Assembly: GCA_043228905.1 (NCBI GenBank) | Contig: JBHGNT010000009.1 | Location: 12,648,001-12,712,000 of the forward strand | Origin: Azolla caroliniana | Taxonomy: Eukaryota > Plantae > Polypodiophyta | Reading direction: 5' to 3' | Length of the DNA stretch: 64,000 bases | Shown: positions 1-64,000 of the stretch, piece by piece | Numbering within the stretch: the first letter of the stretch is position 1 | Layout: each line of letters begins with the position of its first letter | Notes under the pieces: generated by a model | What the model was told of the DNA's origin: nothing | The model's input: the letters and a program-made list of their open reading frames with translations, nothing else | The model's database searches: none | Position numbers and translations under genes: made by a program

Positions 1-12
1 ATCAAAGAACCC

Positions 13-414
13 GTGCTAGCATTGATTGATCACGGATCGGAGATCAGCTTGATGTCCAAGGAATTCTACCGGAAGGGTAAGTGGCCTATTAACACGAATC
101 ATGGGTGGAAGATCCGGGCGGCCACTAAAGCAACAGAAGATCTATTTGCGGCTTGTCCGGATGTGACGATGAAGATCGGGGATGTCGAGATCAACCAAAA
201 TTTCTTCGTACAAGACAAGGTCTCACACTCCGTGATCCTCAGGCAACCTTTTATCACAGCATCACGGATGGAGACGAAGGTGCTCGATAGCGGTGCGGAT
301 TTTGCGCGAATTTGGAGCCAAAACGGAGGGAAATCCGTCCAATTCCTAACTGTGCCGGCAAATCATGAAAGGAACAAGAGAGAGCTCTTGTCCCAAACAA
401 GAATGGATTTTTAG
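13..414 (+). pseudogene. Retropepsin-like protease at the end of G1 ORF1 (partial)
   Basis: LIDHGSEI catalytic-type motif, VILRQPF (ILG-like) motif; ends ATG GAT TTT TAG. Confidence 0.75.
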
Positions 415-702
415 AGCGGACTGTTGCGGAGTGGGGAAGTGATAGTCCGAGAAGCCTTGATACCCCACACAGGAAGATACCTCTCGGTGCAAAACAAGTA
501 CGAATCGTTCTGGATGGGGCATCCACGTACACGGCCGTAACCGGAGGAATGAAGAAAGAATACCGAAAAGTGGAGGATAAGTTACGGTCGGCATCAATAA
601 TAAAAGAAGACGAAGAAATCGTGGGAATAGTCGAAGAAGTGTTCTATGGGAGCACACTACAACGGCTTGAAGAGCTCACGGAAGATACAAGCTAGGGAAA
701 CC

Positions 703-1330
703 GGGTAATTCCGGTGGAGTTGGTCGAGATGTACGAGATCATTGTGAAAATGGGGCTGGATGCGATCCGCAAAGAATAAGCAATGGTAAGTACGAAATAC
801 AAGACCGTGGAGAAGAAAGTGAAACCGGCCACGAGACCGTTACCCACAGATAGCGAACAAAAGAGGATAGAAGTCTCGGGGGATCCGACACTTCGGAAGT
901 CCATGGATATCAGACATGCCTTCACGGATGAGACCCGGAGAAAACTTCGGATCGGTGGAGGTGGGTTCCTATTAAAGAATGAAGAAGAACGATTATGTGG
1001 GATGCTAGAGCGACATGGGTAATTCCGGTGGAGTCAGTCGAGATGTACGAGATCATTGTGAAAATGGGGCCGGATGCGCTCTGCAAAGAAGAAGCAATGG
1101 TATGTACGAAATACAAGACCGTGGAGAAGAAAGTGAAACCGGCCATGGGACCGTTACCCGCAGATAGCGAACAAAAGAGGAAAGAAGTCTCGGGGGATCC
1201 GACACTTCGGAAGTTCATGGATATCGGACATGCCTTGACAGATGAGACCCGGAAGAAACTTCGGATTGGTGGAGATGGTTTCCTATTAAAGAATGAAGAA
1301 GAACGATTATGTGGGATGCTAGAGCGACAT
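703..1330 (+). repeat. 314-bp tandem duplication inside G1 pol
   Basis: gggtaattccggtggag begins at 703 and again at 1017; the copies differ by scattered substitutions. Confidence 0.9.
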
Positions 1331-1459
1331 GGGAGACTATTTGCATTTACATCGAAAGAAATAGGATGCGCTGACCTGAAGATAGTGGAGCCGATGGTGA
1401 TCTTCACGATTGACCATGTGTCATGGAACCTGAAGCCGATTCCGGTGCCACGGGCGCAT

Positions 1460-1846
1460 TGTAGAAAGTAGCGTGCGGAAGCAGGTATGAAGACCGAACA
1501 GAAGGACGGAAACTCAGGTTCAATGGAGAGCTTGAGCTTACACGGTATACGCAGGAGAGACAGAGAGAGTAGACACAAAAAATATATTCAACAATAATAC
1601 TCCAGTCTGTACATAAGACGTGCTCAGTGAACACTTTTATACAAGTCCTAGAAGGACTGATCGAAGTACTGACAGTACTTCAATGCTCATCAAGAGCTCC
1701 TACACTAACTCCCAAATATATTCCTCACGGAATATCTTTCCTAACGACCTCCCGGTTTACGCACTCGGCCTAACCAATCGGTCCCAACCGATCCGGTCCT
1801 CGGTTTCTTCAGCCGATCCGGCCGATGTTGAGCTTGTCTCTCAACA
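1460..1846 (-). repeat. 3' LTR of copia A
   Basis: Direct repeat of 6265-6651; adjacent PPT (ttgagggggag on minus strand). Confidence 0.95.
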
Positions 1847-2349
1847 CTCCCCCTCAAGCTCAACTTGAGGCTCTTCGGGACCTTCACAGCGCCGGTTCCT
1901 CCTGGCTTCTCGCCTTGCTCGCGCTCCTCGACATGTTCGACTCCGCACACTTCGACCCTTCCGGTCGGCTTGTCTGCTCATGCGGCCTTTATCAGCTCTT
2001 CTGCTATTGCGGTGTTGATGCTTCTGTTGCTGCCTTTTCTTCCACTTGGGCCTCGGTTGATTCAGCGTATCTGAATCAAACATCCGAACCGACTCGGCTA
2101 CCTCCGATCGGTCTTCGCTCTCGTCCGAGTTGGCTGTCTCCAACTCATGTTCGGTCATCTCGCCCTCGATGGCGTCATCTTCCCCATGCGTGGTTGCCTT
2201 CGGCTCTCTCCTTCAGTTGCTCCCCTTCTGTCCGCTTCCGAACTTTTCCGCGGGTCCGCCCTCGGCTTCTTCAGCCGATCCGAAGTCGAACTTGACAACC
2301 GACTTGGTGTCGCGGTCTCCGCTCCATTCCTGCTGCCTTGCTTGGTCTT

Positions 2350-5300
2350 TCGGGACCGTTCTCCCCCTCAAGTTCGGCACGTCAAGGTGACGCAATCCGA
2401 GCGCACCTGAGAATTGCCGCACCTTGTCCAGACCAAGAGGTTGGTGAAGATGTCGGCAGCCTGCCGATCCATCGGAATGTACTGAAGTTTGACTTCACCA
2501 GAAAGGACATGCTCACGGACAAAATGGTAGTGCACCTCAATGTGCTTGGTCCATGCGTGGAAGACGGGGTTCTTCGCGAGTTGGATGCTGCACCGGTCCG
2601 ATATAGCAGTCTGCGGTCCTTAGTGCCGCTTACGTACCGAAGTACGCATTGCGCACACTAAAGGTGCTCCTCAATAGGTCGCGCCATGAACTGACTGATC
2701 ACCCCGACCGGATAACTGAGGTCGGGTCGGGTGATGGTCAAGTATATGAGGCTTTCGACAATTTGTCGGAACCTCGTCGGGTCGTATTCCTTTCCCGTAT
2801 CGGGACGAAGCTTGACGGTTCTGTCCAAAGGAGTCGAGACGGACTTACAATCGGCCATCTCGAGCTTGAAGAGCATACTCAGCACGTAATGACGTTGGCT
2901 GATCAATATGCCTTCGGGGGTACGGATCACTTCGATCCCGAGGAAGTAATGAAGGTCCCCCAGATCCTTCTTGTCGAACGATGCCGCAAGCTGGAGCTTG
3001 ACGCGATCGATTTCACCTAGGTCGACGCCGGTGATGACCAAGTCATCAACATATAGTAAAATACTAACCGGTCCGAGTTGACCTTTCCGGATGAACAGGG
3101 AAGAGTCCATCCGACGCAGTTGTTGCGTGATCTTCGCGTTCCAGGAACGCGGGGCTTGCTTCAGTCCGTAAAGGGACTTCTTCAGTCGGCATACTACCTA
3201 GGAGTTCGTTCCGGAGTGAAATCCGGGGGGCTGTACCATGTACACCTGTTCCTCAAGGTCACCTTGCAAGAACGAATTCTTTACATTCATCTGATGTAAG
3301 TGCTACTGCGAGCAAAACACGGACGGTCGTCATTTTCGCAACCGGCGCAAACGTCTCATCGTAGTCGATGTCGTGTTTTTGCGCGTAGCCCTTATCCACT
3401 ACCCAAGCCTTGTACCGGTTAACGGAGCCATCGGTGTTGTACTTGACCTTGTACACCCACCTACACCCGATCGGTTTTACCCCTGTTGGTGCGTCAACCA
3501 GGTCCCAGGTCTCGTTCTCCGCCAATGCGTGCATCTCTTCCTCCATCGCGGCACGCCAATTCGCGTATTTAGCCGCTTCTACGTAGCTCTCCGGCTCACG
3601 CACTTCCGCTACACGGGTCATGTACGCATAATGATGCGCCATGTACTCGTTGTATCCGAACCACAAAACAGGATTCTTCTGGCGGGTAGATCGGCGTAAT
3701 CTCACATTAGCCGATGTCGAGGCCTTCTCGGTCGACGCGGTCTTCACCTTTAAAGACCCGTCACCGGTTCCCTCGGAGTCAGACTCATGTCGGTCTGACT
3801 CTTTCCTATCCGTGCCGGAATCTGACACCTTCTTCTTCCCTTTCTCTTTGCGTGTAAGCCGTCTCCTCGGCTTCCTGCGCGGGGAATGCACGGCCGAGTC
3901 TCCACTACTCGCCGGCTCTTCATCGGACTAGTCGTACCGACTCAGTCGTCCAATCGGTCCACTTAACCGGAGTGAAATCAGACTCTCGTCGCGGATCTCG
4001 ATTTCGGGCTCATCTGGAGGTATCTCGGCCTCGCTGACCTCATCGTCAGAGCTCGGATTTGAGTCGGGGTTCCGAGTCGGGCTGGTACCAGGACGCGGAC
4101 TCGTCAAACACAACGTCGCAGCTTACACGTGCTTGTTTGGTGCGAGGGTTATAGCACTTATAACCCTTCTGCTAGTCCGAGTAACCGACCAAGATGCATT
4201 TCTCGGCCTTTGCGTCCAGCTTCCTCCTTTTCTCCTTCGGTATATGCACATATGCAATGCTACAGAACACCCTCAAGTGTCGCAAGTTCGGCTTCGTTCC
4301 GAAATATAGCTGGTGCGCCGACACTCTTTCTCCGATCCGGTTCTGGATGTATACCGTGGTCCTTACCGCCTCGACCCAGTAGAACTTGGGCAAGCTCTTC
4401 TCCTCCAGCATTGCCCGTGTCGCTTCCACAATTGACCGATTCTTTCTCTCGGCCACGCCGTTCTGCTCCGGCGTGTATCTACAACTGAATTCGCGGCGAA
4501 TTCCCATTTGTTATAGGTAACCGTTGAATTGACCGGAAAAGTACTCTTTCTCGCCATCCGACCGCAGGCACTTGATCTTTCGTCCTGTTTCCGTTTCCAC
4601 GAACCCTTTGAGGTCCCGGAAATAGTCGAAGACTTCGCTCTTCCTCTCAATCAGGTAGATCCACGTGTGCCGCGTGTGGTCGTCGATGAAGGAGACGAAA
4701 TATCGGCTCCCGCCAAGACTAACGTTTTGTGTCGGCCCCATACATCGCAGTGTATAAGGTCGAGCTTATTCCGGCTCCGGTTTCGCTCGTTTGGAAAAGG
4801 AAGTCGGTGTTGCTTCCCGAGCTGGCAGGCTTCACAAATTTGTGCCTTTCGGCCACTAAATTTGGGCAATCCGAATACTACCTGTTTCGATTGCAGATCT
4901 TGAAGCCGTTGGTGGTTGACGTGGCCTATCCGCTTGTGCCACAAGTCGATGTCCGACTCGGTCTTTTGTCCCTTCGCGAACATTGCGGTGCCGCCGTCAG
5001 TGGAGTTGAGGATGAACATCCTCCCGTCTCTACGCCCTTGCGCAATCACATGGCCTTCTTCCTCACTTAAGCACCCGAGGTGTGTAAACCGAACCTCTAT
5101 CCCTTGGTCGACGATCTGTCCGAGTGAGAACCACTCCTTATGGCTCGTCATGTGGTTTGACGCGCCAGAGTCTACGTACCACACCTCGTCCGATCTCGGG
5201 GTGGTCTATTTCATTGAGTTTGCTTCGTGTCTCGTCACGAAGGCAGTCCCTTCTCCGGCTCTCCCGGAGTCTTCGGCGTAGTGCGATCGCTGCCGATTTC

Positions 5301-6195
5301 CCTTGTCGGTATGTCTGGAGTCGTTCCCGGAACCAGTTCTCTCCGAATCGGCGTGCTTCTTCCAACACTCACTTTCTCTGTGGCCTTTCTTGCCACAGTA
5401 CCAGCACTCCGCGATGGATTTCCCTTGCCGGTTCTCATCGCTTCGACTCCCCCTGTTTCCGAAGGGTCCGAAGTTGCTGTCGGCATCACTTCAGTGCCTT
5501 CTTCCCTGATCTTGTCGGCCGCCTCCATTGCACGCCGACTCGCCTCGTCCTCCACATCCACGGGGCCTATCTCCCTCCGTGTATAGCATTCTGTTGTCGG
5601 TGTGCATGCTTGTAGAAGCACCCACGTGGTTCTTCTCTACGAGGAGCATTGACTGTAAGTCAAAGAAGGACGGTGTATTCTCCCGGGTACACACAGCCGT
5701 TCGGAACGCTCCGAACTTCGACACCAAACCTCCGAGACAGATCTGGACCATCTCGCTCTCCTCGATGTTCACCTCTATGGAGGCGAGGGAGTCGCAGATA
5801 TCCTTGATCTTCGAGGTATAGTCTACCACCGACAAGTCGCGTTGTCGTAGGTTGCTCAACTCCTGTCGGAGCTGAAGCTTCCTGGCTGTGGTGCTCGCGG
5901 TGAAAATCTTCTTCAGATTTTGCCACGCACCCTTCAGCGTCTTTGCATCCCGAACATAGCTCAATAGTTGTTCGCCCACACACGACGCGAAGCAGTACAA
6001 TACCCTACTCGCCGATTGCTCCCACAACGGGAAGTCTCTGTGTGTCGATTCGGGTGCCGCGTCATTAGCTCCTTCGACATAACTCCAGTAGTCGTGCCCG
6101 AGCAGGTACTGGTGCATCTTGTAGGACCAAGACACGTAGCTGGTTCTGTCGAGCTTCTCTGTTGGAAGCGAGCTCGCCATGCCTCTATCCATCAT
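2350..6195 (-). pseudogene. copia A gag-pol, with frameshifts and deletions
   Basis: Gag (LPTEKLDRTSYVSWSYKM), CWYCGKKGH knuckle, WYVDSGASNH protease, LWHKRIGH/CEAC integrase, TPEQNGVAERKN, ILLYVDDL RT, TKHIEVHYHFVRE RNase H. Confidence 0.9.
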
Positions 6196-6252
6196 TCTTC
6201 TCGTTCTTCTTCGTCAAGCTGTGTCGGCTGCAGAGAGGTTCTCAACCCTCGC

Positions 6253-6264
6253 GCTTTGATACCA
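6253..6264 (-). promoter_or_regulatory. Primer binding site (initiator Met tRNA) of copia A
   Basis: TGGTATCAAAGC immediately inside the 5' LTR. Confidence 0.9.
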
Positions 6265-6651
6265 TGTAGAAAGTAGCGTGCGGAAGCAAGTATGAAGACC
6301 GAACAGAAGGAAGGAAACTCAGGTTCAATGGAGAGCTTGAGCTTACACGGTATACGCAGGAGAGACAGAAAGAGTAGACACAAAAAATATATTCAACAAT
6401 AATACTCCTGTCTGTACATAAGACGTGCTCAGTGAACACTTTTATACAAGTCCTAGAAGGACTGACCGAAGTACTGACAGTACTTCAATGCTCATCTAGA
6501 GCTCCTACACTAACTCCCAAATATATTCCTCACGGAATATCTTTCCTAACGACCTCCCGGTTTACGCACTCGGCCTAACCGATCGGTCTCAACCGATCCG
6601 GTCCTCGGCTTCTTCAGCCGATCCGGCCGATGTTGAGCTTGTCTCTCAACA
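6265..6651 (-). repeat. 5' LTR of copia A
   Basis: Matches 1460-1846 with roughly nine substitutions counted by eye. Confidence 0.95.
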
Positions 6652-8435
6652 CGCATATTCCGAAAATCATTGACTTGCTCAAGGAGAAGGTGGTGATAGG
6701 CATTCTAGAGCCATCAAATGCTCTGTACTCAAATCGATGGTTTACGGTTCCGAAGAAGAATGGGTTACTCCGATTTATTCAAGATTTGCAACTGGTGAAC
6801 AAGGTCACGATCCGGAACTTCGGAGTCTCTCCGATAGTGGACAAATTTGCGGAAGCATTTTCCAGTCACGCGATATACTCCATCGGAGACCTATACTCCG
6901 GATATGACCAATTCCAACTAGCTGTGAAGAGCCGAGACATCACTACCATGCGGACACCGATAGGATTAGTCCGGATGTGTACGCTACCACAAGGCGCGAC
7001 GAACTCGGTCGCACATATGATGAATGCGATGAACAAGGTGCTTCGAGACTGCATTCCGGAGATAACGATGCCGTTCCTAGATGACATTCCAATGAAAGGA
7101 TGCGCGGTAGAAGAAAAACACGAAACTATGGATGATCGGGAATGCCGAAAGTTTGTAGTCAACCATATTCGCAATTGCGAGAAAGTGCTTCGAAAGTCAG
7201 AAGATGTGCACCTAACACTTTCCGGAGAGAAATCAGCATTCGGACAAGAAGAAATATTGGTAGTCAGACATCTATGTGGGCCCTACGGCCGAAGACCGTC
7301 CCCAACCAATATCAATGCGATTCAAGCTATGAAAGAAGTATGCGAGTCACAATCCGAAGTTCGAAGGTTTCTTGGAGCATGTGCATTCTACCACATATGG
7401 ATTCCGCACTATGCACATATAGCGGACCCACTCTATCAGTTGTTGCGGAAGGGTAAGAAGTTTGAATGGAAACCGGAGCATACCAAAGCCGTGAAGAAGC
7501 TCAAGAAATCACTACGGAGGGCAGAAGCACTAAAGAAGCCGAACTATGACCAACCGATCATAGTAACGGTTGACACAAGTCCAACCGGAATCGGATGGGT
7601 CATCAATCAAGCCGATCTAGAAAGTTCGCGATATCCGATCCGATTCGGAGCAATGGTTCTCAACGAAAGGCAACGCCGATATGCACAAGTTAAAAGAGAA
7701 TTATGGGGAGTCCTGTCGGCAATCAAATCGAATCGAGATTATTTGATCGGAGCCGAAGTAGTGATCGAAACGGATTGTCTTCCGATACTCGGGATGATGC
7801 GGTGTTGCACGATACCGGATGTGGCTATGCTAAGATGGATTGCATATGTTAAGTCACTTAATCTGGAGGTAAGACACATCTCTCGAAAAGACAACGCTGT
7901 AGCGGATATGCTATCAAGGGCGCGGTTCGGAGATGACATGACCGAATCCGATAATGAAGAAGTTTCTGAAGACTACTTTGCTTCAAAGCACATATCCTGG
8001 GTGGACGTAATCCAAGAATTCCGAGAAGAAGAGTACGAGGGAGAAAGCTTGTTGATCGGGAAAATGCTATGAGAAATCGAGGAATCATCGGACAATAAAG
8101 AGAAGAGAGTTGAGATCCAAAGTAAGAAACGACAAGTCCGAAAGTTCTTCTTGAAAAATGGAGTTTTATGGAGGGAGCCGAAAAGACCGGGTGGCATGCC
8201 ACTTCGAGTAGTCAAGACAAAAGAGCAACGAAACCAGGTAATGTCTGAATTTCACGAATCTGATTGGGCTGGACATCGGGGAACATGGGCAACATTTGGG
8301 AAGATCAAGCAAAGATATTGGTGGAAGAATATGTACAAAGATGTCGCGGAGTTCACGGAAAGCTGCGAGAAGTGTCAAAGCTACTCCGGAGTTCGACACC
8401 GAGATGAGTTACATCCGACATTCTCACCGACAATC
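6652..8435 (+). pseudogene. G1 pol continued: RT, RNase H, integrase zinc finger, then truncated
   Basis: WFTVPKKNG, DLYSGYDQF, LPQGATNS, PFLDD; RNase H VTVDTS/ETDC/NAVADMLSR; HESDWAGH...CEKCQ. Confidence 0.9.
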
Positions 8436-8443
8436 AAGCCTGC

Positions 8444-8830
8444 TCAGTTCTGAGGCATAACGGGGGGTCGAGGGTATACGTGGCCGAACTCATGGAGTAC
8501 ACGGGCAATTTCTCGGAATAACATATCTTCTCCGCCCTCTGTCCTGTAGCCCTTGCTGGTCAGACAATACTCGCTGAAGTATTTGATGAGCCGTTCGGAG
8601 GTAGGGTTGTCAATAGTATAGATGCCCCCCTCCGGAAGGCCTGTTAGTGCACGGATAGCTTCCTCCGTGATCAACTCGGTGTCAATTTCTTTAATGATCT
8701 TGTCAGCTTCTCTGTGTGGTGGTGCTTCCATGATTGTGAGGTACTCCTCCAATCCGTGTTGTCGTAGCCATTTCTTGGCGGCCTCGGAGAGAATTTGACA
8801 GTCCATGTCTGCGTCGAGGTCGGACAGCAT
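8444..8830 (-). pseudogene. G2 additional ORF (ORF3), N-terminal part, function unknown
   Basis: Homologous to 60992-61777 (LSEAAKKWL.QHGLE, ITEEAI..LTGLPEGGIY.IDNP, FREIARVLHE). Confidence 0.7.
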
Positions 8831-9252
8831 TGGTGAGGGTTGTGTATGAGGAAGCTCTGTGTATGAGGAAGCTCTGTGTGAGGAGGCTCTGTGTGAGGAA
8901 GCTATGTGTGTGTTGGCTCTCTTCTGATGATCTTCAAGCGCCTATGTGCATTTGTGCTCCTTGGTTCGCGAAAGAAGAAGGTCTTGATACGGGGGGGGTT
9001 TCTCTCTGCAACTTGGCGCATTTTTCAAGCCTACGTGTGTGCAGGTCGTGTACTATAATAGCATTACGTGCCATGTGGCGGTGGTTTAATGCCCTATTCA
9101 TAACCCCCTCGTACCTTTTTGAAGTGCCTCTTTACTCCTCGTTTGCATGGCCATTCACACCACTCCTTTGCATGATTTCTTTGATTCGTTTCGATTTTTT
9201 TTATTTTTTTATTTTTTTATTTTTTTATTATTTTTTAATATCAATTGTTAGG

Positions 9253-12200
9253 TTAATTCGTCTCCGGTCCTATCGGACCCTTACCCGAATGAGGAATCTT
9301 GCCGGCCTCGTGACGGTTTGCCGTCCTCTTATCCAACCCGTGTGCCAGCTCTTTGTCCCCCTTACCGGCTTCGTTGTTGTTGATTGCTAATCGGGTTGCC
9401 GTTGTTTCCGGTATGCCGTTATCTGGTTTGGCATCGGCCTTTCCTTGTTCAAATGGGTTCCTCGGCATGGGTTCCTTGTATGGCTTTAGTCGAAATCCGT
9501 TGACCCACTTACCCAGGACCTCGCCGGCAAGTGTACCTAACTCGTAGGATCCATTGAACTCGCGTGTGATCCAGTACGGTCCGGTCCACCAAAACCGTAG
9601 TTTCCCCGGCATTTTTCCCATCCGGGTTTGGAACACTAGTACCGGCTTGCCGATTCCAAACATCTTTTCATTTCCTTTTCGGTGCCAATCCACAAACGCC
9701 TTTCTTCACCACTACTCCAGTTCTAGGTGCATGATACCCGCTAATCAATGTTCTTCTAGTTCACACAGAGCTACTAACGGAATTGCCTCTGATTCCTTCT
9801 CGTTTAACCGTTCCCTAACCTGAATCTGTAAGCTCGGGACCTGGAACTCTATCGGCATGACGGCCTCCAATCCGAATGCTAGCCGAAACGGTGTGGTTTG
9901 GATGCTTGTTTTGTAGGCTTGTCCGGTAAGCCCAGAGTGCGTTGTGCAACTTCGTATCCCAGTCTGTCCGGTTTTCGTTGACGATTTTCCGAAGGATGTT
10001 CTGTAGCGTTTTGTTCGTCGACTCGGCTAACCCGTTTGCTTGCGGATAGTATGGCGTGCTCCGTTTATGCACCACGGCATAGAACGACGTCAAGCTTTCC
10101 ACCACTTGGCCGAGGAAGTGCCCTCCTTGGTCACTTATTAGCTCGATCGGGCATCCATACCTGCACCAGATGTATTCATACAAGAATTTCGTCGTCGACG
10201 CCGCGGTGTTGTTGCGCAAGGCTTTGGCTTCTACCCATTTCGTGCAGTAATCCATTGCGACAATTACATACCGGTTGCCGGTTTGCATTGTCGGTGGTTT
10301 AAATGGACCCACAAAATCCAGCCCCCATTTTTGAAATGGTTCTAACGGCAATACTGGCTGGTGCGGCATCCTAGCTTGTTCGGTTGGCTGGCCCATTCGT
10401 TGACATAAATCGCATTCTTTAGCATACCGGACCGCATCATTCAATGTTGTCGGCCACCATAGGCCACTCTGCCATATCTTCCTTGTCGTAGCATCTCCGG
10501 CGACTCCGCAGTGTGCTTCTCGTAGTATTATATCCTTCTCGTCGTTGCGCACCGCCCGTCGCCATATACCGTCCGCGCCTTTGTGTTATAGCGTGTCCCG
10601 TAATAAACAGAAGTGTCGGCTTTGTACCGCCAGGCGTTTCCTCTCATCCCGGTTCATCTCCTCCGGAGGCAATCCGGTGCTTAGAAATTGTTGCATATTC
10701 GTTAGCCACTTATCTTCTTGTGCCACCATTTCATTTGTTGCCGTTTCCGTGGTGACTCAAAATAGCTCAGCATCCGGAAACTCGTCCGGGATTCCGTCAC
10801 CAGTCTCGCCGGAATCTAACCGGCTCAAATAGTCTGCTACTGCGTGTTGTATGTCGGGTCGGTGGAATATTTCGAACTCAAATTCCTGCAACAGTAACGT
10901 CCACCGTGCCAACTTACCGGTTAGTGACGCTTTGGAAACTAAATAGAGGAGTGCCGAATGATCTACGTGGAAGGAAAATTTCCTTCCTAGCAAATAATGT
11001 CTGAATTTTGTCATGTTGTAGGTCCAACACTTCATCTGTAAATGGGAGTGGGAATGCATCTGTTACCGTCGCCGCATTAAGCTTACGGTAGTTGACACAA
11101 ACTCTAATTTTGCCGTTTTTCTTTGGTACGACTACTATCGGGCTCAACCATGTAGATTTCTTTACTGGGCGGATAAAGCAAACCCTCAGCAACTTGTCGA
11201 TTTCCTCCTTGACTTTGACGGCGTAATTTGGATTCATCCGGTACCGCCGCTGTGCTACCGGTTTGGCGTCTTTGCTGAAATGTATCTGATGCTAATATAG
11301 CTGAGGATCGAGCCCTCGTATATCCTCGTAAGACCAGGCAAACACGTCCCGAAATTCTTTGAGAAGTGTAATCATCGCCGTTTTGTTCTCCGGAGTCATT
11401 TCCTTGGCGATGTGCACCGGTCTCGCCTCTTCCGTAGTTCCTAGATTTACCTCCTCTAGTTGAGATGCTTTAACCCGTTGCGATATGGCCATTTCTCTTT
11501 CTAGCGCCTCCTGTGCTTGCCGTAGCTCCCGAATCACTTCTTTATTTGGTTCCTCATCAGCTCCGTCCGGTGGGAGTATGTATGGTGATACGGCTTCGGC
11601 TACGTCGATTTCGAACAGAGGTACGATCTTCGGATTATCCTGCAAGTATTGATCTACCTCTTTGTCTGCTAATCCGTCTAGCATATTGACGCGTGTCAAT
11701 TCCTTCCCGGTACCCGTCCGTGGTTGTGTCGGTACCCGTACTTTTGCTTTTCCCCGCCGGAAGGTGATTATATTTTTCCTCCAGTTTTGTTTAATGTGTG
11801 CCGTTTTCAACCACGGCCGGCCCAACAATAGTGGGTAAGCTCCTTGTGCCTATAGTTGTAGCACTATTGCCGAGATGCGAAATGTGTGGCCGCTGATCGT
11901 TACTTCCAAATCTCGTATCAAGCCGGTCGGTCGCACTGAGCTTGTATCCGACATCCGCAGTCAGAACGGGCATGGTTCCCACTCTTGGATTCCCAAGGTT
12001 TTGCACGTTCAGAGGCTAATCACATTGACGCCCGATCCTCCATCTATTAATGTTTGTGTCTACTACTGCCGGTCCCTCCTCCAGATTTGAGAAGAATGTT
12101 GGAGCCGGTGGTGTTTCTCCTACCGTCATGCCTGTCTTGAGTCCTTCTGTGAATCTGGGCACTAGCTGCAGGAGCTGTCCTAATGGCAGCGTGATTTGGC

Positions 12201-12430
12201 ATTCCTGCAGTGCCTGCCATGTCGCATTTTCGGGCTGACTATTGTCGGCGAGCTCTTCGGTATTTTCCTTTTGTTGCACAAGCTCTGCCATGTTTCGCGC
12301 ATTCGCCTTTTTTACCCATTCCGTTGCCTGCTTGCGGATGGCCTCTTGCGCCTCCCATTCCGTCGTCTTACCCTTCGATCTTGTGGTTACCTGCTGCAGG
12401 TCTACGACTTCGGCGACTACCATGTTCACC
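9253..12430 (-). pseudogene. G2 pol with the RT core deleted
   Basis: IDGGSGVNVI protease (~12030), WLSPIVVVPKKNGKIRVC RT start joined at ~11030 to RNase H (FHVDHSAL, HAVADYLSR), integrase WGLDFVGP/ISDQG/YYPQANGLAE. Confidence 0.85.
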
Positions 12431-12793
12431 GCCAGTCGTTTATCAGAGCTCTTTGTCGGGCATTGATTACTATAATGTCCTTCTTGTCGGCAATAATAGC
12501 AATACGCTTTCCGGGTAGTGCTGGATTCGGCATTGTTTCCTGCCCCCGGTGGAGGACCTGTGGTAACAGTGGGGCTTTGATCCGGTTGGCTGCTTGAGGC
12601 GCCCTTCTCCAGTTCCCGTAGGTAACCCCTTTTCTTGAAATGGCGTTTCTTTTTGTTCCGATACTCTTGACGGGGCTGGTCATCATGTCTCCTGTAGGCT
12701 TCCCGCCGTTGGTTGTAACCGGGGGATTGGTCCCGATTGTATCTTTCATACCGTCCATTATAATCCCGGTACCGATCATATCTATCATACCGG

Positions 12794-14236
12794 TCATAGT
12801 TGTCCCTGTGCCGGTCGGTATCGCTCTTCTCGCCTCCAACGTTCTTCTTCCTCCTCCTTGGTACTCCGTGGTTCGATTTGCCGAACCGGTGGTGCTTGGT
12901 GATTCAACAAATTGTACTCGCACTGTTCCATTGTGTGGTTCCTAGAATGGCACAGTAGACATTGCGACCGCATGGTACATTCTAGTGCTGAGTGTCCGGC
13001 ATTTAGACATGTTGTGCATTGAATGGCTTGTCGAAACCGGAGATCCTCATCGGTTGGTAACGCTCGCTGGAGTGCTCCCATTGTTAGCCAAGAGCTTGTT
13101 TTCTCCATTTCTCTAACCCGGTCGATGACCTGGTCGACAGTACTTGTGCGAAAGTCGATGAGCGTGCATACCGTACGTAGAGGTTCCCGAAGCACGGCTA
13201 AGAATATAGCCCGTGTTTCTTCCTCCGGAGGTGTTCGGGTAAGCTGACTGTGCATCCGTTGAAACCGGATGACAAACTGAGGAATGCTCTCCCGAGGGTC
13301 CTGCCAGATGGTATAAAATAGGCCCACTATTTCTCTCTGGTCCACCTCCTTCTGAAAGAAGTGCAAGAATTTAGCTTTCAGGTCCGCAAAGGTGGTGATG
13401 GTGCTGGGGTCCTGCGTCCGGTGCCATTTGGTGGCCGGTCCTTCCAATGTCATGCCGAATTCGGCTATCTTAGATCGTTCGTCTTCGGCTGCGGTTAATC
13501 GTTGTGACACATGGTTCGCCTCCCATGTTTGTTGAAAAGCGTGAACATGAGCCTCCGCGTCCGGGTCATCCCTATACTTGGGGTACTGGAACGGCATGTC
13601 GTCGTCCGGTGTTAGTGCGCGGGTTGGCGGTGTCAGTGGTCTTTCCTGCTCTTCCGTCGGTGTCGGAGGTCGTTGTTGGTCCTCTGTCGGAGTCGAAGGT
13701 CTTTGTCAGTCCTCTGTTGGAGTCAGAGGTCTTTGTCGGTTCTCCTTCGGTGTTGTCGGCTCGACTTCCGGTGTCGGAGGTCTTTCTTTGTCCTCTTCCA
13801 TCTCTAGAGGTTGCTCCACGTCTAGTGTCGGAGGTTCCCGGTCTGACAATTCTGGTTCCGGTGTCGGTAATGTATCCGACTCCTCGTCCTCCGGTCCTCC
13901 TGGGGTGTCGTTACTGCTGCGATAGTTCATGTGCGCGTTGTAACCCCCTTCCGAATCTGATTCCAGCGCCAAAAATGCTTCGGATTCGCCGTCTCTTCCG
14001 ACCAAGGCCTGGAGAAGGGATTTCGCTTCCTGGAGACTGCTTAAGCTGCTTCCTTCATCCGGGTAGGCGTTCTGTTGCAGACGCAGCGACTCCTCCGCCA
14101 CTTTCCGGATCACTTTGGAAAATGATCGATACGATCTGATTTCTTCTGCCGTTTGTTGGAAAGCCTCTCGCCACCTTCGTCGTTCAGCAAGTCTTCGTGC
14201 TCTCTCCGTAACCGGGTCATCTGTTGGCCTAGTCAT
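12794..14236 (-). pseudogene. G2 gag
   Basis: ORFs 13706-14236 and 12794-13597 share a frame across one stop; retrotransposon gag core plus CTTCLNAGH and CLLCHSRNH knuckles. Confidence 0.8.
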
Positions 14237-14291
14237 CCATTCCCGCCGTTGTTCACTGTGATTGTGCAGGAATCGTGGTCGCCAAAATCTG

Positions 14292-14737
14292 TGTTAATCC
14301 TTAGGGCCGGACAACAACCTAACACAGGGTGTCCACTTAAGACACTTCACCAAAGGGTGTTACGGCGAGGTAACTTACGACACAACGCTTAATTGGACCT
14401 TAATCGGTTACTTAGCAATACGTCATTAACACGCGTAAGATATACAATAAGTACAGAATGGTGAACAATACTCAATGATTAAACAAAAGGTTTATATTAC
14501 TCTCCGTTAATGACTACATTGTAACCAGGCCTTTATATAGGTCACCGGTGCGAAGTACAAAACGGTGCCAACCGGCACCTATTCGGGATCGGTCCAGATC
14601 CGGATCGGCATACCGATTCCGGTCCGTCTGTCCACATCTTCTCTTATATTAATATATATATTAAGACTAGTAATTTCAACAAATTCCCAAATAACAATTC
14701 CCCTTTTCACACCCTCATATTTGTCGGTCGGGTAACA
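14292..14737 (-). repeat. 5' LTR of G2
   Basis: TGTTA...TAACA termini, TATA-like cctatataaagg, PBS-like TGGCGACC a few bases inside; inner boundary uncertain by 2 bp. Confidence 0.7.
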
Positions 14738-15342
14738 TCTGTTGGTATATCCAGTAGTGACATGGAAATTGCGACATGTAACCTCGATAGAATGAGGACT
14801 TTTCAATCCATACCAAAAACCTCAACGACTTATGATGCGCCTGATCGAGATGTTCTCTATAGAAGGAGATTGGATATGAGACCTGTTTTCTGGCACAGGT
14901 ATTCCTCGAACTAGGTTTACGTTGTTGGGATAACCAATATTGACTCTTATTTGTTTGAAAACTAATTCTTCTTATTGCTTTCTTCACAGGGACAACGTCT
15001 GCATGTGCATTGAAGCTCTTCAAAAACACAATTGCATTGGAGAAGGACGAGGAGCAGGTTGTATTTATAAACATGAGGATTAAGGCTTTGTGGGAGTGCC
15101 CAGACCAGGACGAGGAGGTCAGTGCAAAGCATGTCGCTAATACCAAAAGGTTTCAACCTGCTTCGTGAGAGCCTATTCCTCCATTAGCCGGGGATTCAGG
15201 GGAGCTAATTGAGCTTGTTGATGAGCTTATAGAAGATCTTACGGTTGCTCGGCTATCAGGGGAAGACAATGCACGTATCGTTAAAGAGACTTCTATAAGA
15301 GATGAAAAAGATAATGACATAGATTATTTAATTGTTATGTAA
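14738..15342 (+). pseudogene. Last two exons of the ParB-methyltransferase gene (copy A)
   Basis: NPYQKPQRLM..LIEMFSIEGDWI*DLFSGT | 91-bp GT-AG intron 14899-14989 | GTTSACALKLFKNTIALEKDEEQ; in-frame TGA stops. Confidence 0.8.
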
Positions 15343-16278
15343 TAGACCCTTTTGTTGACGAAATGTAATGTTTTGAATTCACATTACTAATACAAATTTT
15401 GGGTTCTACTTTGTGTACTCCATTCTTTATAGTCTTCTATATGTTTCAATTTTATTTCTATATACTTGGTTTGTTGACTTATGTCATTGGTTTCACCATG
15501 TGTATTGCTAACTACCAATATGGAGAAACATGAATTAGTTTACATTAAGGTTGATTGTGGTCAAACTTTACCTACACATAACATTCTCGTAGAATTGTCG
15601 CCATGACTATCCATGTTATTATTTGTAATCAATTTTCAAGACTGTCATTCTGTGTCTAATATATACCAATCCATATATTATGGATCTTTATCTTCTATTG
15701 CTAAAACTATTATGTTTCTATTCTATTGCCACTTACATTGTGTAGTGTGTTGATAATGGTCAATGCCACGTTGTCCCATTAGTTGCATGACATTGGAGCA
15801 CACCTCTCAGCAATATCCGCATGTTTTTATACGCTTGTAGTCCACTAGTGTGTTCATTCGGAGTTTGTTTCCATGTGAATCACCTAAGGAATAGACTAGA
15901 TCAATTTTAAATACAAGTATTGTCAAGCTTAATTCGTTTGTTTTTTCCATCACATTATCCTAAAGTTCATTGTGTTACATTGTCCACAATTATATACATA
16001 CGGTTTTATCCCATGCAAACAAACTAAGGAATAGATTAGATCAACTATAAATACAAGTATTAAATACCTTACTAAGTTTGTTATTCCAACCACATTATCC
16101 TAAAGTTCACTATCCTACATTGTCCACAATTATATACATACGAGTGTGGGTCAAAGTATAAATTATAACTCATTTTATTAATTTGGTTACAAACAAGTAC
16201 ACCTCATATTTTTGCAAAACTTACCAAAAAAATAAAAGTAGTTAACTGAGTGTTTGACATGTCGCACAATAGTGAGAT

Positions 16279-16657
16279 TGTTGAGAATCAAGCTCAACTT
16301 GGTCTAGTGTGTGAACTCACCTTGAGAGTGAAGACACACTCCAACGGTCAAGAGTCACCATTATGTCACCACTTTGTATTCTAGCATTTAGTATGAGTCA
16401 TAGAATCATATTCTATGACACATAACTTATGAACTTCCACATTCCCCATGCTCCATGAGTCTTGTAGTTAATGAAGAGAGAGGGTGACCACATAAAGTAC
16501 CCTCCTCCCACCTTGTATTATGTTGAGTCTTTCTCCTTTGTCAATATACATTTACCTTGCGTATTCTCTCTCTCTCTCTCTCTCTCTCCTACACACACAC
16601 ACACACAGAGTTCACACCTATTCCGCTTCACAAGAATCCATCTCTTGATTCTTTACA
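16279..16657 (+). repeat. 5' LTR of copia B
   Basis: TGTTG..TTACA; contains (CT)n(CA)n. Confidence 0.93.
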
Positions 16658-16816
16658 TGGTATCAGAGCGATTTGGTAGCTCGATCTAGCCCATTCACCT
16701 CATCGTGATCGTGTGTTGTGCTCTACGCCGACAACCAAGAACCGGCTCATAGCTATCATAGCTTCGCTACATAGCTCGCATTCTAAGAGAGAAGAAGAAG
16801 AAGAAGAATCGACATA

Positions 16817-17571
16817 ATGAATACTCAAATGGGGAGCGCTCTCCCGACCGAGAAGTTGGATCGAAACAACTTCGCATCTTGGGAGTACAAGATGCACCAA
16901 TACCTTGTCGGACAAGGCTATTGGAGCTACATCAAAGGAGCGCATGAAGACCGACCCGCCGAAACGGCTCCCGGATACGCGACATGGGAGCAAGCCGCAA
17001 GCCGCGTGATGTATTGTTTGGTGACATGTGTTCACGACCACATGCTTGGTTACATTCGAGAAGCCAAGACGCCGAAGGAAGCGTGGGAAAATCTACAAAA
17101 GATTTTTTCCACCAACACAACCGCGAGGAAGCTTCAACTCCGCCAAGAGTTGAACAACATTCAACAAAGGGACATGTCCATCACGACATACACCTTGAAG
17201 ATCAAGGAGCTTTGCGACTCGCCCGGCTCAATAAGCGTAAGTATAGATGATGATGAGATGGTGCAAATATGCCTCGGCGGCCTCACACCACGGTTCGGCG
17301 CAATGCGAACCGCCATTCTAGCACAGGAGAAATCTCCCTCCTTCTTCAAGCTCCAATAAATGCTATTGGTCGAAGAAAACCACATGCGTACAAGGAGCAA
17401 TGAGTCGGAAGGCCACATGCTCTACACGCACTCTAATGGAGGAAGAGGATGCGGACGAGCGAGAGGCCGATTTGGCCAAGGACAAGGCGGACAAGGTCCG
17501 ACCTACGACAACAACTCCCAATTTCGGTTGCAAAACGGAGGCCAACGAGGAACCTTCGCAAGAAGGGGGAG
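16817..17571 (+). pseudogene. copia B gag, 5' part
   Basis: LPTEKLDRNNFASWEYKM...ARKLQLRQEL, homologous to copia A gag; one internal stop. Confidence 0.88.
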
Positions 17572-17862
17572 TGTCATGGCAAGACTCGAACCCATGACCT
17601 TATGCTACATGGGTCGAGGTCTTACCATTAGACTATACATTATAAGTTGTAGGATATTATTTTCATTTATGTTTTATTTTAGAAATTGATGTATATTCCA
17701 GATTTCTCTGGAACATTCTAGAAGCTTCAGGATTACTCTTAGAAATACTATAAAAGAGGGCACTAGGCGTTATGTTGAACCAAATTGGTTCAACGCCAGT
17801 CTTAAGCCTTCTAGCCACAGTTGTACATTCTCTTCACGTAATACATATATTTCTCTCATCAT

Positions 17863-17904
<42 letters not shown>

Positions 17905-18048
17905 GTCTCGCTCACTTCTTCCTTCTCTCTCAAGAAGTTCTACACCCCTCATAGTACTAATCCTTCGTTTAGTACTAATCCCTTCTCTGTAGTACTAATC
18001 CTTCGTTTAGTACTAATTCCGTCTCCGTCTTACTACTGATTCCTGACA
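17572..18048 (+). repeat. 5' LTR of chromovirus copy 1
   Basis: TGTCA..TGACA; TATAAAA at 17749-17755; (CT)n; tagtactaatcc repeats in U5. Confidence 0.97.
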
Positions 18049-18050
18049 GT

Positions 18051-18062
18051 TTGAACCAATTT
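18051..18062 (+). promoter_or_regulatory. Self-priming PBS (Tf1 type)
   Basis: TTGAACCAATTT is the exact complement of LTR 17782-17793; no TGG tRNA PBS. Confidence 0.75.
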
Positions 18063-18129
18063 TCCCTTCCTCTCCCTCTTATCTCTCCCCTTTCCTACTA
18101 GTCTCTTAATTCCTCTTCTCTTTCATCCC

Positions 18130-19329
18130 ATGGCCACTGTTAGCGCTGAAGAATATCAATCCGTTTTTTCGGAGTTTCAATGTTTGAAGGAGAAATTTCA
18201 TGCTTTGGAACAAGAAAACCAACGGTTGCTGGGGGATCTTCAACAAATCTCCTTAGAAAAACAGCAAACGCAGCAACAGCATGGGGAACTTGCGTTACGC
18301 GTACAACAACTCGAAGCAACCATCGTGGCGATGCAACAACACGGGCCCGCAACACAAAGAACTCATAAAGAACCCAAGATTGGCCTTCCCACGAAGTTTG
18401 ATGGAACGCGATCGCAGTTTAGAGGGTTCCTTAATCAGGTACGACTAGTTATTCAAATGCATCCTTGTCGATATCCCACCGATGCATCACGAGTGGGTTT
18501 AGTAGGAACTTTATTAAGTGGCTCAGCGTTGGCGTGGTTCGCTCCCCTATTAGAAAAGGAATCCCCGTTGCTCAATAATTTTGAAGAATTTATCGGTGAG
18601 TTTAAAGCATGTTTCGGAGATACTGACAGCATCAGAACCGCAATCAACAAAATTCGGCGATTACGTCAAGGTGATCGTCCAGCCTCCGCATACGCTGCAG
18701 ATTTTCGCCTACTCGCCGCCGATATTCCTTGGGATGATCAAGCGTTAATGGAGCAATTCCGTTACGGTTTACGCAACGATGTCAAGGATTTACTCTTGAC
18801 CTTCCCCGAAGAGCCGAAGTCCTTAACAGAAGCAATTAGTCGCGCGGTAAGATGCGACAACCGTCTATTTGAGCGTCGTTCGGAACGACAACTACAGATG
18901 CCGAGGGCAAGATCGGAGCCCACCTACGCCTCAGTGACATCAAGACCTTTTCCGAGGGAGTCATACCTTGCACCTCCAGCGAATACTCCGACTCCGATGG
19001 AGATTGACACAACACGTCGTCGAGGGCCATTATCCGAAGAGGAAAAGCAGCGACGTCGTACAAATCGACTATGTCTTTACTGCGGTGGACCAGGACACAT
19101 TGCAATAAATTGTCCCCATAGGCCAAAAAGGCAGGTAAACCAAATTACTGCTAGTACTAATAGTACTAAACCTGAGTCTATTGCCTTAGCTACGCATGAT
19201 AGTTTTAACAGTACTAAAACCGAGTCTATTTCCCTAGGTGTGCATGATAGTCCTAATAGTACTTACAGTCCGAACCTAGCAAACAAATTTGATGTCCTTA
19301 GTCAGTTAGAAGAAGAGTTAAACGACTAA
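18130..19329 (+). CDS. gag: Gag (399 aa)
   Basis: PTKFDGTR, LLSGSALAW, LRQG, PTPMEID, CLYCGGPGHIAINC knuckle. Confidence 0.95.
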   Translation: MATVSAEEYQSVFSEFQCLKEKFHALEQENQRLLGDLQQISLEKQQTQQQHGELALRVQQLEATIVAMQQHGPATQRTHKEPKIGLPTKFDGTRSQFRGFLNQVRLVIQMHPCRYPTDASRVGLVGTLLSGSALAWFAPLLEKESPLLNNFEEFIGEFKACFGDTDSIRTAINKIRRLRQGDRPASAYAADFRLLAADIPWDDQALMEQFRYGLRNDVKDLLLTFPEEPKSLTEAISRAVRCDNRLFERRSERQLQMPRARSEPTYASVTSRPFPRESYLAPPANTPTPMEIDTTRRRGPLSEEEKQRRRTNRLCLYCGGPGHIAINCPHRPKRQVNQITASTNSTKPESIALATHDSFNSTKTESISLGVHDSPNSTYSPNLANKFDVLSQLEEELND

Positions 19330-19361
19330 GTCCAGCCAAAATAGGAGCCGTTTGGTTGGAC
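19317..19361 (+). promoter_or_regulatory. Putative -1 ribosomal frameshift signal (gag-pol)
   Basis: G TTA AAC in gag phase, 6-nt spacer, 11-bp stem 19330-19340/19351-19361; pol lies in the -1 frame. Confidence 0.7.
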
Positions 19362-22300
19362 AGCCCTAGATCTGTGCAGCCCACTAGTGGTTCCATTTCC
19401 TCTAAGCAAGTTAGCAATGTGTTCGTAGCCCAAGTAGCCGTTAGTACTAAAAGTACCCCTCCAGTACATGTCTTAGCACTCCTAGATTCCGGAGCAAACT
19501 CTTGCTTTATGGATAAGAATTTTGCCCAAGCTCATCAGATATCTCTTAGAAAACTCTCGTGTCCAGCCTCCGTAGTAGTCATTGATGGTCGTCCCATTGC
19601 TTCCGGAAATATCATAGAAGAATCAGAGCCCGTTAATGTTGTCCTAGATAATCTAGCATGTGTAATATCATTTAATATAATTAGTATTCCAGAACATCCC
19701 ATAGTTTTAGGATTACCATGGTTTGAGTTACATAACCCAGACATAGATTGGAGGACAAGGAAAATTCAGTTTCGACAAACCCAAGGATCTACCCAGAAGA
19801 TTGCAACCATTTCACTACATCAGTTGCGTGAGGAAGGGCACAAGGAGGACATGTTTCTCTTCGCAATATCAGTACAACCCTCCAGCACCACCAAAGAGGA
19901 GTCCATCGTTCAACTTCCCGAGAAGTATCGTCAGTATGCTGATGTGTTCGATAAAATACAAGCCAACACACTTCCTCATCATCGACCGTACGATTGCCCC
20001 ATCGATCTACAACCAGGAAAGGAGCCGCCATGGGGGCCAATCTACAATTTGTCACCTACGGAGCTAGAAGTCCTTCGAGCCTACATAGAGGAGAATTTGG
20101 CTAATGGTTTCATTCGGCATTCAAAATCTCCCGCAGGCGCACCTATTTTCTTCGTCAAGAAGAAGGACGGATCTCTTCGCCTTGTTGTCGACTATCGTGG
20201 CTTAAATAAAGTCACCATCAGGAATAGGTATGCACTGCCCCTTATCTCAAGTCTTTTAGAACGGATCAATGGTGCCAGGTTCTTCACGAAGATCGACTTA
20301 CGAGGAGCATATAACCTCGTACGAATTCGACCAGGAGACGAATGGAAGACGGCGTTTCGTACTAGATACGGGCACTTCGAGTATACAGTCATGCCGTTCG
20401 GTCTCACCAATGCGCCGGCAGTCTTCCAGCACATGGCAAACGATATATTCCGAGACCTGTTGGATAATTTTTTGATCATCTACTTGGATGATCTATTGGT
20501 TTATTCGAAGACCCAGGAAGAGCATGATTCTCATGTACTATCAGTACTAAAACGACTTCGAGAACATGGTCTGTATGCAAAACTAGAAAAATGTAGTTTC
20601 GGGTGCAACCAGGTGGAATTTCTCGGCTATGTCATCTCCTCAGAAGGCATCTCCATGGACCCAGCTAAAGTCAAAACGGTGGTGGATTGGCAGACTCCGC
20701 GTTCGGTGCGGGATGTGCAGTGTTTTCTAGGCTTTGCCAATTTTTACCGGAAGTTCATACAAGATTACTCAAGGATCGTTCTGCCTCTCACACAGCTTAC
20801 CAGAAAGGGGCAAGCGTTCATTTGGTCTGAAGAAACAGACTTGGCTTTCGAGAATCTGAAAAAGGCGTTTACATCAGCTCCAATTCTGGGTCATGTCGAT
20901 CCAGAAAAACCATTCATTATCGAAGCTGACGCATCGGATTTCGCATTGGGGAGCATTCTGTCACAACATGGTAATGACGAGAAGCTACATCCTGTGGCTT
21001 TTCATTCACGAAAGTTTGACGCCGCCGAAATCAACTACGAGATACATGATAAGGAACTCTTGGCAATAGTGGATTCATTTATGCAATGGAGGCATTTCCT
21101 AGAGGGATCCCCTCACCCAGTCACTGTATTCAGTGACCACAAGAACCTTGCCTACTTTCAGGATGCTCGTGTGCTGAATCGACGTCAAGCCCGGTGGGCC
21201 CACTTCCTCACACGTTTCGACTTCAAAATTACTTATCGACCGGGGAAGCACCAAGGGAAGGCGGATGCATTATCACGACGTTCATATCTAGCACCGCGTC
21301 CCGGCGAGCCAGCCTTCGATAACCAAAAGCAAGTCATCTTGGGACCGGCACGACTACAAGCAGCACAGATCTTCGACATGCCCATGGATTCTCGCGTTAT
21401 CGATACCATACGGGAGGACTTGAAGACGGATGCATTCGCCCAAGCCATTCTAAAACAAATCGATCCCTCTCAAGCATCTTGTTCGGAATCGCAACAACCA
21501 GGTACGGATTATCGGCAATTCCAATACCATGATGGATTACTATTTTTTAAGACACTCTTGTATGTTCCTAATGGTACTGGTCGCCTTCAAGTAGTCCAAA
21601 GCTGTCATGATACATATACTGCTGGGCATTTTGGTAGTACTAAAACATTAGATTTAGTACAACGCTCATTCTGGTGGCCCCACATGCGACAATTTGTCGA
21701 AGATTTTGTTCGGACTTGTGATACATGTTGCAGGGCAAAAATGCCAAGGCATCATCCATATGGTTTGTTAGAACCATTACCAATTCCGAGTAAGCCGTGG
21801 CAATCCATTGCTCTAGATTTCATCACGGACCTCCCGATGTCTAAGGGATTCGATGCGATCTTAACAGTCGTAGATCGCTATACGAAGATGGCTCATTTCC
21901 TACCATGTACTAAAGAAATATCCAGTGAAGGAACCGCCGAGATTGTTATGCGCGAAGTATGTCGGCATCACGGCCTCCCTGATAGCATCATCAGCGATCG
22001 TGGACCCCAATTCGTTTCGAAGTTTTGGAAGCACTTCTTTAAAATGCTTCAAGTGACTTGTAACCTTTCCTCCGGCTACCACCCGCAAACAGACGGCCAG
22101 GCAGAACGAACAAATCAAACGTTGGAGCAGTATCTTCGGTGTTTTCTAAGTTACCATCAAGATGATTGGGCAGATATTCTCCATTTCGCCGAGTTTGCAT
22201 ATAACAACTCCGTCCACTCCTCAACAAAGGTTACCCCATTTTATGCTTACACAGGTTGTCATCCCCGATGGTGTGTAGTTGAAACCCCAGAATTGCCCAC

Positions 22301-22895
22301 GAATCCTTGCGCAGAGGATCGTTTGGAGCGATTACACAAGATACAAGCGGATCTATCTACTCAGCTCCAGCAAGCTCAACAAGCACACAAGGTTTATGCG
22401 GATCGTCATCGACTTCCATCCAGTTTTGACATTGGCGATCGGGTATGGCTGCTTCGACGACACGTCAAGACTACTCGCCCATGTGAGAAGTTGGACTATC
22501 GGCGGTTAGGTCCTTTCCGTATTATCGGGAAGATTAATGATGTTGCTTTTCGGCTCGAACTCCCTCCGCACCTTCGGATTCATCCGGTGTTCCATAGTTC
22601 TCTCCTCGAACCCTATCGCGAAAGCACCATTCCAGGCCGTATTCCACCACCTCCACCCCCGATCGAGCTTGAAGATGGACCTGAGTACGAGGTTGCCGCC
22701 ATCCTTGATTCCAAGATTACTCGCAACAAGCTCTACTATCTAGTCGATTGGCTAGGATATAGTCCCAGCGAGCGTACTTGGGAGCCGATCGAGAATGTGA
22801 CCAATGCTCGTGCTCTTCTCGAAGACTTCCATCGTCGATATCCACACAAACCGGGTCCTCAATCCAAAACGACTCGTGACACTCGTCGTTTTTAA
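19356..22895 (+). CDS. pol: Pol: PR-RT-RNase H-integrase-chromodomain (frame open from 19302)
   Basis: LLDSGA, YLDD, EADASD, HDTYTAGH/CDTC, ISDRG, GPF motif, YEVAAILDS..YLVDWLGY..TWEP chromodomain. Confidence 0.96.
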   Translation: MDSPRSVQPTSGSISSKQVSNVFVAQVAVSTKSTPPVHVLALLDSGANSCFMDKNFAQAHQISLRKLSCPASVVVIDGRPIASGNIIEESEPVNVVLDNLACVISFNIISIPEHPIVLGLPWFELHNPDIDWRTRKIQFRQTQGSTQKIATISLHQLREEGHKEDMFLFAISVQPSSTTKEESIVQLPEKYRQYADVFDKIQANTLPHHRPYDCPIDLQPGKEPPWGPIYNLSPTELEVLRAYIEENLANGFIRHSKSPAGAPIFFVKKKDGSLRLVVDYRGLNKVTIRNRYALPLISSLLERINGARFFTKIDLRGAYNLVRIRPGDEWKTAFRTRYGHFEYTVMPFGLTNAPAVFQHMANDIFRDLLDNFLIIYLDDLLVYSKTQEEHDSHVLSVLKRLREHGLYAKLEKCSFGCNQVEFLGYVISSEGISMDPAKVKTVVDWQTPRSVRDVQCFLGFANFYRKFIQDYSRIVLPLTQLTRKGQAFIWSEETDLAFENLKKAFTSAPILGHVDPEKPFIIEADASDFALGSILSQHGNDEKLHPVAFHSRKFDAAEINYEIHDKELLAIVDSFMQWRHFLEGSPHPVTVFSDHKNLAYFQDARVLNRRQARWAHFLTRFDFKITYRPGKHQGKADALSRRSYLAPRPGEPAFDNQKQVILGPARLQAAQIFDMPMDSRVIDTIREDLKTDAFAQAILKQIDPSQASCSESQQPGTDYRQFQYHDGLLFFKTLLYVPNGTGRLQVVQSCHDTYTAGHFGSTKTLDLVQRSFWWPHMRQFVEDFVRTCDTCCRAKMPRHHPYGLLEPLPIPSKPWQSIALDFITDLPMSKGFDAILTVVDRYTKMAHFLPCTKEISSEGTAEIVMREVCRHHGLPDSIISDRGPQFVSKFWKHFFKMLQVTCNLSSGYHPQTDGQAERTNQTLEQYLRCFLSYHQDDWADILHFAEFAYNNSVHSSTKVTPFYAYTGCHPRWCVVETPELPTNPCAEDRLERLHKIQADLSTQLQQAQQAHKVYADRHRLPSSFDIGDRVWLLRRHVKTTRPCEKLDYRRLGPFRIIGKINDVAFRLELPPHLRIHPVFHSSLLEPYRESTIPGRIPPPPPPIELEDGPEYEVAAILDSKITRNKLYYLVDWLGYSPSERTWEPIENVTNARALLEDFHRRYPHKPGPQSKTTRDTRRF

Positions 22896-22906
22896 GGGGG
22901 GGATAG

Positions 22907-23197
22907 TGTCATGGCAAGACTCGAACCCATGACCTTATGCTACATGGGTCGAGGTCTTACCATTAGACTATACATTATAAGTTGTAGGATATTATTTTCA
23001 TTTATGTTTTATTTTAGAAATTGATGTATATTCCAGATTTCTCTGGAACATTCTAGAAGCTTCAGGATTACTCTTAGAAATACTATAAAAGAGGGCACTA
23101 GGCGTTATGTTGAACCAAATTGGTTCAACGCCAGTCTTAAGCCTTCTAGCCACAGTTGTACATTCTCTTCACGTAATACATATATTTCTCTCATCAT

Positions 23198-23239
<42 letters not shown>

Positions 23240-23383
23240 GTCTCGCTCACTTCTTCCTTCTCTCTCAAGAAGTTCTACACCCCTCATAGTACTAATCCTT
23301 CGTTTAGTACTAATCCCTTCTCTGTAGTACTAATCCTTCGTTTAGTACTAATTCCGTCTCCGTCTTACTACTGATTCCTGACA
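22907..23383 (+). repeat. 3' LTR of chromovirus copy 1
   Basis: Direct repeat of 17572-18048. Confidence 0.97.
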
Positions 23384-26300
23384 GGGAGCTTCCACTCCGG
23401 CCCGAGCCGTCAAAACGCAACCAAATGCAGATATTGCGGAAAGCTCGGCCACCACGAAGAAGAGTGCCGAAAGAAGATGCGTGAATCGGCTTCCACAAGA
23501 CGACAACTCACGAATTACGCACACAACTCCAACTACGAAGATCGTGGCGGAATGTATGCACCCAACTCCGACCGTAGCGAAATGTACGGGCACAACTCCG
23601 ACTACGAAGATTGTGGCGGAATGTATGCGCACAACTCCGACCGTGGCGGAATGTTCATGATGAAACATAGAGCAAACTCTATGTCGGCCGCTACCTCAAC
23701 CGGTGCCTCCAGTCCGGAAGACGTATGGTTCGTCGATTTCGGTGCCTCGAACCATATGAAATCGCATCAAAAATGGATCCGAGAACTTCGAGAGCCGGAC
23801 CGACCCGGCTATGTCGAAACCGGAGACGACACTACGCACCCGATTCGGCACATTGGCAATGTCCCGTTCAGAAAAGAAGGTAAGCAAAATTACATTAAAA
23901 ATGTCTTGCATGTACATACCATTACGAAGAATTTGGTCTCCTCCAGCCAAATTGTAGAGCAAGGGATGCAAGTTCGATTTAATCAAGGCGGTTGCTTCAT
24001 AGAAAAAGAGGGCCGACTCATCGCACGCGGATGAAGAGAGGGCCGGATGTTCATTCTCGATTCACGCGAGATGAAATCTGCCATGTTCGCGAAAAACACG
24101 AAAGCCGACTCCAACATAAAGCTATGGCACAAGCGAATCGGCCACATCAATCTCAACAAACTCAAAGCAATGAAATTGAAAGGAGTCTTCATCGGACTCC
24201 TGACATTCAAAGAGAAGGAGATTGAAGGTGTATGCGAAGCGTGCCAATTCGTCAAGCAACACCGACACCCATTCCCAAAAGAGCGGAACGTGAGCAAAGG
24301 TCTACTCGATGTAGTCCATTCCGACGTATGGGGACCGGCACAGACGGCTACATTCGGCGGATGCTGATATTACGTGCTCTTCATCGACGACTTCTCTAGG
24401 CACACTTGGATCTACCTGATGCGGCAAAAGAGCGAAGTGTTCGGACACTTCCAAAATTTCAAGAATAAAGTCGACAAAGCCACGGGCCGACATGTACGAT
24501 GCCTTCGATCGGATGGCAGCAAGGAGTACTTCTCGGAAAATTTCACGGCATATCTCCGAAACGAAGGAATTCGGCGAGAATTCACTTGCCGACACACTCC
24601 GCAACAAAACGGGGTAGCCAAGCGCAAAAATCGGCACATCCTCGAAGTAGCGCGGGCCATGATGAACAAGAAGCATATGCTCAAGTCATATTGGGCCGAA
24701 GCTGCAAATACGTCTGTCTACCTAATGAACCAGTGCACAACATCCGGCGTGCACGAGGTCACTCCGCACGAAAAATACTTCGAAAAGAAGTCGGACTTAT
24801 CGCACATCCGCATATTCGGAGCGATAGCATACGTGCACATCCCCGACGAAAAGCGTCAAAAACTTGACCCGAAGTCGGAGAAATGTATCCTTGTAGGATA
24901 CTCATTGGAGCAAAAGGGGTACAAGTGCTACAACCCTTCAACCTGAAAATCTCGAGTAAGTCGAGACGTCGTTTTTGACGAGTCCGCATACTGGTACACA
25001 CCAGAGACAACTCCGACTCCGACTCCGCTCGACTCGGAATCTGCCAACCAAGAGATCAAGGATGAAGATCGCCCTACGTGCATGATCGAAGAAAGTCCGA
25101 CCACGACCCGATTGAGCGGACCACAAGAGCCTTTGAGCGATCAAAGCACATCACGGCCTAGCCCGAAGATGGACAAGGGAAGGCGAAAATGGCGGAATAT
25201 GAAGACGATCGCTTCGACGACGATGAATCGACTCACTCACTCGACAGTGAGTTCAGCGGCTTCAATGTACCAATCGGAGCTAAGAAAGCCCTCATCTCTG
25301 CAAATGAAAAGCTCCGCCGATCCACTCGTGAAAAGAACCCCGTAAGCCGATTCGGCTACAACGAGTATATGGTGTACCATTACGCCTTTATGATGAAGGT
25401 AGCGACAGTACGGGAGCCGGAAACCTTTTCGGAAGCCACGAAGGACCCACGATGGATCGAAGCAATGAACGAGGAGATGCAGGCACTACGGAAGAACGAG
25501 ACGTGGGATCTCGTTCCCACCTCACCACACAAAAAGGCGATCGGATGCAGATGGATCTACAAGGTGAAGTATAACGCCGATGGCTCCGTAAACCACTACA
25601 AAGCTCGACTCATAGCAAAAGGATACGCTCAGACGCATGGCGAAGATGACGACGGTACGGACCGTAATTGCGATTGCCGTGGCGAAAGGGTGGCACCTCC
25701 ATCAAATGGACGTCAAGAATTCCTTTCTACAAGGCGAATTAGAAGAGGAGGTGTACATGATCCAACCACCCGGATTCAACTCGAGCACCCATCCGAAAGC
25801 GGTTTGCAGACTCAAGAAGCCACTCTACAGCCTCAAGCAAGCACCGCGTGCTTGGCATTCAAAGATAACGCGATATCTTCATCAAATCGGCTTCCGTATG
25901 TCAAAATCGGATAACTCCCTCTACATACGAAGCGATTCCACAAGTCCGATCTTCATCATCTTATATGTGGATGACCTAGTCATTGGAGGTGAGCATGTCG
26001 TCGAAATCACTAAGGTCAAATCCCTCCTTTCCGACAAGTTCGAGATGACGGACATGAAGGAACTCCACTACTTCCTCGACATCGAGGTAATTCGGACTCC
26101 GGCTGGAATCATGATCTCTCAACGGCACTACATCCTCAACTTGTTATACAAGTTCGGCATGGCTGAGTGCAAATCCATGGCAACCCTGCTCGATCGTAAT
26201 CTCAAACTAGATGTGAACTTTGGCACCAAAGCGTGTGAGCCGACTCAGTATCGGCAACTTATCGGGAGTCTCATCTACCTCACGATCACTCGACCCGATC

Positions 26301-26950
26301 TCAGTTATCCGGTCGGTCTCCTTAGTCAATTCATGCAAACACCGCGTGATACTCACTTGGATTACGCTAAGTGAGTTCTACGATACGTGAGCGGCACAAT
26401 GGATTGCGGCATCCTCTACAAGACCGCGATGCCAATACGACTCGAGGGGTACACCGACGCCGATTGGGCCGGCTACAAAGCCGATAGAAGATCAACCTTC
26501 GGATTTGTTTTCTCCCTCGGTAGCAGAGCAATATCCTAGAGTGGCAAGAAGCATCCTACCGTCGCTCTTTCGAGTACGGAGGTGGAATATAGGGGCACAA
26601 CCGTAGCTTCATGTGAAGCCGTATGGCTCAAGAGGATTTTGAAGGATCTGGGCGTACCCATCAAGGATCTGACTTCCCTTTACTGCGACAACATGAGCAG
26701 TATCTATCTGGCTCGGAACCCGGTGTTCCACGCGTGGACAAAGCACATCGAAGTGCACTATCACTTCATCCGAGAGCGTGTTCTGGCTGGCGATGTTAAC
26801 CTACAACACATTAGCACCAATCTTCAAACGGCCGACATCTTCACTAAAGCCTTAGGAGCCGACAAGCTGTGGCAATTCATGACCGATCTCGGATTGACGA
26901 TCCCTGACCTGCCAAGCTTGAGGGGGAGTACTGAAGACACTACGCAATAA
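23384..26950 (+). pseudogene. copia B gag end and pol
   Basis: CRYCGKLGH knuckle, WFVDFGASNH, LWHKRIGH, TPQQNGVA, HQMDVKN, ILYVDDL, TKHIEVHYHFIRE; stops and frameshifts. Confidence 0.9.
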
Positions 26951-27211
26951 CATGTAGATTCCGCAACCACGCAACGAAGCAGCGAAGAGCTGATCTACCA
27001 CGCAAATCCGCGAAGAAAGACACAAGCCGAAGCACAGACTTCGCAACTACGCACGCACGCCGAAGCACAGACTTCCTAACTACGCACAACGCAAGCTGGA
27101 GCACGGATTCCGCAACTCCGCATAAAGCGAGTCGACGCGGACTCCAGAACATGAGTTGAATCAGATTTCGGATACCGTCTAAAACCTACCCGACTTGAGC
27201 TTGAGGGGGCG

Positions 27212-27503
27212 TGTTGAGAATCAAGCTCAACTTGGTCTAGTGTGTGAACTCACCTTGAGAGTGAAGACACACTCCAACGGTCAAGAGTCACCATTATGTC
27301 ACCACTTTGTATTCTAGCATTTAGTATGAGTCATAGAATCATATTCTATGACACATAACTTATGAGCTTTCACATTCCCCATGCTCCATGAGTCTCTTAG
27401 TTAATGAAGAGAGAGGGTGACTACATAAAGCACCCTCCTCCCACCTTGTATTATGTTGAGTCTTTCTCCTTTGTCAATATACATTTACCTTGCGTATTCT
27501 CTG

Positions 27504-27546
<43 letters not shown>

Positions 27547-27610
27547 CACACACACACAGAGAGTTCACACCTATTCCGCTTCACAAGAATCCATCTCTTG
27601 ATTCTTTACA
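27212..27610 (+). repeat. 3' LTR of copia B
   Basis: Repeat of 16279-16657 with a longer CT tract. Confidence 0.93.
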
Positions 27611-27860
27611 AAGATATTCAGCCATTATTGAACTTTATTACAATGGCATTAACTTATCAGCACATCCAAACTTAGTTGAATTTCTAATGTTCTCCACTCA
27701 GAGACCTATCATGTTTTTTTATATTTGCAAATTCTAATCAAGTTGTGGAACATGTGATACTAGTGCCTCCAAATTTTGTAGAGAGGGTATATTTGGATAT
27801 TTTAAAGAAGAATCAACAAGTGCAGTGCGTGACCCTTCCACTTGTGAACGTGAATGTGTT

Positions 27861-29058
27861 GGGTGTGGAACAAGGCATCCTCTTGTCTTGCAAAAGAACG
27901 ATGGCTAAGGATAAGACCGATGACTTGAGAGTGGTAAACACCACTTCAAGGGTGGAAGAAGGTTTCAGGATACGAGTGTTCGAAACATCGAGTGAGACAG
28001 GAGTAAACATAATCGATGCTTGCATGATCGAGGGAGATAAAGAGTGAGGCAGATGTGATTGAGGTGGTAGCCACGAAAGATGACATCGAATCGGAGGTGT
28101 CTATGAACGAGTCAATGGCGGATGGTCGTGTCAAAACTTTCCCACCACTAATTCTAGAGACTTCAGTGGTTGCGTTCGAAAGGCAACGTGAGACTGAAGA
28201 GACGGAAGGTGGCGAAGAGAAAACAAAGGTCAAAGCCGATGCATACGACGAAGAGATAGCCGAGAAGGTGGCTATGGGTGAAACAACAAAGGACGGTAAT
28301 ACCAAGGATTCCTGCCCACTTATTCTAGAGACTTCGGCGGTGGTGTCTGAGAACCAATGTGAGACCAGAGAGATAGGAGGTGACAGCAAGGAATGTAATG
28401 TCGGAAGTGGGTTCGAACGGACGATGCAAGCGGAAGTGGATTTGACCAAAATCTTATCGGTCGAGCCCGACCCGGATGGAAATCGTTCTAGCCGGAAGCC
28501 GATTGGACGAAAACGATCTGGAAAGAAGTTAATCCGGCTCAGTCGAAGGTCGAACCGGTTGAGGCCGGTCAACACGAGGAAAAGGAAGCCAACCCAGACC
28601 GAAACTGATCGGTCGAAACCGACCTAGAAGGGGGCCGACTCGGTCGAAACAGATCAACCGAGTCTGATTCGGCCGAATACAAATCCGAACGGAAGCCTAT
28701 CCAACCGAAAGTTGATCGGACTAGACCGATCTGGAAAGAAGTCAAGGTTGATGAAGACAAGGAAGAGGCCAAGCAGGCACACTACCATGGACGATAAGGG
28801 CCAAGCGGATTTGAAAGATGTTACTAACGATGAGATCTCAACAAAGAAGGAAGGCTTTAACGTGAAGAATGTAAACTCTAATGCGAGATTGTATGACGAG
28901 AGAGAATGAAGAATATGGTGGATCGGATGGCGACAATGGTTCGAGTGGAAAGAATGAATGTGCGCAAAATGGAGAGACAAAGTCAAGACAATGGGAGAAA
29001 CTGAGGGTACTACGGATAAAGGAGAATAACAAGGTCCAACAACTTTGGCACATATCGT
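27861..29058 (+). other. Unassigned decayed coding-like sequence, probably TE internal
   Basis: Purine-rich E/K/T-rich reading frames, repeated peptide PLILETS, no recognisable domain. Confidence 0.3.
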
Positions 29059-29848
29059 TGTCGTAGTGTATTTCGTACACTACGTGAAAAAGTAAAAATA
29101 ATATAACCGATTTAATTACATATAAATAAATAAAATAATATATCAAGATATTTATCACGTGCACAGGGCAAGATTCGAACCTTGTACCTCCACGTAGCCA
29201 AACCTCAACTTTACCATTATGCTACCTTATCTTTAGTGTTCTATAAATAGATTTAATAACTATAAGTGCTTTATTTGCGCCTACCTTTATTAAAAAGGTA
29301 AATCATGCATTTTTAGAGTGCGTGAATATTTTATAGAAAAACGCAAGCAACTAAAAAGTGACTCATGCACATCTAGCGTGCATGAGCACTATATTTAGCA
29401 AATAAAAGCAAGGATTAGAAAAGCATCACATGCACATTTAGTGTGCATGAACGTATTAGAAAAAAAAGCATGTAGCTATGCTTAGTCTCTCCCATCACTA
29501 CATAAGGATGGGGAGCACAATGTAATAGGTGTGTGAAATATTTGGAAATTGGATATATTTCCGAAAACACCAACCGATTAATATAATCGTGGGATTCACG
29601 AAAATAATATAATCTATACTTGTGGGATTCACAAGTTTCTTATATCTTTCTTTCAATCTAAATACATATTCTTATCTAAATATTGATTAATCGAATAAAA
29701 TACACTCGTGGGATTCACAAAATTTCTATCTCTCTTTCTAATAATCTATTCATTACTAGCCTCATCTCATATTCTTCTTTCTCCTAGTCCAAAACCTCGG
29801 CGGTTCCCACCCGACTCACGCAACGATCCGGAGCCGAAAGGCACGACA
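29059..29848 (+). mobile_element. Solo-LTR-like element, family X, copy 1
   Basis: TGTCGT..ACGACA termini; similar to 29880-30644 and 58274-59418; TSD not clean. Confidence 0.7.
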
Positions 29849-29879
29849 CCGTAGGATGTGCGGGTTCAGAGGGAGCGAA

Positions 29880-30644
29880 TGTCATAGTGTGGTTCATACA
29901 CTACATGAAAAACGTATAAAGTACCCGATTCAATAAATATGAAGAAAAAGATAAAACTATTAAAATATATATTACATGCATAGGGTAGGAATCAAACCTT
30001 GTACCTCCATGTTAACAACTCCAAGCTTTACCATTGTACGAACATATTATCAGTGTTTAAGTTATAGATTCTAGTTATGCAAAAGTTCATCCCACGTAAA
30101 TATTCTCGATAAGCATGAAAGAAAAGTTATTCATGCATAATAACTCGAGCTAAAAGAAAAAGCATGATAAAGAAAGTTATTCATGTACATCTAGTGTGCA
30201 TGAACATTCGAGTTAAAAAGAAAAAGTATGATAGAAAAAGCTAAGACATCTAGTGTGCATGAACACTCGAGTTAGAGAAAAGGCATCATGTTTGCATCTA
30301 GTAAGATATACTTAGTCTTTCCCATCACTATAGAAGGTTGGGGGAAGCAAATTGTAAGGTTGTTGATTCTTGGGTTTTTTATTACAATCAAAATATTGAT
30401 TAATATAATACTTGTGGGATTCACAAGTTTTGAGCTCTTTTCTCAATCTGCTCTAATTTATTCTAAACTATATCAATTTATTACTATGATTTTAAATATC
30501 AAGTTAATCTAATACAATACACTCATGGGATTCACGAGGTTCTATATCTCTTTCTTACAACCTATTCACATTCCTATTTTGCCTCAAATTCTTCCTCCTA
30601 GTCCACCCGACTCACGCAACGATCCGACGCCAAACGGCGCGACA
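29880..30644 (+). mobile_element. Solo-LTR-like element, family X, copy 2 (diverged)
   Basis: TGTCAT..GCGACA; shares gtgggattcac repeats and the cccgactcacgcaacgatc end. Confidence 0.65.
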
Positions 30645-31975
30645 ACGGGAACAAGTACTCCATTATGAACAGGAGTACAAAAGAAAGATTTACATGTCTT
30701 TATAAAACTCAAAGAATACCCCTTAGAGTTTAAGGCAAGTTCCACTGAATTGTGCCGCTACTCACTCGCGTGCTCTCGCGTCTCTCTCTCCTACTCTCTG
30801 TTACACTCAGTACAGAAGCTCCGTGTGTTGTTCTGCACACACATCATTATGTTTGCCCTAGGTGTATTTATACTCATACACAATATGGGCTATTTACAAA
30901 CAAAGCTTTTACTATTATTATTATTATTAATTTTAGTTAATCAACCGACTAATCGACTCCTATGTCGATTTTTCAATCAGCCCAACTAGTCAACTCCCAT
31001 GTCGGCTATCTAGTCAACCTGACTAGTCGCTCTTCTCCTTGACCTAGAGCATCCATGATGTATAGATCTCTTCGTCTAGCTCCCCATGCAAGAACGTTGT
31101 CTTGACATCCGACTGTTCGATCTCCATATCCATACTAGCAGTTATGCTCAGAACAGTTTGGATGGATGTCATTGTCACAATTGGAGTGAATATCTCGTCA
31201 AAGTCGACATCCTTTTTCTGTTGAAATCCCTTCACCACAATGCGAGCTTTATATTTAGGTGTGTTGTCGACTGAATCTCCAGTTTTCACCTTGTAGACCC
31301 ATTTGTTTATGACTGCCCTCTTCCCTTTTGGCAACTCAAACAGGTCATAGGTGTAATTTGCATGCAAGGAGTCCATCTCATCTTGCATTGCACTCTACCA
31401 TTTCTCTTTGTGCTCATTGGTTATGGCTTCATTATAGCATTCTAGCTCGCCTTCATCAGTCAAAAGGACATATTTATTGGTGTAACATGTGGGTGCTCTC
31501 CTTTCTCTGAGTGGGTATCTCCTGCCTCCCATTGTTAGCTTAGGTTCAGATGTTCCTGCCGACTCTTCATTCGGCTCGAGTTCATACGTGTCGATAGGTT
31601 GCTGAGGGTCAATCGACTCCAACTTGTATTCCTCAATCAACTTCAGTAGGTTAGCAGACTCTGACTCCGACTCATATGTATTTGTTAGTTTCTCCGAGTC
31701 AATTGCCTTGGATTCGGTTGTTCCAGTTGGTTGTCTTCTTATAGCGGACTGTGTCAGTTCGACTAGTCTTGAGTCGGCGGTAGTGGGAGTCGACTGGGAA
31801 GTCGATTCCAACTTCTGTTGCTTCCAATCCTCAATCGTCTTGTCCTCCAAGAAAACTATGTCTCAACTCCTCACTACCTTCTTGTCGAGAAGGTCCCACA
31901 GCTTGTAGCCGAATTCATCCTCTGAGTACCCTAGGAATATGCATGGTTTCGACTTGTTGTCGAGCTTCAACCTCT
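30645..31975 (-). pseudogene. Fragment of another copia (integrase tail to RT start) with an LTR-like remnant
   Basis: KPCIFLGYSEDEFGYKLWD, MQDEMDSL, KWVYKVK, YKARIVVKG, DVKTTFLHG. Confidence 0.8.
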
Positions 31976-33110
31976 AACACGTTCGCGTTCACAAGTGGAA
32001 GGATCACGCATTCCACTTGTAGAATCTTCTTGAAAATATCCAAATATACCCTCTCTACAAAAATTGGATGCACTAGTATCACATGTTCCACAACTTGATT
32101 AGAATTTGCAAATATAAAAATACATGATAGGTCTACAAGTGGAGATCATTAGAAATTCAAATAAGTTTGGATGTGTTGATAAGTTAATGTAGGCATAATA
32201 ACGTTCAACAATGGCTGAATATCTCACTAATGTGCGACATGGGAAACACTAAGTTAAAGACTTATATTAATTTGGTAAGTTTTACAAAAATATGAGGTGT
32301 ACTTGTAACCATACTAATAAAATGAGTTATAATTTATACTTTTACCTATACTCGCATGTATATAATTGTGGGCAATGTAGGATAGTGAACTTTAGGATAA
32401 TGTGATTGCAATAACTGACTTATTAAGGTAGTTAATATTTGTATTTAAAGTTGATCTAATCTATTCCTCAGTTTGTTCGTATGGGATCAAACCATATGTA
32501 TATAATTGTGGACAATGTAAGACAGTGAACTTTAGGATAATGTGGTGGAAATAACAAACCTATTAAGGCTTTCATACTTGTATTTAAAATTGATCTAATC
32601 TATTCCTTAGGTGATTCACACGGGATCAAACTCCGAACGATAACACTAGTGGAACTACAAGCGTATAAAAACATGCGGATAACGCTAGTGGAACCATTAT
32701 CAAGACACTACACAATCTAAGCAGCAATGGAAGAGAAACATAATAGTTTTAACAATAGAAGACAAAGATCCATAATATATGGACTGGTATATTTTAGACA
32801 CGGAATGACAATCTCAATAATTGATCGCAAATAACAACATGGACAATCATGGCAACAATTCTACGAGCATGTTATGTTAAGGTAAAGATTGACCAAAATC
32901 AGCCTTAATTTAAACTAATTCATGTTTCTCCATATTGGTAGTCAACAATGCACGCGGTGAAACCAATGTCATAAGTCTACAAACCAAGTATATAGAAATA
33001 AAATTGAAACATATAGAAGATTATAAAGAATGGAATACACCAAGTAAAACCCAAAATTTGTATTAGTAATGTGAATTCCAAACAATACATTTCGTGAACA
33101 AAAGAGTCTA

Positions 33111-35701
33111 TTACATAGCAATCAAATCGTCAATGTCATTTTCTTCTTCATCCTGTATAGAAGTCTCTTCGGCTATACGTGCATTGTCTTCCCCTGTTAA
33201 CCAAGCCAACTAAATATCTTCTATAAGCTCATCACCAAGCTCTATTAGCTCCCCCGGTTCCCCGGCTAACGGAGGAATAAGGTCTCGGGAAGCAGGTTGA
33301 AACCTTTCGGTATCAACGAGGTTCTTTGCCCCGACCTCCTCGTCCTGGTCTGGGCACTCCCACAAAGCCTTAATCCTCATGCTTATAAATATAACTTGCT
33401 CCTCGTCCTTCTCCAATGCAACTGTGTTTCTGAAGAGCTTCAATGCACATGCAAACGTTGTCCCTACCAAGAAAGCAACAAGAAGAATTAGTTTTCAAAC
33501 AAAAAAGAATCAGTACTGGTTATCTCAAGATCGTTAACCAAGTTCGAGGAATACCTGTGCCAGAAAAGAGGTCTACTATATAATCTCCTTCTATAGAAAA
33601 AATCTTGATCAAGCACATCATAAGTCGCTGAGGTTTTTGGTATGGGTTGACAAGTCCCCGTTCTATCGTGGTGACATGTCGCAATTTCTGTATCACTGTT
33701 GGATATACTAGCAGATTTGAACCTCCAACTTCATTAGAATGCTCCTTGATTCTTTGTTTCTTTATTTCATCGAAGTAGCCAACCGTAATGTATTCAATGG
33801 AATTTATGAACCGAAAGGTTGGCCCTCTATTGACATTGGTTTTTATCCTATAACAAATATTGCATCAAGTTAAGAATAGATTGAACAATCTTAAGAAAGG
33901 CAATATAGTGAATGAGACTTATAAATAATCCTTACCATGCAAGGTTCTCGATGCCATGGCAACGAGATCTCAAAGCTTGAGCTACCGAGTACCCTTGGTC
34001 CATACTATGAAAGACAACTATCCTCCACAAGGATGCAGTCGTTAGCTCAGCAAAATCCTTGACCGTCTTCTCTAACTGTTTGAACCTAAACGGTTCATCG
34101 TCGTATGTTGATCCTACCATTCGAAATCCTTATGGAATATCAGCAACCATTAGCGTATATTCCTTCTTTGGAACTTTTTGGATCACGTCAACGACATCGC
34201 CACAAATCATGTTGTAGTAAAGATCTCTTGTAATATCCTTTTTGTGGCTAAATTTTTTGAAGGAGCCATCTTCCTCAATTTCGTATGCCTTGACTAAGCG
34301 ACGATCCTTTTCTTTTCTGGCTCTCTCGAGATGTGCAAGGAAGGATGTCAAGCAATCATGTATATCCTTAACTTTTCCTTGTTTCTTGCCACGACACGGT
34401 TTCTAATAGAAGCAATAAGACATCAAGTATTATTACACAACCTCTACATATGAGGAAAACTTAATGAAAAACACCAATACTAACCCAATCCTTGAATGCA
34501 ATAAAATACTCGGATAACGCCTTATATGAAGACATTAGAGGATAATCCTCGGTCACTTGTTCCCAAGTTATACATCCAAGTTGTTTTATCATAACTTCTT
34601 GGATCTTCATGTACACCTTATGACTGTGAAATTAGAAAACGAGATTAGAAATTTCAATTGCACCATATTGAATTCAATATCACTATTTGAAAGACTTACT
34701 TATTGAACTCAGTGACCATTTCTTCAAGGCTTAAATCCTTCGCCACAACCCTTGACAAAACAGACACAAGAAGTTGCTCGTCCTTAATACCTTGCATCGC
34801 TCTCCACAAATACAGCTTCATGTCGTCAGCCGTTTCTTCAATTGTCAAATCAATTTTCTTGGCCGCTTGTGATTTTAATTCTAGTTGAGGGTCTACCTTA
34901 CACTTCTTTTGTCGTTGACCCTTGACCTCCTTATTCTCCCACATTGAGAAGATTTGATCTTGTAGGTCCCATACTTCTCCATCTCTAAAGGCAAGTTGAA
35001 ACCAGGACTCATATTTCCGAAGACCATCGAATTTAACATTATCATCCACCACAATGCCGACTTCATGCAAGCATTGACGTCGTAGGCCTAGATGTAGCTT
35101 CACACTGAACTATTGTTTGATGTCCAAGTACTCGTGGTGGAATAACCTTATACGCTCAATCGATGACATTTTCTGCCTATAGTCATTATCATTATTGTGG
35201 TCCCATGCCAACAATTGTGAGGCCCACGTAAATTTTGCACTCGGCATACTTGAAGAAGAAAGTCATTGGATGTTCTCTCACAAGTTGCCGACGTGCCTCC
35301 GCCGAATGCGATCCACCTATTACAAAGTAATTGTATTGATCATGATTTCTTATGTCGAATTCTTCCGTGCTTTCACATTCTTCGAGATCCACCATAACAA
35401 TAAAAGGCACAACTATAGCATGTGGATTAATTTTCATTTTTTTCTTGAGATTTTGAACATGCATTCGGTGTGGCTCTCTAATCTCAAGTGGTCTTCATCC
35501 TATTTTTTCATCTACAGGGGGCCGATGGATATGTGTTATAGGCGAATTAAACACTTGCCCTTTTCTCACCAGTTTACGCTGCATTAACTCTCTTCGTATC
35601 TTATTCTGCTCGGATGACAACACACCCGATGCCAGCTCAGCACCTGGCGTCCCCCTGGCGTCCTCATCTTCGTTTGAGCTTGATGAGTCGGAGTCCGACA
35701 T
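33111..35701 (-). pseudogene. ParB-like domain fused to beta-class N6-adenine/N4-cytosine DNA methyltransferase, 5 coding exons
   Basis: Exons 35701-34700, 34623-34485, 34402-33936, 33847-33555, 33463-33111 with phase-consistent GT-AG introns; YFVIGGSH, ICGDVVDVI, ADIP*G, WIK, NPYQKP, EGDYIVDLFSGTGTT, VALEKD. Confidence 0.82.
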
Positions 35702-37176
35702 TTTACTGGTCTTCTTTTTGGATGGTCTTGATTGCACTTTAGATGCCCTTTTCGGGGCCTTCACTAGGGAGCGAAAATATAAGTTAGGTGGTTGCATAGA
35801 TTAAGGTTGTATATTAAAGTATACATAAGTAGATCAAGACAAAAATTAGCAGGCGATTTGTGCTAAACTATAAATATCAATCATACTTTCAGTGAACATG
35901 ATAGTCCTTTATTCGGAATTTAAATCTAGTAAGGGCTATTCAACTTCGAAAATTATATATCTCAATAATTATACAAGGTTATGTATCATATTGAAGGGTA
36001 GGTGTGGCTTATATTAATTCCATATCCATATTGTATAGAATTTTAATACAACATAACTAAATTTGGTATCATAAAGGTAATTCGTGGGTTATTTTCTATT
36101 ATTTTAAGTTATTATAGGTCATAAAACCTTTTTAAGTAAGGTTGCTAGTTGTTACAAAATATAGCAAATGTCACTAAAAATAGCTGAATTGAACATAAAT
36201 TTGGTATCTTTTCACACATATACTAACTTGTTCCCCCGAAGACACAATATTCCTGTTTAAATTTTATGTTTTATACAATAACTCGATACGGCGTATCGAG
36301 TTCATGATTCACATTGTTGATGTTAAGGGGGAGATGACAATTTTGTGTTGCGTGCTCTGTGTGCTTTGTCTACTCTGTGTGCTCTTGTGCTTTGTTCTAC
36401 GCGTGTGCTTTGTGTGATTGAGATATGAGGAGGTCTTTCTATTTATAAGGATTGACCACAGTGGTTAAAGTAACCACAGTCACTTTAACCAGGGTTGGCA
36501 AGCTTAAGGTTAGTTAGTTAGACCAATGAAAGAGTTGCTTTATTTAGTACATAATCTTGAATGTACCAATCACTCTCTAATGGATTTGAATTAAATGATG
36601 CTTATGAATGCATCAATCATTAAATACTCAAACTAACATATTAATGATTATTTTATAGTCAAACTAACATACAATGACTTTGAAGGTCATGAAGGAAACA
36701 ATGATAGAGGTTCATGAATGAACCAATGATTAAATACTCAAAGCAACATTTTTATGACTCTCAAATACTTTGTATTAAAGATGTGGCCATGAATGAACAA
36801 ATGATTGAAAAGGCTTATATTTAAAATGGTGGGCATGAATGAACCAATGATTGAGAAGTTCTATATTAAATATGGGTGCCATTAATTAACCAATGATTTT
36901 AACTTTAAACCAACATATATATGGCTTGGTAATGATTGTATTTATATTATACTTCATGGCTAAAGTAAATTTAATTTAAATTATATATTATAGAATTAAT
37001 AAGGTATAAAATATAATTGATTTAACTCTTTATTTATTGTATTAATATAATATAGACATTATATTGAGGGAGTTTCTGTTTAGAGAGGAGTTTATGTTTA
37101 GAGAGGGGAGGAGCCTATCAGTTTTCTATATTAGCCCAAGGACATAACTTAAAGAGCTTTGTGTGGACCTTAAGCC

Positions 37177-37809
37177 ATGAGTCAAGACTCACCGTTCTCG
37201 ATTGAAGAATATTGTTTGTCATCAGACTCTTCGTTTTTCTACCGAAGAGTATTTATTGTCTATCGACAGACTCACCATTTTCTATCGAAGAATATTGTAT
37301 AAGCTCATCTTCACCTACAACACATGTGAATAATGACACATGTGAAGAGTTCTCTATTGAAGAATACGATATTAATAAAGATACAGAGAATGAAGGTAGT
37401 GCCAATGAAACATCGAATATCATGGGCGATGGTCACAACAAAGAATTAGATTGTAACAAGGATACACCAACTTCTATGCAGGAAGAGAAATCTAGAAACC
37501 CTATGCATATTAGAAGAATCCCACGTAGAATTCGTCTGGCCAGATTTAACTTGGTGACATCAGATAAGCAAATTGGATTTGATGTCAACAAAATATGTTG
37601 TGCCCGTGGTTGTATGTCTATGATTGGAAAATCAAAGTTGCGAGAATTAAGGCGATACTATTTTTCGATGACTGGTGATGAGCAAGACACTTACCTCGGG
37701 TCACATATGCAACTAGTGTCTGACAAATGTACGGGGATCAAAGTATCATTCGAGTATTATATCTTCCATGTGCAACAGATATGTAGAGTTGCATTCAAAA
37801 TTGTGTTAT
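37177..37809 (+). pseudogene. DUF7869/Sola1-like transposase, 5' part
   Basis: DSPFSIEEYC repeats, CCARGC, ICRVAFKIVL; joins 47458 in frame (KIVL|CVSNMRL) when the nested element is removed. Confidence 0.78.
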
Positions 37810-38175
37810 GGGTGAAAGCATGCGAGTGGAAACAATTAGCTATGTCCTTGACATAGCTAATTAGCTATGCAAAAAGCTACCATTGATAAATAGTCATTTT
37901 AGTAAGAAGCCCTCATTAATAAATTAACTATGCAAAAAACTACCATTGAAAATACTAGAGTGTTTTAATTACATATGTAAATGAGTGCCATAAATGTGCA
38001 ACATAAACGTGCAACATAAATTGATATGTGCACCATAAATGTGTACCATAAATTATATATCGAATTCCTAGGTCCATTATGCATGATCCTTTGCCACATC
38101 ACGTAGGCCATCTCTAGTTGAGTATTGTGGGTTAGTTGCTACCACTGTTGCTAAACCCTATCGAGTCCACCTTCC

Positions 38176-38660
38176 GCCACTCTACACTCAGGGGCCGCTA
38201 CTGTGCGTTCCAAGCATCATCAAAGAGTTGTTCAATCTGATGGGGTTCTCTTCTTTGTGCCACTCTACACTCAGGGGCCGCTACTGTGCGTTCCAAGCAT
38301 CATCAAAGAGCTGTTCAAGCTGACGTTCTCTTCTCTGTGCCACTCTACACTTAGGGGCCGTTACTGTGCGTTCCAAGCATCATCAAAGAGCTGTTCAATC
38401 TGACAGGTTTCTCTTCTCTGTGCCACTCTACACTCAGGGGCCGCTACTGTGCGTTCCAAGCATCATCGGTAACTGTTCAATCTGACGGGGTTCTCTCCTC
38501 CATTGCCATCATTCTACACTCAGTTGCCGCTACTGTCCAGTCCTGGATTGCTTCCACATTTCGATTTGACGGAGTTCACTCATCCAACAGCAACATTCTA
38601 CACTCAGTTGTCGCCATTGGTCGATCCTGGATCGCCTCCTCAACTGTTCGATCCAACGGA
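38176..38660 (+). repeat. About 83-bp tandem repeats upstream of the Sola2-like transposase
   Basis: gccactctacactcaggggccgctactgtgcgttccaagcatcatc four times, then degenerate units. Confidence 0.9.
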
Positions 38661-38829
38661 GTGAACTCCTCTATTGTTCGGTCTTGGATTGCAATAACTT
38701 TTCTGTCTATTGATTATCTTGTGTATTGTTGTGTTTAATCTTGTGTATTGTGGAATATTTTTGTGTATTGTTGTTGCCCATAGCCATCTTAAATACTTGT
38801 TTTTTTTTCTGGAAATTTAGGGTTTTAAT

Positions 38830-41800
38830 ATGTCCAGCCAAATGGAAGGGGAAGGAGGGTGTTTAGAATTACCCCTCAATGATCATAAGGATAGGGATGA
38901 TGCTATTAGGACACAAAAAGCCATACGAAACTATTGGACAGAAAAAAAAAGGAAACATCGTCAATTGTTGAAGGATACGAAAGCCACACTCAGTAAAGGT
39001 AAGGATAGTTTAGCTGAGAATGTAAGTAATGCGACTACCATCATAGAGAGAAAGGTTGTAGACTATTTCAATGTTCAAACCAAGCACATCAGCAATGAAG
39101 AAAAGAAGGTAGTACTTTATGGAATATGTAATGATCCATCGATAAAGGACTTAGTTGATTGTGATGGTCTTAATGCAAACATATCATCTATTTTAGTAAA
39201 TAATCTTCGTAATAGTTTCGTATCCATGAGCAGGTCAGAAGATGATCTTGTCTTAAAAAGGTCTAGTCTAATGATGTTACTTAATAGTGATGTTGACGAT
39301 ATAAACATCAGTGAGCTATCTAAGGTAATTGGTGTTAGTAGAAAAACAGTGTACAATACAATGAACCGTATAATTTCCTCGGGTGAAGGAACTAGTCTAC
39401 TAAAGCTAACTACAAGATGTAAGCCAATGACACCCATAACATTTGAAATCAAGGATGTAATCACAATGTTTTGGACTAATGAGAGTAGGGTTTCACCCAA
39501 TAAAAAGGATTTATGCAGGAAACGTGTTGGAAGAAATCAATACGAGGAGCATCCCATTCATCTTCTTGATGTACCTTAGGTATTTATATTTATCTCAACA
39601 TTTGTTTTGACTCTACACGGAAAGTTAATTAGCTCGGTTAGCAGAAAAGCTAATTAGCTTATCAGTTACATTTACCTCAGTTAGCTACTAGGATAGCTAC
39701 TACATAGGTAATTGGCTACTCTCAATAGCTACTACCATGATAGCTAATTAGCTATTCTCAATAGCTAATTTAGGTACTACCAGATAATTAGCAGTCCTGG
39801 TAGCTAGTTAGCTATTTCGTTATTACCAGCTAATTAGCTACTAGGAATGCTAATTAGCTACCATGATAGCTAATTACCTTACTAGGACAGCTAATTAGCC
39901 ACCATGATAGCTAATTAGCTACCATGATAGCTAATTAGTTACTAGGAAAGCTAATTAGCTACCATGATAGCTAATTAGCTACTGGGACAGCTAATTAGCC
40001 ACCATGATAGCTAATTAGCTACTAGACCAGCTAATTAGCTACCATGATAGCTAATTAGCCACCATGATAGCTAATTAGCTACTAGACCAGCTAATTAGCT
40101 ACCATGATAGCTAATTAGCTACTAGACCAACTAATTAGCTACTAGGACAGCTAATTAGCTACCATGATAGCTAATTAGCTACTAGAATAGCTAATAAGCT
40201 ACTAAAATAGCTAATAAGCTACTAGAATAGCTAATTAGCTACTAGAATAGCTAATTAGCTACTAGGATAGTTAGCTAGTTACGAGAATAACTAATTCCCC
40301 TTTATTACGCAGGTCGAATTATTTATTAGGTTCAAACGAATGCATCCAACTATCAAAGTTCAACTACGAACATTCGAGTCTCTTAAGCCACACTTTGTGA
40401 GACGCTTAAAGGATCGATACACATGTTGTTGCATTTACCATGTACAGATGGGTTTTCTGAAGGACTCTGTTAATCTACTACGTCACCATAGCGCATCCCT
40501 AACTAATACAGTTTGCACATGTGGGTGCCCAATCTGTCGATCAAGCTCGCAAGAGGAGTGTAAATCATCTGAGCACGTTATCTCTTCCATGAGTTATTTA
40601 TTAGATTCAATATTGTGTCCGAGAGAAACTGACGCTATCTTCCATATTCATAAATGTGTCATGGGTTTATGTCAAGATTGTGGCCCTACTAGATTTAGGT
40701 GGTGTCCAAATGAATTGAGTAGTGAAATATTGATCTCTGTGAAGTTCTTTGAGTTAGTGAACACCAATTTCGAAGGAAAGGTGTGTAAAAGAAAGGATCT
40801 AGTTCGGAAGATGCTTAAACCAAGGGATTTGGTGTCTCTGTTTGTAGTATCTCTAGGAAAGTTCATTAAACACAACTTCATTTATTCATGGCAGGCCCAT
40901 CAGTTTAAGACTTGCATATCTGATTTCCCAAATGATGTAGTAGTCTTCGTAGTAGATTTCGCAGAGAATTATACTTTCAAGCAGTAGAATGAAATTCAAT
41001 CTATGCATTGGTGTTCAGTTTAGGTAACCATTTTTGTGCACATAACATATTTTCGAGTTTCAGGTGATGTTAAAAAAGTAATTCATTTCTTTATTTCCGA
41101 TGATAAGAAGCATGATACCTTGTTCGTCCAACACTATTTTAAGTTACATTGGCAGTGGTTATTAGCTCAACATTTGGAGCTTACTCAACATTGGGTCTGG
41201 TTTGACGGAGCTGCGTCACAATTCAAGGCTTGACGTCCATTTTATTTTGTGGGGAGGTATCCTGCTATAACAGGTTTGGAGATGAGATGGAATTTTTTTG
41301 GGTCTGGCCATGGTAAAGGTGAACATGATGGTGCAGGGGCTGTTATAAAGCGGGCACTTACCCATGAACAACTAAAGACAGATGGTGTGCACATGAATTG
41401 TGCATCACATGTAGTTGAATTTTTAAGAACAAATATGACAACGAGTGCAACATGTGTTTATTCCTCGCAAGTCCGAGATATCAAACGTGAATTTTGGGAA
41501 GTGAAGATAGATGAAGTAAATAGGGAGAAGACCTGGGAGTGCCAAGGAATTCCCGAATTGCAATCTCTGCATGCTGTTCGCGGTTATTCCAGGTTGGATG
41601 GTCATTGTATTGCGGTTAGAGAATTGACTTGTTTTTGCTTCCATTGTGTGCAGGGAAATTGGAGATATTGTCTAAACAAAGCATACATTCAGAATTGGGA
41701 GTATCACACTCTGAATGATAAGTAGTTGATGGAGAAACAGGGCAGAATGCTGACTTCACATATGAGGGACTTGGAGATACTTTGAGTGATGTCCTGAACG

Positions 41801-42150
41801 TTGGGGATAACTTCGCTGTAAATGCTAAAGAAGGCAATTCAGAGGGTGTTGATTTCTATATATTGAAGTGCACGGTTAGTAAACAGTGTGCAAGGTAGAA
41901 TATTGTAGATGCATGGGGAAATTTTGTATCTGTCGGGACATTCTACATCGAAGGCATTTTTTATGCAAAACTAGATGACTACGAATATGTGTACAGGCTG
42001 TTAGAAGACAAACCAGCGGCGTACATGTACTCTCATTTGGTCAGGTGCATCAACGTCCCAATGTCAGAATACAATAGCTGCTCAGGTTTATACACTGTTG
42101 GTGCTAATGTGTATGAATGTATTTACAATAGTATGCCATGGAATTTGTAG
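38830..42150 (+). pseudogene. Sola2-like DDE transposase, 2 exons (intron 39580-40312)
   Basis: FESLKP, TCCCIYH, Cys-rich region, VDFAENY..Q.EIQSMHW, ISDD..HD, DGAASQFK, FFGSGHGKGEHDGAGAVIK; several premature stops. Confidence 0.85.
39620..40295. repeat. Array of the palindrome AGCTAATTAGCT in the transposase intron
   Basis: About 20-bp units such as gatagctaattagctaccat. Confidence 0.95.
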
Positions 42151-44299
42151 ATACAAGTAGCAATTACCATGTTCTCTTGTAAAACAAAAATGTATTTCGC
42201 GAAAACAGTTAAATAAATTCGTTTGAGAATCAATTTCTTGTATACAGTCTGCTTTCTGTGCTTCTTTCTCAATAAAATCATGTCTTTTTTGTTAAGTTTT
42301 AAGTTATAAGTTATAGCGAAATAGTCATCAGTAGCTAATTAGCTGTACAAATGCAGCTAATTAGCTGTCAATAGCTAAATAGTCATCAATAGCATGAAAT
42401 CAACAATCTGCAACATATTCCTCAAATTACATAGTAGATAAGTACAGTGGGAACAAGTAATTAAATTCTTCATTGAATAATGTCATCTCTTTACATATTT
42501 ATAAATTACCATTGGAAATGTCTACAAATCTCCTATAAACAGCTAAGCTCTTGCTAGTCAGTGGAACGAGTCTACATATATTATCCGCATATCGATCTCG
42601 GTATGGAGTCCACAACCATGCACCTAGTTGGCAGCTCACTGTTTGCACCAGGTACTGTTCAGGCATTTCCTCGGGTAGAATGAGACAACATCTCCGAATA
42701 TTGAAGTAGTGCTAGAAATGTTCTGTATCCAAAATAAATGTATTGTCGGCATTATATTCAGGCCAAGTAGCCCAAAAATCAGAAAGTCTCTTGAATCTTG
42801 TAGCTTCCATTTGCTCACAATTTTCTCGTGCCCATTGACCTTTAAAACGACTTCGCCATTTTGGGAAGAATCTTGCTAAACACCTCCACACATCTGATTT
42901 TGGTTTTTCACTCCAAATAAACAAATCAAAGTATTGCACAGCCCACTCTAGAAACTGATTCGTGTCCCTCCTTGGCTGCATATATCTCACACTCATCAAG
43001 ACTTTATCAAGCTCCAAGATCAAGGCTCTTCTTTCGACTTCTAGTGGTTTAGGTTTCCATTCCTGAAACTGAGCCGCTGTTACACCATTTTCTGGTAGGA
43101 CACGATCAATCTCAATCAGCTCAGGTTCGGCCAACACAACTGGCATCCTTTTCCTCTTCAAACCCCTAGTCGACTGTGTTGGGCTTGGCTTCACATTCTG
43201 GTGCTCTTGTTTTGTCGACTTAGTTATCAATCCTTGGATTACCTCGGTGCATGTAGCTATTGATCTGCTCGATATCAGTCCACTGGTATCACATGTTGCA
43301 TCTACCTGCAACACCAAGTCATCCGTGCAACATGTTGCATCTACCTGCAACACCAAGTCATATGTGCAACATGCTTGATCAACTTGTGTGACCAGATCAC
43401 TTGTGTCAGTTGCTACATCTACTTTCAAGATGGGGCCCTTTAAACATGCTGCAACATCAACAGTATCCACACTGCCATTGGCCTTACGAGCAATAGAATC
43501 AAACCCTTTAGACTCTGCAACATCAGAAAACACCAACATATTCACACTCACAAAGTAACTAACAGTCTCACAAAACAACATCCTGAACATCAATGAGTTT
43601 CAGTCATAGAACAACACTCTTCAAATTATCTTGGAAAAACATCATAGAGTTCCATTACATAATGTGGATCAAGCAACAACCAATCTGAGGTTTTACTTGT
43701 CCAACAGGATAGTAAAACTTCATAAAACCCTAGCAAAATCCCTAAGCTAACAATCATATCCAACTAAACAGTATTTCGCTCCACTACGTTTGGGCCCCTT
43801 GACCGAGTAATTGGTCTTGTTCCCGATCGTGGCCCCTTCTTCAGCCTTTTTCTGGTCGGTTGCCCATTTAGCCTTGCTTCTTTCACCCAATGCGCAAGTG
43901 TGTCCTCCGACAACCTTCCCATCGCCTCAACAGCTAATTGCACATCAGCCGTTTCTTGAACTAGCTTTTCAAGTACAGAGGGATCTGTTTGGACATTTTC
44001 AGTAGTTGGGCTCGGTGGGGTGGAATCAAGGTCTTGAGATTCGAAGAAATGTTGCATCAAGTGTTCATAAACACTGTTGTTGTGAACCTCAGTTTTACAT
44101 GTTGTTTCCACTATTTCATGGCATTTCACATCGTTGCCTAATTCAGTACATTGTTCCAAAAGAATAGGGTGGAGCTGATCTGAAGGAGATGTGATAGCAA
44201 GACTCTTACGTTGGCAGCAGTATCCTCATCTGTTGCAGTGTCATCAGCACCAGACACATCATGTGTCGTCCTTAATCCACAAGATTCTACAATAACATG

Positions 44300-45145
44300 G
44301 CAGCTATTTAGGATAGCTAATTAGCTACTTTACTAAACTATGGTAGAAGCTAGGATAGCTAATTAGCTAGTACGATAGCTAATTAGCTAGTATGATAGCT
44401 AATTAGGATAGCTAATTAGCTAGTACGATAGCTAATTAGCTACTTTACTCAACTATGGTAGTAGCTAGGATAGCTAATTAGCTACTTTACTAACTATGGT
44501 AGTAGCTAGGATAGCTAATTAGCTACTAGAATAACTAATTAGCTAGTAGGATAGCTAATTAGCTACTTTCTCAACTATGTAGTAGCTAGGATAGCTAATT
44601 AGCTGCCAGTAGCTAATTAGCTGCTAGTAGCTAATTAGCTACTAGGATAGCTTATTAGCTACTTTACACAACTATGGCAGTAGCTAATTAGCTACTAGGA
44701 TAGCTAAGTAGTTGCCAGTAGCTAATTAGCTAGTACCATAGCTAATTAGCTACTAGGATAGCTAATTAGCTGCTAGTAGCTAATTAGCTACTAGGATAGC
44801 TTATTAGCTACTTTACACAACTATGGTAGTAGCTAATTAGCTAGTAGGATAGCTAATTAGCTACTAGGATAGCTAATTAGTTGCCAGTAGCTAATTAGCT
44901 ACTTTACACAACTATGGTGCTAGCTAATTAGCTATGAGTAGTTAATTAGCTAGTAGCTAACTAGCTGCCACTTAGCTAATTAACTACTGTAGTAAACTAT
45001 GGCAGTAGCTAATTAACTAATAGGATAGTTATTAGCTGCTTTAATCAACTATGGTAGTAGCTAATTAGCTACAACGATAGCAGCAAAATAGTTTCCATAC
45101 TTTTTACGACTTAGCTAATTAGAAAAGACTAAGCTTATTAGCTAC
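44300..45145. repeat. Second AGCTAATTAGCT array
   Basis: ggatagctaattagctac units interleaved with aactatggtag. Confidence 0.95.
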
Positions 45146-46439
45146 AGTATGGTATACCTGTTAGTTTTCTCCACTCATTTGGTAGAGTTGTACTGCAATC
45201 TCCCAAACAGAATGCAGCAATTCGACAGGCATGTTGAAAACAAAGCAGATGTTATGTGTGGTTGCATGGTTGTAGGTGAACCAACAAAGACACAGTTTTG
45301 TCCTCCACACCTAACCCTCAAGCGATGCAACGTGCTTGAACTGTCAATAAATCATTTTCTGGTTCTCCTTCATTTGGTAAGGGAGCAAGAATGTTCAGGT
45401 CCAAATCCTGTCTGGTCCTTACCATTCCCTCCACAAAATGTAGCTGCTTCTTAAGGCAGCTAACTACCTGTTCTTGATGAATGTATTGTTCCTTCAACTT
45501 TGCTCAGGAATCGTTAACTTACTTGAAGCTTATCCAAATTGTAATCTGCAACAGTATTTACACCTAGAAGGTCCAGGTTCATTGAAAGAACCTAGATCTC
45601 TATTTGCAGTTGTATTTTACACTGGGGATCCATTGACCCCTCTAATTCAAGCTCCTATTGCGCAACCTATTCGAGATAATGCTTGATTAGCACATTTTAC
45701 CCTTAAAGTTATTTATAACACAATCACATACCAGCAAAACAGTAGTTACCTGAATCTTATTTCTAATCGTTGTAACAGCGGAAGTAACTTTGCTCTCCAT
45801 TGCAGAAGCCATTGTGGCTTTCTCTAAATCAGTCTTAAAAAATGCCAATGTCTCACAGGCTTCATGGACATTTTTTAGCATATAGCTAACCAATGTCTCA
45901 CCTGTATCATCGACATTGGCTTTCCTTGGGTGTCGGTGTGGTGTATGCCCCCGGTCTTGCTGGGAGTCGGCAATTGCATCAACAGCTGCCATGCTCCAAA
46001 ATCTGTCTATTTTTTGTGCCAAGGTCCCCATCTTTCGGCATCTTTTTACCGATGCCTCACCATAGACTGCCCAAGCTACCCTATACATTTCAGGGTCTCT
46101 GGATTCCTTCGCTATTTTGCAATACTCATATGCAAATGCTCTAGCAAATGAAACTGACAACTCATTGTTGACTGGGATCTCCTGATGAACTTTCTGGTGC
46201 AGCCTCATGCAGTCATCGTACAAGTCGGCTCGTACATGCTTCAGCTTGACCTTGCCTTTGACTCTAGGCACTGTATATACTGTCATCCAGTCTACATCAC
46301 TGATCAATTTATCACTTAGGACAGCAAGGTCAACACCCTCGAGTGACAAATCATAGGTGTTGTGGAAGTCCTCCTTTGTCTCGCAAAATTTTGCGAAGTT
46401 TAGCACTCTCGGATACGGAGGAACGAGCCATCTGAAATA

Positions 46440-46905
46440 TCATTTCAGAAATCAGAAATAGTGCAAAATCTTTAACTTAGCAAATCAGAAACCCGAATCA
46501 TAATTTGTATTCAGAAATTTGAAATCAGAAACCCTAATCAAAATCTGTAATCAGAAGTTTGAAATCAGAAACCCTAATCAAAATCTGTAATCAGAAGTTT
46601 GTAACTAGAAACCCTATTCAGAAATTCTAATCAGAAATTTATAATCAAAAACCCTAATCAGAAATTTCAATCAGAAATCCTAAACAAAAATTTATAAACA
46701 AAAACCCTATTCAAAAATTCTAATCTATAATCAAAATTTGAAACCAGAAACCCTATTCAAAAATTCTAATCAAAAATTTATAATCAAAAACCCTAATCAG
46801 AAATTTCAATCAGAAACCCTAATCAGAAATTTCAATCACAAACCCTAATCAGAAATTTATAAACAAAAACCCTAATCAAAAATTTCAATCAAAAACCCCA
46901 ATCAT
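46440..46905 (+). repeat. AAACCCTAATCAGAAATT-type minisatellite (telo-box-like)
   Basis: About ten aaacccta motifs in degenerate 25-38-bp units. Confidence 0.85.
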
Positions 46906-47457
46906 CACTAAAGACAGGATTAAACACAAAAAAAGTAATATAAACACACATGCTGCTACTCTCCGATCTACGAGACATCCTTGTATGGGACTCCAAGGAC
47001 TTCGCCCTATTCGATTTTGGGGAAATATGAATCGGCACCAAAGTTCAGATAGTAATCAAAAAGAAAAAAAAAATGTTTGGGGTTTCTGTAACTGAAACAT
47101 ACCTGGACGATGATCGAGCGGGTTCTGTGTTGTAGCTCTCAATCTGCAATGTCGATTTTCTACTGCTGTGGGAGCTATGTCTGCGTTCGTGCTCTGAGTA
47201 CTCCATCTGCGTTCAAAATCAAACTTAAGCTAAACAAGAAATTGATGACATTGAAGTCGACCTTAGATGATGGTGCTATTCCCCAAGTTCCACTACGTCT
47301 GAAACAGAAGTTCAAATATTTGAGTTTTTTCATAAATTAGTTTTTCAAATATTTGATTTTCCCACAAAAAAGACTAGCTAAACAAATAGCTAATTAGCTA
47401 TGGCCATTTTAGTAGCTAATTAGCTATAATAGTATTTCCACTCGCATGCTTTTACCC

Positions 47458-49220
47458 TTATGTGTTAGTAACATGCGGTTACATAGAGTACAACAACGTC
47501 TACTTAGCGGGGATCAGATGCTCAATTGTAAAGAGGTTCCAAGTATGAAAGGTGCAATTGGAAGACATGCTATTGGTTGGATGAAAAGTTACTTTCAGTT
47601 AAATCGTGAAGTAATGCCCACTACAGGTAGGATGCACCTCTCTGATAATTACACACGTCGGGAATTTTATGATGTCTATCGATCAGGTATGATGGGCTCA
47701 CGTAATAAATTTGTCACATATAGCCAATTCACAAGATTATGGAGAGCTCGGTTTTCAAATGTTATCATTCCACGTAAAGTACGCATGGGGTATTGCTCCA
47801 TTTGTGCAAATCTTAAAAGTTTAGCTAAAGGTGCAAAGACATCAATGGAAAAGGATATGAGTAAGAAGTTACTACAAGAGCATCGTGAGGCACAATCGTT
47901 AGAACGAAAGAAGGTGATGCATCATAGAGAGAAGTGTTTGAAGAGGCCCGAACAATACTTGTGCTTAATGATAGATGGCATGGACCAGAAGAAGATGTGT
48001 TTACCGCATATGCGGAGGCTCCCCAAAGATGTCAATGATGAGTGCCTTGTTCAAATGCACTTGGTGGGATGCTTGGCTTATAAAAGGTCAGTTGGACTTC
48101 ACGTCTTCATTAATTACCCCAATGTTCACAATGACCCTAACCTAACAGTTATAGTGATTCACCGAGTTTTGATGTCTTGGGGCCAACCGTTCCCCCCTGT
48201 TCTATACATTCAATTGGACAATACTGCTAGAGAGAACAAAAATTCAATTGTGTTTGGCTATCTAAGTATGTTGGTCAACCAAGGATTGTTTAGAAAAGTG
48301 AAAGTCAATTTTCTTTTGGTTGGCCACACACATGATCATATAGATCAGATGTTTCGCACATTCTCTAGATAGTTGTCTCGACATGATGCTTTCACATTAC
48401 CAAAACTATTTGATGTCATTTGTGATGCATATACACCATGCCCAAAAGTGTTACACATGAAGGAGGTATATGACTTTAAGAGATATATATCAGATGGGGG
48501 CGTTGGGAATGTTAAAGTGCTCGCCCAATTAAACAATATAAGCTTCAATCACATTTTTATTATAAAGAAAAATGAAATAAATGGTTCTACGCTTTTGTAT
48601 GCGAAACAATATTCATCTTCTACAGCATGGGGACCTGAAGGTGGTTGCCAGTTATTACTTTGTATGCCGAGTACAATTGTCCATGGAGCTAAACAAATGC
48701 CAATTGAGAAGAAAGGATAGTTGCATAGTGACATGGTATCGGAACAAAAACGGTTATGGCTCCAAGCCTTAGAAGAAAAAAGAAAGCATATTGAGGCCAC
48801 GAAGAAATATGCCGCACAACAAGACACATCATGGTGGGATGTATTTTTTAGTGATCAGAAAGGAATTATAGACAATTGTGTATTTGGTGATAATTGGAAT
48901 TTGGAAATGTCATTCACATGGTCGCTACAACATGATCGTGTAAATAAAACTCCAGAGCAACTAGCAAATGCGATTAATGACAGTTTGGTCCATCCACAAC
49001 AAAGAGACATTTATGTGGGACCAAGGATCACCAAAGCAACCGAAGCTAGATGGCAAGGCAATTTGCAAGAGCTCGTGACGGGGATGTTGATTGCAATGCC
49101 GACTGATGAGAACTCACATGGCCACCAATTTTGGGTTGGTAAAATTCTAGAAGTGCTAATGCATGAAATAGAAAACACGATCAAGTCTATAAACGTTCAT
49201 TGGTACAAAACTAGAAGTGC
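47458..49220 (+). pseudogene. DUF7869/Sola1-like transposase, catalytic part and C-terminus
   Basis: FTRLW, CSIC, IDGMDQKK..LP, LYIQLDNTARENKN, FLLVGHTHDHIDQMF; in-frame TAG stops; fused to copia sequence at ~49220. Confidence 0.8.
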
Positions 49221-51541
49221 AAGTTCACAAGTTATCTATAGAAGGAGGGAATTCGACGCAAATTCTCGTGTAAATACACGCCGCAGTAGAACTTCGTGGC
49301 CGAGCGAAAGAATTGGACGATTGAAGAAGCGGCCAGGGCAATGCTTGAAGAGAAGCATATGCCGAAATTCTATTGGGCTGAAGCCGTGAAGACGGCTATC
49401 TACTTGCAGAATTGGACCTCTACTAATGGAGGAGTATCGCACAAGAGCTATATCTCGGAAAGAAGCCAAACATGGCACACTTGCGGATTTTCGGCAGCTT
49501 CGCGTATGTGCACGTGCCGAAGGAGAAAAGGAGGAAGTTGGATGCCAAAGCCGAGAAATGTATCTTGGTCGGCTATTCAGATGAGCAGAAGGGATATAAA
49601 TGTTATAACCCTCGAACAAAGGAAGTACGCGTAAGCCGCGATGTCGTGTTCGACGAGTCCGCTTCGTGGTACTTGCCTTCACCTCCAGTACCTCAAGACT
49701 CCATTCCGAATTCTGAGGAAGAAGTTAGCAAGGCTGAGATGCCTCTACATGATGAGGAAATTGAAGCTCTAAGAGAGAGTCTGATCTCATTTCAGCTAGG
49801 TGGGCCGAATGAGGGGTTGGGCCGAAATGGCCAACATATTGAAGAGACGGCAAGTAGTGGAGACTCAGCCGTGATGTCCCTGCGTAAAGAACCGAGGAGA
49901 CAGTTTACGCGTAAAGAGAAGGGCAAGAAGAAAATGACGGAATACGACTTCGATAGTGCCGAGTTAGATCGGAGCGAGTCTGACTAGGGGCAAACTGAAA
50001 AGGAACCTCCACGAAAGAGGTCGACAGTAGCCGAAAAGGTCGTGAAATCGGGTAATCACGAATTACGTCGATCTACCCGCCTGAAGAACCCCATAAAGAG
50101 ATACGGGTATAATGAGTACATGGCGCACCATTATGCGTACATGACACGAGTGGCGGAAGTGTGTGAGCCGGAGAACTACGCAGAAGTGGCAAAAGACGCA
50201 AATTGGTGTGCAGCCATGAAGGAAGAGATGCACACATTGGCGGAAAATGAAACCTGGGACCTAGTTGACGCACCAAAAGGTGTAAAGCCGATCGGATGTA
50301 GGTGGGTGTACAAGGTCAAGTACAACACCAACGGCTCAGTCAACCGATACAAGGCCCGGTTAGTAGCGAAAGGCTACGCGCAGAAGCACGACCTGAACTA
50401 TGACGAGACCTTCGTGCCTGTCGCGAAGATGACTATTGTGCATGTTCTATTGGCAGTAGTAGTGGCAAAGGGGTGGCACTTACATCAGATGGATGTAAAG
50501 AACGTGTTCCTGCAAGGCGATCTTGAGGAGCAGGTGTACATGGTACAACCCCCCGGATTTCTATCCGAACAAAACACATAATACAGACTAAAGCAAGCCT
50601 TGTGAGCTTGGAACGCAAAGATTGCGCAACAGTTGCGTAGGATGGGGTTTGCGCCGTCGAAATCAGGCTCTTCTCTATTTGTTCGGCAAGGTCAATATGG
50701 ACCGGTCAGCTTGCTCTTGTACGTTGATGATTTAGTCATCGCCAGTGCCGACCTTGACGAAATCTGCCGCGTGAAGTCTTCGCTTGCGGCATCATTATCT
50801 CAGAAACCTTCATTACTTCCTCGGGATCGAAGTGATCCGTACCCCCGAAGGCATATTGATCAGTCAGTGTCATTACGCGTTGAATATGCTCTTCAAGTTC
50901 AGGATGGCAAGTTGTAAGCCCATCTCGACCCCTCTAGATAGAAACGCAAAGCTTCGCCGAGATTCGGGGAAGGCGTGCGACCCGACACGGTTCCAATAGA
51001 TTGTCGGAAGCCTTATCTATCTGACGATTACTCGACCGGATCTTAGTTATCCAGTCAGCCTAATCAGTCAATTCATGTCGCAGCCTACGGCCGAACACTT
51101 TCAGTGCGCGTAACGAATACTACGTTATGTCATCGGCATGAAAGACATGGCGTTGTTTTATCGGGCAGGCGTAGCCGAACAGTTAGTCAGCTACACGGAT
51201 GCCGATTGGGCCAGAAATGCCCACGATCGTAGATCCACATCCGGATATGCCTTCTCTCTGGGAAGTGTGGCGATTGCGTGGAGCAATAAGAAGCAGCCGA
51301 AAATAGCACTGTCGAGCACGGAGGCCGAGTATCGAGGGGCGACTGTCGCTACGTGCGAAGTCATTTGGCTAAAACGGCTATTACGGGATCTACATGTTGT
51401 CAGGAATCAGTAGTAAGACGGAGACGGAATTAGTACTAAACGAAGGATTAGTACTACAGAGAAGGGATTAGTACTAAACGAAGGATTAGTACTATGAGGG
51501 GTGTAGAACTTCTTGAGAGAGAAGGAAGAAGTGAGCGAGAC

Positions 51542-51583
<42 letters not shown>

Positions 51584-51885
51584 ATGATGAGAGAAATATA
51601 TGTATTACGTGAAGAGAATGTACAACTGTGGCTAGAAGGCTTAAGACTGGCGTTGAACCAATTTGGTTCAACATAACGCCTAGTGCCCTCTTTTATAGTA
51701 TTTCTAAGAGTAATCCTGAAGCTTCTAGAATGTTCCAGAGAAATCTGGAATATACATCAATTTCTAAAATAAAACATAAATGAAAATAATATCCTACAAC
51801 TTATAATGTATAGTCTAATGGTAAGACCTCGACCCATGTAGCATAAGGTCATGGGTTCGAGTCTTGCCATGACACTATCCCCCCC

Positions 51886-54800
51886 TTAAAAACGACGAGT
51901 GTCACGAGTCGTTTTGGATTGAGGACCCGGTTTGTGTGGATATCGACGATGGAAGTCTTCGAGAAGAGCACGAGCATTGGTCACATTCTCGATCGGCTCC
52001 CAAGTACGCTCGCTGGGACTATATCCTAGCCAATCGACTAGATAGTAGAGCTTGTTGCGAGTAATCTTGGAATCAAGGATGGCGGCAACCTCGTACTCAG
52101 GTCCATCTTCAAGCTCGATCGGGGGTGGAGGTGGTGGAATACGGCCTGGAATGGTGCTTTCGCGATAGGGTTCGAGGAGAGAACTATGGAACACCGGATG
52201 AATCCGAAGGTGCGGAGGGAGTTCGAGCCGAAAAGCAACATCATTAATCTTCCCGATAATACGGAAAGGACCTAACCGCCGATAGTCCAACTTCTCACAT
52301 GGGCGAGTAGTCTTGACGTGTCGTCGAAGCAGCCATACCCGATCGCCAATGTCAAAACTGGATGGAAGTCGATGACGATCCGCATAAACCTTGTGTGCTT
52401 GTTGAGCTTGCTGGAGCTGAGTAGATAGATCCGCTTGTATCTTGTGTAATCGCTCCAAACGATCCTCTGCGCAAGGATTCGTGGGCAATTCTGGGGTTTC
52501 AACTACACACCATCGGGGATGACAACCTGTGTAAGCATAAAATGGGGTAACCTTTGTTGAGGAGTGGACGGAGTTGTTATATGCAAACTCGGCGAAATGG
52601 AGAATATCTGCCCAATCATCTTGATGGTAACTTAGAAAACACCGAAGATACTGCTCCAACGTTTGATTTGTTCGTTCTGCCTGGCCGTCTGTTTGCGGGT
52701 GGTAGCCGGAGGAAAGGTTACAAGTCACTTGAAGCATTTTAAAGAAGTGCTTCCAAAACTTCGAAACGAATTGGGGTCCACGATCGCTGATGATGCTATC
52801 AGGGAGGCCGTGATGCCGACATACTTCGCGCATAACAATCTCGGCGGTTCCTTCACTGGATATTTCTTTAGTACATGGTAGGAAATGAGCCATCTTCGTA
52901 TAGCGATCTACGACTGTTAAGATCGCATCGAATCCCTTAGACATCGGGAGGTCCGTGATGAAATCTAGAGCAATGGATTGCCACGGCTTACTCGGAATTG
53001 GTAATGGTTCTAACAAACCATATGGATGATGCCTTGGCATTTTTGCCCTGCAACATGTATCACAAGTCCGAACAAAATCTTCGACAAATTGTCGCATGTG
53101 GGGCCACCAGAATGAGCGTTGTACTAAATCTAATGTTTTAGTACTACCAAAATGCCCAGCAGTATATGTATCATGACAGCTTTGGACTACTTGAAGGCGA
53201 CCAGTACCATTAGGAACATACAAGAGTGTCTTAAAAAATAGTAATCCATCATGGTATTGGAATTGCCGATAATCCGTACCTGGTTGTTGCGATTCCGAAC
53301 AAGATGCTTGAGAGGGATCGATTTGTTTTAGAATGGCTTGGGCGAATGCATCCGTCTTCAAGTCCTCCCGTATGGTATCGATAACGCGAGAATCCATGGG
53401 CATGTCGAAGATCTGTGCTGCTTGTAGTCGTGCCGGTCCCAAGATGACTTGCTTTTGGTTATCGAAGGCTGGCTCGCCGGGACGCGGTGCTAGATATGAA
53501 CGTCGTGATAATGCATCCGCCTTCCCTTGGTGCTTCCCCGGTCGATAAGTAATTTTGAAGTCGAAACGTGTGAGGAAGTGGGCCCACCGGGCTTGACGTC
53601 GATTCAGCACACGAGCATCCTGAAAGTAGGCAAGGTTCTTGTGGTCACTGAATACAGTGACTGGGTGAGGGGATCCCTCTAGGAAATGCCTCCATTGCAT
53701 AAATGAATCCACTATTGCCAAGAGTTCCTTATCATGTATCTCGTAGTTGATTTCGGCGGCGTCAAACTTTCGTGAATGAAAAGCCACAGGATGTAGCTTC
53801 TCGTCATTACCATGTTGTGACAGAATGCTCCCCAATGCGAAATCCGATGCGTCAGCTTCGATAATGAATGGTTTTTCTGGATCGACATGACCCAGAATTG
53901 GAGCTGATGTAAACGCCTTTTTCAGATTCTCGAAAGCCAAGTCTGTTTCTTCAGACCAAATGAACGCTTGCCCCTTTCTGGTAAGCTGTGTGAGAGGCAG
54001 AACGATCCTTGAGTAATCTTGTATGAACTTCCGGTAAAAATTGGCAAAGCCTAGAAAACACTGCACATCCCGCACCGAACGCGGAGTCTGCCAATCCACC
54101 ACCGTTTTGACTTTAGCTGGGTCCATGGAGATGCCTTCTGAGGAGATGACATAGCCGAGAAATTCCACCTGGTTGCACCCGAAACTACATTTTTCTAGTT
54201 TTGCATACAGACCATGTTCTCGAAGTCGTTTTAGTACTGATAGTACATGAGAATCATGCTCTTCCTGGGTCTTCGAATAAACCAATAGATCATCCAAGTA
54301 GATGATCAAAAAATTATCCAACAGGTCTCGGAATATATCGTTTGCCATGTGCTGGAAGACTGCCGGCGCATTGGTGAGACCGAACGGCATGACTGTATAC
54401 TCGAAGTGCCCGTATCTAGTACGAAACGCCGTCTTCCATTCGTCTCCTGGTCGAATTCGTACGAGGTTATATGCTCCTCGTAAGTCGATCTTCGTGAAGA
54501 ACCTGGCACCATTGATCCGTTCTAAAAGACTTGAGATAAGGGGCAGTGCATACCTATTCCTGATGGTGACTTTATTTAAGCCACGATAGTCGACAACAAG
54601 GCGAAGAGATCCGTCCTTCTTCTTGACGAAGAAAATAGGTGCGCCTGCGGGAGATTTTGAATGCCGAATGAAACCATTAGCCAAATTCTCCTCTATGTAG
54701 GCTCGAAGGACTTCTAGCTCCGTAGGTGACAAATTGTAGATTGGCCCCCATGGCGGCTCCTTTCCTGGTTGTAGATCGATGGGGCAATCGTACGGTCGAT

Positions 54801-55425
54801 GATGAGGAAGTGTGTTGGCTTGTATTTTATCGAACACATCAGCATACTGACGATACTTCTCGGGAAGTTGAACGATGGACTCCTCTTTGGTGGTGCTGGA
54901 GGGTTGTACTGATATTGCGAACAGAAACATGTCCTCCTTGTGCCCTTCCTCACGCAACTGATGTAGTGAAATGGTTGCAATCTTCTGGGTAGATCCTTGG
55001 GTTTGTCGAAACTGAATTTTCCTTGTCCTCCAATCTATGTCTGGGTTATGTAACTCAAACCATGGTAATCCTAAAACTATGGGATGTTCTGGAATACTAA
55101 TTATATTAAATGATATTACACATGCTAGATTATCTAGGACAACATTAACGGGCTCTGATTCTTCTATGATATTTCCGGAAGCAATGGGACGACCATCAAT
55201 GACTACTACGGAGGCTGGACACGAGAGTTTTCTAAGAGATATCTGATGAGCTTGGGCAAAATTCTTATCCATAAAGCAAGAGTTTGCTCCGGAATCTAGG
55301 AGTGCTAAGACATGTACTGGAGGGGTACTTTTAGTACTAACGGCTACTTGGGCTACGAACACATTGCTAACTTGCTTAGAGGAAATGGAACCACTAGTGG
55401 GCTGCACAGATCTAGGGCTGTCCAA
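51886..55425 (-). CDS. pol: Pol with chromodomain (1179 aa), copy 2
   Basis: Protein appears identical to 19356-22895. Confidence 0.96.
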   Translation of the reverse strand: MDSPRSVQPTSGSISSKQVSNVFVAQVAVSTKSTPPVHVLALLDSGANSCFMDKNFAQAHQISLRKLSCPASVVVIDGRPIASGNIIEESEPVNVVLDNLACVISFNIISIPEHPIVLGLPWFELHNPDIDWRTRKIQFRQTQGSTQKIATISLHQLREEGHKEDMFLFAISVQPSSTTKEESIVQLPEKYRQYADVFDKIQANTLPHHRPYDCPIDLQPGKEPPWGPIYNLSPTELEVLRAYIEENLANGFIRHSKSPAGAPIFFVKKKDGSLRLVVDYRGLNKVTIRNRYALPLISSLLERINGARFFTKIDLRGAYNLVRIRPGDEWKTAFRTRYGHFEYTVMPFGLTNAPAVFQHMANDIFRDLLDNFLIIYLDDLLVYSKTQEEHDSHVLSVLKRLREHGLYAKLEKCSFGCNQVEFLGYVISSEGISMDPAKVKTVVDWQTPRSVRDVQCFLGFANFYRKFIQDYSRIVLPLTQLTRKGQAFIWSEETDLAFENLKKAFTSAPILGHVDPEKPFIIEADASDFALGSILSQHGNDEKLHPVAFHSRKFDAAEINYEIHDKELLAIVDSFMQWRHFLEGSPHPVTVFSDHKNLAYFQDARVLNRRQARWAHFLTRFDFKITYRPGKHQGKADALSRRSYLAPRPGEPAFDNQKQVILGPARLQAAQIFDMPMDSRVIDTIREDLKTDAFAQAILKQIDPSQASCSESQQPGTDYRQFQYHDGLLFFKTLLYVPNGTGRLQVVQSCHDTYTAGHFGSTKTLDLVQRSFWWPHMRQFVEDFVRTCDTCCRAKMPRHHPYGLLEPLPIPSKPWQSIALDFITDLPMSKGFDAILTVVDRYTKMAHFLPCTKEISSEGTAEIVMREVCRHHGLPDSIISDRGPQFVSKFWKHFFKMLQVTCNLSSGYHPQTDGQAERTNQTLEQYLRCFLSYHQDDWADILHFAEFAYNNSVHSSTKVTPFYAYTGCHPRWCVVETPELPTNPCAEDRLERLHKIQADLSTQLQQAQQAHKVYADRHRLPSSFDIGDRVWLLRRHVKTTRPCEKLDYRRLGPFRIIGKINDVAFRLELPPHLRIHPVFHSSLLEPYRESTIPGRIPPPPPPIELEDGPEYEVAAILDSKITRNKLYYLVDWLGYSPSERTWEPIENVTNARALLEDFHRRYPHKPGPQSKTTRDTRRF

Positions 55426-55451
55426 CCAAACGGCTCCTATTTTGGCTGGAC

Positions 55452-56651
55452 TTAGTCGTTTAACTCTTCTTCTAACTGACTAAGGACATCAAATTTGTTT
55501 GCTAGGTTCGGACTGTAAGTACTATTAGGACTATCATGCACACCTAGGGAAATAGACTCGGTTTTAGTACTGTTAAAACTATCATGCGTAGCTAAGGCAA
55601 TAGACTCAGGTTTAGTACTATTAGTACTAGCAGTAATTTGGTTTACCTGCCTTTTTGGCCTATGGGGACAATTTATTGCAATGTGTCCTGGTCCACCGCA
55701 GTAAAGACATAGTCGATTTGTACGACGTCGCTGCTTTTCCTCTTCGGATAATGGCCCTCGACGACGTGTTGTGTCAATCTCCATCGGAGTCGGAGTATTC
55801 GCTGGAGGTGCAAGGTATGACTCCCTCGGAAAAGGTCTTGATGTCACTGAGGCGTAGGTGGGCTCCGATCTTGCCCTCGGCATCTGTAGTTGTCGTTCCG
55901 AACGACGCTCAAATAGACGGTTGTCGCATCTTACCGCGCGACTAATTGCTTCTGTTAAGGACTTCGGCTCTTCGGGGAAGGTCAAGAGTAAATCCTTGAC
56001 ATCGTTGCGTAAACCGTAACGGAATTGCTCCATTAACGCTTGATCATCCCAAGGAATATCGGCGGCGAGTAGGCGAAAATCTGCAGCGTATGCGGAGGCT
56101 GGACGATCACCTTGACGTAATCGCCGAATTTTGTTGATTGCGGTTCTGATGCTGTCAGTATCTCCGAAACATGCTTTAAACTCACCGATAAATTCTTCAA
56201 AATTATTGAGCAACGGGGATTCCTTTTCTAATAGGGGAGCGAACCACGCCAACGCTGAGCCACTTAATAAAGTTCCTACTAAACCCACTCGTGATGCATC
56301 GGTGGGATATCGACAAGGATGCATTTGAATAACTAGTCGTACCTGATTAAGGAACCCTCTAAACTGCGATCGCGTTCCATCAAACTTCGTGGGAAGGCCA
56401 ATCTTGGGTTCTTTATGAGTTCCTTGTGTTGCGGGCCCGTGTTGTTGCATCGCCACGATGGTTGCTTCGAGTTGTTGTACGCGTAACGCAAGTTCCCCAT
56501 GCTGTTGCTGCGTTTGCTGTTTTTCTAAGGAGATTTGTTGAAGATCCCCCAGCAACCGTTGGTTTTCTTGTTCCAAAGCATGAAATTTCTCCTTCAAACA
56601 TTGAAACTCCGAAAAAACGGATTGATATTCTTCAGCGCTAACAGTGGCCAT
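55452..56651 (-). CDS. gag: Gag (399 aa), copy 2
   Basis: Differs from copy 1 at TQRT versus TQGT. Confidence 0.95.
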   Translation of the reverse strand: MATVSAEEYQSVFSEFQCLKEKFHALEQENQRLLGDLQQISLEKQQTQQQHGELALRVQQLEATIVAMQQHGPATQGTHKEPKIGLPTKFDGTRSQFRGFLNQVRLVIQMHPCRYPTDASRVGLVGTLLSGSALAWFAPLLEKESPLLNNFEEFIGEFKACFGDTDSIRTAINKIRRLRQGDRPASAYAADFRLLAADIPWDDQALMEQFRYGLRNDVKDLLLTFPEEPKSLTEAISRAVRCDNRLFERRSERQLQMPRARSEPTYASVTSRPFPRESYLAPPANTPTPMEIDTTRRRGPLSEEEKQRRRTNRLCLYCGGPGHIAINCPHRPKRQVNQITASTNSTKPESIALATHDSFNSTKTESISLGVHDSPNSTYSPNLANKFDVLSQLEEELND

Positions 56652-56876
56652 GGGATGAAAGAGAAGAGGAATTAAGAGACTAGTAGGAAAGGGGAGAGAT
56701 AAGAGGGAGAGGAAGGGAAAATTGGTTCAAACTGTCAGGAATCAGTAGTAAGACGGAGACGGAATTAGTACTAAACGAAGGATTAGTACTACAGAGAAGG
56801 GATTAGTACTAAACGAAGGATTAGTACTATGAGGGGTGTAGAACTTCTTGAGAGAGAAGGAAGAAGTGAGCGAGAC

Positions 56877-56920
<44 letters not shown>

Positions 56921-57337
56921 ATGATGAGAGAAATATATGTATTACGTGAAGAGAATGTACAACTGTGGCTAGAAGGCTTAAGACTGGCGTTGAACCAATT
57001 TGGTTCAACATAACGCCTAGTGCCCTCTTTTATAGTATTTCTAAGAGTAATCCTGAAGCTTCTAGAATGTTCCAGAGAAATCTGGAATATACATCAATTT
57101 CTAAAATAAAACATAAATGAAAATAATATCCTACAACTTATAATGTATAGTCTAATGGTAAGACCTCGACCCATGTAGCATAAGGTCATGGGTTCGAGTC
57201 TTGCCATGACACATGTAGGGTGTTTGATCTGACGACGACGATCTATTGCGACAACCTCAGTAGTATCCACCTTGCGAAAAACCTCGTGTTCCACACCCAA
57301 ACCAAGCACATTGAGGTGCATTACCATTTTGTCCGTG

Positions 57338-58130
57338 TGATGGGAACCGCAACACTCCTTATGCGCAACGCTCGGCCACAACCGAGCTTAGAATCATACA
57401 CAGAAAACGGGAAATAAAACTCGACACAAAGAAGAGGAGGGTACACAGGATGTTTACGTGGAAAACCCAAACCAAGGGAAAAACCACGGCAGCCCGCAGG
57501 CTGCAAACTATCACTATGCTAGAATGTACAACAGTGAGTTCACGGAGGCAACGACCTCGTGCTCACAATCCTCGCCACAGGCGGCGGTTACAACAGAGGC
57601 AACGACCTCTTTCTCTCTCTCTATACACTGTTACGCGCTCTCTCTTTTCTTGCACCAACAAGAATATGACAACAACAGTAGTGACTAAAAAATTTGCCCT
57701 AAGTCATATTTATACTAATATGACTTTTCGGCTATTTACAAATATAGCCTCGATGGACTCTCAGAAACATATTTACGAATATGTCTCTTCATCCGGTGAG
57801 CATTCCTCACCGGGTCTGCACCATCCGGCTCTCCGTAGCCGGGTACTCCTCATCCGGTCTTCACCGGGTCTACACCATCCGGCTCTCCGTAGCCGGGTAC
57901 TCCTCATCCGATCTTCACCGGGTCTGCACCATCCGGCTCTCTGTAGCTGGGTACTCCTCATCCGGTCTTCACCGGGTCTGCACCATCCGGCTCTCTGTAG
58001 TCGGGTACTCCTCATTCGGTCTTCACCGGGTCTGCACCATCCGGCTCTCCGTAGTCGGGTACTCGTCATCCGGTTTTGGCCTCGGCACTGTTCTTCTCCT
58101 TTCCCATCCGGAGGGACCTGTCTCCCAACA
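57338..58130 (-). mobile_element. Solo LTR (family Y) with five 54-bp tandem repeats
   Basis: TGATGGGA..TCCCAACA termini; TSD CCGTG splits copia RNase H HFVR|ERVL. Confidence 0.88.
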
Positions 58131-58273
58131 CCGTGAGCGGGTCCTTTCCGGTGAAGTCGAACTAGCGTATGTTCCGACGGATCGGCAGGTTGCCGACATC
58201 TTCACCAAGCCTCTTGGTCTCGACAAGTTACGGCACTTCTCGGGTGAGCTAGGGTTGCGTCACCTCGACACGT

Positions 58274-59418
58274 TGTCGTGCCTTTCGTCGCTAGATCGTT
58301 GCGTGAGTCGGGTGGGAACCACCGAGGTTTTGGACTAGGAGAAAGAAGAATACAATATAAGGCTAGTTATGAATAGGTAGAAAGATAGGTAAGTTATGAA
58401 TCTCGTGAATCCCATGAGTTTAGTGTATTTCATCAATATTTAGATAGTACAAGAGACAATTTTTATCACAAATTCGTGAATCCCACGAATATATTATATT
58501 AATTGGTGTTTTAGGAAATATATCCAATTTCCAAATATTTTTCACCCCCATTACATTGTGCTCCTCATCCTTATATAGTGATGAGAGAGTCTTCACAATC
58601 CATGCTTTTTCTCTAACTATAGACTATATGCTTTTTCTAACTTTAGTTTTCATGCACACTGCATGTGCATGATTAGATTTCTATGCTTTTTCTAACTTTA
58701 GTTTTCATGCACATTGCATGTGCATGATTAGATTTCTATCCCATCTTTTCTTTTAACTCGAGTGTGTATGCATGAGTAACTTTTTGTACCATGCATATCT
58801 AGAATATTTACATGGGATAAAGTTTAGTATAACTTTAAAATTCATAATATGCTAGTATAGTGGTAAGGCTTAACATTATTAACATGGAGGTACAGGGTTC
58901 GAATCCTGCCCTATGCATGTAACAATCTTTTCATTTATTTACAAATTTGTCTCTTCATCCGGTGAGAGACTCTCACCGGCCTTCTTTTATCCGGCTCCTT
59001 GATCCGGTTCTTACTGGGTCTCCTTACCGAGTCCTCCTTACCGGTTCCTCCTTGCCGATTCCTCCTTCATCCGGTTCCTCCTTCATTCGGTTCCTCCTTC
59101 ATCTGGTTCCATCCAGTTATCTTCACCGGTTCCTACTTACCGATTCCTCCTTCATCCAGTTCCATCCGGTTATCTTTACCGATTCCTCCTTACCAATTCC
59201 TCCTTCATCCAGTTCCATCCGGTTATCTTACCGGGTCTCCTTACCAGTTCCTCCTTCATCCAGTTCCATCCGGTTATCTTATCGGGTCTCCTTACCAGTT
59301 CCTCCTTCATCCAGTTCCATCCGGTTATCTTACCGGGTCTCCTTACCAGTTCCTCCTTGTCCCATCCGTAGGAACCAAAATGCAATTTTTCACGTAGTGT
59401 ACAAAATACACTACGACA
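58274..59418 (-). mobile_element. Solo-LTR-like element, family X, copy 3, with a 51-bp repeat block
   Basis: Reverse-complement match to both ends of 29059-29848; interrupts the copia end LRHLD|PNLRG. Confidence 0.75.
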
Positions 59419-59663
59419 CCGCCGAACTTGAGGGGGAGAAAGGAAGAATAGGAACAAGAGCGTGAAAGGAGCGGAGGTGTTCATCACGGCGATGAGGAAT
59501 CGAACGGAGAATTCGATTTCGAACCGGTTGAAGAAGCCGAAGGAAGAAGCAAGGGTCATAATCGTGGGAAAGAGTCGGAGACAACCATTACGGATGAGAG
59601 CGGAATTGAATCGGAAGTGTTCGATTCAATCGGAATGTTAGATTCGGATACGCTGAATCAACT

Positions 59664-62600
59664 ATGGCGCATTGTGGTGTTGCCGGAGGGCACTATGCCG
59701 GGGATGCTATGGCAAGAAAGATATGGCACAACGGACTATGGTGGCCGACAACACTAAAGGACTCGGTTCGGTACGCGAAAGTCTGTGATTTATGTCAGCA
59801 GATGGGCCAACCAACAGAACAGGCAAGGATGCCTCACCAACCGATGCTACCCTTAGAACCCTTTCAAAAATGGGGGCTGGATTTCATTGGGCCATTTAAA
59901 CCTCTCGCAATGAGAACCGGCAGCAGATATGTTATAGTCACCACCGATTATTGCACCAAGTGGGTAGAAGCCAAGGCTTTGCGGGACAACATTGCGGCAT
60001 CAACGACAAAGTTCTTATATGAGTACATCTGGTGCCGGTATGGATGCTCGATCGAGTTAATTAGCGACCAAGGCGAACATTTTCTCGGTCAAGTAGTGGA
60101 GAGCTTAACAACATTCTATGCCGTGGTACACAAGCGTAGTACCCCTTATTATCCACAGGCCAATGGACTGGCCGAATCCACAAACAAAACACTCCAAAAC
60201 ATCTTGCGAAAGATCGTCAATGAAAACCGAACTGATTCGGACACCAAGCTGCATAGTGCACTATGGACATACCAGACGGCATCCAAAACAAGTACCCGGT
60301 CAACACCATTCTGGTTAGCATTTGGGCTTGAAGCAGTAATGCTGATCAAATTTCAGGTTCCGAGTTTGCGGATACAGGTTAGAGAACGACTAAGTGAAAA
60401 GGAATCGGAAAAAATCTGGTTAGCCACATTATGCGAACTCGAGGAGCATCGGATAACAAGTCTTATGCAGTTGGAACTGGAGTAGCGACAAAGGAAGGCG
60501 TTTGTCAATCAGCACCAGAAGGGCAATGAGAAGATGTTCATGATCTGCAAGCTGGTATTGGTGTTCCAGACCCGGATGGGTCAGACGCCGAGAAAGCCAC
60601 GGTTCCGGTGGACCAGACCGTATTGGATAACACGGGAATTCAACGGTTCATACCAACTCGGAACGCTCGCCGGTGAGATAATGGGCAAATGGGTCAATGG
60701 GTTTCAACTCAAACCATATTGTGGACCTATGCCATGGAATCCGTTTGCGTAGACCGAGGCTGATACAACAGTAGGAAGCAGGTGGCCGGCAAACATGAAT
60801 ATGGGGAAAAACCGAGATATGAACCCAGTGCTTCCGGTTAACTAAAACTCAATTTAAATATTAAATAAATAAAAAACATCATGCAAAGGCGAGGAGTGAA
60901 CGAGCACTTTGAAAAGGTGTGGTGGGTGGCTAATTAAAGCCTTTAAAAAAGGCGCACCACGTGTCAACCGACTGCTATATCAATACAGGACGTGCATGCA
61001 CGGGAATCAAGAAAAGGCGCCACGCATGGAGAAAGAAAACCTTCGCCACGTAGAGTCCCTTTACTCTCAGAAGCGGCTAAGAAATGGCTGAAGCAACACG
61101 GTCTAGAGGGATTCTTGCGAATAGTCGAAGCACCGCCGCACAGAGATGCGGAAAATGTCGTTAAAGACATCGACACAGAGGTCATCACCGAGGAAGCCAT
61201 CTGAGCCATGACCGGCCTACCGGAAGGGGGAATCTACTCGATCGACAACCCTTCGCAGGAGCTGCTGAAGAGGTATTTTGGGGAATACTCCCTAGGCAGC
61301 AAGCCTTACTGCACGCAATGCGGTGAAGACCTTTTGTTTCGGGAAATTGCTCGGGTACTCCACGAGTATGGCCACCCCCGACCACCGGCGATGCCTAGGA
61401 ATAGAGCCGGTTTGATCATAGCCACCTACGAGGGAGTACAGGTGGATTGGCTGGTAATGATTGTCGACAGCCTGAGCATTGCCATCGTCTCAATAAAAGA
61501 TGGCAAAAGGATGTGGACAGCAGTGGCACAATGGGTCACTCTGTTAGCACCGTCGGTGGAGCCCATGAAACAAAGGAAGAGGGGAAGACCTACAAAATCG
61601 ACCCCCAAAACAGCTTCAAAATGGCAGCAACTCCTGGCTACGCAGACGAAGGAACGGCCTAATCAGAAGCGGCTGGCAGAGAAGGAGGCATCGGTGGACA
61701 CCTCGGGGGGACTGTTGAAAATCAAGTTGCGCCTGTCAGAACAAGCAGCAACAGCCAGAACTGCAGCCGTCATGTGACGTAACCGTCAATAGTAGGCTCG
61801 TGACCAATGAAAACGTCATCCCACGACTAGAACCGGCACGACCACAAGGCACCAGTAGTCGATGGCTCCGATGGGTAGCAGAACAAGTAACCGGTGTTAT
61901 CTGCCAGTTAGAAGCGGAAGAGAAAGCGCAGGAAGCCCGGTTGCTAGCCACAACCGAGGAATTAGAGATGGCCCGGTCAAGAATCCGGAGCATGGAAGAA
62001 GACATAGAGAAGGCCAGAACAGAAATGGCCAAGTTGGTCATAGAAGGACCACATCAATCGGAACCGGTGACCCCGGTAACTCTATAGAATGATCAAACGC
62101 CGATGATGGCGGCAGGCCCGGATACTCATAAATCCTCAGCACAAGAACTCGCCACACTAAGGGAAGACCTGGCAGCACAAGAAGCCTTATGAGCCAGGGA
62201 ACGAGAATTGAAAAAAGTGGCGGAGAAGGAACAAAGGAGAACGGTCGACAACCTCCGCCGAACAGAGGAAAGCTTGAGAAGAGGTCATCAAGCGTATGAC
62301 TGACTGAAAGAAGAGAAAGACAAACTCCTGTAAGAAAAAGAGAAACTCCAGAGGACGGCAGAAGTGGAGATTGAGCGCCTCAAAAAAGAGCTCTGGCAAC
62401 AAAAAGATCGTGAGGACCGTGCTCGCCGGCTTATCAATCAAAAGCTCAAACAAAAAACCGACGACTTCGACTGACTGCACCGGGATTATAAGCATTTGGA
62501 TGCCGATCATAAGAAATTGACTACTGAAAGTGACCGGCCGTAGGAAAAGTGCAGAGAACTCCGGGAGGAAGTTAACCGGTTGACGGCAGCATTGATGGAA

Positions 62601-63018
62601 GAGTAGTCGAAGGGAGCCGAAGTAGCGAACAACTAGCGGCAGTAGGGAAAGAGCGATTGGACCTGCAAGTGCAACACCATGAGGAAACGGAGTGCGCTAC
62701 AATGACTCTAAATAGAGTTCAGACGACATATCAGACCCAACTCATGCACTACAGAAGCCAAGAAGTGGCAACCGCGAGCCTGATCAAACAATTGAAGGAC
62801 GAAAAACAGGTCGCGGAAAACAAGACAAAGATGGGGTTGGGGCGGATCCAGGACATCGTACTGGCATGGAGGAATCGAACGAAGCAATTGGTGGAAGAAA
62901 GCTCAGTACAGTGGTGGTCGAAGTGGGCTAAGCAGGCACCAGAGCTATAGTTGTTGCAAGCAGATGTAGAAAACCAGTGGAAAGAGGGCGACAAAGTTTA
63001 CATCCTTGATAAAGAAAG
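59664..63018 (+). pseudogene. G2-family gypsy fragment: integrase plus a long additional ORF3
   Basis: HCGVAGGH/CDLC, WGLDFIGP, ISDQG, YYPQANGLAE; ORF3 remnants from 60992 to about 63000 with an E/K/Q-rich tail. Confidence 0.85.
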
Positions 63019-63064
63019 TGTAAAGAATCAAGAGATGGATTCTTGTGAAGCGGAATAGGTGTGA

Positions 63065-63108
<44 letters not shown>

Positions 63109-64000
63109 AGATAGACAGACAGACAGACAGAGTATACGCAAGATTAAGTATATTAACAAAGGAGAAAGACACGACACTATACAAGGTGGGAGGAGGGTGC
63201 TTTATGTAGTCACCCTCTCTCTTCATTAACAACAAGACTCATGGAGCATGGGGAATGTGAAAGCTCATAAGTTATGTGTCATAGAATATGATTCTATGAC
63301 TCATACTAAATGCTAGAATACAAAGAGGTGACATAATGGCGACTCTTGACCATTGGAGTGTCTATTCACTCTCAAGGTGAGTTCACACACTAGACCAAGT
63401 TGAGCTTGATTCTCAACATGCCCCCTCAAGCTCAAGTCAGGTCGGTTTCAGACGGTATCCGAAATCCGCTTTGACTTGCGTTCCGAAGTCCGCGTCAACT
63501 CGCTTTTATGCAGAGTTGCGGAATCCATGCTCCAGCTTGCGTTGTGTATAGTTGCGAAGTCTGTGCTTCGGCTTGCGTCTTTCTTCGCGGCTTTGCGCGG
63601 TAGATCGGCTCTTCGCTGCTTCGTTGCGTGGTTGCGTAATCCACACGTTATTGTGTAATGTCTTCAGTACTCCCTCTCAAGCTTGGCAGGTCAGGGATCG
63701 TCAATCCGAGATCGGTCATTAATTGCCACAGCTTGTCAGCTCCTAGGGCTTTAGTGAAGATGTCGACCGTTTGAAGATTTGTGCTAATGTGTTGTAGGTC
63801 GACATCACCAGCTAGAACGCGCTCTCGGATGAAGTGATAGTGCACTTCAATGTGCTTTTTCTGCGCGTGGAACACCGGGTTCCATGCCAGATAGATACTG
63901 CTCATGTTGTCGCAGTAAAGGGAAGTCAGATCCTTGATGGATACACGCCCAGATCCTTGAGTATCCTTTTGAGCCATACGGTTTCACACATACCTACGGC
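63019..64000 (-). mobile_element. copia B family element, 3' end (LTR 63019-63418, PPT, RNase H)
   Basis: Reverse complement of the copia B LTR; KHIEVHYHFIRERVL. Confidence 0.92.

Follow-up and report, generated by a model that had tools for sequence, protein, structure and literature searches.

A decayed gene predicted to join a ParB-like domain to a DNA amino-methyltransferase, probably an accessory gene of a Sola1-type transposon

The minus strand of the window (the whole 64,000-nucleotide stretch of DNA analyzed here) carries, between positions 33111 and 35780, a gene of five exons and four GT-AG introns. The preliminary description of this locus had proposed four short introns of 76 to 91 bp; these were found (76, 82, 88, and 91 nt, in phases 2, 0, 2, and 1), as was every protein motif that it quoted. 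Its estimate of a protein of about 750 aa was too low, since the exon spans of intact relatives suggest a full-length product of roughly 950 aa, and position 35701, which it took as the gene boundary, is not the limit of the gene. Homology to intact relatives continues to position 35780 and ends there, which rules out the ATG at 35701 as the ancestral start.

All features of the gene lie on the minus strand. The remnant of exon 1 (34700 to 35780), delimited by alignment to an intact relative (L007), comprises a basic/acidic linker, a putative ParB/Srx-like domain (approximately 35150 to 35560, placed by fold matches to ParB N-domains), and a helical middle domain (34700 to 35109). It is followed by intron 1 (34699 to 34624; 76 nt, GTAAGT...CAG, phase 2) and by exon 2 (34485 to 34623; HKVYMKIQE...FIAFKDW), which also is found in the Ginkgo gene models Gb_03516 and Gb_14868. 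Intron 2 (34484 to 34403; 82 nt, phase 0) precedes exon 3 (33936 to 34402), which encodes a linker and the N-terminal half of the predicted methyltransferase (MTase), with motif IV read as ADIP-stop-GF, and which aligns with residues 350 to 446 of the Ginkgo protein P0026. Intron 3 (33935 to 33848; 88 nt, phase 2) divides W^(I/T)K. Exon 4 (33555 to 33847) contains W-IKTN, the target-recognition region, NPYQKPQ, and DLFSGTG (motifs X and I) and matches Pfam N6_N4_Mtase. Intron 4 (33554 to 33464; 91 nt, phase 1) divides FSGTG^TT. Exon 5 (33111 to 33463), placed by frame and acceptor site, completes motif I (G-TTFACALK) and adds RN.VALEKD and a tail of acidic residues at the C terminus. The window exons were searched singly, and searches at full length relied on natural homologues in place of a spliced product. 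The exon 1 remnant had 96 homologous fragments, exon 4 had 57 matches in an exhaustive protein search, and exon 5 matched a CcrM model weakly.

The window copy can make no protein, as the preliminary description had recognized from a Y-to-stop change in DIPY, other stops, and frameshifts. A TAA codon at 34130 to 34132, directly after ADIP, takes the place of the tyrosine; among about 34 related copies that can be read at this point, 30 have TAC or TAT as the equivalent codon. This is one of four in-frame stops, the others being at 35495 to 35497, 35110 to 35112, and 33210 to 33212, the last of which (in exon 5) is read through at the same position in a second window copy. Alignment to L007 also revealed a frameshifting 14-nt deletion near 35214, in exon 1, and the exon is 5' truncated at 35780, so that about 190 N-terminal codons are gone compared with intact relatives. 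The second copy, inverted on the plus strand, likewise is 5' truncated and retains only the 3' part (14737 to 16278, then 27612 to 27860), with three stops of its own; a nested LTR retrotransposon interrupts it between 16278 and 27612.

Related contigs hold all five exons free of stops, with introns at the same places. Exon 1 of the intact relatives is a stop-free stretch of approximately 555 to 569 codons, and their domain order (over about 950 aa) is an N-terminal domain, the basic/acidic linker, the ParB/Srx-like domain, the helical middle domain, and the C-terminal MTase, with D-I-P-Y as motif IV and F-S-G-T-G-T-T as motif I. GT-AG sites were present at homologous places in eight related contigs, and intron lengths vary freely (75 to 128 nt for intron 1 and 81 to 93 nt for intron 2); the site of intron 4 was GT-AG in all six contigs in which it could be scored, with lengths of 83 to 93 nt. 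Conservation extends to the fern Adiantum. There, intron 1 has its donor (after EF(N/E)K), and introns 3 and 4 have donor and acceptor alike, at the places found in the window, the position of intron 3 being kept in the related contigs as well and that of intron 4 being seen in the Adiantum loci L004 and L002. The reality of the introns thus is borne out by positions conserved in Adiantum and in eight related contigs. The preliminary description had named homologues lacking the DIPY/FSGTG motifs and the intron positions as evidence against its proposal; DIPY was found in 30 loci, and the introns were at the same places. Bacterial contamination or recent transfer was ruled out by the conserved spliceosomal introns together with the eukaryotic repeat context. 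No RNA run contained the window stretch, and two contigs that matched parts of exons 3 and 4 at less than 90% identity hold no splicing information. A profile built from the family alignment yielded four weak extra matches in a big protein collection, none of them an algal protein.

Substitutions were compared in three parts of the gene (ParB, middle, and MTase). pN ranged from 0.005 to 0.11 and pS from 0.22 to 0.95, giving pN/pS ratios of 0.01 to 0.13. By this measure, the gene is shown to have experienced strong purifying selection throughout the divergence of the element into subfamilies.

The C-terminal part of the gene is predicted to be a beta-class N6_N4 amino-methyltransferase, a reading that is supported by profile matches and motif order. 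The window exon (33523 to 33864) scored 28.1 bits against Pfam N6_N4_Mtase (PF01555; E = 2.4e-6), above the gathering score of 26.7, so the profile comparison proposed in the preliminary description came out in favor of this assignment; the corresponding exon of L007 scored 35.1 bits, and Ginkgo P0026 scored 65.7 bits (E = 7.6e-18). In the window, ADIP(Y)GF (exon 3) lies upstream of NPYQKP...DLFSGTGTT (exons 4 and 5), which is the permuted order with motif I last. The beta-class order that had been claimed, with the catalytic motif before FxGxG, is seen also in full-length homologues, whose matches to the profile are collinear: Adiantum P0035 covers positions 5 to 218 of the N6_N4_Mtase HMM, motif IV preceding FxGxG. 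Among PDB sequences, the named matches of the domain (M.RsrI, CcrM, M.MboIIA, and DpnA) are all adenine specific, the first three being its nearest solved relatives. Because the first residue of motif IV is D and all of the closest enzymes with solved structures act on adenine, N6-methyladenine (6mA) would be a more likely product than N4-methylcytosine (4mC). Matches to the domain, spanning as much as about 90% of it, also came from 1,088 phage records and 469 plasmid records. From the level of identity to these phage and plasmid methylases, about 24 to 28% among the best records listed, we infer that the methylase probably is of prokaryotic origin.

Activity is not assured by this kinship, given that motif IV lacks its first proline and that the Ginkgo form is DIPH. 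The tetrapeptide is D-I-P-Y in 30 related loci, D-A-P-Y in Adiantum, D-I-P-H in Ginkgo, and DLPR at the same position in P0040; in the DIPY and DAPY forms, the first proline of (D/N/S)-P-P-(Y/F/W) is replaced. Such noncanonical motifs would suit a domain that is catalytically dead or repurposed, for DNA or S-adenosylmethionine binding or for an RNA or protein substrate, and that deposits neither 6mA nor 4mC on DNA. There are precedents: the MTase domains borne by DIRS1 transposons are probably inactive, and eukaryotic amino-MTases have often moved to RNA (Iyer et al., PMC4738411). We nevertheless consider loss of catalysis unlikely. Strong purifying selection has preserved motifs I and X, as well as the D and Y residues of motif IV, despite saturated synonymous divergence; the fusion partner of the methylase is a DNA-binding fold; and the closest relatives of known structure all methylate adenine in DNA.

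For the N-terminal part, the preliminary description had claimed a ParB/Srx-like signature. Fold comparison agrees with this claim, and sequence profiles do not reach it. When the ParB-like model, of low confidence (pLDDT 51), was compared with 48,161 PDB representatives, only three had a Z score of at least 2, and all were ParB-family N-domains (5k5d, Z = 4.4 over 100 aa; 6ryk, Z = 3.9; and 8qa8, Z = 2.2), although these scores are modest. Five of 10 ESM Atlas rows for this model were ParB_N clusters and one was DndB (TM, 0.39 to 0.51), and a language-model neighbor of this part was ParB_N at 0.93. In Pfam, no ParB_N match was obtained; the profile comparison with ParB that had been proposed gave nothing above the cutoff, the sole hit being DUF6551 (E = 0.003, below cutoff). 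The N-domain had no matches among PDB sequences by phmmer or profile searches and a single match (E = 2) when phages were searched by tblastn. A second low-confidence model, of the N-domain and middle domain (pLDDT 57), returned nothing with an E value below 1 from a Foldseek search of the PDB; its VIA-align matches (SAP, CARD, and DinB-like; Z of 4.7 or less) were weak and helical and were not trusted. Neither Pfam nor the Atlas gave a lead for the N-terminal domain of the intact relatives. The CTP-binding GERRxRA box of partition ParB proteins is absent, and the gene family instead has VIGG(S/C)HSxEARRQL, which we take to be closer to the GGCHR/DGxHR type of Srx- and DndB-like members. Taken as modeled, the fold supports the presence of a ParB/Srx-like domain in the N-terminal part.

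The gene lies between an element end and a transposase gene. Downstream of its stop codon is a region with 80 to 86% identity to the second copy and to L006 and L007 (32021 to 33110, minus strand; 3' untranslated or subterminal), which includes tandem repeats of about 140 nt (32356 to 32631, minus strand; repeat family D19). It ends in an element terminus (31976 to 32020, minus strand), which reads 5'-AACACGTTCGCG... inward with the subterminal palindrome AAGTGGAA..TTCCACTT. Seven copies (the window gene, the second copy at 27860, L006, L007, L014, L018, and L021) stop at this identical terminus, 1.1 kb past the stop codon, and have unrelated flanks beyond it. On the other side, the N-terminal part of a putative Sola1-type transposase gene (37212 to 37801, plus strand) is divergent from the MTase gene, and the catalytic part follows at 47461 to 49217 (plus strand; Pfam DUF7869, E = 4.7e-36), where homology to relatives stops and Copia-type sequence starts. 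The two parts are separated by an unrelated nested transposon of 9.66 kb (37802 to 47460), defined by its junction sequences, with a 23-nt terminal inverted repeat (TIR) and the target site duplication (TSD) TTAT. L012 and L014 lack this insertion, join window position 37801 straight to 47461, and have the transposase contiguous. The nested transposon has palindrome arrays as well and holds no ParB gene. The assignment to Sola1 is based on DUF7869 and on a match, made by eye, of the motifs DG..Q, DNT..ENKN, and VGHTH..IDQ.F to the published Sola1-1_Ec32 transposase. No inverted partner of the terminus was found in the window or in L012 and L014, and the searches captured neither a second terminus of the element nor its TIR or a 4-bp TSD.

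An alternative is that the gene adjoins transposon sequence without being a functional part of the element, either as a gene of the host or as a fragment taken up passively in the manner of Pack-type elements. This could account for the annotation of the homologues as ordinary genes in Ginkgo and Adiantum and for an Adiantum locus (L001) with no transposase within 10 kb. This explanation is very improbable in the face of a head-to-head pairing with the transposase found repeatedly (in the window, L012, L014, and the Adiantum loci L002, L003, and L004), a terminus common to seven copies, and numerous diverged gene copies with selection kept across subfamilies. Carriage by a transposon, as first proposed, is upheld by the common terminus and the repeated transposase linkage. 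We conclude, with a probability of roughly 80%, that 33111 to 35780 is a decayed, 5'-truncated accessory gene of a Sola1-superfamily DNA transposon; the window copy itself would be an ordinary dead transposon gene.

Between the gene and the transposase, a perfect 23-nt palindrome, AACTCGATACGGCGTATCGAGTT, is present at 36280 to 36302, where none is expected by chance. It is the lone surviving copy of a palindrome (AACTCGATACGSCGTATCGAGTT) of which intact relatives have an array of 7 to 11 units upstream of the gene. In each of the three lineages examined, palindrome arrays either adjoin the ParB-MTase gene or fall within it, and the palindrome differs by lineage, Adiantum having two of its own. 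The arrays sit in the divergent intergenic region, and those of the nested element stand without a ParB gene; they might instead be transposase-binding sites or elements of a bidirectional promoter shared by the two genes, a possibility to which we give less than an even chance. Against it, the palindrome is particular to each lineage and is invariably next to or within the ParB-MTase gene, and bacterial ParB proteins bind palindromes of this kind. Inverted-repeat arrays also adjoin a ParB-fusion gene in red-algal Plavaka elements (bioRxiv 10.1101/2025.02.11.637652).

The preliminary description had cautioned that novelty would need a search, and indeed the same arrangement already has been published: Ectocarpus Sola1-1_Ec32 carries a ParB-like plus N4C/N6A MTase gene on the strand opposite its transposase (Dinatale et al. 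2025, Genome Biol, PMC12477816). Therefore, the window gene family is a land-plant member of a known arrangement. The transposase core motifs, compared by eye, are common to both, and the window terminus likewise begins with AAC. The Ectocarpus element has a brown-algal host and a 1,104-aa accessory protein, likened to ours by its description, whereas the present copies come from land plants; the supplement of that paper terms the gene "Ectocarpus specific," and the paper describes neither palindrome arrays nor conserved introns for it and gives no test of selection.

Other systems share parts of this arrangement. In Plavaka PAG2 and PAG3 of the red alga Bostrychia, tandem inverted-repeat arrays adjoin the ParB gene, and self-binding and self-modification have been proposed (bioRxiv 10.1101/2025.02.11.637652). 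The resemblance lies in arrays next to a ParB-fusion gene on a transposon; however, those elements belong to the Plavaka/CACTA-like superfamily and divide the functions between two separate genes, one for ParB with a 2OG oxygenase and one for a methylase with a SET domain. Phages typically link ParB with methylases (PMC4738411). Prokaryotic counterparts, namely beta-class N6_N4 methylases from phages and plasmids and the methylases of phage ParB-terminase loci, have the PF01555 family and motif order of the window gene, but the prokaryotic genes have canonical DPPY, no introns, and neither the eukaryotic N-terminal regions nor the acidic tail. Chlorophytes and chytrids have ParB-HTH plus Dam-type methylases, eukaryotic genes whose methylase is of prokaryotic origin (Iyer et al. 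2016, PMC4738411). These also fuse a ParB-type module to an adenine methylase in a eukaryote, but theirs is of the M.EcoKI/TaqI-like group rather than the PF01555 beta class. Fungal KDZ transposons carry TET/JBP genes (cited in PMC12477816). They too are DNA transposons bearing their own DNA-modifying enzyme; they differ in having a 5mC oxidase, another transposase superfamily, and no ParB module.

These observations suggest a model in which the ParB-like module would recognize the palindromes of the element that encodes it, much as parS sites are recognized. The methylase thereby would be brought to the element, which would be marked with N6-methyladenine, and the mark might benefit the element, for instance, by opposing silencing by the host or by setting when transposition occurs. 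We put forward the whole chain, from palindrome recognition through 6mA marking to a benefit for the element, tentatively, at somewhat short of even odds. More doubtful is the broader proposal that ferns, Ginkgo, and the window lineage harbor Sola1 transposons, active now or until recently, that mark their own DNA through a ParB-like module, a lineage-specific parS-like palindrome array, and a 6mA (or 4mC) writer, in a partnership with the transposase that predates the divergence of brown algae and plants or an exchange of elements between them.

The fusion of a ParB-like module to a beta-class amino-methylase now is seen in multiple copies in Adiantum, Ginkgo, and the window lineage, and a pairing known from one brown-algal family is extended to land plants. 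What is new here is the conservation of introns, the selection, and the palindrome arrays, distinct in each lineage, that adjoin the gene or lie within it; together, these yield a directly testable model of predicted self-recognition and self-methylation. A 2016 survey (Iyer et al., PMC4738411) found N6A methylases to be few in land plants, and it is disputed whether 6mA and 4mC are meaningful in plant DNA and what writes them. If the model is true, these genes would constitute a transposon-encoded, self-targeted epigenetic system in plants and a concrete source of non-5mC DNA methylation.

The ParB-MTase gene lies on the minus strand of the window. A preliminary description had joined small ORFs through four short GT-AG introns, and all four were located: intron 1 (34699-34624, 76 nt, phase 2), intron 2 (34484-34403, 82 nt, phase 0), intron 3 (33935-33848, 88 nt, phase 2) and intron 4 (33554-33464, 91 nt, phase 1). 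Related contigs carry GT-AG at the homologous positions, with introns of 75 to 128 nt. In Adiantum, the donor of intron 1 is placed as in the window gene, and so are the donors and acceptors of introns 3 and 4. The annotated Adiantum gene model MCO5614432.1 (L002:10001-81113, 720 aa) is a chimera of retrotransposon integrase exons and the ParB-MTase gene that spans 71 kb.

Exons were searched one by one, and the domain analysis was based on natural full-length homologues. Exon 4 (33523-33864) by itself matched Pfam N6_N4_Mtase (28.1 bits, cutoff 26.7; E = 2.4e-6). An exhaustive protein search with this exon matched 57 proteins, including five Ginkgo biloba gene models (Gb_37443 and four others) and no fewer than six proteins from Adiantum nelumboides. 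The PF01555 match of the Ginkgo and Adiantum homologues was strong (E = 7.6e-18 for Ginkgo P0026). The Adiantum protein P0035 is collinear with HMM positions 5-218, so that motif IV comes before FxGxG, the order of beta-class enzymes; the assignment to the beta-class amino-methyltransferases was thereby upheld. The Ginkgo methylase domain also matched records from phages (1,088) and plasmids (469); the matches cover as much as ~90% of its length, with ~24 to 28% identity among the best-listed ones. The named solved relatives by sequence (M.RsrI, CcrM, M.MboIIA and DpnA) are all adenine-specific.

No sequence-profile match to the ParB-like domain was found in Pfam or in PDB sequence searches. 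The region was aligned from 96 homologous fragments, and one intact fragment, which shares 89% identity with the window, was modeled with AlphaFold at low confidence (pLDDT 51). Only three chains among 48,161 PDB representatives reached Z≥2 against this model, all of them ParB-family N-domains: pNOB8 ParB-N (Z 4.4 over 100 residues), PadC (Z 3.9) and KorB (Z 2.2). In the ESM Atlas, 5 of 10 rows were ParB_N clusters and one was DndB. On the basis of this model, we accept a predicted ParB/Srx-like fold. The partition-type GERRxRA box is missing from the family, which has GG(S/C)HSxEARR in its place, and membership in the CTP-dependent partition ParBs is not accepted. The ParB/Srx-like signature described earlier stands as a likeness of fold, from a low-confidence model, and not as a sequence-profile match or partition-type membership. 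Intact relatives (L007:712-1029, L014, L017 and Ginkgo P0061, ~residues 50-125) also have a conserved N-terminal domain of ~100 aa, ...YGRILHFDYEDMD..ILVMIDCARGVRKVFL..., which had no match in Pfam or the Atlas and is absent from the window copy.

The window locus is a dead copy, as had been proposed. Genomic copies were collected, giving 40 related contigs; 30 of these have a Y codon (TAC or TAT) after ADIP, where the window has TAA. Among intact relatives L007 is the closest, at 86% identity; compared with it, the window copy has three further in-frame stops and, within the ParB-like domain, one frameshifting 14-nt deletion. Homology to relatives ends at 35780, with ~190 N-terminal codons lost. 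A second, inverted partial copy (14737-16278 and 27612-27860) has three stops, different from those of the first.

Unlike the window copy, the gene family is predicted to be functional. All five exons are stop-free in eight related contigs (L007, L013 and L017-L022), and those of L009, L012 and L014 are stop-free to the limit of the contig or alignment. Between subfamilies, pS is 0.22-0.95 (synonymous sites near saturation) and pN 0.005-0.11; pN/pS is 0.01-0.13, a range common to the ParB-like, middle and methylase regions. Assembly coverage is 30-360 for most all-exons-open contigs versus 1-4 for decayed copies in the same assemblies (L005-L044; ERZ1034375-ERZ1034427), which suggests young multicopy families collapsed into one contig.

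The gene is transposon cargo, in agreement with the preliminary description. Seven copies have their end at one and the same base (...GAACGCGAACGTGTT) and are followed by unrelated DNA. In the window, a DUF7869 transposase (E = 4.7e-36) lies head-to-head on the opposite strand, a pairing that recurs in contigs L012 and L014 and in three of the four Adiantum loci. By eye, this transposase has the core motifs DG..Q, DNT..ENKN and VGHTH..IDQ.F in common with that of Ectocarpus Sola1-1_Ec32. Its gene is interrupted by a 9.66-kb nested transposon (37802-47460; 23-nt TIR GGGTRAAAGCATGCGAGTGGAAA, 4-bp TSD TTAT), and homology to relatives is cut at 49217. The nested transposon contains an HTH ORF (38830-39579) and a NIF-phosphatase-like ORF (42712-43593, minus strand). 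In it, a 20-nt unit that includes the 12-nt palindrome AGCTAATTAGCT forms two arrays, at 39820-40359 and at 44354-44903. Two ends of the putative Sola1-type element, at 27860 and 31976, are in tail-to-tail arrangement; the 4.1 kb separating them contain Copia fragments. Two inverted chromovirus-type LTR retrotransposon copies (17865-23383 and 51398-56916), 100% identical over 5.5 kb, are either very recent insertions or an assembly duplication.

A perfect 23-nt palindrome, AACTCGATACGSCGTATCGAGTT, which the preliminary description does not list, forms arrays upstream of the ParB-MTase gene, with 11 occurrences in L020 and 7 in L014 (none expected by chance); in L014 the array lies between the two genes. 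The window retains one copy (36280-36302). Adiantum elements carry other palindromes within or beside the gene. TGTATTCYRGAATACA, present in 8 and in 10 copies, is in every case located between the two genes; GGATTCNNGAATCC, from the other subfamily, is found three times per locus. Besides the intergenic region, GGATTCNNGAATCC lies partly in the long first intron (L001:11156-11309; L003:42315, 43215 and 45557).

Beyond the demonstrated domain architecture, transposase linkage, selection and palindromes, we propose that the ParB-like module would bind the palindromes on the element and thereby bring the methylase to it, to leave a 6mA mark. We give this whole chain a probability of about 40%. 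As the predicted mark, 6mA is favored over 4mC for two reasons: motif IV begins with D, and the closest enzymes of known structure methylate adenine.

The preliminary description had left novelty to a search, and a precedent was found. The 21.5-kb Ectocarpus Sola1-1_Ec32 encodes, opposite the transposase strand, a 1104-aa ParB-like plus N4C/N6A MTase protein (Dinatale et al. 2025, PMC12477816), the same arrangement of accessory gene and transposase as in the window element. Red-algal Plavaka elements likewise have genes for a methylase and for ParB, the ParB gene being adjoined by inverted-repeat arrays (bioRxiv 10.1101/2025.02.11.637652). ParB-methylase transposon cargo is therefore already known as a kind. 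No land-plant report of such a gene was found in the literature searched, and what is new here is the land-plant occurrence of this known kind of cargo. The earlier observation is confirmed and its interpretation supported: the window locus is dead, yet the gene family is worth experimental work.
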